Program-made: the position numbers and the translations under genes
Shown: piece by piece, positions 1 to 63,812 of the stretch
How the letters are laid out: the number at the start of each line of letters is the position of its first letter
Position numbering within the stretch: position 1 is the first letter of the stretch
Notes under the pieces: model-generated
What the model was told of the DNA's origin: nothing
What the model saw: the letters and a program-made list of their open reading frames with translations, nothing else
Database searches by the model: none
Assembly (NCBI GenBank): GCA_900544245.1
Contig: UQUH01000004.1
Coordinates: 1 to 63,812 of the forward strand
Direction: 5' to 3'
Source of the DNA: an uncultured Coriobacteriaceae bacterium
GTDB taxonomy: Bacteria; Actinomycetota; Coriobacteriia; Coriobacteriales; QAMH01
Length of the DNA stretch: 63,812 nt

Positions 1-17
1 CTGCCTGTTCCAAAAAA

Positions 18-50
18 CCAGACAAAAGTGCCCCGGCAACTATTGTCTGG
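18..50 (-). terminator. Hairpin CCAGACAA-N17-TTGTCTGG just 3' of fabF. The A-run on the + strand gives a U-run after the stem on the - strand.
   Basis: Read directly: ccagacaa (18-25) is complementary to ttgtctgg (43-50) and is preceded on the + strand by aaaaaa (12-17). The same element recurs at 54538-54570 and 62718-62750. Confidence 0.5.
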
Positions 51-68
51 CCCCCCGGCGTCCGTTTT

Positions 69-1355
69 TCATTCGTAGGGACTGAAGGCGAGCGTCGCGT
101 TGTGGCCGCCAAAGCCAAGCGAGTTGGAGAGCGCGACCTTCTGCGGTACGTCCGTCAGAGCCTCGGTCACGACGTTGACGGCGCACTCGGGATCGGCCTC
201 GGCAAACCCCGTCGTCGGCGGCACGCAATCGCGGGCGACCGAAAGCGCACAGACGATGGCTTCGACCGCGCCGGCCGCACCGAGCGTGTGGCCCGTCGTG
301 CCCTTGATGGACGTCACCGGAATGCCCGCGGCAAGCTCGTCATCATCGCATAGCGCGTACAGGGCGATTGACTCGGTCTTGTCGTTTGCGGGCGTACCCG
401 TGCCGTGGGCGTTGACGTGCCCGATGTCGGCGGGCGTGAAACCACCCTCCTCGAGCGCTTGGCGCATGGAACGCACGATACCCGCGCCTTCGGGGTCGGG
501 CGCGGTCATGTGGTAGGCGTCGCCGGTAGAGCCATATCCGGTAATCTCGGCAATGGGTGTGGCACCACGTTTGAGCGCATGTTCAAGTGATTCGATGACG
601 AGCGCACCAGCGCCTTCGCCGGCGACAAAGCCCTTGCGTCGCACGTCGAAGGGAAGTGACGCCTGGGCGGGATCTTCGGCCCTGGAAAGCGCCCCGAGGT
701 TGGTGAACCCAGCGATGCATATGGGCGATACCGATTCCTCGGATCCTCCGACAAGCGCAGCATCGGCATAGCCGTGACGGATTGCACGGACAGCCTCGCC
801 GATATTATGCGCACCGGTCGCACAGGCGGTGACCACGTTGATGCACGCCCCGTGAATGCCATAGCGAATGGCGAGGTTACCGGCGGCGATGTTGCCGATC
901 ATGGTGGGGACGAACAGCGGGCTCACACGCTTGGGGCCCTTGTCGTGCAAGGTCTCGAACCCTTTCTGCAGCTCGTCGATACCGCCGATGCCCGTACCAA
1001 ACGCAATGGCCACGCGCGTGGAATCGACATCGTCCATGTTGAGCCCTGCCTGGGCCATGGCCTCGTCGGCTGCGACCATGGCGTACTGGACGAAGCGCTC
1101 GAAGCGACGAGCCTCCTTCTTGGAGAGACCGTGCTCGGTAGCATCGAAGCCACGCACCTCGCCGGCATTATGAACCTCATATTCAGATGTGTCGAAACGT
1201 TCGATGGGCGCGATACAGCATTGCTTGCCCATGACGGCATCCCACAGCGCATCCACGCCAACACCTGCCGGCGTAACGGCACCCATGCCCGTGATGACGA
1301 CACGCTGCATGCCGTCCGGGCGACGAAGGTTCATATTCTCGTTTGTCGTGCTCAT
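69..1355 (-). CDS. fabF: Beta-ketoacyl-ACP synthase II
   Basis: 428-aa ORF. The N-terminus RVVITGMGAVTP and the C-terminal GHTLGAAG / SNSLGFGGHNA motifs are typical of KAS II. It is the last gene of the fab operon, and its start overlaps the fabG stop (ATGA). Confidence 0.93.
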   Translation of the reverse strand: MSTTNENMNLRRPDGMQRVVITGMGAVTPAGVGVDALWDAVMGKQCCIAPIERFDTSEYEVHNAGEVRGFDATEHGLSKKEARRFERFVQYAMVAADEAMAQAGLNMDDVDSTRVAIAFGTGIGGIDELQKGFETLHDKGPKRVSPLFVPTMIGNIAAGNLAIRYGIHGACINVVTACATGAHNIGEAVRAIRHGYADAALVGGSEESVSPICIAGFTNLGALSRAEDPAQASLPFDVRRKGFVAGEGAGALVIESLEHALKRGATPIAEITGYGSTGDAYHMTAPDPEGAGIVRSMRQALEEGGFTPADIGHVNAHGTGTPANDKTESIALYALCDDDELAAGIPVTSIKGTTGHTLGAAGAVEAIVCALSVARDCVPPTTGFAEADPECAVNVVTEALTDVPQKVALSNSLGFGGHNATLAFSPYE

Positions 1356-2113
1356 AGGGAAAGTCCTCCATCGATGCTGATTACCTGGCCGGTTATATAG
1401 GATGCGGCGGGACTCGCGAGAAACGCCACGAGAGCAGCCACGTCATCTGCCTCGCCCAATCGGCCAAGACCAATCTGGGAGGTGATGGCTTCCTTCTGCT
1501 GATCGTTGAGCGCGTCCGTCATATCGGTCGCGATGAAGCCCGGGGCAACGGCGTTGACCCTGATGTTGCGGCGAGCGAGCTCCTTGGCGAGCGACTTGGT
1601 AAGGCCGATGACACCGGCCTTGGATGCGGCGTAGTTTGCCTGCCCCGCATTGCCCGTGATACCGACGATGCTGCTCATATTGACGATGACGCCGCTGCGT
1701 TGCTTCATCATGTACTTAGACGCAGCCTTACAGCAGTTGAAAGTGCCCTTAAGGTTCACGTCGATGACGGCATCGAAGTCGTCCTCGCCCATGCGCGCGA
1801 TGAGACCGTCGCGTGTAATGCCCGCGTTGTTGACGAGCACGTCGATGCGACCGAGCTCGGTAACCGCCTGGTCCACGAGGGCCTTGGCGGCCTCCGTATC
1901 TGCCACGTTTGCCACAATGGCCAGCGTACGCACGCCATACTCGTTGGCAATCTCCTCGGCGGCAGCGCTCGTACGCTCGAAGCTCGAATCGCTCGAGCAG
2001 TTGAGGCAGACGTCATAGCCATCGGCAGCGAGCGCCCGTGCGCAGGCAAGGCCAATGCCGCGGCCTGACCCGGTGACGAGGGCGACGGGATTGCCCTGAT
2101 CGATGTTACTCAT
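1352..2113 (-). CDS. fabG: 3-oxoacyl-ACP reductase (SDR family)
   Basis: 253-aa ORF with TGSGRGIG glycine-rich NAD(P) motif, NNAG, and the YAASKAG catalytic Y-x3-K. Located between fabD and fabF. Confidence 0.9.
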   Translation of the reverse strand: MSNIDQGNPVALVTGSGRGIGLACARALAADGYDVCLNCSSDSSFERTSAAAEEIANEYGVRTLAIVANVADTEAAKALVDQAVTELGRIDVLVNNAGITRDGLIARMGEDDFDAVIDVNLKGTFNCCKAASKYMMKQRSGVIVNMSSIVGITGNAGQANYAASKAGVIGLTKSLAKELARRNIRVNAVAPGFIATDMTDALNDQQKEAITSQIGLGRLGEADDVAALVAFLASPAASYITGQVISIDGGLSL

Positions 2114-3074
2114 CGCTTTCCCTCCACGATTCTTCGAGCTCCTCGAAGCTCGGCCTATCTTGCACGCAAGCGCGCGTTGCCTCCTTGTCGATGCGACGAA
2201 CCAGGCCGCTCAGCACACCGCCGAAGCCGACCTCGATGAAGGTGCTCGCATCCTGCTCGCGAAGCGCCTCGACGCTCTGCTGGAAGCGCACGGGATGCGT
2301 GAGGTGGTCGACCAGGCGCTGACGCACGGTTGCCGTATCGAGCGGCGTGGCGTCGGTGTTACAGATGACCGGGATGACCGGCTCCTTGAAGTCGACGGTC
2401 GCGAGATACTCCGCAAACGGCTCGCACGCCGTCTGCATGAGCGGACTGTGAAATGCTCCTTGCGTCGCCAGGCGGCTCAGCTTGCCACCCTGCTCCTTCC
2501 AGGCTTCCTCCGCACACTCGATTGCGGGCACGGTGCCGGCCACGACGATCTGGCCCGGGCAATTGAAGTTCGCAGGTGCGAGCACGTCACCCTGGGCGCA
2601 TTGCTCGCACAGCGCCATGACGCTCTCCTCGTCGGCCTTGAGCAGCGCGGTCATCGCACCCGGATTCGAGCGCGCCGCCTCGTCCATGACGCGCGAGCGC
2701 ACGTCGATGAGACGAAAGGCCTCCTCGTCAGTGAGCATATCGGCCAGGGCGAGCGCGCTGATCTGCCCAAGCGAGAAGCCGAGCAGCGCATCGGGCCGGA
2801 TGCCGCGCGCCATGAGGGCGCGGCCGATGCCGATGGAAAGCGCGGCGATGGCGACCTGCGCGTTGCGCGTCTCGTTGAGCTGCGCTTGTGCCTCGTCGCC
2901 TTCGCTGTTGATGAGCGCCGCTATGTCGCGGTCGAACACGTCGGATGCGCACTCGAGCGCGGCTTTCACCTCGGGAATGCCAAAGAGCGAAACGCCCATG
3001 CCGGGCTTTTGCGACCCCTGGCCCGAGGCCATGAAGACCGTGCGGACCGGTCCGATTCCTTCAAGTTGAGCCAT
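2106..3074 (-). CDS. fabD: Malonyl-CoA:ACP transacylase
   Basis: The ORF-track frame 2106-3161 contains FMASGQGSQKPGMG and GFSLGQISAL (active-site GxSxG). I chose the start at the internal ATG (cat at 3072-3074, MAQLEGI...) so that it does not overlap fabK, which ends at 3088. Confidence 0.88.
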   Translation of the reverse strand: MAQLEGIGPVRTVFMASGQGSQKPGMGVSLFGIPEVKAALECASDVFDRDIAALINSEGDEAQAQLNETRNAQVAIAALSIGIGRALMARGIRPDALLGFSLGQISALALADMLTDEEAFRLIDVRSRVMDEAARSNPGAMTALLKADEESVMALCEQCAQGDVLAPANFNCPGQIVVAGTVPAIECAEEAWKEQGGKLSRLATQGAFHSPLMQTACEPFAEYLATVDFKEPVIPVICNTDATPLDTATVRQRLVDHLTHPVRFQQSVEALREQDASTFIEVGFGGVLSGLVRRIDKEATRACVQDRPSFEELEESWRESDE

Positions 3075-3087
3075 AGCTTCAGTCTTC

Positions 3088-4071
3088 CTATGCGTCGGCG
3101 TCTTCCAGGCAGCGGCCCTGACGGGCGTTGAGCTCGGCCATGGTGGCGAGGTCAAGCGCACCGAGCGCCTCGGCCTCGGCCATGAGCTCGGCGATGAGCT
3201 CCTTGGCCGTCCCGCGCTTCTTCACGAGCGCGGCAACCTGACCGGCGAGGATGGAGCCGTTCTCCATATCGCCCTCGACTGCACGTTTGAGCGAACCTGC
3301 ATACATGCCCTCGAGATCGTCGGGGCTACTCGCCTCCATCTCGCGCTTGCGGCAGGCACGTGCGAACTTGTTCTTGAGCCCTCGCACGGGATGACCTGTG
3401 CCGCGACCCGTCACGATCGTGTCGGAATCCTTGGCGCCGAGCACCTTCTCCTTCCACGGATCGCACACGGTGCACTCGTCGATGGTGAGGAAGCGCGTGC
3501 CCATCTGCACGCCCTCGGCACCCAACGCGAAGGCTGCGCAGATGCCGCGACCGTCGGCGATGCCGCCAGCGGCGATGACGGGGATGGAAACGGCCTCGCG
3601 CACGCTGGGTACGAGCGCCATGGTGGTGAGCTCGCCGACGTGACCGCCGGATTCGGTGCCCTCGGCGACCACGGCATCGACGCCAAGGCGCTCCATGCGC
3701 CTGGCCTGCGCCGTGGTGGCGATGACGGGAATGACCTTGATGCCGGCCTCGCGCCACATGGGCAGGTACTCGGTCGGGCTGCCGGCGCCTGTGGTGACGA
3801 CCTTGACGCCGAGCTCGACGACGAGCTTGGCGATCTCGGGCGTGAGCGGGTCCATGAGCATGATGTTGCAGCCGAAGGGCTTATCGGTCTGCGCCTTGGC
3901 CTGCTTGACCTGCTCGGCAATCCAATCGAGCTTGGCACCGCCACAGGCGATGATACCCAGGCCGCCGGCCTCGCTGACCGCCGCGGCAAGCGAGGCATCC
4001 GCAACGCGGGCCATGCCACCTTGGATGATGGGAGCCTCGATGCCCAGGAGTTCGGTTACTCTCGTTTTCAT
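3088..4071 (-). CDS. fabK: Enoyl-ACP reductase II (FMN-dependent, nitronate monooxygenase fold)
   Basis: 327-aa ORF starting MKTRVTELLGIEAPIIQGGMARVA, with GGLGIIA and GADAVVAEGTESGGHVG-type motifs characteristic of FabK/NPD. Located between acpP and fabD. Confidence 0.85.
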   Translation of the reverse strand: MKTRVTELLGIEAPIIQGGMARVADASLAAAVSEAGGLGIIACGGAKLDWIAEQVKQAKAQTDKPFGCNIMLMDPLTPEIAKLVVELGVKVVTTGAGSPTEYLPMWREAGIKVIPVIATTAQARRMERLGVDAVVAEGTESGGHVGELTTMALVPSVREAVSIPVIAAGGIADGRGICAAFALGAEGVQMGTRFLTIDECTVCDPWKEKVLGAKDSDTIVTGRGTGHPVRGLKNKFARACRKREMEASSPDDLEGMYAGSLKRAVEGDMENGSILAGQVAALVKKRGTAKELIAELMAEAEALGALDLATMAELNARQGRCLEDADA

Positions 4072-4084
4072 GAAGCGCTTCGAC

Positions 4085-4306
4085 CTACTTCAGGGAGTCG
4101 ATGTGCTCGACGATGTCGCCAATGGTCACGAGATCGGTCGGCTCGCCGAAATCGACCTCGCACTGGTCCTCGATGTCGCAGATGAGCTCGACCATGTCGA
4201 GGGAGTCGATGCCCAGGTCCTCGATGACGGCATCTTCGGTGATGGCTTCCGGATCGAGGTCCTGGTTCTCGACCAGCACGTCGCGGACGATGTCGATAGT
4301 TGCCAT
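4085..4306 (-). CDS. acpP: Acyl carrier protein
   Basis: A 73-aa product from the internal ATG (cat 4304-4306): MATIDIVRDVL...EDLGIDSLDMVELI, with the DSLD phosphopantetheine serine motif. First gene of the fab operon. Confidence 0.9.
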   Translation of the reverse strand: MATIDIVRDVLVENQDLDPEAITEDAVIEDLGIDSLDMVELICDIEDQCEVDFGEPTDLVTIGDIVEHIDSLK

Positions 4307-4499
4307 GATGGTTCCTTTCGCGGTGTCTAACTTATGAGCGCGATTATTGTAGACGAAGATTTTATGAGTGAGCCACGATGCAAAATCTTGCGCAAACATT
4401 GGAAGCGAAGGCATATTTCGACGGAATTACTCTAAGATAGTCGGGCGTCAGCCCACCCGGACAGGCGAAGGCGACGACCGACCAACAAGGAGAAATGCC

Positions 4500-5573
4500 A
4501 TGGGATGCAAGATCGTCGGACACGGAAAGGCCCAACCGGAGCTCGTCGTGAGCAACGATGACCTGGCAAACATCGTCGACACGAGCGATGAATGGATCGT
4601 CGAGCGCACCGGCATCCACAACCGTCGCATCGCGGTTGACGAGTCCACCACCGATCTCGGAGTCCAGGCTGCACAAGCCGCCCTCGAAAACGCGGGCGTC
4701 GCGGCCGGAGATATCGACCTCATCGTCTGCATGACCATCTCCGGGGACGTCATCGTGCCGTCCCAGGCAGCGCTCATCAAGGCGCAACTGGGCGCCGAGC
4801 ATGCCATCGCATTCGACCTCAACGCCGCGTGTAGCGGGTGCATCTACGGCATCGACGTTGCCTCCACCATGATCGAGGCCTCCGTCGCCAGCGAGGGCGG
4901 AAGCGGCATCGGCCACAAGCGCAACGCCATGCGCCGCGCGCTGGTCGTGGGTGCGGAACGGCTTTCGCGCATCACCGACTGGACCGATCGCGCCACCTGC
5001 GTGCTCTTTGGCGATGGAGCCGGCGCCGTGGTGCTCGAGTGGGATGAGAGCGCGCCGGGCACTCTGGCGAGCTTCCTCAAAAACACCGATGATGACACCC
5101 TATGTCTGACCGTCGATGCGAACCACGACATGAGCACGTTTCCCTTTGAGGAGAACGTCGGCAACGTGGGCGTGGGCGAGATCATGAACATCGAGACCGA
5201 CGAGGGTGGCTTTGCCGAGCATGCCGCCTTCATCCGCATGCACGGCCAGCGCGTCTTCAAGTTCGCCACCGCCGCCATCGTTGAGGCTGCACGCGAGGTG
5301 TGCGAGCGTGCGGGCGTGTCGATGGATGAGGTGAGCTGCATCGTGCCGCACCAGGCAAACGACCGCATCATCCGCTTTGCCGCCAAGAAGCTGGGTGTTC
5401 CCTACGAGCGTTGGCAGGTCTCCATCGCCGAGGCAGGCAACACGAGTGCGTCGAGCGTGCTCATGGCACTTTCCGACGCCTACGACGAAGGCCGCATCCA
5501 GCCGGGCGACAAGGTGATGTGCGTGGGCTTTGGCGGCGGACTCACGAGCGGCGCGCTGCTGTTCGAGGCGTAG
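4500..5573 (+). CDS. fabH: Beta-ketoacyl-ACP synthase III
   Basis: The ORF-track frame begins at 4368. I chose the ATG at 4500 (MGCKIVGHGKAQPELVVSNDDLANIVDTSDEWIVERTGI), which is preceded by aaggag. It has the AACSG active-site Cys context, HQAN and GFGGGLT motifs. Divergent from the acpP operon. Confidence 0.9.
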   Translation: MGCKIVGHGKAQPELVVSNDDLANIVDTSDEWIVERTGIHNRRIAVDESTTDLGVQAAQAALENAGVAAGDIDLIVCMTISGDVIVPSQAALIKAQLGAEHAIAFDLNAACSGCIYGIDVASTMIEASVASEGGSGIGHKRNAMRRALVVGAERLSRITDWTDRATCVLFGDGAGAVVLEWDESAPGTLASFLKNTDDDTLCLTVDANHDMSTFPFEENVGNVGVGEIMNIETDEGGFAEHAAFIRMHGQRVFKFATAAIVEAAREVCERAGVSMDEVSCIVPHQANDRIIRFAAKKLGVPYERWQVSIAEAGNTSASSVLMALSDAYDEGRIQPGDKVMCVGFGGGLTSGALLFEA

Positions 5574-5585
5574 AGGGCGCAAGGC

Positions 5586-5690
5586 GGAAAATCGGTAATG
5601 GTAACCGCGGATTTTCGGTAATATGGCGATTAGGCCACTATTCGCCGCATGATTTGCGGTGATTATGTTGCTATTCGCCGCATCGCCCGG
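5586..5690. repeat. Degenerate intergenic repeats of the TTTTCGGTAAT(A/G)TGG / GATTTGCGGTGATTATGTTG type
   Basis: Read directly: gaaaatcggtaatggtaacc, gattttcggtaatatggcgat, gatttgcggtgattatgttgc, plus a duplicated ctattcgccgcat. Related to the arrays at 16391-16570 and 48761-48905. Confidence 0.55.
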
Positions 5691-5702
5691 TAGAATCGTC
5701 GT

Positions 5703-6827
5703 ATGTACATATACGAGGGACAAAACTGGATTGATTTCAGCTGGGACGAGAAGGTCGTCACGCCCCTGCTCTCCGACGTGCGCTTCTTGCAGGGATCCTT
5801 CCTGGTCCGCATCGATTCGCTGGGGTTCGAGGTAAACTCGCAGCTCGAGGTCGATGCCGTCTCGAACGAAGTCATTGCCTCATCGCAAATCGAGGGCGTG
5901 AGGCTTGACGCAGACGAGGTGCGCTCATCGGTCGCCCGAAACCTGGGAATCACGCACCTTGAGTCGCCAGACGAAACGCCTGCGGTCGACGGAGCGGTCT
6001 CGATCATAATCGACGCAACGCAAAACCACGCGGAGCCCCTGACGCGGGAACGCCTTTGCGCTTGGCATAGCGCATTGTTCCCGACCGGGTACAGCAGTCC
6101 ATACAAGATAGATGTCGGGACATATCGCAAGGGCGCCATGAGCGTGGTGAGCGGACCGGTGGGACACGAGAAGACGCACTACGAGGCTCCATCTTCCGAT
6201 CAGGTTCCCGCGCTCATGAACGAATTCCTCGTCTGGTTCAACGACGTCGAGATGGAGCAGCTCATCAAGGCGGCTATCGCGCACCTGTGGTTCCTGACGA
6301 TCCACCCCTTTGATGACGGGAACGGGCGCATAGCTCGCGCAATCACCGAGATGATGCTTGCGCGTTCGGATAACAGCCCCCGCAGGTACTACAGCATGGC
6401 ATCGTATATCCTTGCGCATCGAAAAGACTATTACAGCGCAATCGAGCAGGCGGAGAAGGGAACAAGCGACGTAACCGAATGGATCGCCTGGTTCTTGAGC
6501 GCACTACAAGGCGCCATCGAAGAAAGCGACGTGGCCGTGTCGGGCGTCCTGCATCGCGAGGCGTGGTGGCAGGGAGTAGCCGACGTCCAGCTCAACGAAC
6601 GACAGAGGAAGATGCTCCAGCTTCTCCTAGGTGACTTCGAGGGAAAGCTCACGTCCGGCAAGTGGGCGAAAATCTGCAAGGTCTCGAGTGACACGGCGCT
6701 GCGCGACATCAACGACCTAATCGCGAAGGACCTGCTCAGGCGCGATGAAAGTGCCGGTGGTAGGAGCACGAGCTACGTGTTGGTTATGGGTGACGAGATG
6801 AAGGGCTCATCATGCAGCGGTCTATGA
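5703..6827 (+). CDS. Fic family protein (Fic/DOC AMPylase-type fold with N-terminal DUF4172-like region and C-terminal wHTH-like tail)
   Basis: 374-aa ORF containing the canonical Fic motif HPFDDGNGRIARA. Its stop (tga 6825-6827) overlaps the start region of the restriction enzyme gene. Confidence 0.9.
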   Translation: MYIYEGQNWIDFSWDEKVVTPLLSDVRFLQGSFLVRIDSLGFEVNSQLEVDAVSNEVIASSQIEGVRLDADEVRSSVARNLGITHLESPDETPAVDGAVSIIIDATQNHAEPLTRERLCAWHSALFPTGYSSPYKIDVGTYRKGAMSVVSGPVGHEKTHYEAPSSDQVPALMNEFLVWFNDVEMEQLIKAAIAHLWFLTIHPFDDGNGRIARAITEMMLARSDNSPRRYYSMASYILAHRKDYYSAIEQAEKGTSDVTEWIAWFLSALQGAIEESDVAVSGVLHREAWWQGVADVQLNERQRKMLQLLLGDFEGKLTSGKWAKICKVSSDTALRDINDLIAKDLLRRDESAGGRSTSYVLVMGDEMKGSSCSGL

Positions 6828-8308
6828 ACGTCGACATATCGACAAACGAGCTCGAGTATGCGCCTATCGATTTTGATGACCCGCAGGCACTCCTCGAACA
6901 CGCAAAGAAACTTGAGGGGCACACGTTCCGTGAGGTTTTGGACCTTGGAATTACCCCCGATGGACCCGCTGCAGGAAAGACCGACTATAACGATGCCTCT
7001 TTCAAAGGAGGTATGGGCACGCTCATCGAGGAGCGGTACTTCGGTTACCACGCCAATAGCGATGCGCATGCCGACTTTGCCGACGCTGGCGTAGAGCTGA
7101 AAACTACCTGCTATGACGTCAAAAACGATGGCAGCATTCGAGCCGGCGAGCGTCTGGTCCTCGGCATGATTGCTTTCAATGAAAGCATTGAGCGCGCTTT
7201 CGACGAGTCGCACATGTGGGAAAAGGGCGGAAACATTCTGCTCATTTATTACAAGCGCGACAAGACAGTCGATAAATACGACCAGAGAATCGAGTACGTC
7301 ACACTCTTCACTCCTCCCGATGAAGACCTCGCAATCATCCGCGAGGACTACAACACCATCCAAGAATACGTAATGGATGGAAGAGCAGATGAGCTATCTG
7401 AATCGATGACTCATTACTTGGGAGCATGCACAAAAGGCGCGACGGCCGAGAAAAGCATGCGTGACCAAACCGTGTATGCACCGGGAAAGAAAGCGAGAGG
7501 TCGAGCCTGGTGCTATAAGAACAGTTACATGAATGTCGTTCTCAACGACTACATCATCGGCCAAAGAAGCAGCGAATCCATCATCAAGAATTCGGAACAG
7601 CTATCCACCCACTCCTTTGAAGAGCATGTCATATCGCTCATCGAACCTTTTGTTGGAATGACCGACAGAGAGATTTGCGACAAGCTTGGCCTCGCCTACA
7701 CAGGTAATAAGGCTCAATGGACCACAATTGTTTATCACATGCTCGGGCTGCATGACAATCGCGCAGACGAGTTCGAGAAGGCAAACATTAGTGTCCGAAC
7801 AGTGCGCGTTGAGGAGCGGGGCAGTATCGTACAGAGTCTTTCCCTCGATACCTTCTCCTTTATCGACCTCATGACTGAGGAATGGGAAACCGCCCCGCTT
7901 CATGAATACTTCGAAGAAACCAGATTTCTATTCGTTGCATTTCAGAAAGAAGGCGAAAGCCTGAGACTTAGAGGAGCAACATTTTGGAGCATGCCACGAA
8001 AGGATATCGACGGTCCTCTTCGCTCATGTTGGCAAGCTACCAAAGACGTAATCAGTAATGGGGTTTCGATTGTTGAGGTGCCTAGAGGCGAAAGGACTCG
8101 TTTCGAAAACAATCTCCCCAGCAAAACCGAGAATCCCGTTGCGCACGTTAGACCGCATACGTCGAAGGCAGCTTATCGACTCGAAGACGGTCGAATCGTT
8201 GGGGACATCGAGCATCATGCCGACGAGTTGCCCGATGGTCGCGCTATGACGAAGCAGAGCTTCTGGCTGAATAATGACTATATTTATGAAATCGTGCGGG
8301 ATATTTAG
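6812..8308 (+). CDS. Type II restriction endonuclease, Sau3AI / MutH family (probably GATC-specific)
   Basis: 498-aa ORF. Several stretches match my recollection of Sau3AI: DFADAGVELKTT (MutH-like catalytic region), LSESMTHYLGACTKGA, ETRFLFVAF, HVRPHT and MTKQSFWLNNDYI. The alternative start ATG at 6824 forms an ATGA overlap with the Fic stop. Confidence 0.85.
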   Translation: MQRSMNVDISTNELEYAPIDFDDPQALLEHAKKLEGHTFREVLDLGITPDGPAAGKTDYNDASFKGGMGTLIEERYFGYHANSDAHADFADAGVELKTTCYDVKNDGSIRAGERLVLGMIAFNESIERAFDESHMWEKGGNILLIYYKRDKTVDKYDQRIEYVTLFTPPDEDLAIIREDYNTIQEYVMDGRADELSESMTHYLGACTKGATAEKSMRDQTVYAPGKKARGRAWCYKNSYMNVVLNDYIIGQRSSESIIKNSEQLSTHSFEEHVISLIEPFVGMTDREICDKLGLAYTGNKAQWTTIVYHMLGLHDNRADEFEKANISVRTVRVEERGSIVQSLSLDTFSFIDLMTEEWETAPLHEYFEETRFLFVAFQKEGESLRLRGATFWSMPRKDIDGPLRSCWQATKDVISNGVSIVEVPRGERTRFENNLPSKTENPVAHVRPHTSKAAYRLEDGRIVGDIEHHADELPDGRAMTKQSFWLNNDYIYEIVRDI

Positions 8309-8456
8309 CATGTTCTCATCTGAGAAACCTAGATCTTTTGTCACCGATCATCTACAATAGACACCACTCTGTGCGGCACGTCCCCACGACAATCACGTGT
8401 CACACCTATAAACAAGAATATGCGTCCAAGGCTTTCAGAATGCGAAGGAGCACCCT

Positions 8457-9725
8457 ATGGCCAACGACACAATCGAAGTGGCAGAGCTATTCGCCGGGGT
8501 TGGCGGATTTCGTCTAGGTCTAGACGGATACCATGACCCAGACCATCCCGAATTTGATATGGAGGCCGCTGGTCCATTCAAAACCGTATGGGCCAACCAG
8601 TGGGAGCCGCCTGGAACAGAATCCAAGCAGTTTGCATGGCGCTGCTATGAAGAGCATTTTGGCGCAGGTAGCTGCGTCAACGAGGATATCAACAAGGTGC
8701 TTGACGAATACGAAGCAGGCGAGCGAGACATCCCAGATTTTGACATGCTGGTCGGCGGATTCCCGTGCCAAGACTACTCGGTCGCCAAGCCTCTCAACAT
8801 GGCCAAGGGCATCGAGGGCAAGAAGGGCGTCCTGTGGTGGGATATCTACCGCATGATTCACCTAAAAAAACCAAAGTATTTACTTCTCGAAAACGTCGAT
8901 CGTCTTCTCAAAAGCCCGGTGAAGCAACGTGGACGCGACTTTGCGATTATCCTGAGTTGTTTGGCAGAAGAGGGATATTCAGTTGAGTGGCGTGTCATCA
9001 ACGCAGCAGAATACGGCATGCCGCAAAAGCGCCGTCGCGTATATATTTATGGCGAGCTCGCGAAAGATGAATGGGACCTTGAAAGCCGCATCAAGCAAGA
9101 CGGCATCATGGCAAAGGCATTTCCCATCACTGAGAAAGTCACCGCAATCACCTCCGTTGATGTCACTGCGGATCCTTACGAGATATCCCAGCACTTCGGT
9201 GTTGGCAAGAAGCTCTCACCTTTCCAAAATGCCGGAGCGATGCAAAAAGGTCAGGTCATGACATGCAAGGTTGAGCCCGCCTTTGATGGCGAGGCGGCTA
9301 CGCTTGCTAGCATTGTCGTTCCTGATGCTGAGGTACCGCCTGAATTCTTCATCTCAGAAGAAGACCTTCCCAAATGGAAGCGAATGCGTGAAGCAAAAAA
9401 GGAACCCCGCAAAACAGCTGCGGGATTTACGTATATGTACACCGAGGGGGCGATGGCGTGGCCCGACCCACTCGATAGACCAGCGCGAACCATCCTCACT
9501 GGTGAAGGCGGCAAAGGTGCCAGCCGCACCAAGCATGCTGTTATGGGAGATAGCAAACGAATCCGTCGTCTTGTTCCCGACGAGCTCGATATGATTCAGA
9601 TGTTTCCCAAGGGCTGGACAGATACGGGCATGACTGATGGTCAGCGTGCTTTCTGCATGGGTAATGCGCTTGTGGTCGAGATTCCGCACAGGATAGGGAA
9701 AGAGATAGCAGCAGCGTTAGATTGA
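8457..9725 (+). CDS. DNA (cytosine-5)-methyltransferase
   Basis: 422-aa ORF with the C5-MTase motifs FAGVGGF (I), GGFPCQDYS (IV, catalytic Cys), ENV (VI), QKRRRVYI (VIII) and GNA (X). Preceded by the RBS gaaggag. Confidence 0.93.
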   Translation: MANDTIEVAELFAGVGGFRLGLDGYHDPDHPEFDMEAAGPFKTVWANQWEPPGTESKQFAWRCYEEHFGAGSCVNEDINKVLDEYEAGERDIPDFDMLVGGFPCQDYSVAKPLNMAKGIEGKKGVLWWDIYRMIHLKKPKYLLLENVDRLLKSPVKQRGRDFAIILSCLAEEGYSVEWRVINAAEYGMPQKRRRVYIYGELAKDEWDLESRIKQDGIMAKAFPITEKVTAITSVDVTADPYEISQHFGVGKKLSPFQNAGAMQKGQVMTCKVEPAFDGEAATLASIVVPDAEVPPEFFISEEDLPKWKRMREAKKEPRKTAAGFTYMYTEGAMAWPDPLDRPARTILTGEGGKGASRTKHAVMGDSKRIRRLVPDELDMIQMFPKGWTDTGMTDGQRAFCMGNALVVEIPHRIGKEIAAALD

Positions 9726-9734
9726 GTAACTGCA

Positions 9735-10817
9735 ATGAGGCACAAAGGAACAAAACAAGTTACGCACGACAATCATTATGTTCCTCAATTTTATTTAAAA
9801 CAATGGTCCAGAAATGGGAATACGGTTCGAACCTACAATGGCATCGTCTCAAATAAAGGCGTTCCTGTATGGAAATCCACGCCGATTAAATCAACTGCTT
9901 ATCAGCCTGATCTATATACTGTGCGTATTGATAGAAGCGACAACGACGAATACGAAAGCTACCTAGAACGCAAGATTGAAACGCCTGCTGCAGAAGTATT
10001 TCGCGCAATCGACCGACATACATTGCTCACTACTCAAGACGTGAATACGCTTGTTCAGTTCTTGGTAGCTCAAATGACTAGGACACCTTCATGGTATCAG
10101 CAAGTCGCTAAAACAACTGAAGAGATATTTGAAGACACAGCAAAAGAAACAATAAGGGAAATAGAGAAAGAGCTCAGTGAAAAGGGAATCGAGGCATTGC
10201 GCCAAGGAAGAAGAGCGGCTCCCCGCTCTGTTGGACTTACTGGCCTCGGAGATATGCCCTTAAAATGCTCGTTAGAGCAGGGGCAATCTGCAATTAGAGT
10301 CGAAACATATATTGGTCGTCAACCTTTTGTTGCCTCGTCAGTTCGAGCGTTGACAGGCCAGATATCGCAAGTACTCCACTCCTATAATTGGCGAATCATA
10401 TATCTTGATGATGAAGTGTCCCTGCCAACGAGCGATAACCCTGTAGTCATTTTTGGGAGGGACAGATTTGGCAACACAAGCGTGGGATTAGATATTGGGC
10501 TCGGAACAAAGTTCGCTGACATAGTGATGCCTCTCTCACCTCAAGCGTTGTTGTTTACTGAAGTGGGGAGAACGAAAGACGAAATCGATGCAATTAATTT
10601 TGATTCCAATTTGGTTTTATACCTTAGGGAGCTGATAATAAATAACGCATATCGATATGTGTATTCTCAAGAGGATATCCCTGAGATTGAGAACATAAGA
10701 CCACGACTAGTTGACGCACGCCGATATAAAGAGATTAGGGACGAACAAGAACGGTGGCATCGTGAACAGGGCGAATTAGAGGAGACTTTTCCATTCTCCT
10801 GTTCTTCGGCTCTATAA
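9735..10817 (+). CDS. DUF4238 domain protein
   Basis: 360-aa ORF whose N-terminus HDNHYVPQFYLKQWS matches the hallmark HYVPxFYL motif of DUF4238. It starts 9 nt after the methyltransferase stop and lies in the most AT-rich part of the window. Confidence 0.7.
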   Translation: MRHKGTKQVTHDNHYVPQFYLKQWSRNGNTVRTYNGIVSNKGVPVWKSTPIKSTAYQPDLYTVRIDRSDNDEYESYLERKIETPAAEVFRAIDRHTLLTTQDVNTLVQFLVAQMTRTPSWYQQVAKTTEEIFEDTAKETIREIEKELSEKGIEALRQGRRAAPRSVGLTGLGDMPLKCSLEQGQSAIRVETYIGRQPFVASSVRALTGQISQVLHSYNWRIIYLDDEVSLPTSDNPVVIFGRDRFGNTSVGLDIGLGTKFADIVMPLSPQALLFTEVGRTKDEIDAINFDSNLVLYLRELIINNAYRYVYSQEDIPEIENIRPRLVDARRYKEIRDEQERWHREQGELEETFPFSCSSAL

Positions 10818-10943
10818 AACTCCGAGTGTTTCTAACAGCATATAGCGTTCCATTAATAGCGTTCGTTCTCCTTGATATATCGTATAAATGCAATCTCTTG
10901 CACTGCAACAAGCATGTTTCGCAGTTTTCAAGAACTCTTCTTC

Positions 10944-11333
10944 CTACACAACCCCCGCAGCCCGAATTGCCGCGACAACCTCGATGTCCGATGGCAACCA
11001 TCCCACGTCATCCAGCTCGTCGTGGCCCAGCCAGCGCGCATCGCTGTGCTCGAGTAGCTTCATACTGCTGGCGAGCGTGCAGACAAAGCATTGCATCGTC
11101 ATCGCGAACTCGGGATAGTCGTAGTCGACCGTGATGAGCTTCGGTCCCACCTCGATGGTAGCGTCGAGCTCTTCACGGATCTCGCGTACGAGCGCCGCCT
11201 CGGGAGCCTCGCCCGGCTCGATCTTGCCGCCGGGAAACTCCCAGCTGCCCTTGTAGTTGCCGTAACCGCGCTGCGTCGCCAGAATCTTGCCGTCATGCAC
11301 GATGATTGCGGCTACCACCTCGATGTGTTTCAT
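10944..11333 (-). CDS. NUDIX hydrolase (MutT-like)
   Basis: 129-aa ORF with the Nudix box GSWEFPGGKIEPGEAPEAALVREIREEL. Confidence 0.88.
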   Translation of the reverse strand: MKHIEVVAAIIVHDGKILATQRGYGNYKGSWEFPGGKIEPGEAPEAALVREIREELDATIEVGPKLITVDYDYPEFAMTMQCFVCTLASSMKLLEHSDARWLGHDELDDVGWLPSDIEVVAAIRAAGVV

Positions 11334-11342
11334 GAAAAAGTC

Positions 11343-11660
11343 CTAACTAAAGCGAAGTATGGGGTCACTGCGCTGGTCTTCGATGGCAAGTACAATGACC
11401 GCTCTCTTGGCTTCATCAATCAAGTAATAGATGCCGTATATGTCTGCATACGCAACCCGGGCGTCATCGGGAAGATTTGCCGCCTCGTACTGTGGATCAT
11501 AAACCCTTCCAACACCGGGGAATCCCTCTAGAATATCGAGCATCATATTGACCCGGGAAAAACGTGGAGAATGAGATGCCCGCCTGTAGTCTTCCTCGGC
11601 CTCTTGCGTCATGAGCACCTCATAGAAAACGAATTCTTCGGCATCACCTTTCGCGTTCAC
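11343..11660 (-). CDS. parE: Type II toxin, RelE/ParE family
   Basis: 105-aa ORF of ParE/RelE size with a typical C-terminus (IYGIYYLIDEAKRAVIVLAIEDQRSDP). Its GTG start overlaps the upstream antitoxin stop (GTGA at 11657-11660). Confidence 0.75.
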   Translation of the reverse strand: MNAKGDAEEFVFYEVLMTQEAEEDYRRASHSPRFSRVNMMLDILEGFPGVGRVYDPQYEAANLPDDARVAYADIYGIYYLIDEAKRAVIVLAIEDQRSDPILRFS

Positions 11661-11935
11661 TCGAGGCCCATTTCTTTGCGAATCTGCTTCAGCGGCTTTG
11701 TCCTGCCCGCCTTCACGTCTTCATAGGCCGCTTCGAGGCGCTTGTTCAGGGCTCGTTCGTAAGCGGAGACCTCCTTGCGAAGTTGCTCCTGTGTCTCGTA
11801 ATAGTGCGCGTCCATGACGACGAGATCGGCTTTGCCGTTGCGCGTAATGTAGACAGGTCCGGGATTGTTTTGGCAGAGCTCGTAAATCTCGCCGATGTTC
11901 CTTTGAAGATCCGATGCGGTTCTCACGATGGGCAT
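11657..11935 (-). CDS. phd: Type II antitoxin, Phd/YefM family
   Basis: A 92-aa product from the internal ATG (cat 11933-11935): MPIVRTASDLQRNIGEIYELCQNNPGPVYITRNGKADLVVMD, a typical Phd/YefM N-terminus. The longer ORF-track frame (to 12223) overlaps the radical SAM gene, so I rejected it. Confidence 0.8.
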   Translation of the reverse strand: MPIVRTASDLQRNIGEIYELCQNNPGPVYITRNGKADLVVMDAHYYETQEQLRKEVSAYERALNKRLEAAYEDVKAGRTKPLKQIRKEMGLE

Positions 11936-11968
11936 GACGCACCTCCTTATCTGATAGCTGCATTTTAC

Positions 11969-12000
11969 CATGGTGTTCAGAAAATATTCTGAACACCATG
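11969..12000. promoter_or_regulatory. Inverted repeat with 14-bp arms (CATGGTGTTCAGAA-ATAT-TTCTGAACACCATG region) upstream of phd/parE; candidate operator
   Basis: Read directly: catggtgttcagaa and ttctgaacaccatg are exact reverse complements around a 4-nt centre. It lies 34-65 nt upstream of the phd start codon. Confidence 0.5.
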
Positions 12001-12024
12001 ACCAATACTTTCGCCTCTTCGAAT

Positions 12025-12059
12025 CGAGATCTCCCGGCTTCGCTTCGCTCGAAATGACA
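12025..12059. repeat. Copy of the CGAGAT..CTC..GCTTCGCT..CTCGAAATGACA repeat (family C)
   Basis: cgagatctcccggcttcgcttcgctcgaaatgaca. Compare 23083-23122, 27661-27765 and 43054-43085. Confidence 0.6.
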
Positions 12060-12087
12060 AGAACAGAGCGCGCCGCCATCTGTCCCC

Positions 12088-12699
12088 TCAAGCCCGTGGG
12101 CGGATGCGATAGCTCACGCCGAGCTCGTCGCATAGCTCCTGGCAGGCGCGCTCCTGCTCGTGGGTTATGGTGCCTCCCACCGTGGTGAGCACCACCGTCG
12201 GGACGTGGATTGCCGCGCGGCATGCGAACTCGAGCATCGCGGGATGGGCCTGCTCACCAAACTTGCTGCGCGTGAGCGCGAGATACTCGTCCGCGTCGGG
12301 GCTGTTGAGGCTGACCGAGACGGCGTCGACGATTCCTTCGAGCTCGGGCGTGACATCGCGTCCGTTGATGAGCGAACCCTGGCCGTTGGTGTTGATCCGC
12401 ACCGGCAGCTCCGTGTTCTCCTTCACCCAACGGGCGACTTCCTTGAGTGCGTCAAATGCTTCCATAGGCTCGCCGTAACCGCAGAAGACGAGCTCGGAAT
12501 AGCGCGAAAGGTCAAGCTCGCGCAGCTGGTCGATGACTTCCCCGGCCATGGGCTCGCGTTCGAGCCAGAGCACATCGTGGCCGTTGACGGTATCGGATTC
12601 GTTGCGGATGCAAAACGTGCAGCTGCATGGGCAACGATTGGTGAGGTTGACGTAGAGCGTGTCGCCGATCTCGTACAGTATGTTCATCACCTTGGTCAT
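12088..12699 (-). CDS. Radical SAM protein (small, TatD-associated type)
   Basis: A 203-aa product from the ATG at 12697-12699 (MTKVMNILYEIGDTLYVNLTNRCPCSCTFCIRN), carrying the CxxxCxxC radical-SAM cluster motif. Confidence 0.8.
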   Translation of the reverse strand: MTKVMNILYEIGDTLYVNLTNRCPCSCTFCIRNESDTVNGHDVLWLEREPMAGEVIDQLRELDLSRYSELVFCGYGEPMEAFDALKEVARWVKENTELPVRINTNGQGSLINGRDVTPELEGIVDAVSVSLNSPDADEYLALTRSKFGEQAHPAMLEFACRAAIHVPTVVLTTVGGTITHEQERACQELCDELGVSYRIRPRA

Positions 12700-12828
12700 A
12701 TGTGAGCTCCAGTTCGGTTTCGTTGTCGCGATTCGAGAGAATAGCCCTTCGTGTTGCCCCCGAAAACCCAGAATTCCAACATGCAAAACAAGTGACAGCA
12801 CCATCGAGGAGCAAAAACGCAGTTGAAT

Positions 12829-13062
12829 GTCGAAAAATGACGTTTTCCTAGGAATCTGGGAAGCGTCCTGTCGAAAAACGACGTTTTCCTAGGATTCGAG
12901 AGCGAAAAAGCCTAGGAAAGCGTCGAAAACGTGCATGACATGCCACATGACCCTAGGAAAACGTCGAAAACGTGCACGATGTGTCACGTGACCCTAGGAA
13001 AACGTGAAAAAGCTGCATGGGGCATCGCGTGACCCTAGGAAAACGTCATTTTCCTGCAGTTG
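12829..13062. repeat. Intergenic array of six copies of a CCTAGGAAAACGTC core with ~41-bp period (two in one orientation, four in the other)
   Basis: Read directly:
- tcgaaaaatgacgttttcctagga (12830-12853)
- tcgaaaaacgacgttttcctagga (12871-12894)
- then, inverted, cctaggaaagcgtcgaaaacgtgca, ccctaggaaaacgtcgaaaacgtgca, ccctaggaaaacgtgaaaaagctgca and ccctaggaaaacgtcattttcctgca. Confidence 0.8.
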
Positions 13063-13123
13063 CACGCGAAAGGGCCGCGAGCATAGTGCCCACGGCCCTT
13101 CACCTGCGACGCTACCAGAACCT

Positions 13124-14707
13124 CTACAGGTCGATGTACCAGATGCGCTCGATGTCGAGCGTCGCCTCCAAATCGCGGCGCACATTGGCGGGAACGGCCT
13201 GGTTGAGGTTGATGAGCACCTCGACCAGGGGATGCTCGGAATCCTTGGCGATCTGCATGGACTCGACGTTGATGCCTGCATCGCCAAACACCGTGCCGAT
13301 CTTGCCAATCTGGCCGGGTTTGTCCTCGTACTCGAGCACGATGAAATCCTTCATCGGCACGAAGTCGACGGGCAGGCCCATGAAGTTGATGATACGCGGC
13401 ATGTCCGAGGTCATATCGCGCGTGACGCTGATGGAGTACACGTCGTCACCACACGACGCTTCGATCTCAATATAGCTCGGATAGCTCTCCGAAAGCGGGT
13501 CGGTAGCGGTCTCGACGACGATGCCACGCTGCTCGGCGATATAGCTTGCGTTGATGATGTTGACGGTGACTTCGCTGTTGAACGTCACGCCACCCGCAAG
13601 CGCCGCCATTCCCAGGATCGTCGGATCCGTGTCTGCTATCTTGCCACATGCCGTGACCTTCAGCTTCTCGATGCCGCCACCAACGACCTGCGACAGAATC
13701 TCGCCGCCGCGCTGGGCAACGGGGATGAAGTACTTAAGCTGCGCCATGACATCGGCCGGGATGCGTGCGGCGTTCACCGCCGTGGCAACCGTCTTGCCCT
13801 CGAGACCGGCGATGACGTACTCGGCAATCTGCGTGGCAGCACGGGTCTGGGCCTCCTTAGTGGATGCGCCCAAATGCGGGGTGATGACGGCGTTCTCGAA
13901 CTTGTGGATGGGTGAACCGGAAACGGGCTCGTTCTCCCACACGTCGATGCCAGCGCCGGCAAGATGGCCGTTCTCGAGCGCATCGGCAAGCGCATCGAGG
14001 TCAACCAGACCGCCGCGGGCGACGTTGAGGACGATGGCGCCCTCCGGCATCTCGGCTAGCTGCTTGGCACCGATCATGCCAGTGGTCTCGGGGGTCTTGG
14101 GCATGTGCAGGGTGATGAAGTCGGATTGCTTGCACACCTCGTCGATGTCATCGAGCAGCGTGATGCCGTAGTGGGCGGCGCGCTCGGGCGGGCAGTACGG
14201 GTCATAGCCGATGAGCTTCATGCCAAAGGCGGCGGCGCGCTCGGCAACAAGCAGACCGACGTGACCGGTACCGAAGATGCCGAGCGTCTTGTCCTGGAGC
14301 TCCTTGCCCGTGAACTTGGAGCGGTCCCATTTGCCTTCCTTCATGGACGCGCTCGCAGCAGCGGTGTTGCGTGCGGTGGCGAGCATGAGCGCCATGGTCT
14401 GCTCGGCAGCGGACACGACGTTGGAGAGCGGTGCGTTGCACACGATAATGCCGCGCTCGGTAGCGGCCTCACGATCGATGTTGTCGACGCCCACACCGGC
14501 ACGGCCGATGATCTTGAGCTTGGTTCCGGCTTCGATGACCTCGCGGGTGACCGTCGTGGCAGAACGCACGATGAGCGCGTCATACTCGGGAATCATCTCG
14601 ACGAGTTCCTCAGGTGTGGTATCGGGCTTGAACGTGACTTCGTAGCCGGCATCCTCGAGCACGGCGATGCCAGCCTTGTTGAACTTCTCCGGAATCAGTA
14701 TCTTCAT
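13124..14707 (-). CDS. serA: D-3-phosphoglycerate dehydrogenase (long form with ASB/ACT domains)
   Basis: A 527-aa product from the ATG at 14705-14707 (MKILIPEKFNKAGIAVLEDAGYEV...), with GRAGVGVDNID and GIFGTGHVG (NAD motif) and a C-terminal regulatory region. Confidence 0.9.
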   Translation of the reverse strand: MKILIPEKFNKAGIAVLEDAGYEVTFKPDTTPEELVEMIPEYDALIVRSATTVTREVIEAGTKLKIIGRAGVGVDNIDREAATERGIIVCNAPLSNVVSAAEQTMALMLATARNTAAASASMKEGKWDRSKFTGKELQDKTLGIFGTGHVGLLVAERAAAFGMKLIGYDPYCPPERAAHYGITLLDDIDEVCKQSDFITLHMPKTPETTGMIGAKQLAEMPEGAIVLNVARGGLVDLDALADALENGHLAGAGIDVWENEPVSGSPIHKFENAVITPHLGASTKEAQTRAATQIAEYVIAGLEGKTVATAVNAARIPADVMAQLKYFIPVAQRGGEILSQVVGGGIEKLKVTACGKIADTDPTILGMAALAGGVTFNSEVTVNIINASYIAEQRGIVVETATDPLSESYPSYIEIEASCGDDVYSISVTRDMTSDMPRIINFMGLPVDFVPMKDFIVLEYEDKPGQIGKIGTVFGDAGINVESMQIAKDSEHPLVEVLINLNQAVPANVRRDLEATLDIERIWYIDL

Positions 14708-14915
14708 GACTATCCTCATTCTCTTGTTGCCATAATGAGACGGCGTAGCAAATGCAATCATTGTAGTCACCCTCCATCTCGGGCGATAAGGGCTTCCCCC
14801 TTTTGTTTCGACAAGCGTCATGAAAACTGTATATTTATATCGATTTGGCGGTTTTATCTCATAAAGTACGATTGAACACTCTTGATTTTACCGCCATGTC
14901 GCATATTTTAATCAT

Positions 14916-15917
14916 ATGACAAAACAGGCACACATCATCCTTGCCTACGAAAGCTCGCTCGCCTATTGGCGCAACCCAGCAGCGAAACGTGGGCGAATCC
15001 TAGACGCCGTCGAGGCGCGTAACTTTATCGATCGCGCGTGCGGAAGCGCTCACGTGCAGACACTCGACAGCGCCCTTTCGTCGGGCGTGCTCGCGGGAAT
15101 GAACAAGCCGCTTGACCTGCTCACCGTCAACCGAAACGAAAGACGCTCCACCAAACGGGCGCGATTCCATTGCGTGCAAACCGCCCTGCCAGACGGAGCA
15201 CTTGTCCTGGTTGACGAAACGACCCTTCCCGACGGCACAAGTCTGCATATCGCACTCACTAGCCCCGAATTCTGCTTCTTGCAGATGGCACGCTCGCTTG
15301 CATGGTTCGATTTGATCGCCCTCGGCTTCGAGCTCTGCGGGGACTACGCGCTTGTCCCCGATGCTCCACGCGGATTTCTTCCCCGCAGCTCCATCAGCAC
15401 ACCGGAGGGCCTTGCCACCTTCGCGGAAAGTGCCCATAACTTCACGGGAGCCAAGGCGGCTCGCAAGGCGGCCCGACAAATCCTGCAAGGATCGCGTTCG
15501 CCCAGGGAAACGAAGGTCTGCATGCTCGCGCATCTTCCCCGACTGCAGGGAGGAATGGGGTGCAAGGCCCCTCTGCTCGGCCAAGAAATCGAGGCGCCCG
15601 ATCCCGCCGCGCGCATCCTTGGCACGCGCACCTTCAAACCCGACCTCTATTGGTCCGAATACCGCATGGCCGTCGAGTACAGCAACCGCGCATGGCCATC
15701 GGCACAGGAGCGCCTGAACTACGACAAGCTCGTGCGCAATGCATACCGCATGCTCGGGATCACCGCCATATCGCTCGGGAAGGACGACTTGTCCGACGAC
15801 GCGGGCCTGCGGAAGCGGTTCGAGCTCGTCAACCGCAAATGCAAGCGGCGTTTGCAGGCGCCGAACGATCGGCATTTGGCTCGCCAAATCGAATTGCTCG
15901 AGTGGATGAACGACTAG
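14916..15917 (+). CDS. Hypothetical protein; C-terminus resembles the DUF559 / Vsr-like endonuclease fold
   Basis: 333-aa ORF. The C-terminal stretch FKPDLYWSEYRMAVEYSNRAW...RNAYRMLGITAISL resembles the D..W...VE.D pattern of DUF559-type proteins. No confident functional call. Confidence 0.45.
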   Translation: MTKQAHIILAYESSLAYWRNPAAKRGRILDAVEARNFIDRACGSAHVQTLDSALSSGVLAGMNKPLDLLTVNRNERRSTKRARFHCVQTALPDGALVLVDETTLPDGTSLHIALTSPEFCFLQMARSLAWFDLIALGFELCGDYALVPDAPRGFLPRSSISTPEGLATFAESAHNFTGAKAARKAARQILQGSRSPRETKVCMLAHLPRLQGGMGCKAPLLGQEIEAPDPAARILGTRTFKPDLYWSEYRMAVEYSNRAWPSAQERLNYDKLVRNAYRMLGITAISLGKDDLSDDAGLRKRFELVNRKCKRRLQAPNDRHLARQIELLEWMND

Positions 15918-16029
15918 CTCTCCAGGGCAATCAGCCATATCGTATTCGCTCTTTCGAGGCTCCCGTCTGGCTGTCTGTTCGCACATGCGCTACTATCGCT
16001 TGCAGTAACAACACGCGAAAGGATGCCCC

Positions 16030-16383
16030 ATGGCCTCAGCATACGATGTCATCGTCGATACCCCCAAGTACCACCTCCAGGGAAAGGCAAAGCTTGAGCT
16101 CTTGGGCGAGACGGCGCGTGCGCATCTCGACATCACCGATGTGGGCTCGCTTGACGGAGAGGGAACCCGCAACGGCAAGGAATTCGACATCTCTGGCGTC
16201 GCACACATTGACGGCAAGAACATCGAGTTCACCGCCCATGGCGCGACCTGGGCAAATAGCATCGATGTCAAGGCGCAGACGAGCATCGGCGAAGTCGTCA
16301 TCTACGGCACGATGACCGGCTACTCTGCAGGTGACGTCGTGGGCAACGACGCAGGCTTCGCGGGCCGCTGGGCCGACGTCTGA
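16030..16383 (+). CDS. Hypothetical small protein
   Basis: 117-aa ORF preceded by aaagga. No recognisable motif. Confidence 0.4.
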   Translation: MASAYDVIVDTPKYHLQGKAKLELLGETARAHLDITDVGSLDGEGTRNGKEFDISGVAHIDGKNIEFTAHGATWANSIDVKAQTSIGEVVIYGTMTGYSAGDVVGNDAGFAGRWADV

Positions 16384-16390
16384 TAGAGGG

Positions 16391-16570
16391 CATTTTTTCG
16401 GTAATGTGAGATTAGGGCAAGCTAGATGTAAAAATATTTCGATTGTGTGAGATGGAAAGACGTCACATGTAAAGAAATTGCGATTGTGTGGCGATCCGAA
16501 GACGACCGGTCTCGCATAATCGAAAAAACGTACACGAGAGATGAGTCGACTTCACATAATCGCAAAAAAC
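16391..16570. repeat. Array of five ~40-bp-spaced repeats, core TTTCG(A/G)T(T/A)(A/G)TGTGAGAT (three forward, two inverted)
   Basis: Read directly: ttttttcggtaatgtgagat, aatatttcgattgtgtgagatgg, agaaattgcgattgtgtggcgat, then inverted tctcgcataatcgaaaaaac and cttcacataatcgcaaaaaac. Confidence 0.75.
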
Positions 16571-16689
16571 ACTCTTATCGGATGAGATGCATCGGCCCTC
16601 TGGCCTGTGCATGGCGCAGGTTTTTACTTGCATAGCACACGGTCACGGTATATCCTCAACGACAATTCCACTCCAGAGAAAGGTCGATC

Positions 16690-17241
16690 ATGTCAACTGA
16701 TTTCATCGCCATTGGCGAACGCATCCGCGGCATTCGCGAGGCCTGCGACGTCACGGCCGAGGACATGGCCGCCGACCTTGACGTCGATCTGGAAACCTAC
16801 ATCCAATGGGAGGAGACGGGTGCCGACGTACCCATCTCGGCCATCTATCACATGGCAAATCGCTTTGGCATCGAGTTCACGGAGATCCTGACGGGTAAGT
16901 CCGGGCACCTCGACACCTTCCACCTCATCAAGGCAGGCGAAGGTCGCGAGGTCGACCGACTTCCGGGCTATCACTTCGAGGATCTGGCCTGGCGCTTCAC
17001 CCGAAAGGATTTCCAGCCCCTGCTCGTCACGCTCGACCCCCATGACGAGCCTGCCGAGCTTGTCGATCATCGGGGCCAGGAGTTCAACTACATCCTCGAG
17101 GGGTCTATCGTCTTTACCTTCGATGACCGCGAGATAGTCCTCGATGCCGGGGACTCCATCTTCTTCAACCCGGAACACAGGCACGGGCAACGTTGCAACG
17201 GCAACGTACCCGCCAAGTTCCTCACCATCATTTCAGAGTAA
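16690..17241 (+). CDS. XRE-family HTH transcriptional regulator with C-terminal cupin domain
   Basis: 183-aa ORF. The N-terminal HTH is IGERIRGIREACDVTAEDMAADLDVDLETYIQWEETG. The C-terminal cupin motifs are GQEFNYILEGS...GDSIFFNPEHRH. Confidence 0.85.
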   Translation: MSTDFIAIGERIRGIREACDVTAEDMAADLDVDLETYIQWEETGADVPISAIYHMANRFGIEFTEILTGKSGHLDTFHLIKAGEGREVDRLPGYHFEDLAWRFTRKDFQPLLVTLDPHDEPAELVDHRGQEFNYILEGSIVFTFDDREIVLDAGDSIFFNPEHRHGQRCNGNVPAKFLTIISE

Positions 17242-17271
17242 TGAGACAGTTGCTCAGAGCAATTGTCTCAT
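17241..17271. repeat. ATGAGACA...TGTCTCAT hairpin element (family B)
   Basis: atgagacagttgctcagagcaattgtctcat, a near-perfect 31-bp palindrome. It abuts the regulator's TAA stop. Confidence 0.85.
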
Positions 17272-17297
17272 CGAGAAGCTAAGGAAAGCATAGAACC

Positions 17298-18971
17298 GTG
17301 GACTACATACTCAGCAAATATTGCCCCCGCATCGAATTCGACTCGTACGAGGACTTCTACGACAACTTCAAGATCGACGTGCCCGAGAACTTCAACTTCG
17401 CCTATGACGTCGTTGACGAGTGGGCGCGTGTCGAGCCCGACAAGAAGGCCCTCGTGTGGATCAACGACGCTGGCGAGGAACGCGAGTTCACCTTCACGGA
17501 CATCTCGCTGCTCTCCAACCGCGCCGCCAACGCCTTCAGGAAGCTCGGCATCCGCAAGGGCGACGTCGTCATGCTGATGCTGCGTCGCCGTTGGGAATAC
17601 TGGGTGTGCGCCATGGCGCTGTGCAAGATCGGCGCCTCAATCATCCCGGCGACCATCCAGCTCACCTCGAAGGACATCGCGTACCGCGCGAACTCCGCAG
17701 CCGTCAAGATGCTCATCTGCGTCGATGACGACTACGTGGTCGAGCAGGTGGAGGGCGCGCTGCCCAACTCGCCCAGCATCAAAGAAAAGGTGCTCGTCGC
17801 GGGCAAACGCGACGGCTGGCTGTCCTTCGACGAGCTCATCGAGGACGAGAGCGACCAGTGGGAGCGTCCCACCGGCGAGGATGCCACCCAAATCGACGAC
17901 ATCATGCTCATCTACTTCACGAGCGGCACCACGGGCAACGCCAAGGCCGTGGAGCACAGCTTCAAGCACCCGCTCGGGCACATCCTCACCGCCAAATACT
18001 GGCAGCAAGTACGCGAGAACCGCCTGCACATGTCCGTGACCGACAGCGGCTGGGCCAAGTTCGGCTGGGGCAAGATCTACGGTCAGTGGATTGCCGGCGC
18101 CGCGATCTTCGCCTACGACATGGACAAGTTCGTACCCGCCAAGCTTCTGCAGGTCATGCAGGACTACGACCTCGCGACCTTCTGCGCGCCGCCCACCATG
18201 TACCGCTTCATGCTGCAGGAGGACGTCGCAGCCTACGACCTTTCCTCCATCGAGAACTTCGCGACCGCGGGCGAGCCGCTCAACGGCGAGGTGACCATCC
18301 AGTGGGAGAGGCTCACGGGCAAGAAGATCCGCGAGGGCTTTGGCCAGACGGAAGGCCCCGTGCTGCTGGCGACCTACCCGTGGATCGAGCCACGTCCCGG
18401 CTCCATGGGCAAGCCGAGCCCGCTGCTCAACATCAAACTGCTCGACGACGATGGCTACGAAGTCGCCGACGGTAGCGAGGGCGCTATCTGCGTCACCGGC
18501 CTCAAGGAGGCCTATCCGCCGGGCCTGTTCGTCGGCTACTACAACGATCCCGAGCGCACGGCCGAGGCTGTGGGTGGCGAATACTATAACCTGCATGACA
18601 TGGCATGGCGCGACACGGAAGGGTACTGCTACTTCGTCGGCCGCAACGACGACGTCATCAAGTGCTCGGGCTATCGCATCGGGCCGTTCGAGGTGGAGAG
18701 CGCGCTCGTGGCGCATCCGGCTGTCGTCGAGTGCGCGGTGACCGCCGCCCCCGACCCCGTGCGCGGCAAGGTCGTGAAGGCCTCCATCATCCTGGCCAAG
18801 GGCTACGAGCCGAGCGACGAGCTCACGAAGGAGCTGCAGGATCACGTCAAGCACACGACGGCGCCGTACAAGTATCCGCGTATCGTGGAATACGTCGATG
18901 ACCTACCCAAGACCATCGGCGGCAAGATCAAGCGCAAGATGATCCGCAACGCCGACGGGGTTACGGACTAG
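17298..18971 (+). CDS. AMP-forming acyl-CoA synthetase (medium-chain / ANL family)
   Basis: 557-aa ORF (GTG start) with YFTSGTTGNAKAV (AMP-binding P-loop), GQTEG, DMAWRDTEGYCYFVGRNDDVIK and GKIKR. Confidence 0.88.
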   Translation: MDYILSKYCPRIEFDSYEDFYDNFKIDVPENFNFAYDVVDEWARVEPDKKALVWINDAGEEREFTFTDISLLSNRAANAFRKLGIRKGDVVMLMLRRRWEYWVCAMALCKIGASIIPATIQLTSKDIAYRANSAAVKMLICVDDDYVVEQVEGALPNSPSIKEKVLVAGKRDGWLSFDELIEDESDQWERPTGEDATQIDDIMLIYFTSGTTGNAKAVEHSFKHPLGHILTAKYWQQVRENRLHMSVTDSGWAKFGWGKIYGQWIAGAAIFAYDMDKFVPAKLLQVMQDYDLATFCAPPTMYRFMLQEDVAAYDLSSIENFATAGEPLNGEVTIQWERLTGKKIREGFGQTEGPVLLATYPWIEPRPGSMGKPSPLLNIKLLDDDGYEVADGSEGAICVTGLKEAYPPGLFVGYYNDPERTAEAVGGEYYNLHDMAWRDTEGYCYFVGRNDDVIKCSGYRIGPFEVESALVAHPAVVECAVTAAPDPVRGKVVKASIILAKGYEPSDELTKELQDHVKHTTAPYKYPRIVEYVDDLPKTIGGKIKRKMIRNADGVTD

Positions 18972-19155
18972 CTTGTCCGAGGCTGATCCTCACGCCTGGA
19001 AAAATCGAATACATCCTCCCTGGAGAATAATAGAGCGAATCCACTGCTCAAGACCTTCCCTTTGGGCATGGCGGCATCCCCAGGCGCTTCCTAGTATGTA
19101 GGTATCGCGAGAACTGGGGCCCCACGAGAAATGAGAAGACAAGAGGAGGATCGAA

Positions 19156-21393
19156 ATGGCTGAAGACAAGGTAGAGGTCCTGCGAGCCGGTTGCTTTTTC
19201 TGCCATGTCCGCTGCGGCGTGCTGGTAACCAAGGTCAATGGCCGCATCACCGACATTAAAGGAGATCCGGATTGCCCCCACAATCACGGATTTACCTGTT
19301 CGCGCCTGGACAAGCAGCGCTACCTGGAAGGATTCGTCTACAATCCCAACCGCCTGAAAAAGCCCCTCAAACGCATAGGCGAACGCGGCAGCGGTCAATG
19401 GGAAGAGATTTCCTGGGACCAGGCTTTTGACGAGATCGCAGAGAAGCTCGCCGATCTGCGCGACAAATACGGTGCTGAAACCCTGGCCTTCACCGAGGGC
19501 ACGGCCCGTACTTGGAGCTGGTTGCACTACAAGTTCACTAACCTGTTTGGCACCCCCAATACGGGAGGTAACGGCACCATCTGCTACAGCTCCGACATGT
19601 GGCTCGAGCCTTGCACCTACGGCGGCTTCTGCTCCGACAAGGCGGACTGGGTCAATGCCGACGTCGTAGTCATGTGGGGTCGCAATACCATCGCCTCAGA
19701 GCCTCTGCTGTGGGACTGGGTGCAGAAGAACCGCGAGAAAAACGGTGCCAAGATTCTGTGCATCGACCCGCGCTTCAGCGAGGTGGCACAACAAGCCGAC
19801 CTGTTCCTGCAGCTGCGTCCCGGCACCGATGCCGCACTGGCGCTCGGCATGATTAACGTCATCATCGAGGAAGACCTCTATGATCACGAATTTGTTGACA
19901 AGTGGTGCATCGGCTTCGAGGAGCTCAAGGAGCGCGCTGCCGAATATCCCGTTGACAAAGTAGCTGAAATCACCTGGGTCCCTGAAGAGAAGATCCGCGC
20001 GGCGGCACGCATGTACGCAACCGCCAAGTCAGCATCCATGCCCTGGGGTCAGAAGGGCGGAGATGCCTCCGGCATCAACGCTTCCTCCACCATCCAGGCC
20101 AAGGCCATCTTACGAGCCATTACTGGCAACCTAGACAAGAAAGGCGGAGATCAGCTTGCTCCTCCGTCTCGCTTCCCACCGGCGTTCTTTGAGCACTACG
20201 CCTTGCCCCAGGAGCAGCGCGACAAGATGGTTGGAAACGATGTCTTCCCCGGCCTGACCTTCAAGGGCTGGGACATCATCTCCCAAGCCTACCCGTCGTT
20301 CTATCCCTACTCCAACGCGCCGCTGATGTTCCGCCAGATGATTTCGGGCGACCCGTATCCCATCAAAGCGCTCATCGTTCAGGCAGACAACCCCGTCGTG
20401 GCGTTCTCCAACACCAAGCTGGTAGTCGAAGCACTTAAGAACCTCGATTTGCTCGTGGTCCACGACTACTTCATGACCCCGACCGCCGCGCTTGCGGATT
20501 ACGCGCTACCTGCAGCAACCTGGCTCGAGAGGCCCGATAACTGCTATGCCGTCATGAACCATCGTCCCATGTACTTTGGCGCACAGGCCCGCGTCATCGA
20601 CCGTTTCGAGGGCGGCGCTGACGTTGACTTCCGTGACGACTACGAATTCTGGTACGGCCTGGCAATTCGTCTCGGCCAAGAAGACAAGTGGTGGGGCCCC
20701 AAGACGGAGGACATGCTTGACTTCCAGCTCGCGCCCATGGGCATGACGTTTGAGCAGTTCTACAACGACGTGAAGTACATGGCTGGCAAGAAGAAGTACC
20801 TCAAGTATAAGGAGCCTGGCTACAAGTTCCTCACCCCCTCCGGCAAGGTCGAGCTCAAGTCTTCGGTTATCGAAAAACTTGCAGAAGAGACGGGGCGCCC
20901 CTTCGACCCGTTGCCTCACTTCGAGTACCCCGGCCTGAGCAACGAAAAGCATCCCGAATGGGGCGATGAATATCCGCTCATCGCCATCACCGGCGCTCGC
21001 TTCATGCCGTTCTATCACTCCGAGCACAGGCAGCCCGGCCCCTATCGTGATTTGCATCCGGAGCCGATCTTCGATATCCACCCGGATACCGCAATCGACC
21101 TTGATATCGCAGATGGTGACTGGTGTTGGATCGAAACCCACATGGGCCGCATCAAGCAACGCGCTCGAAAGACCTCGATTGTCGATCCAAGGGTCATCAG
21201 CATCCAGCACGACTGGTGGTTCCCCGAGCAGGACATGGCCCTGCCAAACCTCGGCGGCGTGTTCAAATCCAGCGCCAATGTCATCCTCGATGATGATCCG
21301 GAAAGCCTGGACCAGCTCATGGGCTCTTGGCAGCAAACCGGCGTTGCCGTAAAGGTATACAAATGTGCCCCCGAGGAATGCGGTATCGACTAG
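19156..21393 (+). CDS. Molybdopterin (bis-MGD) oxidoreductase, DMSO-reductase superfamily, apparently cytoplasmic
   Basis: 745-aa ORF. It has an N-terminal 4Fe-4S motif CFFCHVRCGV...C(x)nC, no twin-arginine signal, and a C-terminal molybdopterin dinucleotide-binding-like region. Substrate unknown. Confidence 0.8.
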   Translation: MAEDKVEVLRAGCFFCHVRCGVLVTKVNGRITDIKGDPDCPHNHGFTCSRLDKQRYLEGFVYNPNRLKKPLKRIGERGSGQWEEISWDQAFDEIAEKLADLRDKYGAETLAFTEGTARTWSWLHYKFTNLFGTPNTGGNGTICYSSDMWLEPCTYGGFCSDKADWVNADVVVMWGRNTIASEPLLWDWVQKNREKNGAKILCIDPRFSEVAQQADLFLQLRPGTDAALALGMINVIIEEDLYDHEFVDKWCIGFEELKERAAEYPVDKVAEITWVPEEKIRAAARMYATAKSASMPWGQKGGDASGINASSTIQAKAILRAITGNLDKKGGDQLAPPSRFPPAFFEHYALPQEQRDKMVGNDVFPGLTFKGWDIISQAYPSFYPYSNAPLMFRQMISGDPYPIKALIVQADNPVVAFSNTKLVVEALKNLDLLVVHDYFMTPTAALADYALPAATWLERPDNCYAVMNHRPMYFGAQARVIDRFEGGADVDFRDDYEFWYGLAIRLGQEDKWWGPKTEDMLDFQLAPMGMTFEQFYNDVKYMAGKKKYLKYKEPGYKFLTPSGKVELKSSVIEKLAEETGRPFDPLPHFEYPGLSNEKHPEWGDEYPLIAITGARFMPFYHSEHRQPGPYRDLHPEPIFDIHPDTAIDLDIADGDWCWIETHMGRIKQRARKTSIVDPRVISIQHDWWFPEQDMALPNLGGVFKSSANVILDDDPESLDQLMGSWQQTGVAVKVYKCAPEECGID

Positions 21394-21474
21394 CGTCGAG
21401 ACGCTAGCAACAAGCGCGCCGTCTCTCGTATGGGACGGCGCGCGTTTGAGCCTCGAGCGCGAGAGGAGAACAAG

Positions 21475-21705
21475 ATGGCTGATGTGTCAAAGCTCTTTGG
21501 AATCACCGACCAGGAAATCGAAGCCGTAAAGGGCGAGGGGATCGAAACCGTGGAGGCCTTTTATGAGGTGGCCAAGCACCCTGATAGCCGCACCGAACTA
21601 GCAGGCAAGACGGGTATCGAAAGTTTCCGCCTAGAGGAGCTCTCTTCTATCGCAGGAAACTTCATTCTCATGATGGACTGCTCCTGGGATGATGATGACG
21701 AGTAG
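21475..21705 (+). CDS. Hypothetical small acidic protein
   Basis: A 76-aa product from the ATG at 21475 (MADVSKLFGITDQEIEAVKGEGIETVEAF...), preceded by gagaggag. Immediately downstream of the molybdoenzyme. Confidence 0.45.
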   Translation: MADVSKLFGITDQEIEAVKGEGIETVEAFYEVAKHPDSRTELAGKTGIESFRLEELSSIAGNFILMMDCSWDDDDE

Positions 21706-21734
21706 CTTCTGCTCAGATAGGAGGAAAGAGGAAC

Positions 21735-21926
21735 ATGTGTTTCAGACCACCTGAGGTAGATGCAGGAGAAGTCGTATGCCGGAGCTGCTATATGGTCGTC
21801 GAGCCTAATCCGGACGGCACCTGCCCCGAATGTGGTGCACAGATGGGAGATCCCGCTCCGGCCGCTGCGACACCGGCGCCTGCTCCCAACCCCACAGCGC
21901 CAAAGGCACCGGGAGCACCAGAGTAA
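21735..21926 (+). CDS. Small zinc-ribbon protein with Pro/Ala-rich tail
   Basis: 63-aa ORF with CRSC...CPEC (two CxxC pairs), preceded by taggaggaaagagg. Confidence 0.5.
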   Translation: MCFRPPEVDAGEVVCRSCYMVVEPNPDGTCPECGAQMGDPAPAAATPAPAPNPTAPKAPGAPE

Positions 21927-22066
21927 GTTTCTGTCTGGTGAGGATTTTGCCCACCGGCTGGCAAACGTAACGAGCGCGAAGGCTTCTGCGGCAGGCATGC
22001 AGCAGGAGCTTTCGTGCACCTGCGAAAAACGAGGAAGACGCGACAAGCGGATAAGCGAGGGATGTC

Positions 22067-22774
22067 ATGGTGCAGGATAGATATGAAGCCAAGCTACGCT
22101 TTGCCACGGCATTCGTAAAGCTTGCGACGGCGCAGCACCCTGACAAGATTACGGTCGGACAGATCGTTGAAGAGACGGGCAAGAATCGCAAGACCTTCTA
22201 CTACCACTTCGAAGACAAGAGCGCGCTGGTGAGATGGCTCTTTCGCTATGACATCGCATGCGAGCTCGAGCGCTACTTTCCCACACACGAGCTTGTGTTC
22301 GACGCTACCGGCGACGACGAGCATCTGGCCGGTCTGCCCTTCTATGCGAGGCACTTTCAGCAAAACGGCACGATTGACAACACCATGTTCTTTGAGGTGT
22401 TCTCACGCAGCCTCGAGAAGCACCGCGACTACTACCGTCAGGTGTTTTCGCACGTAGGCGGCGACAGCTTGGATAGCTACCTGCACCAGATTTACACTCC
22501 CTGCCTGAGAGAGGACGTACTTTACCTGATAGACCGTGAGCTTGAGCTGCGCGGAGGAATCGATGCGCCGACGATCAAGAGCAAGATGGAGGAAAGCGCC
22601 GCTATCGACTTTCTTGCGGAGTTCTTCACCGGGTCCTTTATCTCGCGTGTTATCACAAGAATCCATGACACGGGCTTCAACAGGAGCATGCACGACATTG
22701 CCCCCTTCGAGAACGTCATACATGAATCATTGCAGCTGATGATAGCCAAGCACTTGGGTCCAAGCGAGCACTAG
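22067..22774 (+). CDS. TetR/AcrR-family transcriptional regulator
   Basis: 235-aa ORF. The N-terminal HTH segment ITVGQIVEETGKNRKTFYYHFEDKSALVRWLF is typical of TetR (DhaS-like) regulators. Confidence 0.7.
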   Translation: MVQDRYEAKLRFATAFVKLATAQHPDKITVGQIVEETGKNRKTFYYHFEDKSALVRWLFRYDIACELERYFPTHELVFDATGDDEHLAGLPFYARHFQQNGTIDNTMFFEVFSRSLEKHRDYYRQVFSHVGGDSLDSYLHQIYTPCLREDVLYLIDRELELRGGIDAPTIKSKMEESAAIDFLAEFFTGSFISRVITRIHDTGFNRSMHDIAPFENVIHESLQLMIAKHLGPSEH

Positions 22775-22977
22775 CGATTGAACGCATCGACGGCGTCACC
22801 TGCTGCTGCGATTGCCCGCGCTCTTGCATTGTGTGGAAGGAACGTGTGGCAGGCGGGGCAGCTGATATCGGATTCTGCGACTTGAACGCCGCATTCCGGG
22901 CAGACATGCTCATGCTGGGCAGGGTCGCCCTCTTGCAGTCCCATGCAAGCTCCGCACATGACGCAGGGGATGCACAT
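22771..22977 (-). CDS. Small Cys-rich (double zinc-ribbon-like) protein
   Basis: A 68-aa product from the ATG at 22975-22977 (MCIPCVMCGACMG...CPECG...CPAC), preceded on the - strand by aaggag at a 6-nt spacing. Confidence 0.5.
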   Translation of the reverse strand: MCIPCVMCGACMGLQEGDPAQHEHVCPECGVQVAESDISCPACHTFLPHNARARAIAAAGDAVDAFNR

Positions 22978-23082
22978 GCCGAGCTCCTTTCCTCGTGGGA
23001 GGGGTCGTCCACCTTCTCTTAAGGATACCTTTCTTGGTCGCATCATGCCCTGGGCAACATGACGATTGTGTGAGAGAGGGAA

Positions 23083-23122
23083 CGAGATTTCTCGACTCCG
23101 CTTCGCTCCGCTCGAAATGACA
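23083..23122. repeat. Family C repeat copy
   Basis: cgagatttctcgactccgcttcgctccgctcgaaatgaca, preceded at 23061-23079 by gacgattgtgtgagagagg, a single copy of the 16391-type core. Confidence 0.65.
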
Positions 23123-23134
23123 GGGGCATGACAG

Positions 23135-23608
23135 CTAGTCAGTTGCTAGCGCGACCTTGCCGGTGCGAATCATTTCCCTGATGCCATAGGGACCGAGCAG
23201 AGCCTCGAACGCCTCGATCCTTTCGGCGGTGTCCGTGAGTTCGATGATGAGCGAATCAGGCGCTCCGCCATCGACACGTGCGCCGAAAAGCCCCGCAAGC
23301 TCGATGATCTCGCCGCGCTTCTCGGGCTCGGCATTCACCTTGAAGAGCACGAGCTCGCGTTCGATGTGATCCTTGTCGGTGAGGTCGGTCACCTTGTACA
23401 CGTTGATGAGCTTGTGAAGCTGCTTGGTCACCTGCTCGACGATGCGCTCGTCGGCATCGACCACCATCGTCACGCGGCTGCGCACGTCCTCCTCGGTGAT
23501 GCTGACGGCGAGGGACTCGATGTTGAAGCCGCGGCGCGCGATGAGGCCGGCGATGCGGGCGAGCACGCCCGGTTTGTTGTCCACCCACACGGAAAGAATG
23601 CGTGACAT
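23135..23608 (-). CDS. ilvN: Acetolactate synthase small (regulatory) subunit
   Basis: A 157-aa product from the ATG at 23606-23608 (MSRILSVWVDNKPGVLARIAGLIARRGFNIESLAV), with an ACT domain. It starts 3 nt after the ilvB stop. Confidence 0.9.
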   Translation of the reverse strand: MSRILSVWVDNKPGVLARIAGLIARRGFNIESLAVSITEEDVRSRVTMVVDADERIVEQVTKQLHKLINVYKVTDLTDKDHIERELVLFKVNAEPEKRGEIIELAGLFGARVDGGAPDSLIIELTDTAERIEAFEALLGPYGIREMIRTGKVALATD

Positions 23609-23610
23609 GA

Positions 23611-25329
23611 CTACTCCTTGTCTCGCAGGTCTGACACGCCCTTGGCCGAGCCATCGCATGCGTCCTTGGGGTATACGTCCTCGTCACTCGCAATGGGAAT
23701 CCACAGCAGTGCCGGCCCCTCGTTTGCGAGCCACTGCCGCATTGCCGCCTCGAGTTCCGACGGGCTCTCGACCTTGCTTGCGTTCCATCCGTAGGCACGG
23801 GCGAGCGCGGCGAAATCGGGATTTCCGGTGAACAGGGTCTGGCTGTATCGCCTGTCATGGAACTGCTCTTGCATTTGGCGCACCATTCCCAGGCAATTGT
23901 TATCGAGAAGCAGCACCTTGACCGGCAGCCCATTCTCGTGAATCGTCGCCATCTCCTGAATGTTCATCTGGATGGAGCCATCGCCCGTGATGCAGATGAC
24001 GCGGCTATCGGGCATGCCGAGCTGAGCGCCCATTGCCGCCGGAAGCCCAAATCCCATCGTCCCCGCACCACCACTCGAAACGAACGTGCGCGGCCTCGTG
24101 GTGTGGAAGAGCTGGCTTGCCCACATCTGGTGTTGCCCCACGTCGGTGGTAAGGATGGTGTCGCGGTCCTTCACGAGCTCGTCCAGCACCATTATCACCT
24201 GCTCGGGACGAATCGTGCCCTCGCCACGCATATTGCGATGGGGCTTTTCCCGCTTCCATCGTGCGATGCTCTCGAGCCACGCGGAAGTCTGCGGCTGCGC
24301 GTCATTCTTGCGCAGCTCCTCGACGAGAGCGGTGAGCACCGTCTTCACGTCGCCCACGATGGGGATGTCGGCATGGTGGTTCTTGCCTATCTCGGCGGGA
24401 TCGATGTCGATGTGTATCACGCGCGCGTGCGGCGCAAATCCCTGTGCGTCACCCGTCGAACGGTTCGCGAAGCGCGTGCCCACGGCAAGCACGAGGTCGC
24501 TCTCGTGCATCGCCTCGTTTGCCGCCGGGAGCCCGTACATTCCCAGCATCCCCAGGTTGAGCGGGCTGTCCTCGGGAAAGCCCCCCTTGCCGGTGAGCGT
24601 CGTCGCGACGGGAATCTGCATCGATTCGGCAAGCTGCGTGAGCTCGGCCGTCGCGCCCGAGGCGATGACACCGCCTCCCGCATATATGACGGGACGCTTC
24701 GCCTTCTCGATTGCGCGCGCCGCCTGCTTCACCTGCTTGCTGTTGCCCTTGTACGTGGGCTTGTACGACTGGAGCCTGACCTCGGCGGGATAGCTGTACG
24801 CAACGTCGAACTCGCGCGCGAGGTTGCTCGGGATGTCGATGACCACGGGGCCCGGACGTCCGGTCGAAGCGATGTGATATGCCTGGGCGATGGTCTCGGG
24901 GATATCGGCCGCCTCCTTGACGAGGTAGCTGTGTTTCACGATGGGAAGCGTGATGCCCGTCATGTCCGACTCCTGGAACGCATCGCTGCCCAGCGCGTCG
25001 GTGGGAACTTGACCGGTGATGACGACGAGCGGGATGGAATCCATGTACGCCGTCGCGATGCCCGTGACCGTGTTGGTGGCACCAGGGCCGCTCGTGACGA
25101 TGACGGTGCCGACCTTGCCGGTCGCACGCGCATAGCCATCGGCAGCGTGCACCGCACCCTGCTCGTGGCGCACGAGGATGTGGTTGAGCTTCTTGCTATC
25201 GTAGAGCGCGTCGTAGATGTCGAGCGCATGGCCACCGGGGTATCCGAAGACGGTCTTGACACCGGCATCTTCCAGCGCCCTGATCAGGCATTGCGCGCCG
25301 GTCATCTTCGTTTCGTTGTGTTTGCTCAT
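23611..25329 (-). CDS. ilvB: Acetolactate synthase large subunit (ThDP-dependent)
   Basis: 572-aa ORF starting MTGAQCLIRALEDAGVKTVFGYPGG, with the ThDP motif GDGSIQMNIQE...N. Confidence 0.93.
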   Translation of the reverse strand: MSKHNETKMTGAQCLIRALEDAGVKTVFGYPGGHALDIYDALYDSKKLNHILVRHEQGAVHAADGYARATGKVGTVIVTSGPGATNTVTGIATAYMDSIPLVVITGQVPTDALGSDAFQESDMTGITLPIVKHSYLVKEAADIPETIAQAYHIASTGRPGPVVIDIPSNLAREFDVAYSYPAEVRLQSYKPTYKGNSKQVKQAARAIEKAKRPVIYAGGGVIASGATAELTQLAESMQIPVATTLTGKGGFPEDSPLNLGMLGMYGLPAANEAMHESDLVLAVGTRFANRSTGDAQGFAPHARVIHIDIDPAEIGKNHHADIPIVGDVKTVLTALVEELRKNDAQPQTSAWLESIARWKREKPHRNMRGEGTIRPEQVIMVLDELVKDRDTILTTDVGQHQMWASQLFHTTRPRTFVSSGGAGTMGFGLPAAMGAQLGMPDSRVICITGDGSIQMNIQEMATIHENGLPVKVLLLDNNCLGMVRQMQEQFHDRRYSQTLFTGNPDFAALARAYGWNASKVESPSELEAAMRQWLANEGPALLWIPIASDEDVYPKDACDGSAKGVSDLRDKE

Positions 25330-25391
25330 CGTGGTGTCGTCGTTTCCCTCGGCATTGGGCTTTGATAGCGTAATTTACGTATTATAGCGTG

Positions 25392-25420
25392 TGGGACAAA
25401 TGGACAGGTCATTTGTCCCA
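25392..25420. repeat. Hairpin TGGGACAAATGGACAGGTCATTTGTCCCA (variant of family B, same loop as 50677-50707 inverted)
   Basis: Read directly. It is followed at 25421-25471 by a family-C-like segment, gtttcgaccggag...ctcgctcgaaac. Confidence 0.6.
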
Positions 25421-25476
25421 GTTTCGACCGGAGATGCGTGAGCGTCGAAGCGGAGACCCCTCGCTCGAAACGGCAG

Positions 25477-26313
25477 TTACAACAGGCCGAACTCGTTTAC
25501 CACGAGCACGACGGCTGCAACGGCTAGCAGGCCGGAGAAGATGAAGCGCAGCGTGCGCTCGGGAACGCGCGACACGAGACGGGCGCCGAGCACCGCGCCG
25601 GGAATGGCTCCTACGCACAACATGATGCCCGCAAGGTAGTCGATGTGTCCGAGGAAGGCCTGCTGGATGACACCGGGAATGGCGAGGATGATGATGGCGA
25701 TGAGCGACGTGCCCGAGGTCCGCTTCATGGGAATGCCGAGCCACGCCGTCATGAGCGGCACCATGATGAAGCCACCGCCCACACCCACGTAGCCCGAGGC
25801 AAAGCCGGCTATCAAGCCGATAATTACCGCGAGCGCAACGTTCTTTCGCGTGAAGCCGAAGGTGCAAGGCTCGATGTTCGAAGGGATGGCTGAGACACTT
25901 GCCCGCGCACTACCGGATTTCGAAGAGGACTTCTTCCCCATGCGCACAGCCTTGCTCAGCATGGTAAACGCCGAGTAGATGATGATGACGGCCGCGACCA
26001 CCATGATGAGCCAGGCTGGGGAAATCGACCCCAGGTACACGCCTGCCGACGAGGTCACCGCACCGGCAACGCCAAGCAGGATGCCCAACTTGGGAAGGCA
26101 GCTGCGCGCACGAATGTGGGTGACGGCCCCCGCAAGTGATATGGGGATGATGGCAAAGAGCGAGGTCGCTGTTGCCATGAACGCGTCGAGTCCGTAGCCC
26201 AGGCGCAAGACCGGAATCATGATGGTTCCGCCGCCGATGCCGAGCATCCCGGAAAGCACGCCAATGCCAACGCCGGCAAGCACGAGCGCTATGGATGTGA
26301 TGACGATTTCCAT
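25477..26313 (-). CDS. TauE/SafE-family anion exporter (sulfite exporter family membrane protein)
   Basis: 278-aa polytopic membrane ORF with repeated GxGGG-type helices (GMLGIGGGTIMIP, GYVGVGGGFIMVP), typical of TauE/SafE. Confidence 0.8.
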   Translation of the reverse strand: MEIVITSIALVLAGVGIGVLSGMLGIGGGTIMIPVLRLGYGLDAFMATATSLFAIIPISLAGAVTHIRARSCLPKLGILLGVAGAVTSSAGVYLGSISPAWLIMVVAAVIIIYSAFTMLSKAVRMGKKSSSKSGSARASVSAIPSNIEPCTFGFTRKNVALAVIIGLIAGFASGYVGVGGGFIMVPLMTAWLGIPMKRTSGTSLIAIIILAIPGVIQQAFLGHIDYLAGIMLCVGAIPGAVLGARLVSRVPERTLRFIFSGLLAVAAVVLVVNEFGLL

Positions 26314-26396
26314 GAGCTACATGATAAGGGAATGTCGAAGACGGATGTGTCAGGGGGTCAGACCCCTTGGCGCATCCGTTCCACTTCATCTGCCTA

Positions 26397-27458
26397 CTAG
26401 ATCATGGCCATTTGGGCGGCGCAGCTGTTGTACCAGTGATTGGGATTCGAGGGACAGTATGTGGCAGCGGCCTCGTGCGTGAGGTAACCGCCGTACAGCG
26501 AACCTCCCAGTGCGGAGACGACCCTGTTGATGCCCTCTTCCCACGAGCCGAAGCTATAGCCGCCATAGCCCCACGCATTATGAGAGCGATAGCAGACGGC
26601 ACCCTTGCTGCTTTCGACATACGAGATTGCCGGAGCCCAACGCGGGTCGACGCCGTTGTCCCAAGCAGCGGCCGCATAGGCGACGCCCGTCCCGGACATG
26701 GGAGATCCCGAAAGATACGCGTTGATACGCGGTGCCCACTCGTTCACGAACTGCGATTTATCGGATGACCAGCCGACATTAGACGAGCTGGCCGATGACG
26801 CGGAGCTATTCGCGGCGTTTGCGGCTTCCTTCTCCTCCGCGGTTGCAGACGAGGAGTTGATGATATTCTGATTGGCCTGCTGTTCCGCAGCCTGGGCAGC
26901 CGCCGCGCGCGCCGCCACGCGCTCACGGGCCTCGCGAGCCTCCTGTAGCGACGTCAGGGCGTCTTGAGCAGCCTTGTCAACGTCTGCCTTGTCGGTTTCG
27001 AGCTGCTGTCGCGCATTCCTCAAATCGCTTTCCATCTGGATGGCTCTTTGAATCTCGGAGGTGTTGTACTCGATAATCCAATTGTAGGAGTCGACGATGG
27101 CGAGCATGTCAGTAACGCTCTTGGACTCGAGCAGCATCATGAGAACGCTCGACGAGTCATACTCGTACTTGTAGAGCGCGCGGATGCTCTCGTCCGAACG
27201 CTCGCGTTGGGCAGGGAGCTTCGCCTCGAGCTCGGCGATGCGAGCATCGAGTTCAGCAATCTCGGCCGTAAGCTCCTCTTGGCGCAAGATGGCATCGTTG
27301 TAGGCATCGGCACTTGATTTGACCTGGGCTTCAAGCTGATCTGCTTCCTCGTCGGCAAGGGATATCTGTACGAACCCGCCGCTCGCGAGAAAAGCCGCCA
27401 GTGCGAAGAAGAGCGCCAGCGTCGTGATGATGCCTCGATTGAGTGCATGTTGTAGCAA
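26397..27458 (-). CDS. Secreted/anchored coiled-coil protein with C-terminal putative cell-wall-hydrolase-like domain
   Basis: 353-aa ORF with an N-terminal hydrophobic anchor and a long heptad-rich region (PcsB-like organisation). The Trp/Gly-rich C-terminal domain has an ISYVESSKG...NAWGYGG segment reminiscent of transglycosylase E-S motifs. The function call is tentative. Confidence 0.5.
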   Translation of the reverse strand: MLQHALNRGIITTLALFFALAAFLASGGFVQISLADEEADQLEAQVKSSADAYNDAILRQEELTAEIAELDARIAELEAKLPAQRERSDESIRALYKYEYDSSSVLMMLLESKSVTDMLAIVDSYNWIIEYNTSEIQRAIQMESDLRNARQQLETDKADVDKAAQDALTSLQEAREARERVAARAAAAQAAEQQANQNIINSSSATAEEKEAANAANSSASSASSSNVGWSSDKSQFVNEWAPRINAYLSGSPMSGTGVAYAAAAWDNGVDPRWAPAISYVESSKGAVCYRSHNAWGYGGYSFGSWEEGINRVVSALGGSLYGGYLTHEAAATYCPSNPNHWYNSCAAQMAMI

Positions 27459-27624
27459 AAGCTAACCTCGTTTACGCTTCGTTTCGCGTGCATGTGGGGA
27501 AATACTTTAGCGTAAGGCCGCAACATGCTCAAAAGCCATCACATTCCCTACATATCCCCTTCACAACTGCAAAATCGATGTTCGCGAACAATCGCGTCCC
27601 ATCAGACGAGCATTCGTATGCAAA

Positions 27625-27655
27625 ATGAGACAGCTGCTCTGAGCAACTGTCTCAT
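27625..27655. repeat. Family B hairpin element
   Basis: atgagacagctgctctgagcaactgtctcat, flanked by caaa / ttta (bidirectional terminator-like). Confidence 0.85.
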
Positions 27656-27660
27656 TTTAT

Positions 27661-27765
27661 TTCGAGCGAAGAAAGCGAGTCGAGAAATCTCGCCCCTCAT
27701 GTTCCACTGGATGTAACGGAGGAGATTTCTCCACTACGACGCTGCGCGCCTCCGGTCGAAATGAG
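27661..27765. repeat. Two family C repeat copies in inverted orientation
   Basis: ttcgagcgaagaaagcgagtcgagaaatctcg (27661-27692) and gagatttctccactacgacgctgcgcgcctccggtcgaaatgagg (27722-27765). Confidence 0.65.
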
Positions 27766-27787
27766 GCGGCGCGCAGTCGCGCAGACG

Positions 27788-28867
27788 TTACTTGTTGTTA
27801 GCCTCGAATTCGTGCATGAAGTCGACGAGCGCCTGGACGCCTTCGATGGGCATGGCGTTGTAGATGCTCGCACGCATGCCGCCTACGCTGCGATGACCCT
27901 TGATGTTGGCCAGACCAGCGGCGGTCGCCTCGGCGATAAACTTCTTGTCGAGGTCTTCATCGCCCGTGATGAACGGGACGTTCATGATGGAGCGGTCCTT
28001 GGGATTGACCGTACTCGAGAACATGTCGCTCGAATCGAGGCAATCGTAAAGAAGCTTGGCCTTGGCCTCGTTGCGCTTCTTCATCTCCTCGAGACCGCCC
28101 AACCCCAAAATCCACTTGAAGACGAGCCCGCAGATATAGATGCCGTAGCTCGGCGGGGTGTTGTAGAGGCTACCGCTATCCGCATGCGTCTTGAAGCGCA
28201 GCATGGTGGGCACGCCGGGAAGGTCTTCCGGAATGAGGTCCTCGCGCACGATGACGATCTGGACGCCGGCCGGGCCGCAGTTCTTCTGCACACCGGCATG
28301 GATGAGGCCGTACTTGCTCACGTCGACCGGCTCGGAGAGGAACATCGAGCTCTGATCGGACACGAGCACGTGACCCTTGGTGTTGGGCAGCGTGTAGATG
28401 CGATTGCCATACACGGTCTCGTTCTCGCAGATGTAGACGAAGGAGGTGTCATCGCGAATGTCGAGGTCGGAGAGATCGGGAATCCACGAGAAGTTATCGC
28501 CCTCGCCGTTGACGAGCAGCTTGGGATCGCCCAGGGTCTGGGCCTCCTTGTAAGCCTTCTTGGACCAGCCGCCCGTGACGATGTAATCGGCCTTGCCATT
28601 GGTGGCGAGGTTCATGAACACCGACGCGAAGAGCAGCGAATCGCCGCCCTGCAGGAAAAGCACCTTGTAGTTGTCCGGAATGGACAGCAGCTTGCGCAGA
28701 TCGGCCTCGGCCTCGGTGATGATCTTCGTGAAGGCCGCCGAACGATGACTCATCTCCATGACGGACATGCCGGTGCCCTCGTAATCGAGCATCTCGCTCG
28801 CCGCCTGCTTCAGGACCTCCTCGGGGAGTACCGCCGGACCGGCGGAGAAGTTGTACACGCGTGCCAT
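27788..28867 (-). CDS. serC: Phosphoserine aminotransferase
   Basis: 359-aa ORF starting MARVYNFSAGPAVLPEEVLKQA, with the canonical SerC N-terminus and the PLP-lysine region (GVQKNCGPAG). Confidence 0.92.
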   Translation of the reverse strand: MARVYNFSAGPAVLPEEVLKQAASEMLDYEGTGMSVMEMSHRSAAFTKIITEAEADLRKLLSIPDNYKVLFLQGGDSLLFASVFMNLATNGKADYIVTGGWSKKAYKEAQTLGDPKLLVNGEGDNFSWIPDLSDLDIRDDTSFVYICENETVYGNRIYTLPNTKGHVLVSDQSSMFLSEPVDVSKYGLIHAGVQKNCGPAGVQIVIVREDLIPEDLPGVPTMLRFKTHADSGSLYNTPPSYGIYICGLVFKWILGLGGLEEMKKRNEAKAKLLYDCLDSSDMFSSTVNPKDRSIMNVPFITGDEDLDKKFIAEATAAGLANIKGHRSVGGMRASIYNAMPIEGVQALVDFMHEFEANNK

Positions 28868-28972
28868 GACTTGACGTTCCTTTCATCCCGCTGCAAGTAA
28901 TAATCTGCACATACTAGCACTTAGACGATTGCGAAAATGTGCAAAACCCGAGAGTGGACGATGTGACATGAA

Positions 28973-29001
28973 AGAGGGGCCAGGCAGTGCCCGGCCCCTC
29001 T
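28973..29001 (-). terminator. GC-rich hairpin 3' of hpf
   Basis: agaggggcc (28973-28981) is complementary to ggcccctct (28993-29001). On the - strand the stem is followed by TTT. The U-run is short, hence moderate confidence. Confidence 0.45.
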
Positions 29002-29030
29002 TGCTGGAAAGCGATGACGCGTCGCGATTC

Positions 29031-29606
29031 CTAGGCGTTGATGATTGGCCTGATGATGCCGTAGCCACCGTTCTTGCGATGGTAGATGACCTGAATCTGG
29101 TGTGCGTCTTGGTCGAAGTAGACGAAGAAGTCATGGCCGAGCAGGTCGGTCTGCACGAGTGCGTGCTCCTCGGTCATCGGCTCCATCTCGACTTCCTTGA
29201 GGCGCACGAGCAAATCGTCATCTTCCTCGGGCTCGGTCGGGATGACATCGGGGATATCGAGCTCGTCGGGCTGCAGGTGACGAATGCTGCCCCTACCGCC
29301 ACGACGCTCCACGATCCTCGTCTTGTACTTGCGCAGCTGGCGGGCGACCTTGTCGCTTGCCAGGTCGATGGCCGCGTACATGTCCTCCGCGGACTCGGCC
29401 ACGCGAATGACGGCGCCCTTGGCGTTGACCGTGACCTCGCAAATCGCGTTAAGCGAAATCGCGGGGTTCTTCTCGGTGCGCAGCACGACTTCCGCGTCCA
29501 TGGCCGCGCTGTCAAAGACCTCGAGCGCACGGCCAATCTTCTCGTCGACGTAATCCTTGATAGCGGGAGTGACGTTCATCTTTCGTCCCGAAACTGTGAT
29601 AGCCAT
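29031..29606 (-). CDS. hpf: Ribosome hibernation promoting factor (long HPF)
   Basis: 191-aa ORF starting MAITVSGRKMNVTPAIKDYVDEKIGRAL, plus the C-terminal dimerisation domain (FFVYFDQDAHQIQVIYHRKNGGYGII). Confidence 0.9.
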   Translation of the reverse strand: MAITVSGRKMNVTPAIKDYVDEKIGRALEVFDSAAMDAEVVLRTEKNPAISLNAICEVTVNAKGAVIRVAESAEDMYAAIDLASDKVARQLRKYKTRIVERRGGRGSIRHLQPDELDIPDVIPTEPEEDDDLLVRLKEVEMEPMTEEHALVQTDLLGHDFFVYFDQDAHQIQVIYHRKNGGYGIIRPIINA

Positions 29607-29639
29607 CGTAAACCTCCTTGATCGTGTTTCTGTCTCGTT

Positions 29640-30641
29640 CTACTCGTCGCCGGATTGCTGACTCGCATCCTCCTCACCTGAGCCGTCCGGCGTGTCGGTA
29701 TTCGGTTCGTTCGGGTTTTCCTGGCCGGCGGAACCGACGGCGCCAAACGCCTTTGCCGGCAGCGTCGCCAGGTCGGTCTTGCCCGCGAGCAGCGTCTCGC
29801 CATCGGAACCAAGCCACTTGGTCGCGATGACGCGCATGACGCCGTTCTCGTTGATCGTCTTGATGGCCGCGTTGACACCACTCGACAGTGCCGAGTTTTG
29901 CGTGAGGGACACGGCGTAGATGGGCGTGACGCAATCAGCCCCGAGGAAACCCATGCGAATGACGTTCTCGTAATTGCGCGCGAAATAGTCGCCGATGACG
30001 GCATCGGTCACGAGGAACTTCTGTTCGCCGTCGTTGAGTGCATCGAATGCGTCCTGCATGGTGGGCATGGCAACGACCTTGTCGATGCCGAGAAGCTCCT
30101 GCACCCTGCTCGCCGCGGTGGTGTCGGCCTGGACGAGGATCTTGGCGGTGCCCGCGTTTGCCTGCGCCGCGACGTCCTCGATGGAGACGGGCTTGTTGGT
30201 GCTCAGGCAGAACAACGAGAGGCCATCCGTGAGGTAGGAATCGCTATAGGAGACGAGGTCGCCGATGCCGGACTTGGTGAGCCCGAGCGCAACGTCGATT
30301 TTCTTGTTGCTGAGGGCAAAGCGACCGCTCGACCCCACGTCGACGATCTGCATGCGCAAGCCAAGCTCCTGGGCGATGGCCGCGGCGACGTCAACGTCGA
30401 TGCCCACCGTCTGGTTGCTCGCGTTGGTGCCGCCGTATGGCGAGTTGTTCGCGTTGATGCCAACGGTCAGAACGCCCTCGTTGATGGTCGCCGAAGCGTC
30501 CAGCTTGGGAGTCAGGTTGCTTTCGACCTGCGTGTTTGTCTGGAGCTGACACGCAGACAGCCCGACAACGGCAAGCATGCAGACGGCAAGCGCCATGACG
30601 ATTGCGGATATTCCCTTGTGAGTGATTTGCTTTGCGAACAT
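29640..30641 (-). CDS. Amino-acid ABC transporter substrate-binding lipoprotein (family 3 SBP)
   Basis: A 333-aa product from the ATG at 30639-30641 (MFAKQITHKGISAIVMALAVCMLAVVGLSAC, lipobox LSAC), with a PBPb-type core (GIDVDVAAAIAQELG). It has an acidic, low-complexity C-terminal tail. Confidence 0.8.
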   Translation of the reverse strand: MFAKQITHKGISAIVMALAVCMLAVVGLSACQLQTNTQVESNLTPKLDASATINEGVLTVGINANNSPYGGTNASNQTVGIDVDVAAAIAQELGLRMQIVDVGSSGRFALSNKKIDVALGLTKSGIGDLVSYSDSYLTDGLSLFCLSTNKPVSIEDVAAQANAGTAKILVQADTTAASRVQELLGIDKVVAMPTMQDAFDALNDGEQKFLVTDAVIGDYFARNYENVIRMGFLGADCVTPIYAVSLTQNSALSSGVNAAIKTINENGVMRVIATKWLGSDGETLLAGKTDLATLPAKAFGAVGSAGQENPNEPNTDTPDGSGEEDASQQSGDE

Positions 30642-30954
30642 CTTGCTCCGTTTGTCATGGGCCAGTGGAAGCGCTCCCCCCAACTGACCTGGTTTTTGAC
30701 CCCACACTCGCATACAGAAACTTTTGCCTGATACTATCTCACTACTCATTTTCTCGCCCGGGCCACCGTATGTGACCTTAACGGACGGTACGTCTTACCC
30801 CTAAGATGCGCCATGCTCACGTCCAGGAGACCCTGTCCGCTTACGTGGATCCTTTCGACCGCATCTGCCTTGGACTAGAGCCGTTTTAGCGGCTCGCAAC
30901 CACAGACTTGGGAGGAGCGTTTCTAGTGTATCACGCAGCAGATAATCGCGTGCG

Positions 30955-33156
30955 CTAGATTCTCCGCAAAACAAAACAATGATGTACCTTGGCGTTTCGT
31001 TCGAAGTCCGTCGGTATCGTCTTGTCGGTGATGTCCACGACCTGCACGCCCGCGCGCTCGATCGCCTCGGCGTCGAGCGTGAATCCACGCAGATTACACG
31101 AGAAGACCGCAGCTCCCCCACGGGTCAGAAGCCGACTCACGTCGATGAGAAGCTCGGCATGGTCACGCTGCACGTCCCAGCCCCGCTTGCGCATCTTCGC
31201 CGAATTCGAGAAAGTGGGCGGATCGACGAAGATGAGATCCCAGCGCATCTTGGAGTGACGCATCTGGTCGACCCACTCGACGCAATCCGCGCGGACGAAC
31301 TCCTGGTGGCCATTCATGAGACCGTTGAGCTCCATGTTTCGCTCGCCCCATCGCAAGTACGTATTCGAGAGATCGACGCTCGTCGTGAGCTTCGCCCCGT
31401 GGGCAGCCGCATAGACGCTCGCCGTACAGGTGTACGCGAAGAGATTGAGAAAGCTCTTGCCCTTCGCAAGTTTGCCGACAAGTTCGCGCGTGTCGCGATG
31501 GTCGAGGAACAATCCCGTGTCGAGGTAGCTCGCGAGGTCGACCTCGAAGAGCAGGCCGTTTTCCTGCGTGATGAGACAGCTGCTCAGAGACGTTGTCTCA
31601 TCACGCAGGTCGCGTGCGTACTGCGAGCCGCCCTTGGAGCGGACGCGGCGCTTCACGAAGACATCGGTGGCGGGCACATCGAACACGGCGCTCGCGATGT
31701 TGAGAGCGTCGGTCATGCGACGGGCGGCCTTGTCCGCATCGATGCTCTTGGGGGGCGCGTATTCGGCGACATGCACGAGGCGCCTGCCCGCATCCTTCCC
31801 CGCACCCTCATAGAGGTCGATTGCCATGTTGTAATCAGGCAAATCGGCATCGTAGACGCGATAGGCCGAGACGTTTTCCCTCTTTGCCCACTTGCGGCGC
31901 AGCTTGAAGACCTTGTTGAGACGATCGGCGAATTGCTGCGCAGTGGCATCGTAGACGAAAAGCTCCCTGTCCCGCACCGTCACCCGCGCACGCCGCTCTT
32001 CGTCAGACGTCAGGTCGAAGAGCGCGATATCGCAGCTCGCGGAACCGTTCATACAGGCATAACCCCGCGTGCGCTCCATGCCCAGATAGGCGTCTGCATC
32101 CGGCCCCTCTGTGAGCATGACAGCGGTATCGAGAACCCCGGAGGCGAGCAAGTAGGCTGCGAGCTGCGCGTACCATGCGGGGCGCATCGATTCGGGAAGT
32201 TCCGCGCCATCGAGCAAGCAGCTCGCGAACAGGGCGTGACCCGTGGTGCGTCGGGAAAGCTCCTCGTCCATGACCTCCCGGTCGGCATAAAAACCGATGA
32301 GCGGGATGACGGCGGCCGCCTTGGCGCGCGCTCGCGCGCATGCTAGCTCGCGCTCACATTCGTCACCTGCGTATATCACGCGACTTCGCGAGCCCTCCTG
32401 CGCACGTGTGTCAGCCATATCGAGCACCTCTTGCCACAGCGCCTCGTCATGGCCCGACCATCCTGCAAATCCCCAGTTCGAGCGCGTGATACCAGGTGCT
32501 ATGTCGGCAGCTATCATGGCCGCTTCGATGACGAGCGTGCCGGATGCGCACATGCTATCGACGAGCACGTCACCCCGACGCGCGCGCCCAGGCCAGTCCG
32601 CCGCAAGGAGCATGGCGGCGGCAAGCGTCTCGTGCACGGGAGAGGAGGTGCTGCGCGCCGCATCGCGATAACCGCGGTTTTCGAGAGAGCCACCCGACAA
32701 ATCGATGTAAACGGTCGCACGTCGTGAGCGGAGGTTCACCTGAACGCGCAGGTCGGGATGCTGCGCGTCGACGTCGGGACGCTCGCCGCGCAGGTCGCGC
32801 AGGCGATCGCAGATGGCGTCCTTCGCGCGCAGCGCCGTGTAGCGCGTATCTCGAAGCTGGTCGTTGGTTCCACGCGCCGAAACGGCAATCGTGGCGCCTG
32901 CGATGATGTGGTCTTCCCAGGGTATCGCACGCACGCCGGCGTAGAGGCTATCGGAGTCCGTCGCGTCCACGCGCCCGACGATGAGTAGGACGCGGCTCGC
33001 GACGCGAGACCACAGCAAGGCGGCATAGACCTGCTCCAAGCCGGCCTTGAACGCAACGCCACCGGTCAGGGGGCGTACCTCCTGCATGCCAAGATCACGC
33101 AGCTCCTGCCCGAGAATCGCCTCGAGCCCGGTGCCGCATGTCGCGAAAAGCTCCAT
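30955..33156 (-). CDS. rlmL: Bifunctional 23S rRNA methyltransferase RlmKL (THUMP + two SAM-MTase domains)
   Basis: 733-aa ORF with an N-terminal THUMP/RlmL region and a C-terminal RlmK region (DLASYLDTGLFLDHR, NLFAYTC, FVDPPTFS). It contains an in-frame hairpin-element insertion at 31571-31601. Confidence 0.88.
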   Translation of the reverse strand: MELFATCGTGLEAILGQELRDLGMQEVRPLTGGVAFKAGLEQVYAALLWSRVASRVLLIVGRVDATDSDSLYAGVRAIPWEDHIIAGATIAVSARGTNDQLRDTRYTALRAKDAICDRLRDLRGERPDVDAQHPDLRVQVNLRSRRATVYIDLSGGSLENRGYRDAARSTSSPVHETLAAAMLLAADWPGRARRGDVLVDSMCASGTLVIEAAMIAADIAPGITRSNWGFAGWSGHDEALWQEVLDMADTRAQEGSRSRVIYAGDECERELACARARAKAAAVIPLIGFYADREVMDEELSRRTTGHALFASCLLDGAELPESMRPAWYAQLAAYLLASGVLDTAVMLTEGPDADAYLGMERTRGYACMNGSASCDIALFDLTSDEERRARVTVRDRELFVYDATAQQFADRLNKVFKLRRKWAKRENVSAYRVYDADLPDYNMAIDLYEGAGKDAGRRLVHVAEYAPPKSIDADKAARRMTDALNIASAVFDVPATDVFVKRRVRSKGGSQYARDLRDETTSLSSCLITQENGLLFEVDLASYLDTGLFLDHRDTRELVGKLAKGKSFLNLFAYTCTASVYAAAHGAKLTTSVDLSNTYLRWGERNMELNGLMNGHQEFVRADCVEWVDQMRHSKMRWDLIFVDPPTFSNSAKMRKRGWDVQRDHAELLIDVSRLLTRGGAAVFSCNLRGFTLDAEAIERAGVQVVDITDKTIPTDFERNAKVHHCFVLRRI
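31571..31601. repeat. Family B hairpin element embedded in frame inside rlmKL
   Basis: atgagacagctgctcagagacgttgtctcat. The palindrome extends outward (cctgcgtg 31563-31570 / cacgcagg 31602-31609). It is translated as ...DETTSLSSCLIT... in the inter-domain linker. Confidence 0.85.
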
Positions 33157-33171
33157 GGTGCGTTGCCTTCG

Positions 33172-34224
33172 CTAGTTCTTCGAGAAGAAGCCATCGATGG
33201 GAGGCGGTCCGCCCTGCGTGCGACCGGGAGGTTCCGGACCATCGTCGTCATCGAGATAGCCCGTGCCAAAGAAGTCGTCGAAGCGCTCGCATCGGTCGTT
33301 GAACCCGTCGGCAAGCGCCCAGTCCAGGCCGTAGTCGGCGCATGTCTGCTCGTCCTCGTAGAGCAACGCGAGCGCCTGGATGCTCATCTCCTCCCCACCG
33401 ACGGCCTGAAGGAGCTCATAGAGCTGATAGGCCGTTTCCGTCATGGGAATGGTTACCTCGAACTCCTCGGCGGCATCAAGCGCCACATCGAGCATATCGA
33501 GAAACGTCGCAATGTTGATCCGGCCCGTGTAGTCGTGCCCGAGCACGCGCGGGATGTAATCGATGAGCGCGCGGGAGCCACCCGAGGTCGACGCGAGCAC
33601 GTTGAGCGCGTTCTTCTCGGGAAAGCCCGCGATATGCGCAAGGGACATCGCCTCGACAGTGCCCATGAGCGAACCGGCGAGCGCGATGATGCTGATCATG
33701 GCGGCAAACTGCCCATCGCCCGCCGCCTCCTGGGGCATGACGATGGGGGCGAAGAACGGAAACAGGGGCGAGAGCGTGCTTTGCGTCTGCGGATCGCCGC
33801 CCACGAAGACCACCGCCTGCTCGCCCTCTCCCACGCAGACGATGGGAGCATCGAGCACCTCGATGTCGGAGACGGCCGCGACGGCCTGTATCTCGCGGGC
33901 GAGACGTGGACTCGATACGCTCAGGTCGATGCAGAACGTACCCGGGTCCATGAGCTCGAGCAGACCCTCGTCGCCCAGGTACAGGTTCTCGACATCGGCC
34001 GAGGTATGCAGCGACGTGATGACGACCTGGCTCCCGAGCAGGGCTTCCATCCGATCGTCGATGAACGTCACGCCCGCATCGCGCAGAGCCGGGGCCTCAC
34101 GCGGATCATGACTTGCGACGACGACGTCGAATCCCGCGGTCTTGAGCTTGACGATCGCCTCGACGACGGCAGGCTGCGCCGCCCCGCCAAAAAACGCGAT
34201 ACGCGTGTCGAGCGGACTTATCAT
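33172..34224 (-). CDS. HIBADH/6-PGDH-like NAD(P)-binding-fold protein with degenerate dinucleotide motif
   Basis: 350-aa ORF whose overall pattern resembles 3-hydroxyisobutyrate dehydrogenase family proteins (LDAPI..., GGDP...). The GxGxxG position reads FFGGAAQP. It also has an acidic/Pro-rich C-terminal extension. Confidence 0.55.
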   Translation of the reverse strand: MISPLDTRIAFFGGAAQPAVVEAIVKLKTAGFDVVVASHDPREAPALRDAGVTFIDDRMEALLGSQVVITSLHTSADVENLYLGDEGLLELMDPGTFCIDLSVSSPRLAREIQAVAAVSDIEVLDAPIVCVGEGEQAVVFVGGDPQTQSTLSPLFPFFAPIVMPQEAAGDGQFAAMISIIALAGSLMGTVEAMSLAHIAGFPEKNALNVLASTSGGSRALIDYIPRVLGHDYTGRINIATFLDMLDVALDAAEEFEVTIPMTETAYQLYELLQAVGGEEMSIQALALLYEDEQTCADYGLDWALADGFNDRCERFDDFFGTGYLDDDDGPEPPGRTQGGPPPIDGFFSKN

Positions 34225-34227
34225 CGG

Positions 34228-35169
34228 CTACTCCCCACTGTTAATCTTGTTCGCGATGCGATCGGCGATGGAAATCTTCTCGCGGCGGTCGCTGCCCCAG
34301 AACACGACGGCGACCATGCCCGGTCCGACGTGCGAACCGATGACGGGGCCAATCTGGCAGCGGATGGCGGGAATGGCGCCCTCGGGACGATCGAGATGCT
34401 CCTCGACCCACTTGACGTCACCTTCCGCATCTGCGGAAGCCGTGAGCACGACGCCGTTTGACCCGTGGTCATCGGCATGGTTTTCGTCATAGCACTTCAC
34501 CAGCGCCTTGAGGGACTTCTTGCGACCACGGGCGACACCGGTGAGGGAAAGAGCGCCATCGAGGTCGAAGTCGAGCAGCGGCTTGATGTTGAGCTTGGCA
34601 CCGATGGTCGCCGCGGCCGCGGGAATGCGGCCACCGCGGCGCAGGTACTCGAGCTCGTCGACCGTGAACAGACAATTCACGAACCAGCGGGCCTCACGTG
34701 CCCATTCGGCGAGCTGCTTGGCCGTGAGCCCGCGATTGCGCTGGTTGATGGCCTCGTAAGCGAGCAGGCCCTCTGCGATCGAGGCGAGCTTGGTGTCGAT
34801 CGTATAGAGCTCGAAGTCGGGATACTGCGCCCTGATGTCCTCGGCGACCTGCTCGACGGTGCCATAGGTACCCGAAAGCGCGGAGGAAAACCCGAGGTAG
34901 ACCGTCGGCGTACCGTCCTTCGCGTAGGATTCGAACCGCTCGATGAGCTCGGACACCGGAATCTGGGCAGTACCCGAGACCTCTCCCTTGCGCATGCGAT
35001 CGTAGAACTCCTTGGCGGTCATGCTCTTCCACATGTCGTCAAAATGCTCGCCGTCGTTCATATTGAACGGAAACTTGAGAAAGTCCACTTTGGCGTTCTC
35101 GAGCACCTCGAGGGGAAGGTCACAGCACGAGTCGAGAACGAGGCGGCACTGGATCCTGTCTTCTGGCAT
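34228..35169 (-). CDS. DegV family fatty-acid-binding protein
   Basis: 313-aa ORF with the DegV pattern (LVLDSCCDLP, GTAQIPVSELIERF, SSALSGTYG, GPVIGSHVGPG). Confidence 0.88.
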   Translation of the reverse strand: MPEDRIQCRLVLDSCCDLPLEVLENAKVDFLKFPFNMNDGEHFDDMWKSMTAKEFYDRMRKGEVSGTAQIPVSELIERFESYAKDGTPTVYLGFSSALSGTYGTVEQVAEDIRAQYPDFELYTIDTKLASIAEGLLAYEAINQRNRGLTAKQLAEWAREARWFVNCLFTVDELEYLRRGGRIPAAAATIGAKLNIKPLLDFDLDGALSLTGVARGRKKSLKALVKCYDENHADDHGSNGVVLTASADAEGDVKWVEEHLDRPEGAIPAIRCQIGPVIGSHVGPGMVAVVFWGSDRREKISIADRIANKINSGE

Positions 35170-35214
35170 CGATATCTCCTTTACGTTTGCGAGTGCGCGA
35201 TCGGCACCCGTCTC

Positions 35215-36675
35215 CTAATCATAGAGCGAATCTCGACCTCGTGTCGCGATCACGATCTCGTCACGCTTCTTGAAGAGGCCCCTCTCTATGCCGCACGGAT
35301 ACTCATGCGGGTTCATGAAGCGCTTGATCGAGTCATCCAGGCAGGCGAGCTGTTGGGTGCATCGCGCGCGGGCGGTGCGTGCGGAAAGATCGACATCCTC
35401 CAACTTGCCGGCCTTGACCAGGGGCTTGAGAAGCGTCTCGAACTCGCCTTCCATCTTCCTACGTCGCATCGCGTCGAGTGGGTCGACGATGACGGCATCG
35501 GCGGGCACGTCGTCGTTCACGTCGAATATGAGGTCCCCGACGAGCATGCCGTCCCCATTGCGATAGCGACGCACGTCGAGCACGCCGGGAATGGTGCGCT
35601 TGTAGAGTTGCTCGGATATCTTGAGGCGCGGCGTCCAATCCTCCTGACCCGGCTCGCGAATGGCCGAGAGCTTGTAGACGCCCCCGAGCGCTGGCTGCCC
35701 GTAGGCCGCGGCCAGATGCGTGCCCACGCCCAGGGCCGTGTACTGGGCACGCTGCTCGTTGAGCGACGTGATCGTGTATTCGTCAAGGTCATTGGAGAGC
35801 ACGATTCCCACATCGGAAAAACCCGCTTTGTCGAGCATCGAACGCGCCATCTTGGAAAGCCATGCGAGATCACCCGAATCTATGCGGATGCCCTGGAGTT
35901 TATGACCATCGCGCCCGAGCTCGCGAGCGACGATGATGGCGTTTTTCACGCCCTGCTCGACATCATAGGTGTCCACGAGCAGGGTGCAGTTGTCGGGCAT
36001 GGCCCGGGCATAGGCTCTGAAGGCGCTGAGCTCGTCGGGAAACGACATCACCCATGAATGGGCATGCGTACCGCTCACGGGAATATCGTAGAGCTTTCCC
36101 GCGAGCACGTTGGCAACCGACGCGCAACCGCCAACATAGGCGGCTCGCGATGACGAGAGGGCACCGTCAGGCCCCTGCGCGCGGCGCAGCCCGAACTCCG
36201 AGACGGGGCGCCCCTCGGCCGCCTGACATACGCGAGATGCCTTGGTCGCGATGAGCGTCTGGAAATTGACGCCGTTGAGAATGGCGGGCTCGAGAAGCTG
36301 GCATTGCAGCAAGGGACCCGTCACGCGCACGAGCGGTTCACGTGGAAACACGGGAGAGCCTTCGGGAACGGTGCAGATGTCGACGGAGAGCTCGATTCCG
36401 CGCAGCCATGCGAGAAACGCAGGATCAAACAACGGGGTCTTGCCGGGCGATTGCAGCGAGGCGAGGTACTCGATGTCGTCATCGGTGAAGCCAAAGCCAT
36501 CGACGAGCTCGGCTATCTGGTTGGCGCCGCAGAAGACGCCGTAACCTCCGCCAAAGGGATTATCGCGATAGAACGAGTAGAAGCACGCATCAGTATCGAT
36601 CTTGCCCTGCGACCAGTAGCTTTGGGCCATCGTGATCTCGTACAAATCGGTGAGCAACGTCATGTTGCGCGTCAT
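35215..36675 (-). CDS. pncB: Nicotinate phosphoribosyltransferase
   Basis: 486-aa ORF starting LLTDLYEITMAQSYW, with GTHAHSWV and RIDSGDL motifs. Confidence 0.9.
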   Translation of the reverse strand: MTRNMTLLTDLYEITMAQSYWSQGKIDTDACFYSFYRDNPFGGGYGVFCGANQIAELVDGFGFTDDDIEYLASLQSPGKTPLFDPAFLAWLRGIELSVDICTVPEGSPVFPREPLVRVTGPLLQCQLLEPAILNGVNFQTLIATKASRVCQAAEGRPVSEFGLRRAQGPDGALSSSRAAYVGGCASVANVLAGKLYDIPVSGTHAHSWVMSFPDELSAFRAYARAMPDNCTLLVDTYDVEQGVKNAIIVARELGRDGHKLQGIRIDSGDLAWLSKMARSMLDKAGFSDVGIVLSNDLDEYTITSLNEQRAQYTALGVGTHLAAAYGQPALGGVYKLSAIREPGQEDWTPRLKISEQLYKRTIPGVLDVRRYRNGDGMLVGDLIFDVNDDVPADAVIVDPLDAMRRRKMEGEFETLLKPLVKAGKLEDVDLSARTARARCTQQLACLDDSIKRFMNPHEYPCGIERGLFKKRDEIVIATRGRDSLYD

Positions 36676-36726
36676 GTGCCTCTCCTAGCCGGCATGCTCC
36701 GCACGGGGCGGATGCTTCTTCCTTGA

Positions 36727-38199
36727 CTATTCCCTGGCCGCACCGTTGTTTGGCTTGCCCGAACCCTGGCCGTGGCCGCCACCGCGGCGACGACGTCTGT
36801 TCCTCGAGTTGCCGGATCCGCCCGTGCCATTGCCCTTTGGCGCATCCCCGCTCACGGTCGAGGAGTGCTGACCGGGACGCGGGCGCGAAGGAGCCTGGCC
36901 CTTGCCCTGCGATCCTTCCTTCGAGGGAGCGTTCTGGTTGCCCTGGCGAGACTTGTTGCCGCCGTTGCCACCGCGACGTCGGCGATTGCGCGAACGGTTC
37001 GCGTTGCCGCCGGCAGATTGTCCGTCCTTGCGATCCTGCTGCTCCTTGCGCGCGGAATCCTCGTGCTTTATCTCGGTACCGTCGGTCGCGGAGACCGATC
37101 GGCGGCGCTTGCGCTCATCGCGTGGCTGCGGGGCGGGTGACGAAGTTCCCCGCTTGCGCGGCTTGCGCCCCGAATCGCCCGACTGTCTGTGCGACGCGTC
37201 ACCAGACGAGCGTCTGCAACGATGCACTCGTTCGATGGATCCTCCCTCGACCGTGGTGTCGGCAAGATCGGGGTCATCGGAGAAGAGCTTCTCGCCCATC
37301 ATCGCGAGATTGCTGTCGTTGCTCAGCTCCTCCATGATCTTGTCGAAGTTCTCCTGGGAGATATGGCAGGGACGGATACGTTCGCCCTCACGTGGAACCT
37401 TGTCACCGGTGTCGAGCGCCGAGACGGGCAGCGTCAGGCTCGAGCCGTCTTCCATGCGCAGGCGCACGGTCTCGCGCGGCGTATCGAACTCGACGACCTT
37501 GCCCATGCCCGCAGGCGTATCGATGAGCGCGTTCTTCTTGGGCGCACGGCCCTTGAAGTCCTTGTATGCCTCGTACTCGTAGCGCAGGCAGCACATGAGC
37601 CTGCCGCATAGACCGGAAATCTTGGTGGGGTTGAGCGGAAGGTCCTGCTCCTTGGCCATGCGGATGCTCACCGGTTGGAACTCGCCACCCAAGCGCGCGC
37701 AACACAGCTCCTCGCCGCAGTGACCCAAGCCGCCGAGCATGCGGGCCTCGTCACGTGGGCCGATCTGGCGCATGTCGATGCGCGTGTGGAACGCGGCTGC
37801 CAAATCGCGCACGAGCCCGCGAAAATCGACGCGCTCGTCCGAGGTGAAGTAGAAGGTCGCATGGGACTCGTCGAACGAGAACTCGACCGCCGAGGGACTC
37901 ATGTCGAGGTGATTCTTCTCGACGAGGTCGTGAAAAACCGCGAGGGCCTCCTGGTCACGCGCGGCAATCTCGTCGCTTTTGGCGAGGTCCTCCTCGGTCG
38001 CGATGCGGATGACGGGCTTGAGTGGCTTGGTGACCTCGGCCTCGTCGACATCGACGACGTCATGGGTACACAGGCCGATCTCGTTGCCCTTGCTCGTCTC
38101 GACCAGGACGTGGTCACCGGCCTTGATGTCGAGGCCCGCTGGATCGAACCAATAGTCCTGGGATGCGTAGCGAAGTCGCACTGACGCTACTAATGGCAT
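36727..38199 (-). CDS. PSP1 domain protein (RicT/YaaT-like) with long Arg/Gly/Ser-rich C-terminal tail
   Basis: 490-aa ORF. The first ~300 aa match the PSP1/YaaT pattern (GHCGEELCCARLGGEFQPVSIRMAKEQDLPLNPTKISGLCGRLMCCLRYE). The last ~190 aa are low complexity (RRRRGGNGGNKSRQG...). Confidence 0.85.
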   Translation of the reverse strand: MPLVASVRLRYASQDYWFDPAGLDIKAGDHVLVETSKGNEIGLCTHDVVDVDEAEVTKPLKPVIRIATEEDLAKSDEIAARDQEALAVFHDLVEKNHLDMSPSAVEFSFDESHATFYFTSDERVDFRGLVRDLAAAFHTRIDMRQIGPRDEARMLGGLGHCGEELCCARLGGEFQPVSIRMAKEQDLPLNPTKISGLCGRLMCCLRYEYEAYKDFKGRAPKKNALIDTPAGMGKVVEFDTPRETVRLRMEDGSSLTLPVSALDTGDKVPREGERIRPCHISQENFDKIMEELSNDSNLAMMGEKLFSDDPDLADTTVEGGSIERVHRCRRSSGDASHRQSGDSGRKPRKRGTSSPAPQPRDERKRRRSVSATDGTEIKHEDSARKEQQDRKDGQSAGGNANRSRNRRRRGGNGGNKSRQGNQNAPSKEGSQGKGQAPSRPRPGQHSSTVSGDAPKGNGTGGSGNSRNRRRRRGGGHGQGSGKPNNGAARE

Positions 38200-39185
38200 A
38201 AAGCCTCCCTGATTTCCAAGAACATTGCGTCTATCGCAAGTTGTGGTGTCACATTATACGAGATGCTCGTGGCGGCGCTTCTGGCGGCATCGAGCGCGCG
38301 CATCAAGCCGGCGGTCGTCGCCGATCGGGCCACATGGGAGCTCTGCGCGCCGCATTCCGGGTAGGCGAGCAGCTCACAACCCCCCTCGCGCGTGACGAGG
38401 CAGTCACGCAGCCATGCGCGGGTGAGGGCGCAGAAGTCGAAGAGGACGGCGCGTTCGTGGGCGGTCGCCTCGCGCTTGCCCGCGAGCTCGATCTGCTTCT
38501 TCGCTCCCTGCGAAAGGTAGTCATCGTATTTCTCGATATAGGTCTCGGCGTCGATTCTTCCCTCGTCCATCATCGACGCCTGCTCGCGCGCGAGCTCGAC
38601 GAAGCGCTTGGAATTGGCGAGCAGCGTGCGGTTGTCGCAGTCGCGTGCAAGTGCGTATAGCATGTCGAAGAGCTGGGCGTTTCCTGCGCGCACTCCGGAA
38701 GGACTGTTGAGGACGAGTACTTCGCAACGGCTGCGAAGCGTCTCGAGCACGGCCGATTCGCTATTGGCCACGAGTATGCAGACGACGTTTTGCGGCGGCT
38801 CCTCGAGCGTCTTGAGCAGGGCGTTTGCCGGCGCGCCCGCAAGGCGATGCGCATCCTGGATGATATAGACCTTGTTCGCGGCACGAATGGGTGCAAGCTC
38901 CGCGTCGTGCGTGAGCTCGCGTACCTGGTCGACGAGGTAGCCATCGGTGCCACCGGGCCTATATAGGTGAAGGTCGGGATGGACGTGACGCAGGACCTCG
39001 TCCGTGACCTGCGGATCCCCGTGGGCGATGAGGCCCGCGGCAAAGCGCAGGGCGATATCGGCGCCCGCGCCTTCCTCCCCACCGGCAACAAGATAGGCAT
39101 GCGTCATGCTGCCCGTGTCATGCACGCGCTGCAGGTACGACGTCACCTGATCCTGTCCGGAAATACCAGCAAAGAGCTCACTCAT
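38190..39185 (-). CDS. holB: DNA polymerase III delta' subunit
   Basis: A 331-aa product from the ATG at 39183-39185 (MSELFAGISGQDQV...HAYLVAGGEEGAG). It has an AAA+ clamp-loader pattern (LLKTLEEPP) and the conserved tmk-holB order. Confidence 0.82.
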   Translation of the reverse strand: MSELFAGISGQDQVTSYLQRVHDTGSMTHAYLVAGGEEGAGADIALRFAAGLIAHGDPQVTDEVLRHVHPDLHLYRPGGTDGYLVDQVRELTHDAELAPIRAANKVYIIQDAHRLAGAPANALLKTLEEPPQNVVCILVANSESAVLETLRSRCEVLVLNSPSGVRAGNAQLFDMLYALARDCDNRTLLANSKRFVELAREQASMMDEGRIDAETYIEKYDDYLSQGAKKQIELAGKREATAHERAVLFDFCALTRAWLRDCLVTREGGCELLAYPECGAQSSHVARSATTAGLMRALDAARSAATSISYNVTPQLAIDAMFLEIREALCH

Positions 39186-39910
39186 GAGCGCTCCTCCACC
39201 CCGGAATCCACCGAACAAGACAAATGTCGCTGGGGCGGTTTTGTCTGGTCTCGCAGGTTCAGGTCAAGCAAATCGACGAGGTCGGAGCAAATACGTCCGT
39301 GCACCTCGTCGACACTGCCATCGGCATCAATGACGTGGACGCGACCGGGCTCTGACGCGGCGATAGCCTCGAAGCCGCTACGTAGGCGCGCGCGAAACGC
39401 CTCGCCGGCCGACTCCATGCGGTCGCCCGTCCCGTCGGTCGATCGACCCTCGACGCGATTGCGGGCGACATCTGGGTCGAGCGCGAGGAGCAACGTGCGG
39501 TCGGGATAACGGCCACCGCATGCCAGGTCGTTGGTCGAACGCACGAGTCCGGCGCCAAGCTCACGCCCGTAGCCCTGATAGGCCAGCGTCGAATCGGTAA
39601 AGCGATCACAGACGACGACCTCACCGCGTGCAAGAGCGGGCTCGATGACCTCGTCCATCACCTGGGCGCGAGCGGCTTCGAAGAGCAGGAGCTCTGCGAG
39701 CGGCGCCATCGCGTCATCTTCCTTGTCGAGGAGCAGCGCGCGGATCTTCTCGCCCAGGCACGTACCGCCCGGCTCGTGCACGCGTAGTACCGTGCGACCC
39801 TGCTGCTCGAGCCAACTGGCGAGAAGGTCGGCCTGTGTCGACTTGCCAACGCCGTCATCTCCCTCGAGCGTGAGGAAGATTCCCGGCGTGCTATCAGCGT
39901 TGCTATCCAT
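39182..39910 (-). CDS. tmk: dTMP (thymidylate) kinase
   Basis: 242-aa ORF with FLTLEGDDGVGKSTQ (P-loop) and a DRF...S.AYQG motif. Confidence 0.9.
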   Translation of the reverse strand: MDSNADSTPGIFLTLEGDDGVGKSTQADLLASWLEQQGRTVLRVHEPGGTCLGEKIRALLLDKEDDAMAPLAELLLFEAARAQVMDEVIEPALARGEVVVCDRFTDSTLAYQGYGRELGAGLVRSTNDLACGGRYPDRTLLLALDPDVARNRVEGRSTDGTGDRMESAGEAFRARLRSGFEAIAASEPGRVHVIDADGSVDEVHGRICSDLVDLLDLNLRDQTKPPQRHLSCSVDSGVEERS

Positions 39911-39937
39911 GCGGATGGGTGTCTCCGTCTACTTCTT

Positions 39938-42475
39938 CTACTTCTTGGCCGTGGTCTTCTTCTTGGTGGCCGTCTTCTTCTTCGCCCCGCCACGAGGCTT
40001 CTTGGCCTTGTCGGCCTTCTCCTTCTCGCGTTTGGGGCAGTTCATGTTCACGCAGATGCGCCACGGGCCGCGCGCCGTCGAGACGATGACCTCGGGCGCA
40101 CCGCATTCGTCGCACACCTCGCCGGTGGCGGTGATATCACCGCGCTGGGGCAACGGATAGCTCACGTCACATTGCTCGAAGTTCTCGCAGCGGATGAAGC
40201 GCTTGAGCGTGCGGGGGTTCTTCTGCGCGATGAGCTTGCCCTCGCGGCCGGCCTCCTTGCACACGGCGCATTCGCCGACGACGATCTCCTCCATCTTGTT
40301 GGTGGCGCATTCGGGATCGAGGCAGTGGTTGTACGCCTTCTGCCTGAAGGGCGTGACCTTGATCTGCGGGCCGCCGCAGGTGGGACACGGCTCCTCGAGC
40401 GCCTCGTAGCGACCCTGCGGCAGCGGATAGGTCACATCGCAGTCGGGCCAGTTGTTGCAGCCGACGAAACTCGAACGCGTCTTTGCCGAGGTCTTCACGC
40501 ACAAGTCCCCGCCGCACTTGGGGCAGGCACCCACACGGCTATCAGCCGTAACGGCATCGGAAATCATGTCCGCAATGGCATCCTTCTCGGGAATGAGGCT
40601 CTCGATGATGCCGCCGAGCAGCTCACGCGAATGCAGCACGACCTCGTCACGCTGGCGCTTGCCGTCGGCGACCTGCGTCATCTCGCCTTCAAGCTCGGCG
40701 GTCATGTTGGGTGTGGTGATGGGCTCGGCGAACTTCTCGAGCGCGTCGATGATAGCGATGCCGAGCTGGGTGGGCTCGATGGGATCGTTCACGATGTAAT
40801 GGCGGCTGTAGAGGCGCTCGATCATGTCATGGCGCGTGGCCTTGGTGCCAAGGCCCTTTGCCTCCATCTCCTGGACGAGCTTGCCCGACGAGTAGCGCGC
40901 TGGCGGCTCGGTCTGCTTGTGCGCGCAATCCGCATCCCAGAAGTCGAGCGTCTGGCCTTCGACGAGCGGGGGCATCTGCTCGTCCTTCTTGAGGCCGTAC
41001 GGATACACGCTGCGATAGCCCGGCTCGACAAGCACGTCGCCGCGAGCGGTGAAGGGCTCGCCCTCGACATCGAGCGTGACCTTGGTGGACTCGAGGACGG
41101 CGGCCTCAGACAGCGTCGCCATGAAGCGCCGGCAGATGAGACTGTAGAGCTTCCATTCCTCGGGACGGAGCTTGTCGGGATCGGCCGCGCCCGTGGGGTA
41201 GATGGGCGGGTGGTCGGTCGTCTCCTGCTTGCCGCGCGTGGCCGTGAGCTTGCCCTTGGCGAGCAGCGCCTCGGCCCCCTCGCGAAAGTCGGGGACCTTG
41301 GCGAGGATGTCGAGAACCCCGCGCAGGTCGAGCCCTTCGGGGTAGACCGTGTTGTCGACGCGGGGATACGAGGTGTAGCCGTTCATGTAGAGCGATTCGG
41401 CGATGCGCATGGTGCGCGCCGGCTTGATGCCGATGGAGCTCGCCGCCGCCATGAGCGAGGGGGTGTTGAACGGAGCGGGCGGATTGGACTTGCGGCGCTT
41501 CTTCTCGATGGCGCCGACGGTCGCCTCGGTCGCACCCGCGATGCGGGCCATGACGCCGTCTGCCTCGCCCTTGTCCTTGAAGCGCGCGGTGGCGTGCGTC
41601 GCGGTGAAGGCATCGTCGTGCTCGTCCTTGGGCGCGGCAGTACCGGTGATGACCCAGTAGTCCTCCGGAACGAAGGCGTCGCGCTCCTTCTCGCGCTCGA
41701 CCACGAGGGCCAGCGTGGGGGTCTGCACACGACCGGCGGAGCGCGTGTTGCCGATGCCGCTGTACTTCACGCAGGTGAGGTAGCGTGTGAGCACGGCACC
41801 CCAGATGAGATCGATGTACTGGCGCGTCTCGCCCGCGTGCGCAAGGTCATAGTCGAGCGTCTGGAGTTTGGCGGGAGAGAACGCGTCCTCGATCTCCTTC
41901 TTGACGAAGGCGGAGTAACGGGCGCGCGTAATGGGCGCGGCCTCGTTTACCTCGCGGACCACGGAGATGGCATCGAGGCCGATGAGCTCACCCTCGCGGT
42001 CGAAGTCGGTGGCGATGATGATCTCATCGGCCTTCTTGGCGAGGTTCTTGAGCGAGCGGATGATGTCCTTCTCGGCCGGCAACTTGATGATGGGCGCGTA
42101 GGTGAGGTAGGGCAGCGCGGGAATCTTCCAGCCCTTGAGGTTGATGCCCTCGGGAACGTAGGGACGACGCTTGGATTTCCACGGCGGGGTTGCGAGCGCC
42201 TTGGGCACGTCCGGCGCATCGATGACCTCGCCGTCCTCCTCGACACCGACCCAACCCGTCTTCTTCTTGTAGATGAGCTCCTGGGGGAAATCGAGCCCGA
42301 GGATATGGCCCTTGAGCCCGATGGCAACGCATTCGTGACCATCGCGATTGAAGCGGTACACGGGCGTGTTGTAGACCTTGTCCGTCTCGGGCTTGCCCCC
42401 TTGGGCAAGGAGACGGGAGATCTGCTGCGCTGCGATGTTTTTCTCGGTAATGATCAGTTCCATGTTGCCCATCAC
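39938..42475 (-). CDS. topA: DNA topoisomerase I
   Basis: 845-aa ORF with a TOPRIM start (LIITEKNIAAQ), the active-site region, several C-terminal Cys4 zinc ribbons and a Lys-rich tail. The start could also be at 42472 or 42463. Confidence 0.93.
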   Translation of the reverse strand: MMGNMELIITEKNIAAQQISRLLAQGGKPETDKVYNTPVYRFNRDGHECVAIGLKGHILGLDFPQELIYKKKTGWVGVEEDGEVIDAPDVPKALATPPWKSKRRPYVPEGINLKGWKIPALPYLTYAPIIKLPAEKDIIRSLKNLAKKADEIIIATDFDREGELIGLDAISVVREVNEAAPITRARYSAFVKKEIEDAFSPAKLQTLDYDLAHAGETRQYIDLIWGAVLTRYLTCVKYSGIGNTRSAGRVQTPTLALVVEREKERDAFVPEDYWVITGTAAPKDEHDDAFTATHATARFKDKGEADGVMARIAGATEATVGAIEKKRRKSNPPAPFNTPSLMAAASSIGIKPARTMRIAESLYMNGYTSYPRVDNTVYPEGLDLRGVLDILAKVPDFREGAEALLAKGKLTATRGKQETTDHPPIYPTGAADPDKLRPEEWKLYSLICRRFMATLSEAAVLESTKVTLDVEGEPFTARGDVLVEPGYRSVYPYGLKKDEQMPPLVEGQTLDFWDADCAHKQTEPPARYSSGKLVQEMEAKGLGTKATRHDMIERLYSRHYIVNDPIEPTQLGIAIIDALEKFAEPITTPNMTAELEGEMTQVADGKRQRDEVVLHSRELLGGIIESLIPEKDAIADMISDAVTADSRVGACPKCGGDLCVKTSAKTRSSFVGCNNWPDCDVTYPLPQGRYEALEEPCPTCGGPQIKVTPFRQKAYNHCLDPECATNKMEEIVVGECAVCKEAGREGKLIAQKNPRTLKRFIRCENFEQCDVSYPLPQRGDITATGEVCDECGAPEVIVSTARGPWRICVNMNCPKREKEKADKAKKPRGGAKKKTATKKKTTAKK

Positions 42476-42519
42476 TCACTCGTTTTTGCTGCGTTCCTGA
42501 GAACAGCTATGGCTTACAA

Positions 42520-43530
42520 TTGCCCGTGGAGATTACACGGGCGGGGCCGGAAAGGCCTCAGTTGCTCGATTTTAACCATATATATAAGGTTCTGGCTACC
42601 TCCATTTTGGAAACGATTAGCCCCACGCGCTGCGTCGTGTGCGATGCGCCCGGCAGCGTCCTGTGCGAGAGCTGCGCGTCTTCCCTTCCCTTCATCGATC
42701 TCATGCTCGCGTGCCCACGTTGCGGCGCCCCCTATGGGCGCATGTTGTGCACGGAATGTCCGATGCCGGGAAGCGAGGCAGCGCTGCGGCATCCCGAGGA
42801 GGCGTTTCCGTTTTCGCGCGCACGCTCGGCGCTGTCGTTCGAAGGCGGGGCAAGAAAGATCATCCGCACCTACAAGGACGGCGACGAGTTGCGTCTTGAC
42901 GCGGTCATCGCCTCGTTCCTGTGCGCCGCAATACGCGGACGCGATGAGACACATTGGACAGGCACATCTGTCTCATGCGGACGGGAGATGGGGACCGACA
43001 TCCCAAGGCCTCCCGCCGTCATTTGGGGTAAGACGGGACCTTCCGCTGTCACCTCGAGTGAAGCGGAGCGGAGTCGAGAAATCTCCCCTCCCTACCCTCG
43101 GGACTGGTCGCAGTGGGCAGGCGCGCTCACGTACGTACCAGCATCGCCCGAGGCGTTGCGACGGCGCGGGTTCGACCATATGGAGCGCGTGGCGCAGATT
43201 GTGGCGCAGCGTACGGGACTGCCGCTCGTGCACGCGCTTGCAAGTCGCAAAGGAGCCCACGACCAACGTAAGCTGGGACGCGGAGAGCGCCTGGCAAATC
43301 GCAGCGGGTCGTTCTCGCTTGCGACGGATGAGAGGACGAAACACGAAGGTGATTTAGGGGCGACCGGTGAGGACGCTTCGGTGACGTTGCGAGCGGGCAG
43401 AATGCTACAACGCGTCATCCTCGTCGACGACGTCTTCACGACGGGCGCGACGCTGTCGGCGGCAACGCAGGTGCTCCTCGACGGCGGTGTCCGTGAAGTC
43501 CGTGCCGTCACCTGCTGCCGCGTCTGGTGA
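42520..43530 (+). CDS. comFC: ComF-family protein (zinc-finger + phosphoribosyltransferase domain) carrying an in-frame repeat-derived insertion
   Basis: 336-aa ORF (TTG start; the true start is uncertain). It has the N-terminal CxxC...CxxC...CxxC...C, RGFDH and the PRT motif VILVDDVFTTGATL. About 50 extra residues (DETHWTGTSVSCG...SEAERSREISPPYPR) are encoded by a family B hairpin plus a family C repeat. Confidence 0.8.
   Translation: MPVEITRAGPERPQLLDFNHIYKVLATSILETISPTRCVVCDAPGSVLCESCASSLPFIDLMLACPRCGAPYGRMLCTECPMPGSEAALRHPEEAFPFSRARSALSFEGGARKIIRTYKDGDELRLDAVIASFLCAAIRGRDETHWTGTSVSCGREMGTDIPRPPAVIWGKTGPSAVTSSEAERSREISPPYPRDWSQWAGALTYVPASPEALRRRGFDHMERVAQIVAQRTGLPLVHALASRKGAHDQRKLGRGERLANRSGSFSLATDERTKHEGDLGATGEDASVTLRAGRMLQRVILVDDVFTTGATLSAATQVLLDGGVREVRAVTCCRVW
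42944..42976. repeat. Family B hairpin element (cattggacagg loop subtype) inside the comF reading frame
   Basis: atgagacacattggacaggcacatctgtctcat. The same subtype occurs at 43531-43563 and 56145-56218. Confidence 0.85.
43054..43085. repeat. Family C repeat copy inside the comF reading frame
   Basis: tcgagtgaagcggagcggagtcgagaaatctc is the reverse-complement orientation of the 23083-23122 copy. Confidence 0.7.
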
Positions 43531-43563
43531 ATGAGACACATTGGACAGGTACAGCTGTCTCAT
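43531..43563. repeat. Family B hairpin between convergent comF and nhaC; likely bidirectional terminator
   Basis: atgagacacattggacaggtacagctgtctcat, followed by tttt. It starts right after the comF stop and contains the nhaC stop (tca 43560-43562). Confidence 0.85.
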
Positions 43564-44867
43564 TTTCTGTCCGGCTTGTCGAGGGCGATGCTGATGAGGA
43601 CGCAGGCGAGCAACAGGAACTGGTAGAACAGAAACGGCATGATCTCGACGCTCGCGATACCGGCGAGGCTCGCTGCGACGAGGAGCTGCGCGCCATAGGG
43701 GATGATGCCCTGTCCGATGCAGCTGAAGATGTCGATGAGACTCGCCACTCGCACGGGTTCGATGCCGTACTCCTCGCCGATGTGCTTGGCGATGGGACCG
43801 GAAACCACGATGGCCACCGTGTTGTTGGCGCAGGCGATGTCGAGCAGCAACGTGAGCAAGCCACAACCGAGCTCGCCGCCGCGCTTGCCGGTGAAGTGCC
43901 GCTTAATGAACGCAAGAATCGACGCGAAGCCGCCGTATTCGCGCATGAGCGCGCTAATCGATGCGACGAGAATCGTCACGATCATCGTCTCGAACATCCC
44001 AGCCGTTCCCGTGCCCATGGCCGAGAACGCGCTCGCGAAATCGAGCGATCCCGTCGCTCCGCCCACAATGGCGAACAGCACGATGCCACCGCCAAGCACG
44101 AGGAAGACGTTGATGCCGCACAACGCGGCGATGAGTACGACGAAGTACGGTATCGCCTGCCAGATGTTGTATTCGAAGTCATCGAGCGCGGGTGTGCCGG
44201 CCATGATCGCCATCGCGATGAGGATGCCGAGCGTGATGAGCGCCGCAGGCAAGGCGATGCGGAAGTTGTTGAGGAACTTATCCTTCATGTTGACGCCCTG
44301 CGTGCGGGTTGCCGCGATCGTGGTGTCCGAAATGAACGAGAGGTTGTCGCCGAACATCGCGCCGCCGACGACGGTTCCCACGCACAACGGCAGATTGAAG
44401 CCCGCGCTGGCGGCGACGGTCACGGCGATGGGGGTGAGCACCGTGATGGTGCCGACGCTCGTTCCCATGGCAAGCGAGATGATGCAGGCGATGACGAAGA
44501 GGCCGGGAATGGCCGCTTGGGCGGGCAGTATGTCGAGCAGCAGGTTTGCCGTGCTCTCCGCGCCACCGGCTGCGCTCGCAATGCCGGAGAACGCGCCGGC
44601 CATCAGGAAGATGAAGAGCATGATGACGATGTTGTCGTCACCGATGCCGCGTGCGCATACGTGGATCTTCTCGTCAAAGGACAGCGAGCGGTTCTGCAGG
44701 AACGCGACGACGAGCGCGATGACGAAGGCCACGACGACGCTGACCACGTAGAAGCCCATCTGCCCTTCGGCAGGCGCGACGTACTCGAAGTAGATGCCGC
44801 ATCCGAGGTAGAGCACCAGGAAGACGACGATGGGCAGCAATGCCTTTGCGTTTGGTTTCTTATCCAT
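43560..44867 (-). CDS. Na+/H+ antiporter NhaC-family membrane transporter
   Basis: A 435-aa product from the ATG at 44865-44867 (MDKKPNAKALLPIVVFLVLYLG...). Polytopic membrane protein with an NhaC-like pattern. Confidence 0.78.
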   Translation of the reverse strand: MDKKPNAKALLPIVVFLVLYLGCGIYFEYVAPAEGQMGFYVVSVVVAFVIALVVAFLQNRSLSFDEKIHVCARGIGDDNIVIMLFIFLMAGAFSGIASAAGGAESTANLLLDILPAQAAIPGLFVIACIISLAMGTSVGTITVLTPIAVTVAASAGFNLPLCVGTVVGGAMFGDNLSFISDTTIAATRTQGVNMKDKFLNNFRIALPAALITLGILIAMAIMAGTPALDDFEYNIWQAIPYFVVLIAALCGINVFLVLGGGIVLFAIVGGATGSLDFASAFSAMGTGTAGMFETMIVTILVASISALMREYGGFASILAFIKRHFTGKRGGELGCGLLTLLLDIACANNTVAIVVSGPIAKHIGEEYGIEPVRVASLIDIFSCIGQGIIPYGAQLLVAASLAGIASVEIMPFLFYQFLLLACVLISIALDKPDRK

Positions 44868-44970
44868 GCGAGCATGATAGACCAAATCGCGCTCGTCGGC
44901 AGCACGCCCATGTGGGCACTTGGTGGTATCATCTGCGCATGTGCATTTAGGCAAAGGCGGTGCAAACAGC

Positions 44971-46134
44971 ATGGTGGGAGAGAATCTTCCGCGTTCCCTG
45001 AAATGGCAGCCAGCGCTCGAGGGGTGGGTTCCCAGCGCGCTGACCACGGCGAATCTTGATGATGCGGCAGCTCGGCTGACGGTGCTCGACCAGCGCCTCC
45101 TGCCACATTCGATTGACTACATCGATTGCTTCACCTCCAAACAGGTATGCGACACGATCGAGGAGCTTGCGGTGCGTGGGGCCCCGGCCATTGGCATTGC
45201 CGGCGCATTTGCCCTCGTGCTGTGGGCGAAGAACGAGTGGCCCGTCATCCGTGAGGCGAAACGCCAGGCCAATCCCAAGAGCGACGTCGATTCCGTCACC
45301 GTGTTCGCGAGCAAGCTCGAGCAGCGCGGACGCGAGATCGCGGCGGTGCGCCCGACGGCCGTCAACCTCACCTGGGCGATCAACGAGCTCGTCGCACCGG
45401 CTCGCATGGCGGCGTATCGGGGCGACACCGTCGAACACATCACGACCGAGCTCGAGGAGCAGGCCTGCCAGCTCATGGAGGACGAGATCTACTCGTGCAA
45501 GCTCATCGGCGAGAACGGCGCCGTCATCATCTCCACGCTCGCCCAGCGCCTGGGACGTCCCCTGCGCATCGAGACGCACTGCAACGCCGGCGCACTCGCG
45601 ACGGCTGCCTGGGGTACGGCCACATCCATCATCTATCACGCCTTCGAGAACGGTGATGTCGAAAAGGTCTGGGTCGACGAGACCCGTCCCGTCGAGCAAG
45701 GCGCGCGTCTCACCGCCTGGGAACTCGAGCAAGCCGGCGTGCCTTATACGCTCATCAGCGACAGCATGGCCGGTTCCATCATGGGGCAGGGACTCGTGGA
45801 TGCCGTCATCGTGGGCGCCGACCGTGTCTGCGCGAACGGCGACGTCGCCAACAAGATCGGGACCTATCCGCTTGCCATCGTCGCGAGCTACCACGGCGTG
45901 CCGTTCTTCGTCGCCGCACCACACTCGACCTTCGACAAGTCGCTGACCACGGGCGACGAGGTCGTTATAGAGCAGCGCGACGCCACCGAGGTACGTTGCA
46001 TGCCCTACGGCCACCAATGGCTGCCCATAGCCCCCACCGAATGCGACGTGTTCAACCCGGCATTTGACATCACGCCCAACGAGCTCATCACCGGCGTCAT
46101 CACCGAGACGGGTATCGAGTTCGCCGGCGAATGA
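44971..46134 (+). CDS. mtnA: S-methyl-5-thioribose-1-phosphate isomerase (eIF-2B alpha/beta/delta family)
   Basis: A 387-aa product from the ATG at 44971, with LTVLDQRLLP, VRGAPAIGIAGAF, THCNAGALAT and GADRVCANGDVANKIGTY motifs. Confidence 0.88.
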   Translation: MVGENLPRSLKWQPALEGWVPSALTTANLDDAAARLTVLDQRLLPHSIDYIDCFTSKQVCDTIEELAVRGAPAIGIAGAFALVLWAKNEWPVIREAKRQANPKSDVDSVTVFASKLEQRGREIAAVRPTAVNLTWAINELVAPARMAAYRGDTVEHITTELEEQACQLMEDEIYSCKLIGENGAVIISTLAQRLGRPLRIETHCNAGALATAAWGTATSIIYHAFENGDVEKVWVDETRPVEQGARLTAWELEQAGVPYTLISDSMAGSIMGQGLVDAVIVGADRVCANGDVANKIGTYPLAIVASYHGVPFFVAAPHSTFDKSLTTGDEVVIEQRDATEVRCMPYGHQWLPIAPTECDVFNPAFDITPNELITGVITETGIEFAGE

Positions 46135-46214
46135 GACAGTTGCTCAGGGACGTTGTCTCACTACCATACGAGCCCTGTTCATGATGAGACAACGTCCCTG
46201 AGCAACTGTCTCAT
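46131..46214. repeat. Head-to-head inverted pair of family B hairpin elements
   Basis: atgagacagttgctcagggacgttgtctcac (46131-46161) and its exact-type reverse complement atgagacaacgtccctgagcaactgtctcat (46184-46214), separated by 22 nt. The first copy contains the mtnA stop codon. Confidence 0.85.
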
Positions 46215-46332
46215 CGTTTGTCCCAGCTCACCGCTTACCCACGGACGTTGACGGGCACATCCTCCCCGGCTCGCATGTGGTAAAGTAGCGAGTTTGCAGG
46301 GAATCGAACGTAGACACGCAAAGGATGTTTTC

Positions 46333-46893
46333 GTGTTCGGAATAAGTGGCACGGAACTGGTGATTATCCTGTTCTTCGGTTTCCTCATCTTCGGGCCGGA
46401 GAAGCTGCCCCAGATGGGGCGCACCGTGGGACGGGCAATCAGGCAGTTCAGAAACGCCTCTGAGGCGGCGAACAAGAAGTTTAAGGAAGAGGTCGCCGAC
46501 CCCTTCCAGGAGGCCATCGCTCCCTACAAGGATCAGGTCGAGGAATCGACCAAGCCCATCCAAGAGGACATTTCCGCCATCAACGACACGCTCAACGAGA
46601 CGAAGAGCATGTTCACCGACCCGTTCAAGGACATGTTCGGTAGCCCAACGAGCACCCCCAAGGTCGCTCCCGGTGCAGCGATTCCCGGCGGGACCGCCAG
46701 CGAGCCCACTAGCCCCAGTCCCGTCCCGACAGCCGCCGATTCCGCGGCCGATGATCCCTTTGCCGGCGTTATCGATGATGCGCCCGCTAAAGAGCCCGAG
46801 GGCAAGCCCATCCCCGAGACGGGCGGTACCGTCAAGAAGAAGAGCATGGCGGCGAGCCTCTACGACCTCGACGACGAGAAAGCCGGTGAGTGA
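46333..46893 (+). CDS. tatA: Twin-arginine translocase TatA/TatB-family protein (long acidic/Pro-rich tail)
   Basis: I chose the GTG at 46333, preceded by aagga: VFGISGTELVIILFFGFLIFGPEKLPQMGRTVGRAIRQFR, which is the TatA/B hallmark (F-G-P-x-K-L-P). Confidence 0.82.
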   Translation: MFGISGTELVIILFFGFLIFGPEKLPQMGRTVGRAIRQFRNASEAANKKFKEEVADPFQEAIAPYKDQVEESTKPIQEDISAINDTLNETKSMFTDPFKDMFGSPTSTPKVAPGAAIPGGTASEPTSPSPVPTAADSAADDPFAGVIDDAPAKEPEGKPIPETGGTVKKKSMAASLYDLDDEKAGE

Positions 46894-46894
46894 G

Positions 46895-47656
46895 ATGCCC
46901 ATCGGTCCCGCGCGCATGCCGCTCATGGATCATATCGGCGAGCTGCGTCGTCGCATCGTCATCATCGTCGTCGCGCTCGCGGTCACGGTCTGCTTCATGT
47001 ACCTGCTCGCGCCGTATCTCATCGACTTCCTCATTCTCCCCGTGAGCGACTACGTGACCGATGTCTATGTGACAGGTGCGTTCGAGGGCTTCTCGCTGAA
47101 GTTCCGCGTGGCGCTCTTCATGTCGGTCCTCGTCTGCAGCCCCCTCATCTTCTGGGAGCTGCTCGCGTTCTTCCTGCCCGCGCTGCGCCCCAACGAGCGC
47201 CGCTACGTATTGCCCACGTTCTTCGTCGCCGTCGCGCTCTACGTGCTGGGCATGGTGTTCTGCTACTGCTTCTGCCTCAATCCCGCATTCCAATTCCTCA
47301 CGACCGAGAGCATGTCCATCGGCCAGATCCTGCCGCAGGCAACCGATTACCTGCACTACATCATCCTGTTCGAGCTTGCCTTTGGCCTGGCCTTCGAGCT
47401 ACCGCTCGTGGTCTTCTTCCTCATCCTGTTCAACATCGTCCCCTACAAGAAGATGCGCGCCAGCTGGCGAGGCATCTACGTCGGCCTGCTCGTGGTTGCC
47501 GCCATCGTGACACCGGATGCATCCCCCGTGACGATGGGCATCATGTTCGCCGCACTGCTCGCGCTCTACGAGGTGTCACTTGCTGCTGCCCGCATCGCGC
47601 TTGCGCGCAGAATCAAGCGCCAGCGTGCTGAGGAAGAAGCGGAGATGGCCGCGTAA
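46895..47656 (+). CDS. tatC: Twin-arginine translocase subunit TatC
   Basis: A 253-aa product from the ATG at 46895 (MPIGPARMPLMDHIGELRRRIV...). It has six TM segments and the TatC pattern. It starts 2 nt after the tatA stop. Confidence 0.9.
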   Translation: MPIGPARMPLMDHIGELRRRIVIIVVALAVTVCFMYLLAPYLIDFLILPVSDYVTDVYVTGAFEGFSLKFRVALFMSVLVCSPLIFWELLAFFLPALRPNERRYVLPTFFVAVALYVLGMVFCYCFCLNPAFQFLTTESMSIGQILPQATDYLHYIILFELAFGLAFELPLVVFFLILFNIVPYKKMRASWRGIYVGLLVVAAIVTPDASPVTMGIMFAALLALYEVSLAAARIALARRIKRQRAEEEAEMAA

Positions 47657-48027
47657 TGCACGAGCTATCGCTGGTACAGGGCATCTTCGATTCGGTCATT
47701 CCCGTCGCACGGCAAAACGGCGCCACGAAGATCACGGGCATCAAGCTCACCATCGGCGAGATGACGATGGTCGTACCCGAGGCAATGGAGTTCGCCTTCG
47801 AGGCGCTGTCCGAGGATGACCCGTTATTGGACGGCTGCGTGCTCGAGATGGATTTCGTGGCTCCGAAGTCACGTTGCCTGGACTGCGGTAACGAGTTCGA
47901 ACATGACCGTTTTCACAGTCATTGCCCCGCATGCGATTCGGCAGCGACCGTCCTGATTGCGGGACGTGAGCTCGATATCGCCTCCATGGAAATCGAAACA
48001 CCCGATGACGAGGACAGCCCCGCGTAG
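47656..48027 (+). CDS. hypA: Hydrogenase/Ni-enzyme maturation metallochaperone HypA
   Basis: 123-aa ORF starting MHELSLVQGI with the zinc site CLDCG...CPAC. Its ATG overlaps the tatC TAA (TAATG). Confidence 0.9.
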   Translation: MHELSLVQGIFDSVIPVARQNGATKITGIKLTIGEMTMVVPEAMEFAFEALSEDDPLLDGCVLEMDFVAPKSRCLDCGNEFEHDRFHSHCPACDSAATVLIAGRELDIASMEIETPDDEDSPA

Positions 48028-48084
48028 GGCTCGACATACGATGTGCATGGGCCAGATCCTAGCACATCGAGAGAGAAGGATGAC

Positions 48085-48741
48085 ATGGCTTACATCGACC
48101 TGGAAACCAAGATCCTGAACAAGAACGACGAAGGCGCCGCGGCAAACCGCGCCCTGCTCGACGAGAAGGGCGTCTACATGGTCAACGTGCTGGCGAGCCC
48201 CGGGTCGGGCAAGACCTCGACCATCGTGGCGACCATCAACGCGCTGCGCGACAAGTACAACATCGCCGTCATCGAGGGCGACATCGCGAGCGACGTCGAT
48301 TCGCAGACCATCAAGGCCCTGGGTATTCCCGCGGTGCAGATCAACACTGCCGGTGCCTGTCATCTCGAGAGCGACATGCTGCGTCGCGCCCTTGACGTGC
48401 TCGACTTGGACGACATCGACCTCATCTTCATCGAAAACGTGGGGAACCTCGTATGCCCGGCGGACTTCTACCTGGGCGAGAACATCAAGATGATGATCCT
48501 GTCGGTGCCCGAAGGCGATGACAAGCCACTCAAGTACCCCGGCATGTTCCAGGTGGCCGACGCCATCATCCTCAACAAAATCGACGTAATGCCGGCCTTT
48601 ACCTTTGACAAAACGCTCTTCGACGAGCATATCGAGCGCCTCAACCCCGGCGCGCCGAGCTTTGCCATCGCCGCGACCAAGGGCGACGGCGTCGACGAGT
48701 GGGCCAGTTGGCTCTCCGAGCAAATCGAAGCCGCAAAGTAG
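48085..48741 (+). CDS. hypB: Ni-enzyme maturation GTPase HypB
   Basis: A 218-aa product from the ATG at 48085, with VLASPGSGKTS (P-loop), CHLE, ENVGNLVCP and NKID (G4) motifs. Confidence 0.9.
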   Translation: MAYIDLETKILNKNDEGAAANRALLDEKGVYMVNVLASPGSGKTSTIVATINALRDKYNIAVIEGDIASDVDSQTIKALGIPAVQINTAGACHLESDMLRRALDVLDLDDIDLIFIENVGNLVCPADFYLGENIKMMILSVPEGDDKPLKYPGMFQVADAIILNKIDVMPAFTFDKTLFDEHIERLNPGAPSFAIAATKGDGVDEWASWLSEQIEAAK

Positions 48742-48760
48742 AATCGACGAGCTTCGTGCG

Positions 48761-48905
48761 CGTTTTTTTCGATTATGTGAGATGGGACCGAGGCTTCTCT
48801 TCACACAATCGCATTTTTTCTGCTACGGGACTTCACAGGTCTCACATAATCGAAAATTTCTTACATGCGAAGGATGGCGGTCTCGCACTATCGCAATTTC
48901 TTTGC
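48761..48905. repeat. Second array of the ~40-bp-period TTTCGATTATGTGAGAT-type repeats (one forward, three inverted)
   Basis: tttttttcgattatgtgagatggg, then inverted ctcttcacacaatcgcattttttc, gtctcacataatcgaaaatttc and gtctcgcactatcgcaatttc. Located between convergent hypB and ahcY. Confidence 0.75.
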
Positions 48906-48924
48906 GCGCCAGCGGGCTCGTGTT

Positions 48925-50184
48925 CTACACGGTGCCGAGCGTCCAGGAGTTGAGGTAGGCCTCCTGCTCGGGCGTGAGCGTGTCAATCTGTATGCCGAGC
49001 GTGCCGAGCTTAACGCGGGCGATCTCGTCGTCAATCTCGGCCGGGATGTTGTAGCACTGGGGCAGCAGCTCGTCGCGGTGCTTGAGCACGTACTCGGCCG
49101 CGAGCACCTGGTTCGCGAAGCTCATGTCCATGACCTCGGCGGGATGTCCCTCGGCAGCCGAGAGGTTCACGAGGCGTCCGTCGGCGAGCAGGATAATCGT
49201 GCGCCCATCGGGCAGCGTGTACTCGTCGACGAGCGGCTTGAGGGTCTCCTTGGAGACCGCGTGCTCCTCGAGCCAGGGAATGTTGATCTCGCTGTTGAAG
49301 TGGCCGGAGTTGCAGATGATCGCCCCGTCCTTCATGTTCTCGAACGCCGGCGCGTCGATGACGTTGAGGTCGCCGGTCACGGTTACCCAAACGTCGGCTA
49401 ACTTGGCGGCCTCGGCGCACGGCATCACGCGGTAGCCCTCCATGTGCGCCTCGAGCGCCTTGAGCGGATCGACCTCGCAGACGATGACGCTCATGCCCAT
49501 GCCAGCTGCGCGCTGGGCCAGGCCGCGTCCGCAGAAACCGTAGCCGCTCACCACGAGGGTGCGGCCCGCGAGCAGGCGATTGGTCGCGCGCACGATGCCG
49601 TCGAGCGTGGATTGGCCCGTGCCGTAGCGGTTGTCGAAGAAGTGCTTGGTGTTGGCGTCGTTGACATTGAACGAGGGGTACTTGAGCGCGCCGGCAGCCG
49701 ACATCGCAGCCAGGCGAATGACGCCGGTCGTCGTCTCCTCGGTGCCGCCAATCACGTACTTGAGGGCGTCCTGGCGATCGCCGTGGATGCGATCGCAGAG
49801 GTCAGCACCGTCATCCATCGTGATTTGCGGCTTGGTATCGATGACGGCGTCGAGGTGCTTGTAGTAGGTCTCGGTGTCCTCACCACAGCGTGCGTAGACC
49901 TCTGCGCCGTAGTACTTGACGAGCGCGGCCGCCGTGTCGTCCTGGGTGGAGAGCGGATTGCTTGCGCACAACGCGACCTGGGCACCGCCTTCGATCATCG
50001 TGCGTACGAGATTGGCGGTCTCGGTGGTCACGTGCAGACACGCACCGACGCGAATTCCCTCGAAGGGGCGCTCCTTGGCAAAGCGCTCGCGAATCTCGGC
50101 GAGTACGGGCATATCCCGGTCGGCCCACAGGATGCGCGCGCGGCCCTCGTCGGCAAGGTTGATGTCGGTGATGTCGTAGCTCAT
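48925..50184 (-). CDS. ahcY: Adenosylhomocysteinase
   Basis: A 419-aa product from the ATG at 50182-50184 ([28 protein letters not shown]), with the NAD motif [10 protein letters not shown]. Confidence 0.92.
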
Positions 50185-50232
50185 GGGTTCCTCCTCGATG
50201 AAATGACACGTTGCACATACTAGCACGGGTGA

Positions 50233-50263
50233 ATGAGACAACTACTCGAAGACGCTGTTTCAT
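50233..50263. repeat. Degenerate family B hairpin element
   Basis: atgagacaactactcgaagacgctgtttcat (the right arm has one mismatch). A further half-site, attgtctcat, ends at 50314. Confidence 0.55.
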
Positions 50264-50316
50264 TGCGTAGTGGCACCTGCGGAAAGCGAGGCAAAAACGA
50301 CAAGATTGTCTCATTA

Positions 50317-50332
50317 GTTAGGGTATGCTAAC
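50317..50332. promoter_or_regulatory. GTTAG-N6-CTAAC inverted repeat; candidate DtxR-family operator in front of the Cys-rich peptide gene
   Basis: gttagggtatgctaac, 9 nt upstream of the ATG at 50341. The same half-sites and spacing occur three more times in the feoAB leader regions. Confidence 0.45.
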
Positions 50333-50340
50333 ATTCGGAT

Positions 50341-50601
50341 ATGAACATCGCGAGCTGGATCATACTCATCATCGTCGTCATCTGGATTGGCGTTGCCATC
50401 AAGGTGGCCTTCTTCGGCGGCTTTGGCAAGAAGGGGCGCTCGTGCCACAGCACGCATCACGATGCGAACCTGCCAAGCGACGAGGACCTCAAGCTGCCGA
50501 GTGCTTGCATGGGTTGCAGCAAGGGAAGCTGCGCGGGCTGTGCAAGCGCGTCCGGCAGACGTGACATCCCCATACCCACCGTTCGCAAATCGCGAGGATA
50601 G
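50341..50601 (+). CDS. FeoB-associated Cys-rich membrane protein
   Basis: 86-aa ORF with one N-terminal TM helix (WIILIIVVIWIGVAIKVAFF) followed by CMGCSKGSCAGC. This organisation is typical of the FeoB-associated Cys-rich family, and it sits in an iron locus. Confidence 0.65.
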   Translation: MNIASWIILIIVVIWIGVAIKVAFFGGFGKKGRSCHSTHHDANLPSDEDLKLPSACMGCSKGSCAGCASASGRRDIPIPTVRKSRG

Positions 50602-50676
50602 ATGTGGGGCAGGAACGTTATGCTGCGTCCCCGATGTTCCCGTCTTTGCCTCATTACTGAACGGTGCCTTTCGTTA

Positions 50677-50707
50677 ATGAAACAAATGACCTGTCCATTT
50701 GTCTCAT
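50677..50707. repeat. Family B-variant hairpin
   Basis: atgaaacaaatgacctgtccatttgtctcat. Its loop is the reverse complement of the 25392-25420 copy. Confidence 0.65.
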
Positions 50708-50826
50708 GTCTCACGCACGGTTTCGTCATCTGCATTATCCATAAATTCAGATAAAGGACACATAACGTTTATCAATCCGTAGTATAATGCGCTCATCATC
50801 ATTCCCCAAAGCGAGCGGAGCTACGC

Positions 50827-51246
50827 GTGGCAATCGGCGATCTTACCCCCTCATACGAGGACTACATCGAGGCCATCTACGACCTCGCCCTACATGGCGA
50901 TGGGTCGGTGCGCTCCACCGACGTTGCGGATGCGCTCGGCTTTTCGAAGGCGAGCGTCGCTCGCGCGACCAAGAACCTTCGCGAGATGGGCTACATCGAA
51001 CAGGAGCGCTACGGGGAAATCACGCTTACGCCTGCAGGCAAGGAATACGGCGAGCACATCCTCATGCGCCATCGCGTGCTGCGCGCCTTTCTCATCGACG
51101 CCCTCGGTGTGAACGAGGAAGCGGCCAATCGCGAGGCGTGCATGATGGAACACGCCATCAGCGAGGACACGATGGATAAGTGGATCGCCTGGTACGAGGA
51201 AAATTACGGCCCCGTCTCCGAGACGCCCGCAAGCACAAGAATGTAG
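50827..51246 (+). CDS. DtxR/MntR-family metal-dependent transcriptional repressor
   Basis: 139-aa ORF (GTG start): YEDYIEAIYDL...STDVADALGFSKASVARATKNLREMGYI (wHTH) and HRVLRAFL...EACMMEHAIS (metal-site region). Confidence 0.85.
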   Translation: MAIGDLTPSYEDYIEAIYDLALHGDGSVRSTDVADALGFSKASVARATKNLREMGYIEQERYGEITLTPAGKEYGEHILMRHRVLRAFLIDALGVNEEAANREACMMEHAISEDTMDKWIAWYEENYGPVSETPASTRM

Positions 51247-51259
51247 ACTCCCAAACGCA

Positions 51260-51285
51260 GGAAACGCCCCGTGAGGGGCGTTTCC
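51260..51285. terminator. Hairpin GGAAACGCCCC-GTGA-GGGGCGTTTCC between convergent dtxR-family gene and feoB
   Basis: Perfect 11-bp stem read directly. There is no long U-run on either strand, so terminator function is only plausible. Confidence 0.45.
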
Positions 51286-51365
51286 CGGAGAGAGGGAGGA
51301 CATGTTTGGGGCGGAGAGAGGGGCCGCCCGGAAGATGGCTTGTCCTGAAGCCTGAGTTAGTCGTT

Positions 51366-54056
51366 CTATGCGGCCGCCTTTACGGCCGTGTCCGCATGGG
51401 CGGGCGCGGCGGGCTTGCTGGCCGGGCGGAAGAGCGCCCATAGCAGCGCCGCAACAAACACGATGGCAACGATGGTTCCCAGACTGAAGACACCGGTGAC
51501 GACCCATGCGCCAATCTGGAAGATGATGAGCGAAATCACGTAGGCAAATCCGCACTCCCAGCCGATGGCGGCCCAGAACCACTTGTTGAAGCCACCCATC
51601 TCGCGCTTGATGGCGCCCATGGCCGCGAAGCACGGCGCGCAGAGCAGCTGGAAGGTCATGAAGGCGAAGGCCGCGACCGGCACGAGCAGGGCGGAACCAG
51701 TCGTCGCCGCGAGCGACGCCATGTAGGCACTGGTCCACGCGACATTGGGATCGCCGCCGTACACCACGGCCATAGTCGAGATGACGTTCTCCTTTGCGAT
51801 GAGACCGGTGATGACAGTGGATGCGCATTCCCAGTTGTTGAAGCCGAGCGGCGCGAAGATCCATGCAAAGGCGTTGCCAAAGTACGCGAGGAACGAGTAG
51901 TCCATCAAATCCTCGCCGACCCACATGAACTTGCCCTCGTAGATGCCGTAACCCGACAGGAACCAGACCACGATCGTGGCAAGCAGGATGATGGTGCCCG
52001 CCTTCTTGATGAAGGCCCATGCGCGATCCCACATGCTGCGCAGCAGGTCGACGAAGCGCGGCAGGCGGTATTCGGGCAGCTCCATGACGTAGGGGGTGAC
52101 CTTACCCATGAAGGGCCTGGTCTTGCGCAGGATGATGCCCGAGATGATGATAGCGGCAATGCCCATGAAGTACGCCAGCGGGGCGACCCACCACACGCCA
52201 CCGAAGATGGCCGTCGCGATGAGAGCGATGATCGGCAACTTGGCCGAGCACGGCATGAAGGTCGTGGTCATGACCGTGAGGCGACGGGCGCTCTCGGACT
52301 CGATGGTGCGCGAGGCCATGATGCCCGGCACGCCGCAGCCGGTGCCGACGATCATGGGCACGAAGGTCTTGCCCGACAGGCCGAAGCGGCGGAAGAGGCG
52401 ATCGAGGATGAAGGTGACGCGGGCCATGTAGCCGCAGGCCTCGAGGATCGCCAGCAGGAAGAACAAGATCATGATCTGCGGGACGAAGCCAAGCACGGCG
52501 CCAACGCCGGCGACGATGCCATCCATGATGAGATCGTAGAGCCAGCCGACGCATCCGACGGCCTCGAGCGCGGTACCGATGAGGACGGGGATGCCGGGAA
52601 TCCATAGACCGTAGGCGCTCGGATCCTCGGGCGCGGGCACGCCAACGCCCTGGGTAATGACCTCGCCGGTCTCTCCATCGGTGGCTTCGCCGTCAAAGCT
52701 GTAGACGACAGCCTCGGCCGATCCCTCGCGACCCTCGGCGGCAATTTGCTCGTTACGTGCATCGGCAAGGGCCTGCGCCCGTGCCTCACCCGCTTCGCCG
52801 TAGTACACGAAGTAGTCGGTCTCCATGGCGGATTCCTCGTCGACCGAGGTGTATTCGGCCACGAAGCCGGAACTGGCGGCGTCTTGCTCGAATGCGGCAA
52901 GGGCGGCCTGGAACTCCGGGGACTCGAGGTCGGCGCCCTCGTCGGCTTCCTCGCCGATGAACGCCGCTATCGCATCGGTGTTGACGCCCGCCTCGCCGGC
53001 TTGCGTCAGATACTCACTGACGGCGGTTTGCGCCTCGTCATAAGGCTCGGTCGCGGCATCGAGGGCAGACTGCGCCGTGCCCTCGGCTGACACGATTGCC
53101 ACCGGATCGAGGTACCACCCGTCACCGAAGACACCGTCGTTGGCCCAGTCGGTCGCGTAGGTGCCGACGGTGCTGATGGAGATATAGTAGATGAGCGTGA
53201 TGATCACGACGAAAATCGGCAGCGCGAGGATGCGGTTGGTGAGCACGCTGTCGACCTTCTCGGAGATGGTCGCACCGGAAACAGCGCGCTTGTGGACGCG
53301 CTTGATGAAGCCCTCGATATAGCGATAGCGCTCGTTGGTGATAATGGCATCCGACAAGTCGTTGAAGAGCGCCTCGGCCTCGAAGATGATGTCATCGCAG
53401 TTGACCTTGGTGCCGATTTCCTCGACAGCCTCCTTGTCGCGCTCGAAGAGCTTGATGGCGTAATAGCGGCGCATGTTGCCGGGCATGGCGCTGGGAAGCT
53501 TGTCCTCGATCTTGGTGAGGGCGGATTCAAGTTCGGGAGTGAAACGGACGGGTTGCGGGACGATGCCCTCGCGCGCCGCCCTCACAGCAGTGGCGACCAG
53601 GTCTTCGAGGCCATCGCCCTTGAGTGCCGATATCTCGACGACCGGCACCTGGAGCTGTTCGGAAAGCTCCTTGGACTTGATGGTGTAGCCGCGCTTCTTC
53701 ACGATGTCCATCTGGTTGAGCGCGACCACCACGGGCACGCCGAACTCCATGAGCTGCGTGGTCAGGTAGAGATTGCGCTCGAGGTTGGACGCGTCGACGA
53801 TGTCGATGATGACGTCGGGGTGGCCGTCGACCAGGTAATTGCGCGAGATGACCTCCTCGCTCGAGTACGGGGATAGTGAGTAGATACCCGGCAGGTCGAC
53901 GAACTGGATGTTCTTGTCGCTCTTGAGATGGCCGGTCTTTCGCTCCACCGTCACGCCGGGCCAGTTGCCCACGTATTGATGGTTACCGGTAAGTTGGTTG
54001 AACAGCGTTGTCTTGCCTGAGTTGGGGTTGCCCACCAGCGCAATGGTCGTTTCCAT
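51366..54056 (-). CDS. feoB: Ferrous iron transporter FeoB (with ~170-aa acidic insertion in the first extracytoplasmic loop)
   Basis: 896-aa ORF with the G-domain motifs GNPNSGKTTLFN, DLPG and NQMD, and the gate motif region GYMARVTFILDRLFRRFGLSGKTFVPMIVGTGCGVPGIMASRT. Confidence 0.93.
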   Translation of the reverse strand: METTIALVGNPNSGKTTLFNQLTGNHQYVGNWPGVTVERKTGHLKSDKNIQFVDLPGIYSLSPYSSEEVISRNYLVDGHPDVIIDIVDASNLERNLYLTTQLMEFGVPVVVALNQMDIVKKRGYTIKSKELSEQLQVPVVEISALKGDGLEDLVATAVRAAREGIVPQPVRFTPELESALTKIEDKLPSAMPGNMRRYYAIKLFERDKEAVEEIGTKVNCDDIIFEAEALFNDLSDAIITNERYRYIEGFIKRVHKRAVSGATISEKVDSVLTNRILALPIFVVIITLIYYISISTVGTYATDWANDGVFGDGWYLDPVAIVSAEGTAQSALDAATEPYDEAQTAVSEYLTQAGEAGVNTDAIAAFIGEEADEGADLESPEFQAALAAFEQDAASSGFVAEYTSVDEESAMETDYFVYYGEAGEARAQALADARNEQIAAEGREGSAEAVVYSFDGEATDGETGEVITQGVGVPAPEDPSAYGLWIPGIPVLIGTALEAVGCVGWLYDLIMDGIVAGVGAVLGFVPQIMILFFLLAILEACGYMARVTFILDRLFRRFGLSGKTFVPMIVGTGCGVPGIMASRTIESESARRLTVMTTTFMPCSAKLPIIALIATAIFGGVWWVAPLAYFMGIAAIIISGIILRKTRPFMGKVTPYVMELPEYRLPRFVDLLRSMWDRAWAFIKKAGTIILLATIVVWFLSGYGIYEGKFMWVGEDLMDYSFLAYFGNAFAWIFAPLGFNNWECASTVITGLIAKENVISTMAVVYGGDPNVAWTSAYMASLAATTGSALLVPVAAFAFMTFQLLCAPCFAAMGAIKREMGGFNKWFWAAIGWECGFAYVISLIIFQIGAWVVTGVFSLGTIVAIVFVAALLWALFRPASKPAAPAHADTAVKAAA

Positions 54057-54082
54057 GTCGTGCTTTCTTCCTCTCCGTGCCT

Positions 54083-54113
54083 TTGATTCCGAATGAGACA
54101 GATGCTCTGAGCA
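54083..54113. repeat. Family B hairpin element in the feoA-feoB intergenic spacer
   Basis: atgagacagatgctctgagcaactgtctcat. Confidence 0.85.
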
Positions 54114-54114
54114 A

Positions 54115-54132
54115 CTGTCTCATTTGTTAGCT
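54115..54132. promoter_or_regulatory. Perfect 18-bp palindrome TGTTAGCTATAGCTAACA (GTTAG-N6-CTAAC); candidate metalloregulator operator upstream of feoB
   Basis: Read directly. It lies 59-76 nt upstream of the feoB start codon on the - strand. Confidence 0.5.
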
Positions 54133-54200
54133 ATAGCTAACAGCAGTGTAAAAAGATGGACTGGCATAAGGGGTAGCCAGCCCATCGTCTTACCGAGTGG

Positions 54201-54425
54201 TTAGACCGCCTGGACCTCGATCTTGTCGAGATCGGACTTGCGTAGCGACAGGTGATAGCCACGCACGGTCAGGTCGACGGGATCTCCCAACGGGGCGACC
54301 TTATCCACCCTGATTTGCGCGCCCTTGGTAATGCCCATGTCCATGATGCGACGACGGGTCGCGCCCTCGTCGCGGAGCTTTACCACCGTGCACGTCGCAC
54401 CCGGTTTGATATCGGAAAGTGTCAT
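54201..54425 (-). CDS. feoA: Ferrous iron transport protein FeoA
   Basis: A 74-aa product from the ATG at 54423-54425 (MTLSDIKPGATCTVVKL...MDMGITKGAQIRV), an SH3-like FeoA pattern. Confidence 0.88.
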   Translation of the reverse strand: MTLSDIKPGATCTVVKLRDEGATRRRIMDMGITKGAQIRVDKVAPLGDPVDLTVRGYHLSLRKSDLDKIEVQAV

Positions 54426-54435
54426 GATAGCCTCC

Positions 54436-54475
54436 GTAGTTAGCATTCGTTAACTACATATTAGACAACGCTAAC
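54436..54475. promoter_or_regulatory. Two adjacent GTTAG-N6-(C/T)TAAC sites upstream of feoA; candidate metalloregulator operators
   Basis: gtagttagcattcgttaactac (54436-54457, a 22-bp imperfect palindrome) and attagacaacgctaac (54460-54475). Confidence 0.45.
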
Positions 54476-54537
54476 TTATTGTCAATGCACATTTTGCAAT
54501 TATTTTGCGATTGGCAAGAGCGGTGCGACCGGGACAA

Positions 54538-54570
54538 CCAGACAAAAGTGTCCCGGCGAGTTTTGTCTGG
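54538..54570. repeat. CCAGACA hairpin element (second copy)
   Basis: ccagacaaaagtgtcccggcgagttttgtctgg, immediately 3' of the carrier-protein gene. Confidence 0.75.
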
Positions 54571-54574
54571 TGCC

Positions 54575-54820
54575 CTACTCCTCCTCGGCGAGGCGCAGCA
54601 CCATCTCGTAGATGCCCTGGGCGCTGTTGAAGTTGGCCGGGACGACCTCCTTGGCGGGAACCGCGATGTCGAACTCGTCGTCGATTGCGTTGATGATCGC
54701 GAGGATATCGAAGGAGTCGAGGAAGCGCTCGTCGACCAGCGCCGTGCAGTTCTCGTAGTCGACGTCCTCCTCGACGTCCTTGAGCAGATCGATGATGGCC
54801 TCGAGCGTGATGTCGTCCAT
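54575..54820 (-). CDS. Carrier protein (DltC/ACP-like, phosphopantetheine-binding)
   Basis: An 81-aa acidic product from the ATG at 54818-54820 (MDDITLEAIIDLLKDVEE...ERFLDSFDILAIINAIDDEF). The DS(F/L)D serine motif sits at the start of helix 2. The longer ORF-track start lies inside a hairpin repeat. Confidence 0.75.
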   Translation of the reverse strand: MDDITLEAIIDLLKDVEEDVDYENCTALVDERFLDSFDILAIINAIDDEFDIAVPAKEVVPANFNSAQGIYEMVLRLAEEE

Positions 54821-54845
54821 GACGTACGTTCCTTTCATCTTGTGA

Positions 54846-54878
54846 ATGAGACGGTTTAGTCTGACCAATTTGTCTCAT
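54846..54878. repeat. Family B hairpin element (divergent loop)
   Basis: atgagacggtttagtctgaccaatttgtctcat. Confidence 0.75.
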
Positions 54879-54900
54879 TGCTCACCGGACCCTACGGGTG

Positions 54901-54931
54901 ATGAGACAGTTGCTCAGAGCGAGCGTCTCAT
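54901..54931. repeat. Family B hairpin element containing the decarboxylase stop codon
   Basis: atgagacagttgctcagagcgagcgtctcat. The tca at 54928-54930 is the TGA stop of the upstream - strand gene. Confidence 0.85.
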
Positions 54932-56112
54932 TTGCGTGGCGTGTTGAGCGTGCTCGTCTCGATGAAGTCGCGGGCGAGCTCGCATCCACCATCATAACGC
55001 AAGACCACGCGAGGCATCGTGCGGCTCAGGAACAGGTGCACGCCCTCGGTGACGGAGTACGCGCCGGCATTGGCGAAGGCAAGCACGTCGTCGAGCTCGA
55101 GACTCTCGAGGCTGACCTCGCGCACAAGCACGTCGTTGACCGTGCACAGGCTGCCGCACAGCGTCCAGGAACGCTCATCGCGCTCGCGCATGGCATCGGC
55201 CAGCGCAGAGAGGTTGGCGGTCACGGGCACCTTGAGACCCATCACCTGCCCCGCGTAGGTGAGGTGGTTGATGCCACCGTCAAGGATGCAGTAGTTCGTG
55301 CCCTCGTTCTCCTTGATGTCGACCACGCGGGTGAGATAGGTGCCGCAGGACGCCGCGAAGAAACGCCCCATCTCGATGGTGACCTCCACGTCCTTTGCTA
55401 GCTCACGGATGGCGGGCGCGAGTTCGCGAGCCGGGGAAAGGTCATCGGAGAAGTCCTCGTCGGCGAAGTAGGGCACGGCGAGGCCGGGGCCGTATTCGAG
55501 GCGCTGCACCTTGAAGCTGTGCTCGTCGCGCAGCTCACCGATAAGCGCATGCAGCTTCTCGATCTCGCGGATCTGGTGCTTGAGCTTCTTGCGCTGGGTT
55601 CCCACGAAGTAGTGGAGCCCCACGATTTCGAGGTGCGGGAAGTCCGTGCGTTTGTCGATAACCTCCAGTAAATCGGCTTTCGACATGCCGAACTGACTGC
55701 CGGAGTTCAGTCGCAAGAGCACCTTGACCGTGGTGGATGCCTGCGTCGCGCATTCCTCGATGAGTTTCACGTGCAATTTCGATTCGGCAGTGAGCACGCC
55801 GACGCGGTAGCGGATGGCGCGACTCACGTCTTCGGCCTGCTTGTTCACGCCCGAGTACACGATCTGCGGTGCGGAGATGCCCACGTCCTCGCAGATGGCG
55901 AGCTCGCCGGGGCTACACACCTCGAGGCGGATTCCATGATCCGCCGCGGCTCCCGCGAGGAAGGGGTTGGCCTTCATCGCGAAGCAGAGACGCACCTCGT
56001 CGTCGAATATATCGGCGACCTTATCCAGCCGGCGCCAGAACTCCTCGACGTCGAAGACGAAGGTCGGCGTGCCATACTCCTGCGCGATGGTGAGAAGTTC
56101 GCTGTTATCCAT
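54928..56112 (-). CDS. PLP-dependent decarboxylase, Orn/DAP/Arg decarboxylase family (fold type III), non-canonical
   Basis: A 394-aa product from the ATG at 56110-56112 (MDNSELLTIAQEYGTPTFVFD...). It has the PLP-lysine motif FAMKAN and a C-terminal GSLCTVND motif. The usual GGG loop reads YGPGLAV, and EPGR reads EMGR. Confidence 0.8.
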   Translation of the reverse strand: MDNSELLTIAQEYGTPTFVFDVEEFWRRLDKVADIFDDEVRLCFAMKANPFLAGAAADHGIRLEVCSPGELAICEDVGISAPQIVYSGVNKQAEDVSRAIRYRVGVLTAESKLHVKLIEECATQASTTVKVLLRLNSGSQFGMSKADLLEVIDKRTDFPHLEIVGLHYFVGTQRKKLKHQIREIEKLHALIGELRDEHSFKVQRLEYGPGLAVPYFADEDFSDDLSPARELAPAIRELAKDVEVTIEMGRFFAASCGTYLTRVVDIKENEGTNYCILDGGINHLTYAGQVMGLKVPVTANLSALADAMRERDERSWTLCGSLCTVNDVLVREVSLESLELDDVLAFANAGAYSVTEGVHLFLSRTMPRVVLRYDGGCELARDFIETSTLNTPRK

Positions 56113-56144
56113 ATCAGATCCTTCGTTTATGGGACAAGGGGACA

Positions 56145-56218
56145 GTGAGACACATTGGACAGGTACATCTGTCTCATCGGGGACCATGAGACAGATGTAC
56201 CTGTCCAATGTGTCTCAC
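56145..56218. repeat. Head-to-head inverted pair of family B hairpin elements (cattggacagg subtype)
   Basis: gtgagacacattggacaggtacatctgtctcat (56145-56177) and atgagacagatgtacctgtccaatgtgtctcac (56186-56218) are reverse complements of each other, 8 nt apart. Confidence 0.85.
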
Positions 56219-56219
56219 T

Positions 56220-57722
56220 TCATTTTAGCTCCAGCAGCGCCTGGCGGTCGATCTTGCCGTTCTTGGTGAGGGGCATCGTGTCCAGCTGGCGAATCTTGTT
56301 GGGCACCATATACTGCGGCAGGACGTCCTTGAGCGTAGCCGCAAGGGAGTCCTTCTCGCATGCGCCCACGTAGAACAGGAGGATGCGCTTTTTCCGCGGC
56401 TCGTAGACCGTGCACGCGCGCTCCACACCGTCGGTGGCATGCGCCGCCGCATCGATTTCGCCGAGCTCGATGCGCTGGCCCAGATGCTTGATCTGGTGAT
56501 CCTTGCGCCCGCGGTACACGAAGCGCCCGACCTTGTCGAGCATGCCGATATCGCCCGTGCGATACATCGTCTCGGGAAATGCCGGCGTAAGCGGGTTTTG
56601 CACGAAGGCCTCGGCCGTCTTCTCCGGGTCGTTGTAGTAGCCGAGTGCCAGGCAGGTGCCGACGACGCAGATCTCGCCCTCGACGTCGGGCTCGTCGATT
56701 AGCCGGTCCTCCTCGTCGAGTAAGAAGACGCGCTCGTTGGGGAAGGGCCTGCCCATGGGGATGACCTCGTCCTTCTCGTAATCGCGCACGATGATGTGGT
56801 ACGTGCAGTTGCAGGTCACCTCGGTGGGGCCATACACGTTCACGAACATGGCGTCGGGCAGCGCGGCGCGCCAGACGGCGAGCTGCTTGGGCGGCATGAC
56901 CTCGCCGCTGAAGATGACCATGCGAATCGTCGTGGGCACACGGTAATCGAAACCACCCATCATCGAGACGAAGCACATGGCGCTCACGGCCCAAGTGCAG
57001 ACGGTGACCTCGCGTTCGACGAGGAAGTCCATGAGGTTCACGGGGATGCTGAAGTACTCGCGCGGGATCATCTGCACGGTCGCGCCGGTGGCAAGGGCAC
57101 TGTAGATGTCCTTGACCGAGACATCGAAGTCGAACGGCGCCTGGTTGGCCAGCACGTCGTCTTTCGTTATGTCGAATATCGAGACGAAGGAGCCGATGAA
57201 ATCGATCACGGAGCGATGGCACACGGCCACGCCCTTGGGAGTGCCCGTGGAGCCGGAGGTGAAATTGACGTACAGCGGGTCGAGGTCGAGCGATGCGGCG
57301 CGGCGGCTGGCGAGCAGCGCGCTATCGGTGCGCGTGTCGATGATGTCCTCGAGGCAGACGACGATGTGGCCCTCGAAGGCGCTGCGTGCGGCGTCGATGT
57401 TACGCGCATCGGCGATCACGAGCGGGGCGGCGAGCTTGTCGACGATGGCGCGGGCACGGGTTGCGGGCTGGCGCACGTCGATGATCGAGTAGCAGCAGCG
57501 CGCGTAGACTGCGCCGAACATGGCGGCGAGCGCGAGCGTGCTCTTCTCCATGTAGCAGGCGATGGGGCTGAGCTCGTCGACGTGCGCGGCAAGGTAGGAC
57601 CCGACGGCGCGGGCGCGGCGCATGAGGTCGAGGAAGCTGACCTCTCCGTTCTCGTCCGCGAACGCGATCTTATCCGGCAGCTCGCAGGCCCTCGCCTCGA
57701 GCCACTCGAGTACGTTAGTCAT
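56220..57722 (-). CDS. Stand-alone amino-acid adenylation enzyme (DltA-like, ANL superfamily)
   Basis: 500-aa ORF with the A-domain core motifs FTSGSTGTPKGV (A3), NVYGPTEVT (A5), YRTGD (A7), GRKDHQIKHLGQRIELGEI (A8) and PLTKNGKIDR (A10). No fused carrier or condensation domain. Confidence 0.85.
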   Translation of the reverse strand: MTNVLEWLEARACELPDKIAFADENGEVSFLDLMRRARAVGSYLAAHVDELSPIACYMEKSTLALAAMFGAVYARCCYSIIDVRQPATRARAIVDKLAAPLVIADARNIDAARSAFEGHIVVCLEDIIDTRTDSALLASRRAASLDLDPLYVNFTSGSTGTPKGVAVCHRSVIDFIGSFVSIFDITKDDVLANQAPFDFDVSVKDIYSALATGATVQMIPREYFSIPVNLMDFLVEREVTVCTWAVSAMCFVSMMGGFDYRVPTTIRMVIFSGEVMPPKQLAVWRAALPDAMFVNVYGPTEVTCNCTYHIIVRDYEKDEVIPMGRPFPNERVFLLDEEDRLIDEPDVEGEICVVGTCLALGYYNDPEKTAEAFVQNPLTPAFPETMYRTGDIGMLDKVGRFVYRGRKDHQIKHLGQRIELGEIDAAAHATDGVERACTVYEPRKKRILLFYVGACEKDSLAATLKDVLPQYMVPNKIRQLDTMPLTKNGKIDRQALLELK

Positions 57723-57746
57723 ACCAACCTTCTTCTGACCTGCAAA

Positions 57747-57777
57747 ATGAGACAGCGAGACTGACGGCTTGTCTCAT
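57747..57777. repeat. Family B hairpin element (gagactga loop subtype)
   Basis: atgagacagcgagactgacggcttgtctcat, flanked by caaa and tttttt. Confidence 0.85.
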
Positions 57778-57799
57778 TTTTTGATGGTACCGGCACATA

Positions 57800-57830
57800 A
57801 TGAGACAACGAGACTGAGCGCTTGTCTCAT
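57800..57830. repeat. Family B hairpin element (same subtype, direct orientation) containing the stop of the NhaC-like gene
   Basis: atgagacaacgagactgagcgcttgtctcat. The tca at 57827-57829 is the TGA stop. Confidence 0.85.
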
Positions 57831-59386
57831 TTGTCGGTCACCTTTTTGCCGACGGTCTTGCGCAGGACGAAGAGCGCGCCAACGATGAGGACGATGCCGA
57901 TGATCAGGCAAATCACCCAGTTCTGCACGAAGCCCGCGATGATGAAGCAGACAAACGAGACGGACGCGACCGTGAGCACGTAGGGCAGCTGCGTCTGAAC
58001 GTGCACGATGTGGTTCACGTTCGCACCGGCAGACGCCATGATCGTCGTATCCGAAATGGGCGAGCAGTGATCGCCACAGACGGCGCCGGCAAGGCACGCG
58101 GAGATGCCGATGGTAAGCAGCTCGGGCTGGCCGGCGAAGATGGGCAGCACGATGGGGATGAGAATGCCGAAGGTGCCCCAGCTCGTGCCCGTGGCAAACG
58201 CAAGGCCAAGGGCGACGAGGAAGATGATGGCGGGCAGCATGCTGTACAGGCCGGCGGCGGCGCCCTCCATGAGGCTGGCGACGAAGACATCGGCGCCAAG
58301 CGCGCTTGTCGCGAGCTTGAGCGTGAGCGCGAAGGTGAGGATGAGCAGCGCCGGGACCATCGCCCTGAAGCCGTCGACGATGCACACAGCCGCATCGCCG
58401 AAGCTGATGACGCGACGGCACAACAGGTAGATGAACGTGATGACGAGCGCGATGATGGAGCCCCAGGGCAAGCCGACTGATGCGCTCGTATTGCCAAACG
58501 CCAGGGCGAGATCGCCGAAGCCCTCGGCTTCCGGATCCCAGAATCCGCCGATGTACATCATACCGATGACGCAGCATACGATGAGGATGATGACGGGGAT
58601 GAGCATGTCAACGAGACGCGAGCGCGGGTTGTCGAGCTTCTCCTCGCTGCCAAGCGAGCCGAGCATGCCATCACGGTAGGCCTCGATTTCGGCACGAGCC
58701 ATGGGGCCGTAATCGAAGCCCATGACGACGATGACGATGATGAAGACGATGGTGAGCAGCGAGTAGAAATTATAGGGAATCGCCTGGATGAAGAGCTGAA
58801 TGCCCGTGATACCGGAATTCAAATCGTTAGCCGTGGCCGAGACAGCTGCAGCCCACGAAGATATGGGAGCGATCATGCAGATGGGCGCCGCCGTCGCGTC
58901 GATGATGTAGGACAGCTTGGCACGCGAGATCTTCTGCTCGTCGGTCACGGGGCGCATGACCGCGCCCACCGTGAGACAGTTGAAGTAGTCATCGATGAAG
59001 ATGAGCACACCGAGGGCAAAGGTCGCGAGCTGCGCGCCCACACGCGTCTTGATGTGACGGGCGGCCCAGGCGCCGAAGGCAGCCGAAGCGCCCGACTTGT
59101 TGATGAGCGCGACCATGATGCCGAGCATCACGAGAAATATGAAGATGCCGGCATTGGCCGAGTCGCTAATGGCGTTGATAAATCCAACGGCCATCGCGTC
59201 ATCGCCCTCGCCTATCTCACCGGAGATGATGAAGTTAATGGTGTTGACCGGGTCGAAGCCCGCAAGCAACAGCGCACCTACGACGATGCCGACGAAAAGC
59301 GACGTATAGGTTTCCTTGGTGATGAGCGCCAAGACGATGGCGACGATGGGCGGCACGAGCGCCCAGAAGGTTCCGATAAACTCCAT
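57827..59386 (-). CDS. NhaC-family antiporter-like membrane transporter
   Basis: 519-aa polytopic ORF (MEFIGTFWALVPPIVAIVLALITKE...), with an NhaC/MleN-like pattern. A paralogue-type of 43560-44867. Confidence 0.75.
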   Translation of the reverse strand: MEFIGTFWALVPPIVAIVLALITKETYTSLFVGIVVGALLLAGFDPVNTINFIISGEIGEGDDAMAVGFINAISDSANAGIFIFLVMLGIMVALINKSGASAAFGAWAARHIKTRVGAQLATFALGVLIFIDDYFNCLTVGAVMRPVTDEQKISRAKLSYIIDATAAPICMIAPISSWAAAVSATANDLNSGITGIQLFIQAIPYNFYSLLTIVFIIVIVVMGFDYGPMARAEIEAYRDGMLGSLGSEEKLDNPRSRLVDMLIPVIILIVCCVIGMMYIGGFWDPEAEGFGDLALAFGNTSASVGLPWGSIIALVITFIYLLCRRVISFGDAAVCIVDGFRAMVPALLILTFALTLKLATSALGADVFVASLMEGAAAGLYSMLPAIIFLVALGLAFATGTSWGTFGILIPIVLPIFAGQPELLTIGISACLAGAVCGDHCSPISDTTIMASAGANVNHIVHVQTQLPYVLTVASVSFVCFIIAGFVQNWVICLIIGIVLIVGALFVLRKTVGKKVTDK

Positions 59387-59518
59387 GTTCTCCCCAATAC
59401 ATGTCTATGTGACAATCGCGCATATTATAGGCATCTTTATGCGAATTTCGCGGCACGAAGCGCATGATAGAATTGAGAGGCAGCATACGAACCGCCGATT
59501 AACCTCGGGAGAGATGCC

Positions 59519-61036
59519 ATGTTCGAACAAGACCACATCTGGGTTGGACAGGGCGAAGTCCCCTGCAACCTACTTCTCAACCAGGCAAACCGTCATGGCC
59601 TCATCGCCGGCGCATCCGGCACGGGCAAGACCGTCACCCTCAAGGTGCTCGCCGAAGGCTTCTCGAAAGCCGGCGTGCCCGTCTTCATGGCCGATGTGAA
59701 GGGCGATGTGACCGGTATTGCGCAAGCAGGCGACGATACCGAGAACATCACCAAGCGTGTCGAGAAGTTCGGCATTGAGGACTGGCAGCTCGAGGGTTGC
59801 CCCACGCGCCTATGAGACATGCTTGATGACCAGGGCATTCCCGTGCGTATCACGATCTCGGACATGGGGCCCATCATGCTCTCGCGCCTACTCGAGCTCA
59901 CTGAAGTGCAGGAAGGTGTGCTCAACATCGTCTTTCGCATTGCCGATGACCAGCAAATGCTGCTCATCGACCTCAAGGACCTGCGTGCGATGCTCAACTA
60001 CGTCTCGGAGCACTCCAAGGAGATCGAGACTACGTACGGCAAGGTCTCGTCGCAGTCGGTTGGCGCGATCCTGCGCGCGCTCATTGCCATCGAGGACCAG
60101 GGTGGCGACACCTTCTTCGGCGAGCCCAACCTCGACCTCAACGACTGGTTCGCAACTGACAAGAACGGCCAGGGCTACGTCAACGTGCTCAATGCGGCGC
60201 GCCTCATCAATAGCCCGCAAATCTACGCGATGTTCCTGTTGTGGATGCTCAGCGAGCTGTTCGAGACGCTGCCCGAGGTGGGCGATGGTGACAAGCCCAA
60301 GTTCGTCTTCTTCTTCGACGAGGCACACCTGCTCTTCAATGGCATGCCCAAGGAGCTACTCGACAAGATCGTCCAGGTCGTGAAGCTCATCCGCTCGAAG
60401 GGCGTGGGCGTGTACTTTATCACGCAGTCACCGTCTGATATCCCCGACGAGGTACTCGCGCAACTCTCGAACCGCATCCAGCACGGACTGCGCGCCTACA
60501 CCCCAGCCGAGCAGAAAGCCGTGAAGGCCGCCGCGCAATCCTTCCGCGAGAACCCGGCGTTCAACGCGAAGGACAAGATTCTCGAGCTTGGCACGGGCGA
60601 AGCGCTCGTCTCGTTTCTGGATGAAGAAGGCAAGTCCTGCATCGTCGAGTACGCAAAGATATTGCCGCCGCAGTGCCGCATGGCTGCCGCCGACCCCGAA
60701 GTCATCGACCGGGTGCTTGCTGCACAGGAAGCGCTCATGAGCAAGTACGGCGAGGCGATCGACCGTGAATCGGCTTACGAGCTCATCAGCAAGCAGGCCG
60801 AAGCGCTCGACGAGGAAGCCAAGCAGGCTGCCGAGCAGGCGCAAGCCGACATCGAGGCTGCCGAGGCCGAGAAACGGAAGGCGAAGGAGGCCGAAAAGGC
60901 CGCCGCGGCCGAGGAGAAGCGCGCCCAGAAGGCGCAGCAAGAGGCCGTCAAGCAGGTGGGAAGCGTGCTCGGGCAGATTGGTCGCGAGGCGTCGCGTCAG
61001 ATCATCCGCGGCATCTTTGGCGCGCTCAAGAAGTGA
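59519..61036 (+). pseudogene. DUF853 / HerA-like P-loop ATPase (YjgR family) interrupted by one in-frame TGA at 59813-59815
   Basis: Two same-frame ORFs (59519-59815 and 59819-61036). The N-terminal part has the Walker A GASGTGKT. The C-terminal part has VFFFDEAHLLF (Walker B), RSKGVGVYFITQSPSDIP and a coiled-coil tail. The junction reads CPTRL*DMLDDQGIPVR. Confidence 0.75.
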
Positions 61037-61941
61037 GCGTGCGCCGACATCGCAAGAATGAGACAGATGCCCTGAGCAAATGTCTCATTTTGCTGCTCGT
61101 CGCAGCGCTCGCGCTGTTGCCGGGATGCTCGTCGGCGTTGTCATCGCTGCCAACGACGGGACTTCCCTCGGGCATCGAATACACCGATCTTGGCACCCCC
61201 GATTTTGGCGAGTTTGCCGGGCAAACCGAATCCTTCGAGGAGTACGCCCCGCTTGACGCGCTGGGGCGATGCGGTGCGGCGACCGCGTGCATCGGCCGCG
61301 ACCTCATGCCCACCAAGGAGCGGGGACAAATCAGCTCCATCAAGCCCACGGGCTGGCAGCGCGCTGAGTACGACTTCATCGACGGTGGCCTGCTCTACAA
61401 TCGCTGTCATCTCATCGCCTACAGCCTCACCGCCGAAGACCTCAACGAGCGCAACCTCATCACCGGCACGCGGCAGATGAACCTCGCGATGACCGAGTTC
61501 GAGAAGCTCGTGTGCGACTACGTGGAAGACACCGGCAATCACGTGCTATACCGGGTCACACCCGTATTCGAGGGCATCGAACTCGTCGCGCGGGGCGTGC
61601 AGATGGAGGCGTTGTCCGTGGAGGATGACGGCGAGGCTATCTGCTTCAACGTCTTCATCCCCAACGAGCAAGACGGCATTGGCATCGATTATCTAACAGG
61701 GTATAGCTGGCTAGCTGGAGAGAGCGATGGCACGAGCTCGAAGAACGGCGAAGGTGCTGCCGGGAAAAATGGCGACGAGACCACATGCGTCTACGTGCTC
61801 AACACGAGCAGCAAGCGCTTCCACCTCCCCACCTGCGATTCCGTCCCCACCATCAGCGCGAAGAACAAGGCCGAAAGCGACAAGTCCCGTGACGAGTTGA
61901 TAGCCGAGGGCTACAAGCCCTGCGGCAGCTGCAGACCGTAG
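61033..61941 (+). CDS. Secreted DNA/RNA non-specific endonuclease (EndA/DNA-entry-nuclease type) lipoprotein with C-terminal Cys4 (Ada-like) domain
   Basis: 302-aa ORF (GTG start overlapping the upstream stop; the true start is uncertain). It has the lipobox LLPGCSS, the nuclease core YNRCHLIAYSL...NLITGTRQMN, and the C-terminal HLPTCDSV...CGSC. Confidence 0.78.
   Translation: MSVRRHRKNETDALSKCLILLLVAALALLPGCSSALSSLPTTGLPSGIEYTDLGTPDFGEFAGQTESFEEYAPLDALGRCGAATACIGRDLMPTKERGQISSIKPTGWQRAEYDFIDGGLLYNRCHLIAYSLTAEDLNERNLITGTRQMNLAMTEFEKLVCDYVEDTGNHVLYRVTPVFEGIELVARGVQMEALSVEDDGEAICFNVFIPNEQDGIGIDYLTGYSWLAGESDGTSSKNGEGAAGKNGDETTCVYVLNTSSKRFHLPTCDSVPTISAKNKAESDKSRDELIAEGYKPCGSCRP
61058..61088. repeat. 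Family B hairpin element inside the annotated N-terminus of the nuclease gene
   Basis: atgagacagatgccctgagcaaatgtctcat, translated as NETDALSKCLI in the ORF-track frame. Confidence 0.85.
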
Positions 61942-62149
61942 ATGGAGCGCTGCCCCAGGAGCAAGCTTCCTTCCGATATCCCATATATGACCAAATTAAT
62001 ACGGGGCTTTCTCGGCTTTCTGTCGCAAATATCTCGAGATTCGCCCGATTTCAGTCGGTGAAACTGTTGGATTCGCTCGTTAGCATGGCCTGCGAGGCGA
62101 GGACGAGAGCCGCAACTTCTATGGGCATCGCACTCTTGTCTTTTCGATT

Positions 62150-62179
62150 ATTGCTAGTAAATACCTATTGGACTTATAA
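62150..62179 (+). promoter_or_regulatory. Candidate sigma-70-type promoter for brnTA
   Basis: ttgcta (62150-62155), an 18-nt spacer, then tataat (62174-62179), 24 nt upstream of the brnT ATG. Confidence 0.45.
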
Positions 62180-62202
62180 TAGACACTTGAAAGGTGGTTC
62201 GT

Positions 62203-62478
62203 ATGGAGTTCGAATACGATCCAGCTAAGAGCACGACAAACCTCCTCAAGCATGGCATTGATTTCGAGGAGGCGCAGTCGCTGTGGGAGGACCAAAACTT
62301 AGTTCGATTTCCCATTGATTATGGCGGAGAAAAACGCTGGGGTGTTATATCGCACTACTCTGGGAGCCGATGGGTTGCGGTCTGCACAACACGGGGCAAC
62401 AACACGCGAATCATTTCAGTACGTCGGGCAACCAGAAAAGAGGCTGCGTTTTATGACAAGAAAAACAATGACCGATGA
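62203..62478 (+). CDS. brnT: BrnT-family toxin (DUF497 ribonuclease toxin)
   Basis: A 91-aa product from the ATG at 62203 (MEFEYDPAKSTTNLLKHGIDFEEAQSLW...RIISVRRATRKE), the hallmark BrnT N- and C-terminal motifs. Preceded by aaaggtgg. Confidence 0.85.
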   Translation: MEFEYDPAKSTTNLLKHGIDFEEAQSLWEDQNLVRFPIDYGGEKRWGVISHYSGSRWVAVCTTRGNNTRIISVRRATRKEAAFYDKKNNDR

Positions 62479-62713
62479 GGAGTTTGACGAGTACTTCGAT
62501 AATGGCGGCGACATCACTCCCTTTATCGTCGAGGATTCTGTCGAATTTCCCAATCGCAACGACAAGGCTCGCAAGGTAAATATCAGCATGCCGGAGTGGA
62601 TGATTGAAGAGCTTGACGCCACGGCACGTCACTTCGCGACCACACGACAAGGCGTCATTAACATGTGGATTGGCGAACGCCTGGAGAACGAACGCCGTAA
62701 AACCACGGTCTAG
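62453..62713 (+). CDS. brnA: BrnA-family antitoxin (CopG/RHH-like)
   Basis: An 86-aa product from the ATG at 62453 (MTRKTMTDEEFDEYFDNGGDITPF...VNISMPEWMIEELDATARHFATTRQGVINMWIGERL). It overlaps the brnT 3' end, in the toxin-first order typical of BrnTA. Confidence 0.8.
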   Translation: MTRKTMTDEEFDEYFDNGGDITPFIVEDSVEFPNRNDKARKVNISMPEWMIEELDATARHFATTRQGVINMWIGERLENERRKTTV

Positions 62714-62717
62714 AAAA

Positions 62718-62750
62718 CCAGACAAAAGTGCCCCGGCGGCAACTGTCTGG
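62718..62750. repeat. CCAGACA hairpin element (third copy)
   Basis: ccagacaaaagtgccccggcggcaactgtctgg, preceded by aaaa and located 5 nt after the brnA stop. Confidence 0.75.
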
Positions 62751-62828
62751 GCACAATGAAAAACGGGGCGGCTGCTCGAGGCAACCGTCCCGCTCGTTTT
62801 TGCTACTAAGCTGCCGCGCTTTGGGATG

Positions 62829-63377
62829 CTATACGGCCTGGGAGGAAAGGATCTTGGAAAGCTCCTGGGCGCTATTGAAGGGAAGCGAGTCGCGCGGTCC
62901 GCTCACCTGGACCACGTCGCCTTCCCACACCCTGCCCTCATCGGAGAACTTGGGGGAATGCACGATGTAGCTGAAGCGCAGGCGCTTCTGGCTCGCATCG
63001 GGGCTCACGTTGGGATCGTAGTTGAGGTTGTCCAACAGCTCGCGCATGCCGTCGACATAGGCCTGCGGATCGTTGGATTCGAGACGTACCACGCCGACCT
63101 CGGGGTTGTAGAGCACCCCGTCGGAAATGAATATGGTGCGTATGCGCTCGCGACGCCTCTTTTCGGCGATGTGAATGGCAATGCACAGGCCAATGGTTAT
63201 GATCCACCAGAGAATGGTAATGACCAGGTCGCGCATGTCTATGAGGTGGAAACCGAGATAGTTCCAGAGCCACAGGAAAGCGATCGAGGCGACCATCAGA
63301 ATCGCGATAATGATTACGTTGCTTTTTCGCACCGCTTCACCTTCTTTCTGCATCGCGTTCTCATCCGGCGGAATCAT
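62829..63377 (-). CDS. Hypothetical membrane protein (two TM helices + soluble C-terminal domain)
   Basis: 182-aa ORF with hydrophobic segments VIIIAILMVASIAFLWLW and LVITILWWIITIGLCIAIHI. No recognisable motif. Confidence 0.5.
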   Translation of the reverse strand: MIPPDENAMQKEGEAVRKSNVIIIAILMVASIAFLWLWNYLGFHLIDMRDLVITILWWIITIGLCIAIHIAEKRRRERIRTIFISDGVLYNPEVGVVRLESNDPQAYVDGMRELLDNLNYDPNVSPDASQKRLRFSYIVHSPKFSDEGRVWEGDVVQVSGPRDSLPFNSAQELSKILSSQAV

Positions 63378-63446
63378 ATAACATTCAAACGAATAATTAC
63401 CCTGTCAAACTGCTAAACGTAATGACGTGCAAGGGAACAGGATGCG

Positions 63447-63483
63447 CAAAAACGAGGAGGGTGGTTCATGAACCACCCTCCTC
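63447..63483 (-). terminator. Rho-independent terminator of the partial gene at the window end
   Basis: gaggagggtggtt-catg-aaccaccctcctc is a perfect 13-bp stem (63454-63483). On the - strand it is followed by TTTTT (aaaaa 63448-63452 on the + strand). Confidence 0.75.
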
Positions 63484-63509
63484 TTGCTGTCTACCTGCGA
63501 ATATCTAGA

Positions 63510-63812
63510 TTACATCGCCTGGAAGGCGCCGTTGCTCACGCGGGATTCAACCGCCTGCTCCTCGCGCTTCCTTCCCATGATGTGGTCTTCGAAGTCGTCC
63601 ATGTCGCGGGCGCTGTGGCGACGGGCGTACAGCACGCCCAGGCCATAGACAATGGTGACAAGCGCGCCGAAAAGCATCAGCCAGTGCGTCCAGCAGTGGA
63701 TCTCCTCGAAGGCGGCCAGCGCGTTTGCGTCGTCGTCGATGGTGGTGATGTCGGCCAGCGGGTTCTCGGCATCGCCGATGGCCTCGACGGCCGCAACGGC
63801 GGCTGCAGCTGC
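63510..63812 (-). CDS. 3' end of a gene running off the window; C-terminal TM anchor
   Basis: My own translation of the - strand: ...AVEAIGDAENPLADITTIDDDANALAAFEEIHCWTHWLMLFGALVTIVYGLGVLYARRHSARDMDDFEDHIMGRKREEQAVESRVSNGAFQAM-stop (tta 63510-63512). It is absent from the ORF track because it is truncated. Confidence 0.5.
   Translation of the reverse strand, partial: AAAAAVAAVEAIGDAENPLADITTIDDDANALAAFEEIHCWTHWLMLFGALVTIVYGLGVLYARRHSARDMDDFEDHIMGRKREEQAVESRVSNGAFQAM

Follow-up and report, generated by a model that had tools for sequence, protein, structure and literature searches.

Short hairpin repeats with a cognate transposase are described from Proteobacteria as REP/REPIN-RAYT systems, among them the REP/BIME elements of E. 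coli with TnpA-REP and the REPINs of Pseudomonas, and a 5' GTAG tag is the defining feature of classical REPs. Rickettsia palindromic elements (RPEs) are 100-150 bp long, and we know of no dedicated enzyme for them. TIRYT genes are RAYT-like and lie between inverted repeats that carry a GGGGWSAS motif; some of these repeats, which are self-complementary and dimer-forming, have founded moderately abundant repeat families, and REPs inside genes are also on record (Di Nocera, De Gregorio and Rocco 2013, PMC3733652). TIRYT/TIRtron units are proposed to be TnpA-Y1 subclass 2.1, whose genes had no REP-like sequences nearby, and high-G+C Actinobacteridae contained subclass 1.1 only (Quentin et al. 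2018, PMC6006769).

The whole stretch of DNA analysed here, 63,812 nt (the window), carries a dense family of hairpins that, judged by sequence comparison, are very likely REP/REPIN-type repeats whose cognate enzyme would be a Y1 (HUH) tyrosine transposase of the RAYT/TIRYT class, encoded once at a fixed chromosomal site. Like the proteobacterial systems, the family consists of locally dense hairpins of about 31-35 nt, almost all of them outside genes near gene ends and arranged as singlets and inverted doublets, with a single-copy Y1 HUH enzyme at a fixed chromosomal place between inverted copies, vertical inheritance and lineage-specific repeat populations. Among solved structures, the enzyme family profile matches E. 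coli TnpA-REP best (4ER8, E 1e-3), followed by ISDra2 TnpA (E 0.04). Unlike those systems, it lacks a 5' GTAG (or CGTC) tag, and what is conserved is an 8-bp foot, ATGAGACA/TGTCTCAT; the enzyme is longer (247-256 aa) and ends in an HTH-like tail, the family is hosted by Coriobacteriia and Clostridia, and NCBIfam REP_Tyr_transpos scores of 61-76 bits fall under the curated cutoff of 80.

Among these systems the TIR/TIRYT class is the closest candidate assignment, as it shares the longer RAYT-like enzyme with a C-terminal HTH-type extension. Sequences comparable to the GGGGWSAS-like motif are the GGGACAG / GGGGACAG cores in loci L116, L092 and L110 and GGGGACGA/GGGGACGT in L191, whereas the motif of the Collinsella-like lineage is GAGACA at the foot, not GGGG, and the local density is far above "moderately abundant". 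Membership in TnpA-Y1 subclass 2.1 is likewise a candidate assignment, the repeats adjoining the enzyme here, unlike in Quentin et al. With IS200/IS605 elements and their miniature derivatives (PATEs) the family shares the Y1_Tnp catalytic fold and, by analogy, may share the logic of subterminal hairpins recognised on single-stranded DNA; here, however, the enzyme is encoded once, at a syntenic locus, and not in multiple copies, lacks a TnpB partner and matches IS200 models weakly (22-24 bits, cutoff 55), and the repeats are only 31-35 nt long and gene-free. As with RPEs and intragenic REPs, genes tolerate in-frame copies, which lengthen the protein by a short peptide (rlmKL, comF, the nuclease signal region), a doublet in strain L202 adding exactly 12 codons; intragenic copies are nevertheless a minority here (3/18).

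The hairpin family and its placement in the window

The window contains ten exact ATGAGACA-N13-19-TGTCTCAT matches against 0.00 expected from 100 shuffles, and the ATGAGACA 8-mer occurs 29 times against 1.9 expected, which confirms a true family. With at most one mismatch per arm, 17 ATGAGACA-N15/17-TGTCTCAT copies were found, and one variant raises the total to 18 (Table 1). The preliminary description had put the number at about 18, which stands, and had counted nine copies from feoB to the NhaC-like gene, where there are seven; its first focal copy, placed at 54083, starts at 54093, and the 8-bp termini it called invariant have one mismatch in each of seven copies (46131, 50233, 50677, 54846, 54901, 56145 and 56186). 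Two further candidates were rejected: a lone ATGAGACA at 59812, apparently an in-frame TGA within a HerA-like gene, and a loose match at 51064 with three terminal mismatches within a candidate ORF, which looks like chance.

Table 1. Positions of the hairpin copies and of comF in the window.
Feature	Position	Strand	Remarks
Copy, palindromic core GTTGCTCAGAGCAAT	17241-17271	.	RNA fold -19.2 kcal/mol, z -4.8; 1-base overlap with TAA stop of HTH-cupin regulator gene (16690-17241); 26 nt before AMP-binding enzyme gene
Variant copy TGGGACAAATGGACAGGTCATTTGTCCCA, foot TGGGACA/TGTCCCA, core AATGGACAGGTCATT	25392-25420	+	Between TauE-like gene and ilvB
Copy, core GCTGCTCTGAGCAAC, A-run and T-run flanks	27625-27655	.	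Between two minus-strand genes
Intragenic copy in rlmKL	31571-31601	+	In-frame reading D-E-T-T-S-L-S-S-C-L-I; flanking bases lengthen hairpin to 23-nt arms
comF, ComFC-like, double zinc ribbon and PRTase	42520-43530	+	RAYT-class transposase directly 3' in relatives
33-nt intragenic copy in comF	42944-42976	+	In-frame reading D-E-T-H-W-T-G-T-S-V-S
Solo copy between convergent comF and NhaC-like gene	43531-43563	+	NhaC stop codon within terminal TCA of copy
REPIN-like inverted doublet, 46131-46161 and 46184-46214	46131-46214	.	TGA of first foot is mtnA stop codon
Degenerate copy upstream of ahcY	50233-50263	.	Fold not better than shuffles; lone TGTCTCAT foot 3' at 50307-50314
Degenerate copy, ATGAAACA foot, core AAATGACCTGTCCATT	50677-50707	-	
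Copy between feoA and feoB	54093-54123	.	Adjoins DtxR/IdeR-like palindrome
33-nt copy, carrier-protein gene/decarboxylase gene junction	54846-54878	.	Missing in sister species L139 (38-bp indel)
Copy ending in decarboxylase stop codon	54901-54931	.	Terminal TCA is the stop codon; kept at orthologous place in L139
Inverted doublet, 56145-56177 and 56186-56218, core CATTGGACAGGTACATC	56145-56218	.	Decarboxylase/adenylase junction
Copy, core GCGAGACTGACGGCT	57747-57777	.	24 nt upstream of adenylase start
Copy, core ACGAGACTGAGCGCT	57800-57830	.	Terminal TCA is stop codon of second NhaC-like gene
Copy in 5' end of nuclease lipoprotein gene as called	61058-61088	.	Reading N-E-T-D-A-L-S-K-C-L-I; just before LLPGC lipobox; 21 nt after HerA-like gene; identical in L152

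Fifteen of the 18 copies are intergenic, while intergenic DNA makes up 8.5% of the window (P about 6e-14). The remaining three, already noticed as lying within coding regions, are in frame in rlmKL, comF and the lipoprotein nuclease; the foot is open in two of the three reading frames, and in-frame copies therefore persist within these genes. Most copies are found just 3' of stop codons, and others lie upstream of starts within apparent operons (feoA-feoB and adenylase-decarboxylase-carrier). Four genes are terminated by a TGA within a foot. That every gene junction at 54-58 kb carries copies holds for most of them but is slightly overstated, because the feoA/carrier junction (54425-54575) has none.

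The inverted pairs were confirmed, with arms of 34 nt (56144-56177/56186-56219, spacer 8 nt; fold -66.3 kcal/mol, z -12.2) and 30 nt (46131-46160/46185-46214; fold -63 kcal/mol, z -12.5) that are 100% complementary in both, while the fold energies of single copies range from -13 to -26 kcal/mol (z about -3 to -6). Several copies (27625, 57747, 61058) have an A-run 5' and a T-run 3', and some may have an additional role as RNA 3'-end hairpins. The view that they are mere terminators was not supported: a consensus terminator scan returned 14 sites, no commoner than in shuffles (12.2), and flagged only parts of 43531 and 54901.

Turnover between genomes and the transposase of relatives

The repeats are specific to their lineage, overwhelmingly intergenic and polymorphic between close strains. 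About 64 of 116 genome hits are Coriobacteriia, often with several per genome. Conspecifics have 10-11 copies per 22 kb; the count drops to 2-5 in species whose FeoB is 94-95% identical, and to zero in about 170 kb from relatives that share the genes at 60-71% FeoB identity.

Strains 95-99.9% identical differ by gain, loss, doubling and swapping of copies, and the comparison of filled and empty sites gave differences of presence, of singlet versus doublet and of subtype. In sister species the sites corresponding to 42944, 54846, 57800, 56145/56186, 54093 and 46131 are empty or altered. The 42944 copy lies within a clean 42-bp block missing in sister species L139 and L140, with GCGGACG at either side of the block. 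This 7-bp direct repeat, which borders the single clean insertion, counts against a Y1 origin; to our knowledge, such repeats are not a product of Y1 transposases. The 57800 copy is missing in L136/L141 (56-bp indel), L139 and L152; L136/L141, which match in about 94-95% of aligned columns, have a GTTGCTC-type copy at the 57747 place. At the 56145/56186 junction L139 has a single copy with another core, at 54093 sister species have a longer inverted pair with a different core and an identical right-hand boundary, and at 46131 they have a doublet with a different core, or a singlet. Around ahcY, a hypB/ahcY element present in L038/L085 is missing in the window, L038 has similarly decayed sequence at the place orthologous to 50233, and related strains have at 50677 a 3.2-kb ABC-transporter block with another copy at its end.

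Differences of this kind also separate nearly identical strains, namely a singlet/doublet difference at 43531 against L186 (99.9% identical) and an inverted doublet at the rlmKL site of L202 (99.5% identical; +36 bp, RlmKL 745 vs 733 aa). A 66-bp deletion in L184 begins within the 42944 copy, and L195 has a 15-bp internal deletion in the 25392 copy. Several of these polymorphisms (doublet to singlet, the L184 and L195 deletions) are possible by slippage or recombination without a transposase. The NhaC-to-hypB segment, which has copies at both bounds, is inverted in some genomes.

Sister species and one 99.5%-identical strain carry a RAYT-class Y1 (HUH) transposase gene of 247-250 aa directly 3' of comF, bounded on either side by inverted hairpin copies, at exactly the point where the window strain has its solo copy. 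In L139, L140 and L142 the Y1_Tnp gene that separates comF from NhaC encodes 247 aa; the layout with flanking copies recurs in L176, L177/L178, L179/L180 (whose flanking type is that of the 25392 variant) and L187, and a Clostridia MAG has a like arrangement. Inverted copies surround the gene in seven independent loci. The search for a RAYT/IS200-type enzyme was thus positive in relatives, while tblastn and a six-frame family HMM found no Y1 gene in the window, and the comF locus lacks the transposase in the window and in 9/10 conspecific arrangements. The L116 gene (4463-5224) matches Pfam Y1_Tnp (2.6e-11), has REP_Tyr_transpos as top NCBIfam model (75.9 bits) and lies between inverted copies at 4289-4322 and 5242-5275. 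The HUH histidines and tyrosine are invariant in 26/26 family members; the C-terminal tail weakly resembles the HTH models HTH_23/HTH_38 (E about 0.1), and homologues carry precomputed HTH family annotations. No ATGAGACA-type copies surround the RAYT orthologue of a further Clostridia genome (P0115, L126).

The transposase alleles are 46-74% identical, and each is flanked by its own hairpin core, so that alleles and cores co-vary under a constant TGAGACA/TGTCTCA foot. The apparent mobility of the hairpins, proposed earlier as that of a REP- or MITE-like element, is supported by comparative evidence throughout, namely the enzyme in relatives and the empty sites.

Alternative explanations and proposed mechanism

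It is very unlikely that the repeats are MITEs that originated from, and owe their movement to, a DDE-type insertion sequence at another genomic site, with the Y1 gene merely a frequent neighbour or target. While doublets resemble two terminal inverted repeats with a short spacer and the 7-bp repeat at the comF insertion resembles a target-site duplication, that repeat can equally be the trace of a microhomology-mediated deletion in the copy-less lineage, and no consistent duplication was found at other filled/empty pairs. No DDE transposase with matching ends was found in the window or any fetched locus, and in every allele examined the Y1 gene is bounded on both sides, inverted, by the locally dominant subtype, which is the REP/RAYT and TIR/TIRYT signature.

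An ancient seeding, after which homologous recombination, gene conversion and replication errors caused by the hairpins were the only sources of spread and change, with the Y1 enzyme domesticated for another role, is very improbable. It would account for dense, well-preserved copies in transposase-free strains, for different subtypes at the same junctions in different lineages and for the inverted, copy-bounded segment, and slippage between repeated feet predicts copy-anchored deletions and doublet/singlet changes; however, it leaves unexplained the origin of new sites such as 42944 and 54846 and the core subtype that flanks and surrounds each enzyme allele.

We give similarly little credence to immobile operators that a dimeric DNA-binding protein, such as a global regulator or a nucleoid-associated protein, would bind in double-stranded form. 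The inverted ATGAGACA/TGTCTCAT half-sites, the intergenic placement and the HTH similarity of the transposase tail fit such sites, but a rigid dimer is awkward because half-site spacing varies (15, 17 and 19 nt), and in-frame intragenic copies, inverted doublets, site gain and loss between 99.5-99.9% identical strains and the zero copies beside the same genes in relatives with 60-71% FeoB identity argue against them. The transposase is the only candidate regulator found, and a dimeric-protein site is most simply absorbed if the protein is this enzyme with its HTH-like tail.

Intrinsic bidirectional terminators or RNA-stability hairpins evolved in place, with ends shared through selection for RNA function, are hardly credible: positions 3' of stops, the A- and T-runs, the single-copy folds and the place of 43531 between convergent genes speak for them, but the terminator scan, the copies upstream of starts in operons and in frame in three genes, the clean indels that separate close strains and the sharing of one 8-bp foot by Clostridia and Coriobacteriia, hard to reach by convergence, speak against, and the inverted copies around the transposase refute them as an origin.

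For REP/REPIN-type repeats with a RAYT/TIRYT-class enzyme, E. coli TnpA-REP and IS200/IS605 TnpA suggest that the transposase would recognise the folded foot on single-stranded DNA, cut adjacent to it and move or copy the element, the conserved foot being the recognition and cleavage part and the variable core the allele-specific part. In the window strain the population is probably no longer replenished from the comF locus, and present change would be mainly deletion, doublet-to-singlet collapse between repeated feet and recombination. A past burst fits better than ongoing activity, because local density is highest here although the comF-locus transposase is missing. While REP/REPIN-RAYT systems are a known kind, the family in these Collinsella-like gut Coriobacteriaceae would be a new member.

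Hairpin copies and their placement among genes

The preliminary description had reported a very dense family of short hairpin elements in the window, and this family proved to be real: the pattern ATGAGACA-N13-19-TGTCTCAT gave 10 exact matches, compared with 0.00 in 100 dinucleotide-preserving shuffles, and the 8-mer by itself was found 29 times, with 1.9 expected. When one mismatch was permitted in each arm the count rose to 17 copies, and a related variant hairpin brought the total to 18 in 63.8 kb (see the table). Several details of the description had to be corrected: the first focal copy starts at 54093 and not at 54083, the interval from feoB to the NhaC-like gene has seven copies rather than nine, and the termini, described as invariant, carry one terminal mismatch in seven copies. 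The window core subtypes are mixed, comprising GTTGCTCAGAGCAAC with an asymmetric relative, CATTGGACAGGTACATC, GCGAGACTGA... and an L179-type variant (L-numbers denote comparison loci), and the bases most commonly flanking the copies are A before ATGAGACA and T after TGTCTCAT. Predicted folding energies of single copies range from about -13 to -26 kcal/mol. The inverted pairs were also borne out, with 30-nt arms at 46131/46184 (-63 kcal/mol) and 34-nt arms at 56145/56186 (-66 kcal/mol), both perfectly complementary and both with z of about -12; inverted doublets occur elsewhere in L031, L034, L092, L110, L186, L187 and L202. The copies resemble the Tn5 mosaic end ...AAGAGACAG, which brought a sequencing-adapter artefact into consideration; this was dismissed, since many independently made assemblies have copies at orthologous positions.

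Feature coordinates (in the window unless a comparison locus is named) and allele-specific cores
Feature	Position	Sequence or remark
Hairpin copies, starts	17241, 27625, 31571, 42944, 43531, 46131, 46184, 50233, 50677, 54093, 54846, 54901, 56145, 56186, 57747, 57800, 61058	
Variant hairpin copy	25392	foot TGGGACA/TGTCCCA
mtnA stop codon	46132-46134	TGA inside foot
NhaC-like gene stop codons	43560-43562 and 57827-57829	TGA inside foot
Decarboxylase stop codon	54928-54930	TGA inside foot
Peptide of rlmKL copy		DETTSLSSCLI
Peptide of comF copy		DETHWTGTSVS
Peptide of copy in lipoprotein nuclease signal region		NETDALSKCLI
DtxR/IdeR-like palindrome before feoB	54127-54143	TTGTTAGCTATAGCTAACA
DtxR/IdeR-like palindrome before feoA	54438-54456	
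DtxR/IdeR-like palindrome before small Cys-rich ORF (50341-50601)	50316-50333	TTAGGGTATGCTAAC
DtxR-family repressor gene	50827-51246	
raiA RNA motif	30675-30916 (-)	Rfam RF03072
SBP_bac_3 gene	29640-30713; L193 4155-5228	
HerA-like helicase gene	59519-61036	in-frame TGA 59813-59815
Core flanking L139 allele		GTGCCNGGCAC
Core flanking L177 allele		AAAGTTCGTCCGACGAACTTT
Core flanking L179 allele		AATGGACAGGTCATT
Core flanking L187 allele		ATGCCGCCGGGCTGG
Core flanking L176 allele		ACGTCTCCGGGACGT
Core flanking L116 allele		TTGGGACAGTCC
Y1-comF adjacency (two phyla)	L116 2083-5913; L126-L135; L177, L179, L187	

On a gene map built from GC3-based ORF choice, Pfam and gene calls on conspecific contigs, 15 of the 18 copies are intergenic and thus fall in 8.5% of the window, coding sequence making up the other 91.5% (binomial P=6e-14). 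The majority of these intergenic copies separate genes that run in the same direction within what look like operons, feoA-feoB and adenylase-decarboxylase-carrier being examples. The claim that every gene junction of the 54-58 kb stretch carries a copy goes slightly too far, as the feoA/carrier junction has none. Copies reach into gene ends, with several stop codons formed inside a foot and those of the cupin regulator, comF and adenylase genes lying at most 1 nt from one. Three copies do lie within coding regions, as had been proposed (rlmKL, comF and a lipoprotein nuclease), all in frame and sharing one reading frame, xAT-GAG-ACA ... TGT-CTC-ATx. Such copies will mislead gene callers through stop codons, false extended ORFs and split comF calls, and they probably also confuse assembly and strain typing of Collinsella-like genomes.

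Other features of these junctions were recorded. The minus-strand set at 54575-57722, which lies beside an NhaC-type transporter, is a compact group of three genes for an AMP-binding adenylase, an Orn/DAP-type PLP decarboxylase and an 81-aa acidic carrier-like protein, the last giving no Pfam match. The set is found in L139 at about 79-84% identity, whereas the surroundings of feoB in L137, L140 and L142 do not contain it. DtxR/IdeR-like palindromes precede three genes, with a DtxR-family repressor gene nearby; the feoB and 50316 boxes are kept in sister species, and the adjacent hairpin copies vary. A lone ATGAGACA at 59812 was rejected as a half-element, since it appears to be an in-frame TGA inside the HerA-like gene. 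This TGA (PTRL*DMLDDQG) divides the gene into 98-aa and 405-aa ORFs, identically in all conspecific contigs; the split gene could be a fixed pseudogene, and its homologues presumably carry Trp at the TGA position. At Rfam gathering thresholds the sole match in the window was the raiA RNA, with none at the repeats; this motif is full-length (153.9 bits, gathering 101.3) and lies upstream of the SBP_bac_3 gene, overlapping the 5' end of the longest ORF there.

A Y1 transposase gene between inverted copies in relatives

The search for a RAYT/TnpA enzyme succeeded in relatives and found none in the 63.8-kb window, where neither tblastn nor the family HMM over six-frame ORFs detected a Y1 gene. Two window ORFs, 46228-46926 (-), opposite tatA, and 26397-27458 (-), were rejected as hidden enzymes, having no Pfam match, with the family HMM negative across the window. 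In the clostridial locus L116, two inverted copies 920 bp apart bracket a 253-aa ORF matching Pfam Y1_Tnp (2.6e-11), whose best NCBIfam match is REP-associated tyrosine transposase (75.9 bits, cutoff 80), and in L092, an Olsenella MAG, the N-terminus of a Y1 gene lies beside a copy. Alignment of the sister species L139, L140 and L142 places about 850-910 extra bp precisely at window position 43531; this DNA encodes a 247-aa protein (MSRFRKESVGDIYHVMSRGNGG...GNHFHLLV...YIHKNPEKGGL; Y1_Tnp 4e-12; REP_Tyr_transpos 61 bits) with hairpin copies on both sides. A protein search returned 1950 homologues of this enzyme, those named coming from Eggerthellaceae, Coriobacteriaceae, Atopobiaceae and Adlercreutzia, one of them labelled RayT by JGI; the same kind of search with the 54-aa RAYT fragment from L092 returned no candidates. 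The order topA(-) comF(+) Y1(+) is kept in four more alleles (L176, L177/L178, L179/L180 and L187), each with a hairpin directly upstream of Y1 and an inverted hairpin directly downstream, and in 2 of the four the enzyme's own stop codon lies within the foot.

The HUH histidines and the catalytic tyrosine are invariant in a 26-sequence alignment. The corresponding profile matched E. coli TnpA-REP (4ER8) at E 1e-3 versus 0.04 for ISDra2 TnpA; a single-sequence PDB search with the enzyme gave no relevant match. Among NCBIfam models, REP_Tyr_transpos scored best at 61-76 bits, below its cutoff of 80, and IS200 reached only 22-24 bits. At 247-256 aa the enzyme is longer than the chain of E. coli TnpA-REP (165 aa), and it has a conserved C-terminal block, ...G(F/L)S.R.IE.LTG(I/V)GR; Pfam HTH matches at the C-terminus are weak (E ~0.1), and some Clostridia homologues have precomputed HTH_8/HTH_7/HTH_11 matches.

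Alleles at the comF locus share 46-74% mutual identity and are about 30% identical to the Clostridia alleles, and each is flanked by its own core. The foot TGAGACA/TGTCTCA is constant across alleles, L179 having TGGGACA/TGTCCCA, and the gene-flanking subtype is among the commonest local subtypes around each enzyme gene. The L139 and L187 core subtypes are absent among the window copies. A foot universal to the enzyme clade was rejected, as the clostridial orthologue P0115 in L126 has no ATGAGACA-type copies around it and only a different GTAGTGGGGACACTAC hairpin after recD2; this hairpin, at about 2790-2810, holds both GTAG and the GGGGACAC (GGGGWSAS) motif.

Immediately after comF the window has a single copy (43531-43563), beyond which lies the convergent NhaC-like gene, and the same enzyme-free layout is found in nine of ten distinct arrangements sharing an identical MtnA protein. 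The tenth, L187, has a 250-aa enzyme adjoining comF and, from NhaC to hypB, matches the window at 99.5% identity. The exact L187 enzyme sequence is present on 209 contigs, compared with 480 for the exact MtnA, and enzyme-positive strains therefore appear common.

Turnover of copies and spread among genomes

Empty-site comparison revealed presence/absence differences both between species and between close strains, and this comparative evidence of insertions and deletions suggests that the repeats may be mobile. Between species, a 42-bp block holding the comF copy is cleanly missing in L139 and L140, copy 54846 is missing in L139, and copy 57800 in L139 and L152; a single copy with a different core stands at the position of the 56145/56186 doublet, and the feoA/feoB and mtnA/tatA junctions have different-core copies with the outer boundary unchanged. 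Among near-identical strains, an inverted doublet in L186 (99.9% identical) corresponds to singlets in the window and L181, and L202 (99.5% identical) has a doublet inside rlmKL that adds 36 bp (745 vs 733 aa). L136 and L141 are without copy 57800 and have another subtype at 57747, L184 has a 66-bp deletion beginning in the comF copy, and L195 has a 15-bp deletion within the 25392 variant. In L038 and L085, a copy at the hypB/ahcY junction supplies the hypB stop codon, the window having unrelated sequence there. A second, unrelated repeat also lies at this junction (48741-48925); it comprises GCGCGTTTTTTTCGATT-like units and a perfect inverted repeat of 17 bp, TTTTCGATTATGTGAGA ... TCTCACATAATCGAAAA, and strains differ in whether they have a 41-bp unit. 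L038 has a further repeat, GACATTCGC...TTTTGC, near 50.7 kb.

Larger segments vary at the copies as well. A 3.2-kb block present in L136, L141 and L085, and not in the window, is bounded by a copy and, from its translated sequence, looks like an ABC transporter (binding protein, permease, ATPase). The block junction in the window (50601-50726) contains the degenerate copy 50677, the block end in the other three loci is a hairpin copy, and L187 has SBP_bac_11 and TOBE genes in the apparently corresponding region. The NhaC-mtnA-tatA-tatC-hypA-hypB segment (43560-48741) is reversed in L187 and L179/L180 relative to the window, whose orientation is shared by L139 and L177; its ends are hairpin-bearing junctions, which suggests repeated inversion between inverted copies. 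One feature fits the overall picture less well: the comF copy is bordered by a 7-bp direct repeat that is not reproduced at other filled/empty pairs and may reflect a microhomology deletion in the copy-lacking lineage. In the enzyme-free strain, slippage between repeated feet, together with recombination, probably accounts for changes in the copies. Spread by recombination only would account for the doublet/singlet changes but leaves the new sites unexplained.

The family extends well beyond the species. A scan for exact termini in one genome per species found at least 116 loci, against roughly 0.001 chance matches per 2-Mb genome by our estimate. About 64 of the matches listed are Coriobacteriia (Olsenella, Tractidigestivibacter, Collinsella, Enorma, Eggerthellaceae and many MAGs), a single genome often contributing several, and AAGGGACAGTCCCTT is the commonest core among the Atopobiaceae listed. 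Low-G+C Clostridia and Lachnospiraceae have the identical foot with GGGACAG-type cores, as singlets and inverted doublets. Graded relatives came from scanning metagenome contigs with FeoB as the anchor: conspecifics (99% FeoB identity) have 10-11 copies per 22 kb; species at 94-95% have 2-5 copies, mostly with the different core GAGACAG-CGTGCCNGGCACG-CTGTCTC; and relatives at 60-71% have zero copies across about 170 kb, also when the foot pattern is relaxed. In Microbacterium and an Actinomycetota MAG (L011, L014, L032, L109, L115), the ATGAGACA...TGTCTCAT termini lie within a longer hairpin, GC-ATGAGACA-YCAC...GTGG-TGTCTCAT-GC in Microbacterium, with further complementary flanks, and no Y1 gene was seen in these 8-kb loci; these hairpins could be a separate family with the same foot, or unrelated. 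A full-text literature search for both 8-mers returned unrelated eukaryotic primer and sequence matches only, and one for REP/RAYT in Coriobacteriia found no paper on the hairpin family.

Classification and biological meaning

The main interpretation of the preliminary description, a mobilised REP- or MITE-like element, is supported by the Y1 gene flanked by inverted copies in relatives and by the polymorphic sites. The anatomy of the family matches the REP/REPIN-RAYT paradigm: a short palindromic repeat in many, predominantly extragenic copies, inverted doublets that fold as one long hairpin, and, in relatives (L116, L139/140/142, L176, L177/178, L179/180, L187) but not in the window, a Y1 gene with inverted flanking copies. 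Classical REPs are defined in part by a GTAG/CGTC tag. In contrast, no window copy has GTAG or CGTC at the foot, next to the stem. Because this tag is absent and the enzyme falls just under the NCBI RAYT cutoff, we filed the family as REP/RAYT-like and not as classical GTAG REP.

Among published variants, the nearest are the TIR/TIRYT units that Di Nocera et al. (2013) described, in which RAYT-like enzymes have flanking inverted repeats with a GGGGWSAS motif (PMC3733652). Some of these repeats are self-complementary, form dimers and found repeat families, and REPs within genes were also reported (PMC3733652). In our comparison, L191 has 44-bp inverted repeats with GGGGACGA/GGGGACGT, and the cores are TTGGGACAG in L116 and GGGGACAG in L092/L110, whereas Collinsella-like alleles have GAGACAG/GGGACAA feet in place of GGGGWSAS. 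Quentin et al. (2018) treated TIRYTs as equivalent to TnpA-Y1 subclass 2.1, with a C-terminal HTH extension, found no REP-like sequences near subclass 2.1 genes, and assigned high-G+C Actinobacteridae the IS-type subclass 1.1 only (PMC6006769). It is probable that the family works like REP/RAYT, as a member of a TIRYT-type branch. By analogy with E. coli TnpA-REP and IS200/IS605, the enzyme would recognise the folded foot on single-stranded DNA and cut next to it, and the element would then be copied or moved.

Each of the other explanations covers some of the observations. A binding site (operator) for a dimeric regulator, the second possibility raised in the preliminary description, leaves unexplained the inverted flanking of the Y1 gene in seven loci and the allele-matched cores. 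The same two observations stand against terminators evolved in place, and the copies differ from intrinsic terminators in lacking a G+C-rich stem with a U-run, the feet being A+T-rich and the T-tails mostly of at most 3 T. The bidirectional intrinsic terminators considered earlier likewise found no support in a consensus scan of the window, which passed only fragments of two copies and gave a site total no higher than in shuffles. A DDE-type MITE fails on the flanked Y1 loci and matched cores too, and no parent IS or fixed-length target-site duplication was seen.

The position of the enzyme gene raises a further question. In Collinsella-like Coriobacteriaceae, Y1 lies directly 3' of comF in every allele examined, the Clostridia clade (enzyme about 30% identical) has the order recD2-Y1-comF, with overlap of the comF start in L126, and in-frame hairpin copies occur within comF in L177, L179, L180, L187 and the window. 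The Adlercreutzia and Atopobiaceae MAG homologues that were looked up are not beside comF, and the Olsenella fragment adjoins ilvD on the one side visible. Recurrent comF adjacency in two phyla is therefore intriguing, not universal. On this gene-order evidence, we regard it as improbable that enzyme and hairpins are functionally tied to the single-stranded DNA machinery of natural transformation, beyond a domesticated transposon. If they were, the foot would signal processing or recognition of single-stranded DNA, either incoming or of the lagging strand, and the within-species mix of divergent alleles, matched cores and enzyme-free strains would represent specificity switching.

To our knowledge, almost all detailed work on REPIN-RAYT systems has been done in Proteobacteria. 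The present family would follow the same principle in gut Coriobacteriaceae and gut/rumen Clostridia, with another recognition foot and an extra C-terminal enzyme tail, and the host lineage looks like an abundant human-gut one. The class that the enzyme appears most to resemble is the one for which the earlier survey reported no nearby repeats (PMC6006769). Further points of value are that members of one species have or lack the enzyme, that its alleles at a single locus diverge strongly, and that copies donate stop codons and lie in frame inside genes. The system amounts to a natural experiment: strains 99.5% identical in the adjoining segment differ in whether they have the enzyme, alleles of a single locus share only about 50% identity and each comes with a hairpin core of its own, and copies end genes, occur in frame and lie at deletions, at an inversion and at an indel the size of an operon. 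This variation among strains, alleles and copies makes the birth, upkeep and loss of repeat populations directly testable.

Follow-up and report, generated by a model that had tools for sequence, protein, structure and literature searches.

Three consecutive minus-strand genes, which encode a stand-alone adenylating enzyme (ligase), a fold-type-III PLP decarboxylase and a small carrier protein, apparently form the cytoplasmic half of a widespread and, it seems, undescribed relative of the Dlt pathway that has an extra decarboxylase. In most genomes this trio is part of a five-gene operon that also encodes a DltB-like MBOAT and a DltD-like SGNH protein. The three open reading frames lie as annotated earlier in the window, the 63.8-kb stretch of DNA that was analysed (Table 1). 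The first-pass annotation, made from the letters of the window, knew of no characterised equivalent in a genome of this kind, and we likewise found no published description of the trio system in the literature.

Table 1 Genes and spacer elements at the trio locus, in window coordinates.
Feature	Position	Strand	Remarks
NhaC-family transporter	57827-59386	minus	Upstream of the trio; PF03553, 157 bits
REP-like palindrome pair	57748-57829		NhaC-family gene/ligase spacer; pattern matches at 57748 and 57801
Adenylating enzyme (ligase)	56220-57722	minus	500 aa; stand-alone, DltA-like; predicted loader of the carrier protein
REP-like palindrome pair	56146-56217		Ligase/decarboxylase spacer; pattern matches at 56146 and 56187
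Fold-type-III PLP decarboxylase	54928-56112	minus	394 aa from ATG; BtrK-like, judged from sequence not LysA
REP-like palindrome pair	54847-54930		Decarboxylase/carrier spacer; pattern matches at 54847 and 54902
Aminoacyl carrier protein	54575-54820	minus	81 aa; phosphopantetheine-attachment Ser36 in DSFD
Terminator-like hairpin	54527-54576	minus	Directly 3' of the carrier stop codon

The neighbours named earlier, an NhaC-type transporter and feoAB, were borne out; the downstream side carries feoA/feoB together with a gene for a DtxR-type repressor. The NhaC-family gene (cluster c31) also precedes the ligase gene in L003 and L008 and at no other locus. Its tie to the trio is therefore confined to the clade of the window, and it is uncertain whether the transporter is a component of the system, perhaps one that imports a substrate. 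Linkage to feoAB is not kept even in sister species, L008 having other genes downstream. Searches with tblastn across the 63.8-kb window detected no MBOAT, no DltD-like protein and no second decarboxylase homologue.

The ligase matches PF00501 (193 bits) and PF13193 and scores 321.8 bits against TIGR01733, 'amino acid adenylation domain' (cut-off 317.4); against the DltA models it reaches 271 and 280, with cut-offs of 560 and 476, respectively. The core motifs SGSTGTPKG, FDFDVS, NVYGPTE, YRTGD, GRKDHQIKHLGQRIELGEI and NGKIDR are all readable in the translation, as the first-pass annotation had held. Extraction of the specificity-conferring residues, which it had also proposed, gave the code DVKTISVCNK; the columns were validated on GrsA-PheA, for which DAWTIAAICK was read at the same positions. 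The family code over about 140 homologues is D-V-K-[IVT]-x-S-[LVI]-C-N-K, with K239, S301, C330 and N331 invariant. Canonical DltA proteins that adjoin the system have the code DLYVLCSVAK. Of the eight variable positions, five or six are different in the ligase, and position 301 is a serine where DltA has its selectivity cysteine. Lysine or arginine at position 239 is typical of adenylation domains whose substrate has a distal carboxylate, as in the glutamate code DAKDLGVVDK. The invariant pocket lysine thus suggests, at the level of sequence, that the ligase substrate is an acidic amino acid.

The decarboxylase starts at an ATG with a GAAGGA ribosome-binding site, a position that agrees with the starts of its homologues; a longer TTG-start frame, extending to 56208, is unsupported. 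The protein matches PF02784 and PF00278 and carries FAMKAN, YGPGLAV and EMGR as first read. In a 12-sequence alignment of the family there is no variation in the PLP lysine, the YGPGL loop or EMGR, and the catalytic residues (Lys, His, Glu, Cys and Tyr) are likewise invariant. The lysA model, a generic one, gives the highest NCBIfam score, yet at 205 this lies below the cut-off of 298, and the distal-site motifs of LysA, RP..Y and C-E-S, are absent from the family. Judged by these sequence features the decarboxylase is not LysA, in keeping with the earlier impression that it was no routine LysA. The best PDB match is BtrK, both for the single sequence (129 bits vs 105 for the best LysA) and for the family profile (177 vs 159), at a sequence identity of about 25%. 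Features common to BtrK and the family are GTQ, LC-T and a long loop after DGG(I/M)NH. An AF2 model (pLDDT 83) has 7ru7 as its top Foldseek match, and at the fold level BtrK is only marginally ahead of the LysA structures (TMq 0.84 vs 0.80-0.82). The analogy to butirosin biosynthesis drawn by the first-pass annotation is upheld by all three comparisons, by fold only marginally. A natural ligase-decarboxylase fusion of 997 aa occurs at locus L166.

Pfam gave no match for the 81-aa carrier protein, and its NCBIfam matches, to DltC and ACP models, are weak (27 against the DltC cut-off of 68). Solved carrier proteins of the aminoacyl, prolyl and D-alanyl types are matched by the carrier family profile with E values of 1e-9 to 3e-7, among them the aminoacyl carrier protein 4h2s, PigG, PltL and DltC. 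Neither the DSFD serine, pointed out previously, nor a P-x-NFNS motif varies among 14 homologues.

In the set of species-representative genomes, two decarboxylase-specific peptide patterns match 435 stretches. About 95% of 80 related loci, drawn from Coriobacteriia, Lachnospiraceae, Erysipelotrichaceae, Oscillospiraceae, Negativicutes and Bacteroidota, have the genes in the order ligase-decarboxylase-carrier. At testable loci the in-order co-occurrence is 68/72 for the ligase and 74/77 for the carrier. Since the same three genes recur in the same order across several phyla, their grouping is far beyond chance, and the proposal that they are a functional unit stands. At some 12 loci a ligase of identical or near-identical code is encoded directly upstream of the carrier gene and no decarboxylase is nearby, so the decarboxylase appears to be an optional module.

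A DltB-like MBOAT is encoded beside the trio in 39 of the 46 loci with enough flanking sequence, and an SGNH-like (DltD-like) protein within the flank in 35 of the 46. The MBOAT matches PF03062 and scores 165 bits against the DltB model TIGR04091, below the equivalog cut-off. Its C-terminus is F-x-Y-x-x-F/Y in 55 of 56 cluster members, for example GGFMYANF followed by the stop. This ending is the acyl-shuttle motif described from DltX and PatA (PMC12148441). The SGNH-like protein is membrane-anchored at its N-terminus and carries the motifs G-x-S and D-x-x-H. Pfam gave nothing above threshold for it, and hhalign against true DltD gave a probability of 61% (E = 8e-5). The best full-length Foldseek matches of its model are DltD (6pfx, 6o93), followed by SGNH esterases, the signals for this assignment being weak (pLDDT 68, TMq 0.35). 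At locus L007, dltA, dltB and dltD genes that pass the equivalog cut-offs lie immediately beside the five-gene system, and at several Firmicutes loci the system is flanked by CapD-like, GT2 and RmlA-like genes.

The description of the trio as an orphan with no acceptor or transferase therefore applies to the 63.8-kb window only; in most genomes the MBOAT and SGNH genes are beside it. In the lineage of the window the operon is split and the pair resides at another locus, as shown for three sister species whose trios are 84-86% identical to that of the window and whose assemblies carry the pair on another contig (L083 with L002, L160 with L008 and L219 with L005).

We consider it somewhat better than an even chance that the trio makes the donor, in the cytoplasm, for a Dlt-like pathway of envelope acylation, in which Asp or Glu would be decarboxylated on the carrier and exported; here we infer substrate, product and acceptor alike. 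By its family membership, the ligase would activate an amino acid and thioesterify it to the phosphopantetheine arm of the carrier. The pocket code points to an amino acid with a second carboxylate, most likely L-Asp or L-Glu bound through the side-chain carboxyl as with VinN/FlvN and BtrJ; for a DltA-like enzyme such side-chain activation is proposed by analogy. The PLP enzyme would then take off the free alpha-carboxyl on the carrier to yield beta-alanyl- or gamma-aminobutyryl-S-carrier, a step suggested by the gene order, the ligase-decarboxylase fusion and the relationship to BtrK. Presumably, the DltB-like MBOAT carries the acyl group over the membrane to the tyrosine in the F-x-Y-x-x-F motif at its own C-terminus, and the membrane-anchored DltD-like SGNH protein hands the group to a polymer outside the cell, for instance a teichoic acid or a wall polysaccharide. 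Both of these steps are modelled on the partners in other genomes and in the sister species. If the model is true, a cationic amine is added to an envelope polymer. The first-pass annotation had entertained modification of the cell envelope or production of a metabolite, and the envelope role is the best reading.

The decarboxylase might instead be a supply enzyme that makes the ligase substrate from a free amino acid, as alanine racemase makes D-Ala for Dlt, so that the carrier never bears a decarboxylatable group. Most characterised members of the fold family do act on free substrates, and operons with a same-code ligase and no decarboxylase are expected if the substrate also comes from general metabolism. 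We hold this to be unlikely, as the invariant lysine of the pocket points to a loaded substrate that keeps a carboxylate, which the decarboxylation product of a common amino acid would lack; moreover, the nearest solved relative works on a carrier-bound substrate, and the decarboxylase gene lies between those of the ligase and the carrier in 74/77 loci, the two enzymes being fused in L166. Less probable again is on-carrier chemistry of the LysA type, whereby meso-diaminopimelate would be loaded via its L-centre carboxyl and lose its D-centre carboxyl, and the MBOAT and SGNH proteins would lysylate the polymer from L-lysyl-S-carrier. The rank of the lysA model as top NCBIfam match speaks for such chemistry. 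The lost residues (RP..Y and the Glu of C-E-S) are those that LysA uses on the L-centre carboxylate and amine, a loss to be expected if the substrate were a thioester at that end; the invariant K239 might hold the distal carboxylate, and O-lysyl teichoic acids have been reported in some actinomycetes. However, with lysine freely available, loading diaminopimelate and then decarboxylating it is not parsimonious, BtrK outscores every LysA, and bulky residues (L, M, I, V) occupy positions 299 and 322 of the ligase pocket, which is closer to Glu-sized than to Lys-, Orn- or Aad-sized published codes.

The position of the trio apart from the MBOAT pair, beside feoAB and a DtxR-type repressor, raises the question of a soluble metabolite in the lineage of the window, such as an amine-containing siderophore precursor, with no envelope modification. 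The iron-related neighbours, the membership of SbnH and FslC in the same decarboxylase superfamily and the lack of an encoded transferase in the window fit this idea, but it is very unlikely: the feoAB linkage is not maintained even among sister species, no NIS synthetase, condensation domain or thioesterase is found near the trio, the clade has retained, at another locus, an intact MBOAT/SGNH pair that includes the shuttle motif, and the ligase code is that of the MBOAT-linked operons. That the genes are simply a housekeeping LysA with an ordinary DltA and DltC is scarcely credible. Public annotations do name relatives 'diaminopimelate decarboxylase' or 'alanine racemase', and no named families are nearer to the ligase and carrier than the DltA and DltC models. 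Against this, the lysA, DltA and DltC cut-offs are all missed (205/298, 271/560 and 280/476, 27/68), the LysA distal-site motifs are absent, Ser301 replaces the DltA cysteine in a divergent code, and L007 has a true dlt operon as well as the system. The first-pass annotation had allowed for an ordinary DltA/DltC pair with dltB and dltD elsewhere; DltB- and DltD-like partners do exist elsewhere, but the failed equivalog cut-offs and the code set the pair apart.

Like the present system, the Dlt pathway (DltA, DltB, DltC, DltD and DltX; D-alanylation of teichoic acids) has a stand-alone adenylating enzyme that loads a small carrier, an MBOAT with a membrane-anchored SGNH-type partner and an F-x-Y-x-x-F acyl-shuttle motif, and the gene order and protein sizes are comparable. 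In contrast, it is without the PLP decarboxylase gene that lies here between the ligase and carrier genes, its pocket code is DLYVLCSVAK rather than DVK.. S.CNK, and all components of the present system fall below the Dlt equivalog cut-offs. Some genomes have the present system alongside a true dlt operon, and in the clade of the window the system is split over two loci.

In the BtrI/BtrJ/BtrK route to the butirosin side chain (Glu-S-ACP to GABA-S-ACP), BtrK, the closest solved relative of the decarboxylase, acts on an amino acid whose side-chain carboxyl tethers it to a small carrier protein. Loading there falls to BtrJ, which belongs to the ATP-grasp ligases and not to the adenylation-domain enzymes, and the downstream partners are antibiotic tailoring enzymes in place of the MBOAT/SGNH pair. 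Identical logic, in which an adenylation enzyme and an aminoacyl-ACP decarboxylase of the PLP type work with a stand-alone ACP, underlies the beta-amino-acid macrolactam starter units made by VinN/VinL/VinO and FlvN/FlvL/FlvO, the Flv product reportedly being beta-alanyl-ACP in the primary paper. The likeness to VinO and FlvO is drawn from this three-part logic. The Vin steps are adenylation onto the stand-alone ACP and then PLP decarboxylation on the ACP, and FlvN is specific for Asp (PMC11284099). Both sets come from secondary-metabolite clusters of Actinomycetes and feed a polyketide synthase via a second ligase (VinM) and an acyltransferase (VinK), whereas the present system is without these and is found in envelope loci of gut anaerobes.

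The MBOAT-SGNH polymer O-acyltransferases (PatA/PatB, AlgI/AlgJ/AlgX, WssH and others like them) likewise have a C-terminal acyl-shuttle hexapeptide on the MBOAT and a separate SGNH partner. Systems of this type use acyl-CoA donors and no carrier protein (PMC12148441), and the present system shares the carrier-protein donor with Dlt and the fused shuttle motif with PatA. An exosortase-A-associated set of AMP-forming ligase, fold-type-III decarboxylase and carrier protein, to which the first-pass annotation had drawn a link, proved to be a different one: the scores are far below the cut-offs (TIGR03098, 190 vs 592; TIGR03099, 180 vs 478), the taxa are others, and there is no exosortase or PEP-CTERM context around the present system.

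On the mRNA, the palindrome pair in the ligase/decarboxylase spacer forms a perfect 34-bp hairpin (-69.8 kcal/mol, z = -11). This element also occurs at that spacer in the sister species L003, L004 and L008, and could serve as an RNA stabiliser or attenuator inside the operon. The terminator-like hairpin is weak (-24.1 kcal/mol, z = -1.9) and probably marks the end of the trio transcript; a promoter-like site for feoA (TTGACA-16-TAATAT) is located at 54485-54458. The 34-bp hairpins in the trio spacers could uncouple expression of the three genes in the genome of the window.

Translation of the window shows three co-directional open reading frames on the minus strand between 54575 and 57722, which encode a DltA-like adenylating enzyme (the ligase), a fold-type-III PLP decarboxylase and a small carrier protein. 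This agrees with the first-pass annotation, as do the neighbours, an NhaC-family transporter gene upstream of the trio and the feoA and feoB genes downstream; a gene for a DtxR-type repressor also lies downstream. The start codon assigned to the decarboxylase is preceded by GAAGGA and falls at the point where its homologues begin. An iron or siderophore role drawn from the feoAB/DtxR neighbourhood was rejected because the linkage is not kept in sister species. The trio-adjacent transporter gene is one of two PF03553 genes less than 15 kb apart in the window, and its linkage to the trio is confined to the window's clade (loci L003 and L008). Across the 63.8-kb window there is no detectable MBOAT gene, DltD-like gene or second decarboxylase homologue. 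The window also holds a second AMP-binding enzyme, 30% identical to the trio ligase over the C-terminal third, and a FabH-like ketosynthase, neither with an apparent tie to the trio.

Positions of the trio and of other features in the window
Feature	Coordinates	Strand	Remarks
Ligase, 500 aa	56220-57722	-	PF00501 and PF13193
Decarboxylase, 394 aa	ATG start at 56112	-	Both Orn/DAP/Arg-family domains
Carrier protein, 81 aa	54575-54820	-	DSFD serine
Ligase-decarboxylase spacer with hairpin	56113-56225	-	Two repeat copies
NhaC-family transporter, trio-adjacent	57827-59386	-	PF03553
NhaC-family transporter	43560-45047	-	PF03553
HerA-like gene	59519-61036	+	PF05872; in-frame TGA at 59813-59815
Second AMP-binding enzyme, 557 aa	17298-18971	+	
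FabH-like ketosynthase	4368-5573	+	
Low-GC island	5703-12005		
Palindrome copies	17242, 27626, 31572, 42945, 43532, 46132, 46185, 54094, 54847, 54902, 56146, 56187, 57748, 57801, 61059		Pattern matches

One genome per species was scanned with two decarboxylase-specific peptide patterns, LEVCSPGEL and DGG[IM]NH[LV][TN]Y, and 435 stretches matched, all of which were confirmed by tblastn. Locus comparisons were made with the best 80 of these 435 loci, among which the ligase gene lies directly upstream of the decarboxylase gene in 68 of the 72 testable loci and the carrier gene directly downstream in 74 of 77; the earlier claim that the trio forms a unit is thus upheld. The 80 loci belong to Coriobacteriia (Slackia exigua, Olsenella, Tractidigestivibacter, Eggerthellaceae MAGs), Lachnospiraceae (Butyrivibrio, Roseburia), Erysipelotrichaceae (Bulleidia, Solobacterium), Gemmiger, Anaerovibrio and one Paludibacteraceae genome. 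The nearest relatives of the window trio are found in uncultured gut Coriobacteriia MAGs, with 84-96% protein identity. In one Lachnospiraceae locus (L166, 4692-7685), ligase and decarboxylase form a single ORF of 997 aa, which is followed by carrier, MBOAT and SGNH-like genes. Fusions of decarboxylase and carrier were sought among the homologues and none was found; the longer decarboxylase homologues P0084, P0066 and P0055 have just N-terminal extensions or loop insertions.

The decarboxylase exceeds the cut-offs of both of its Pfam domains (PF02784, 93.6; PF00278, 55.4), and the catalytic positions of this fold (K47, H167, E247, R250, C323 and Y352) do not vary in the family alignment. Public annotations label it "diaminopimelate decarboxylase" or "alanine racemase". 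It scores 205 bits against the LysA model TIGR01048 and does not reach the equivalog cut-off of 297.9. In LysA structures an R-P-x-x-Y segment and the glutamate of C-E-S hold the distal L-centre of diaminopimelate (DAP). Alignments against LysA show that the R-P-x-x-Y segment and the glutamate of C-E-S-x-D are both absent from the decarboxylase family, which has DGGINHLTY, then a long loop, and LC-T-x-N-D in place of the GMNDL..RP..Y and C-E-T/S of LysA entries 2p3e and 1twi; LysA also has G-S-Q. The G-T-Q and L-C-T motifs and the long loop after DGG(I/M)(N/H)H are common to the family and BtrK. BtrK, whose solved entry 7ru7 is named L-glutamyl-[BtrI ACP] decarboxylase, is also the best solved match, both for the single sequence (129 bits versus 105 for the best LysA) and for the family profile (177 versus 159 bits). 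An AF2 model (pLDDT 83) matches the fold family at a TMq of about 0.8, and Foldseek places BtrK first by a small margin (TMq 0.84 versus about 0.80 for LysA). As this separation is unconvincing, the division between BtrK and LysA rests on the sequence scores and motifs. On these grounds the protein, which belongs to the BtrK/LysA branch, is predicted to be a competent decarboxylase but is no LysA equivalog, and both the suspicion that it was no routine LysA and the analogy drawn to BtrK proved sound. Its greater similarity to BtrK than to the free-substrate enzymes, and the linkage of its gene with a carrier gene, are as expected of an enzyme of the BtrK type.

The ligase narrowly passes TIGR01733, the model named "amino acid adenylation domain", with 321.8 bits (cut-off 317.4) and attains about half of the DltA cut-offs (TIGR01734/NF003417 models, 270.8 versus 559.85 and 279.5 versus 476). 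The ten specificity-conferring residues were taken from an alignment of 163 ligase homologues, and the columns were checked with a GrsA-PheA fragment, which gave the canonical DAWTIAAICK at exactly those columns. The window ligase reads DVKTISVCNK and the family D-V-K-[IVT]-[LMIAG]-S-[LVI]-C-N-K, with K239, S301, C330 and N331 invariant. True DltA proteins encoded at loci L007, L009 and L013 read DLYVLCSVAK, and position 301 is accordingly Ser in the trio ligases versus the selectivity Cys in DltA. Asp235 is retained, and therefore the ligase substrate bears an amino group. Lysine or arginine at position 239 is found in adenylation domains that activate Glu, aminoadipate or iso-Asp/iso-Glu, for example DAKDLGVVDK for Glu. 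The invariant K239 suggests that the bound substrate carries a second carboxylate.

At about a dozen loci, among them L091, L124, L114, L115, L125, L111, L118, L229, L230 and L235, the ligase reads the same or nearly the same code (DVK.. S.CNK) and the carrier gene comes directly after it, while the fetched flank contains no decarboxylase gene. This makes the decarboxylase an optional module. MBOAT-linked adenylate-forming enzymes without Asp235, with codes such as VMFYIGGDVK, occur at L204, L169, L217, L220, L159, L149 and L209; their codes suggest related MBOAT systems for the export of acyl groups other than amino acids.

The carrier protein has no Pfam match above threshold and matches the NCBIfam DltC and ACP models weakly, scoring below the DltC cut-offs (27.3 versus 68 for NF003464; 20.3 versus 52.35 for TIGR01688). 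Ser36, in the DSFD motif, is invariant among 14 homologues, and their profile finds aminoacyl, prolyl and D-alanyl carrier proteins of solved structure, which supports membership of the carrier-protein fold family.

Clustering of the flanking ORFs shows that two further families adjoin the trio, an MBOAT of about 520 aa and an anchored protein of 310-500 aa. The former scores 61-71 bits against PF03062 (cut-off 27) and 156-165 bits against the DltB model TIGR04091 (cut-off 375), values that class it as a DltB-like MBOAT and not a DltB equivalog. The C-terminus of 55 of the 56 cluster members is F/Y-x-Y-x-x-F/Y, most commonly GGFMYANF before the stop codon. F-x-Y-x-x-F is the "acyl shuttle" hexapeptide, the tyrosine of which carries the acyl group from an MBOAT to an SGNH serine; the motif resides on the microprotein DltX in Dlt and is fused to the MBOAT in acetyl-CoA-dependent systems such as PatA (PMC12148441). 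The second partner has an N-terminal hydrophobic helix or anchor and invariant G-x-S and D-x-x-H-L-N motifs. Its hhalign match to genuine DltD is weak (61% probability, E = 8e-5), Pfam GDSL_2 is matched weakly and below threshold in 4 of 12 members, and Foldseek gives Enterococcus DltD as the best full-length match (TMq 0.35), followed by SGNH esterases. As the quality of the model (pLDDT 68) and the TM-score are modest, its identity as a DltD-like SGNH protein is put no higher than probable.

Of the 46 loci in which both flanks of the trio reach 5 kb or more, the MBOAT is present in 39 and the SGNH-like partner in 35. The other seven, whose flanks lack an MBOAT, include the window and its nearest relatives L003, L004 and L008. 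In three sister assemblies, whose trios are 84-86% identical to that of the window, the MBOAT/SGNH pair was found on another contig of the same assembly: CAAEKX01 (trio L002, pair L083), CABRZR01 (trio L008, pair L160) and CABSKV01 (trio L005, pair L219). The operon is therefore split in this clade, as seen in these three sister species, and the first-pass statement that the trio has no transferase does not extend to its relatives. The L160 MBOAT, which belongs to this clade, ends in GGFMYANF. At 14 of the 46 loci (L044, L047 and 12 more), two to four MBOAT genes surround a single trio, and several of these MBOAT genes have SGNH-like partners; a single donor module may thus be able to serve several acceptor-specific transferase pairs.

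Canonical dlt genes occur in an Eggerthellaceae locus (L007, 11665-16348, minus strand), where DltA, DltB and DltD score 483, 460 and 199 against NCBIfam cut-offs of 476, 375 and 150; dltC was not identified among them. These genes are convergent to, and immediately after, a five-gene decarboxylase-containing system. Judged from its sequences, the five-gene system is distinct from the Dlt pathway itself. Loci L009 and L013 likewise hold a ligase with a DltA-type code, and L010 has partial matches at its contig end. The system shares the carrier-protein donor with Dlt and differs from it in the shuttle motif, which is fused to the MBOAT here and located on DltX there; with the PatA-type acetyl-CoA-dependent MBOATs it shares the fused motif and differs in using a carrier-protein donor. 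The comparison made earlier with the exosortase-A-associated trio fails, as the window proteins score far below those models (TIGR03098, 190.4 versus 592.35; TIGR03099, 180.1 versus 478.45).

The donor module has the architecture of VinN/VinL/VinO, where the genes for an adenylation enzyme, a stand-alone ACP and a PLP decarboxylase likewise occur as a set: VinN puts 3-methylaspartate on VinL, and VinO decarboxylates the ACP-bound group; FlvN takes aspartate (PMC11284099). No gene for the second ligase, the acyltransferase or the PKS of that system was found in the window or at the related loci covered by the analysis, and MBOAT and SGNH genes stand in for them. BtrK acts on gamma-linked glutamate held on an ACP. 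Loading onto a stand-alone ACP by adenylation, with PLP decarboxylation of the tethered amino acid afterwards, is known chemistry. In the route proposed here, the ligase would link the side-chain carboxyl of Asp or Glu to the carrier, and the decarboxylase would strip the free alpha-carboxyl to give beta-alanyl- or gamma-aminobutyryl-S-carrier. The MBOAT would then shift the acyl group onto its own C-terminal tyrosine, from which the SGNH partner would hand it to an extracellular polymer. CapD-like, GT2 and RmlA-like polysaccharide genes flank the system in several Firmicutes loci, and a wall glycopolymer acceptor fits these neighbours. Gene content, conservation and family relationships make up the observed part of the model. 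A tentative reading, possible rather than probable in our estimation, is that many gut and rumen anaerobes, including Coriobacteriia, Lachnospiraceae (Roseburia, Butyrivibrio), Gemmiger, Erysipelotrichaceae and some diderms, put beta-alanyl or gamma-aminobutyryl groups on an envelope polymer by carrier-bound decarboxylation of Asp or Glu and export through an MBOAT resembling a DltB-DltX fusion and a DltD-like SGNH protein. This would be an undescribed second cationic modification, parallel to D-alanylation and different from it in chemistry.

The optional presence of the decarboxylase fits tailoring on the carrier, with the undecarboxylated group being transferred where the enzyme is absent. 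The same dozen or so ligase-carrier loci also fit a supply role, in which the decarboxylase provides the substrate of the ligase; the kinship of the enzyme to BtrK is among the observations that favor action on the carrier-bound amino acid. A third possibility, which follows from the relation of the decarboxylase to LysA, is that DAP is loaded and then decarboxylated on the carrier to lysyl. This would account for the loss of the residues that bind the L-centre, but it is ranked lower because the ligase pocket looks Glu-sized rather than Lys-sized and lysine is freely available.

The components of the proposed Asp/Glu route are all of known kinds, and there are precedents for all of its steps; what appears to be undescribed is their combination and how widely it is distributed. 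We found no description of an adenylation/decarboxylase/carrier module linked to an MBOAT/SGNH pair in the full-text literature, the coverage of which is incomplete. D-alanylation of teichoic acids sets the surface charge and affects resistance to cationic antimicrobial peptides and host immune signalling, and to our knowledge it has been treated as the sole carrier-protein-dependent MBOAT/SGNH pathway. The present analysis indicates a second such family, widespread with 435 matches among the species-representative genomes, in which the ligase has a specificity of its own and a decarboxylase is built in; it is present in abundant gut commensals and in oral or vaginal Coriobacteriia. Its mechanistic interest is that a carrier-protein donor as in Dlt is joined to a shuttle motif fused to the MBOAT as in the acetyl-CoA-dependent systems. 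An omega-aminoacyl ester product, if true, would be new envelope chemistry; lacking the alpha-amino ester arrangement of D-alanyl esters, it might therefore be more stable, with possible consequences for peptide resistance, phage adsorption and recognition by the host.

The window contains 15 copies of a REP/BIME-like palindrome of 29-31 nt (TGAGACA-N15-17-TGTCTCA), versus 0.04 expected. The copies are often paired, with the members being reverse complements of each other, and occupy intergenic spacers in the regions inspected. Over all fetched loci the family is almost entirely limited to the clade of the window (L001-L005 and L008). Each of the three spacers within and next to the trio measures about 105 nt, versus roughly 15-60 nt in other taxa; each holds a palindrome pair, and the same spacers are occupied in sister species. 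In the ligase-decarboxylase spacer, two copies form a perfectly paired hairpin of 34 bp (-69.8 kcal/mol, z = -11). Stabilisation or attenuation of the trio transcript are possible effects of the repeats, and simple co-expression of the three genes should be assumed only with caution. A weaker hairpin after the carrier stop codon, together with a promoter-like site ahead of feoA, suggests that the trio transcript ends there. The in-frame TGA of the HerA-like gene lies within a TGAGACA repeat half-site, and the interruption may mark a pseudogene, reflect a sequencing error or be a scar of the repeat. The low-GC island (GC about 0.50 versus 0.60, GC3 down to 0.39) encodes a Fic/DUF4172 protein, a MutH/Sau3AI-like endonuclease, a C5 cytosine methyltransferase and a DUF4238 protein, and is probably a horizontally acquired restriction-modification island.
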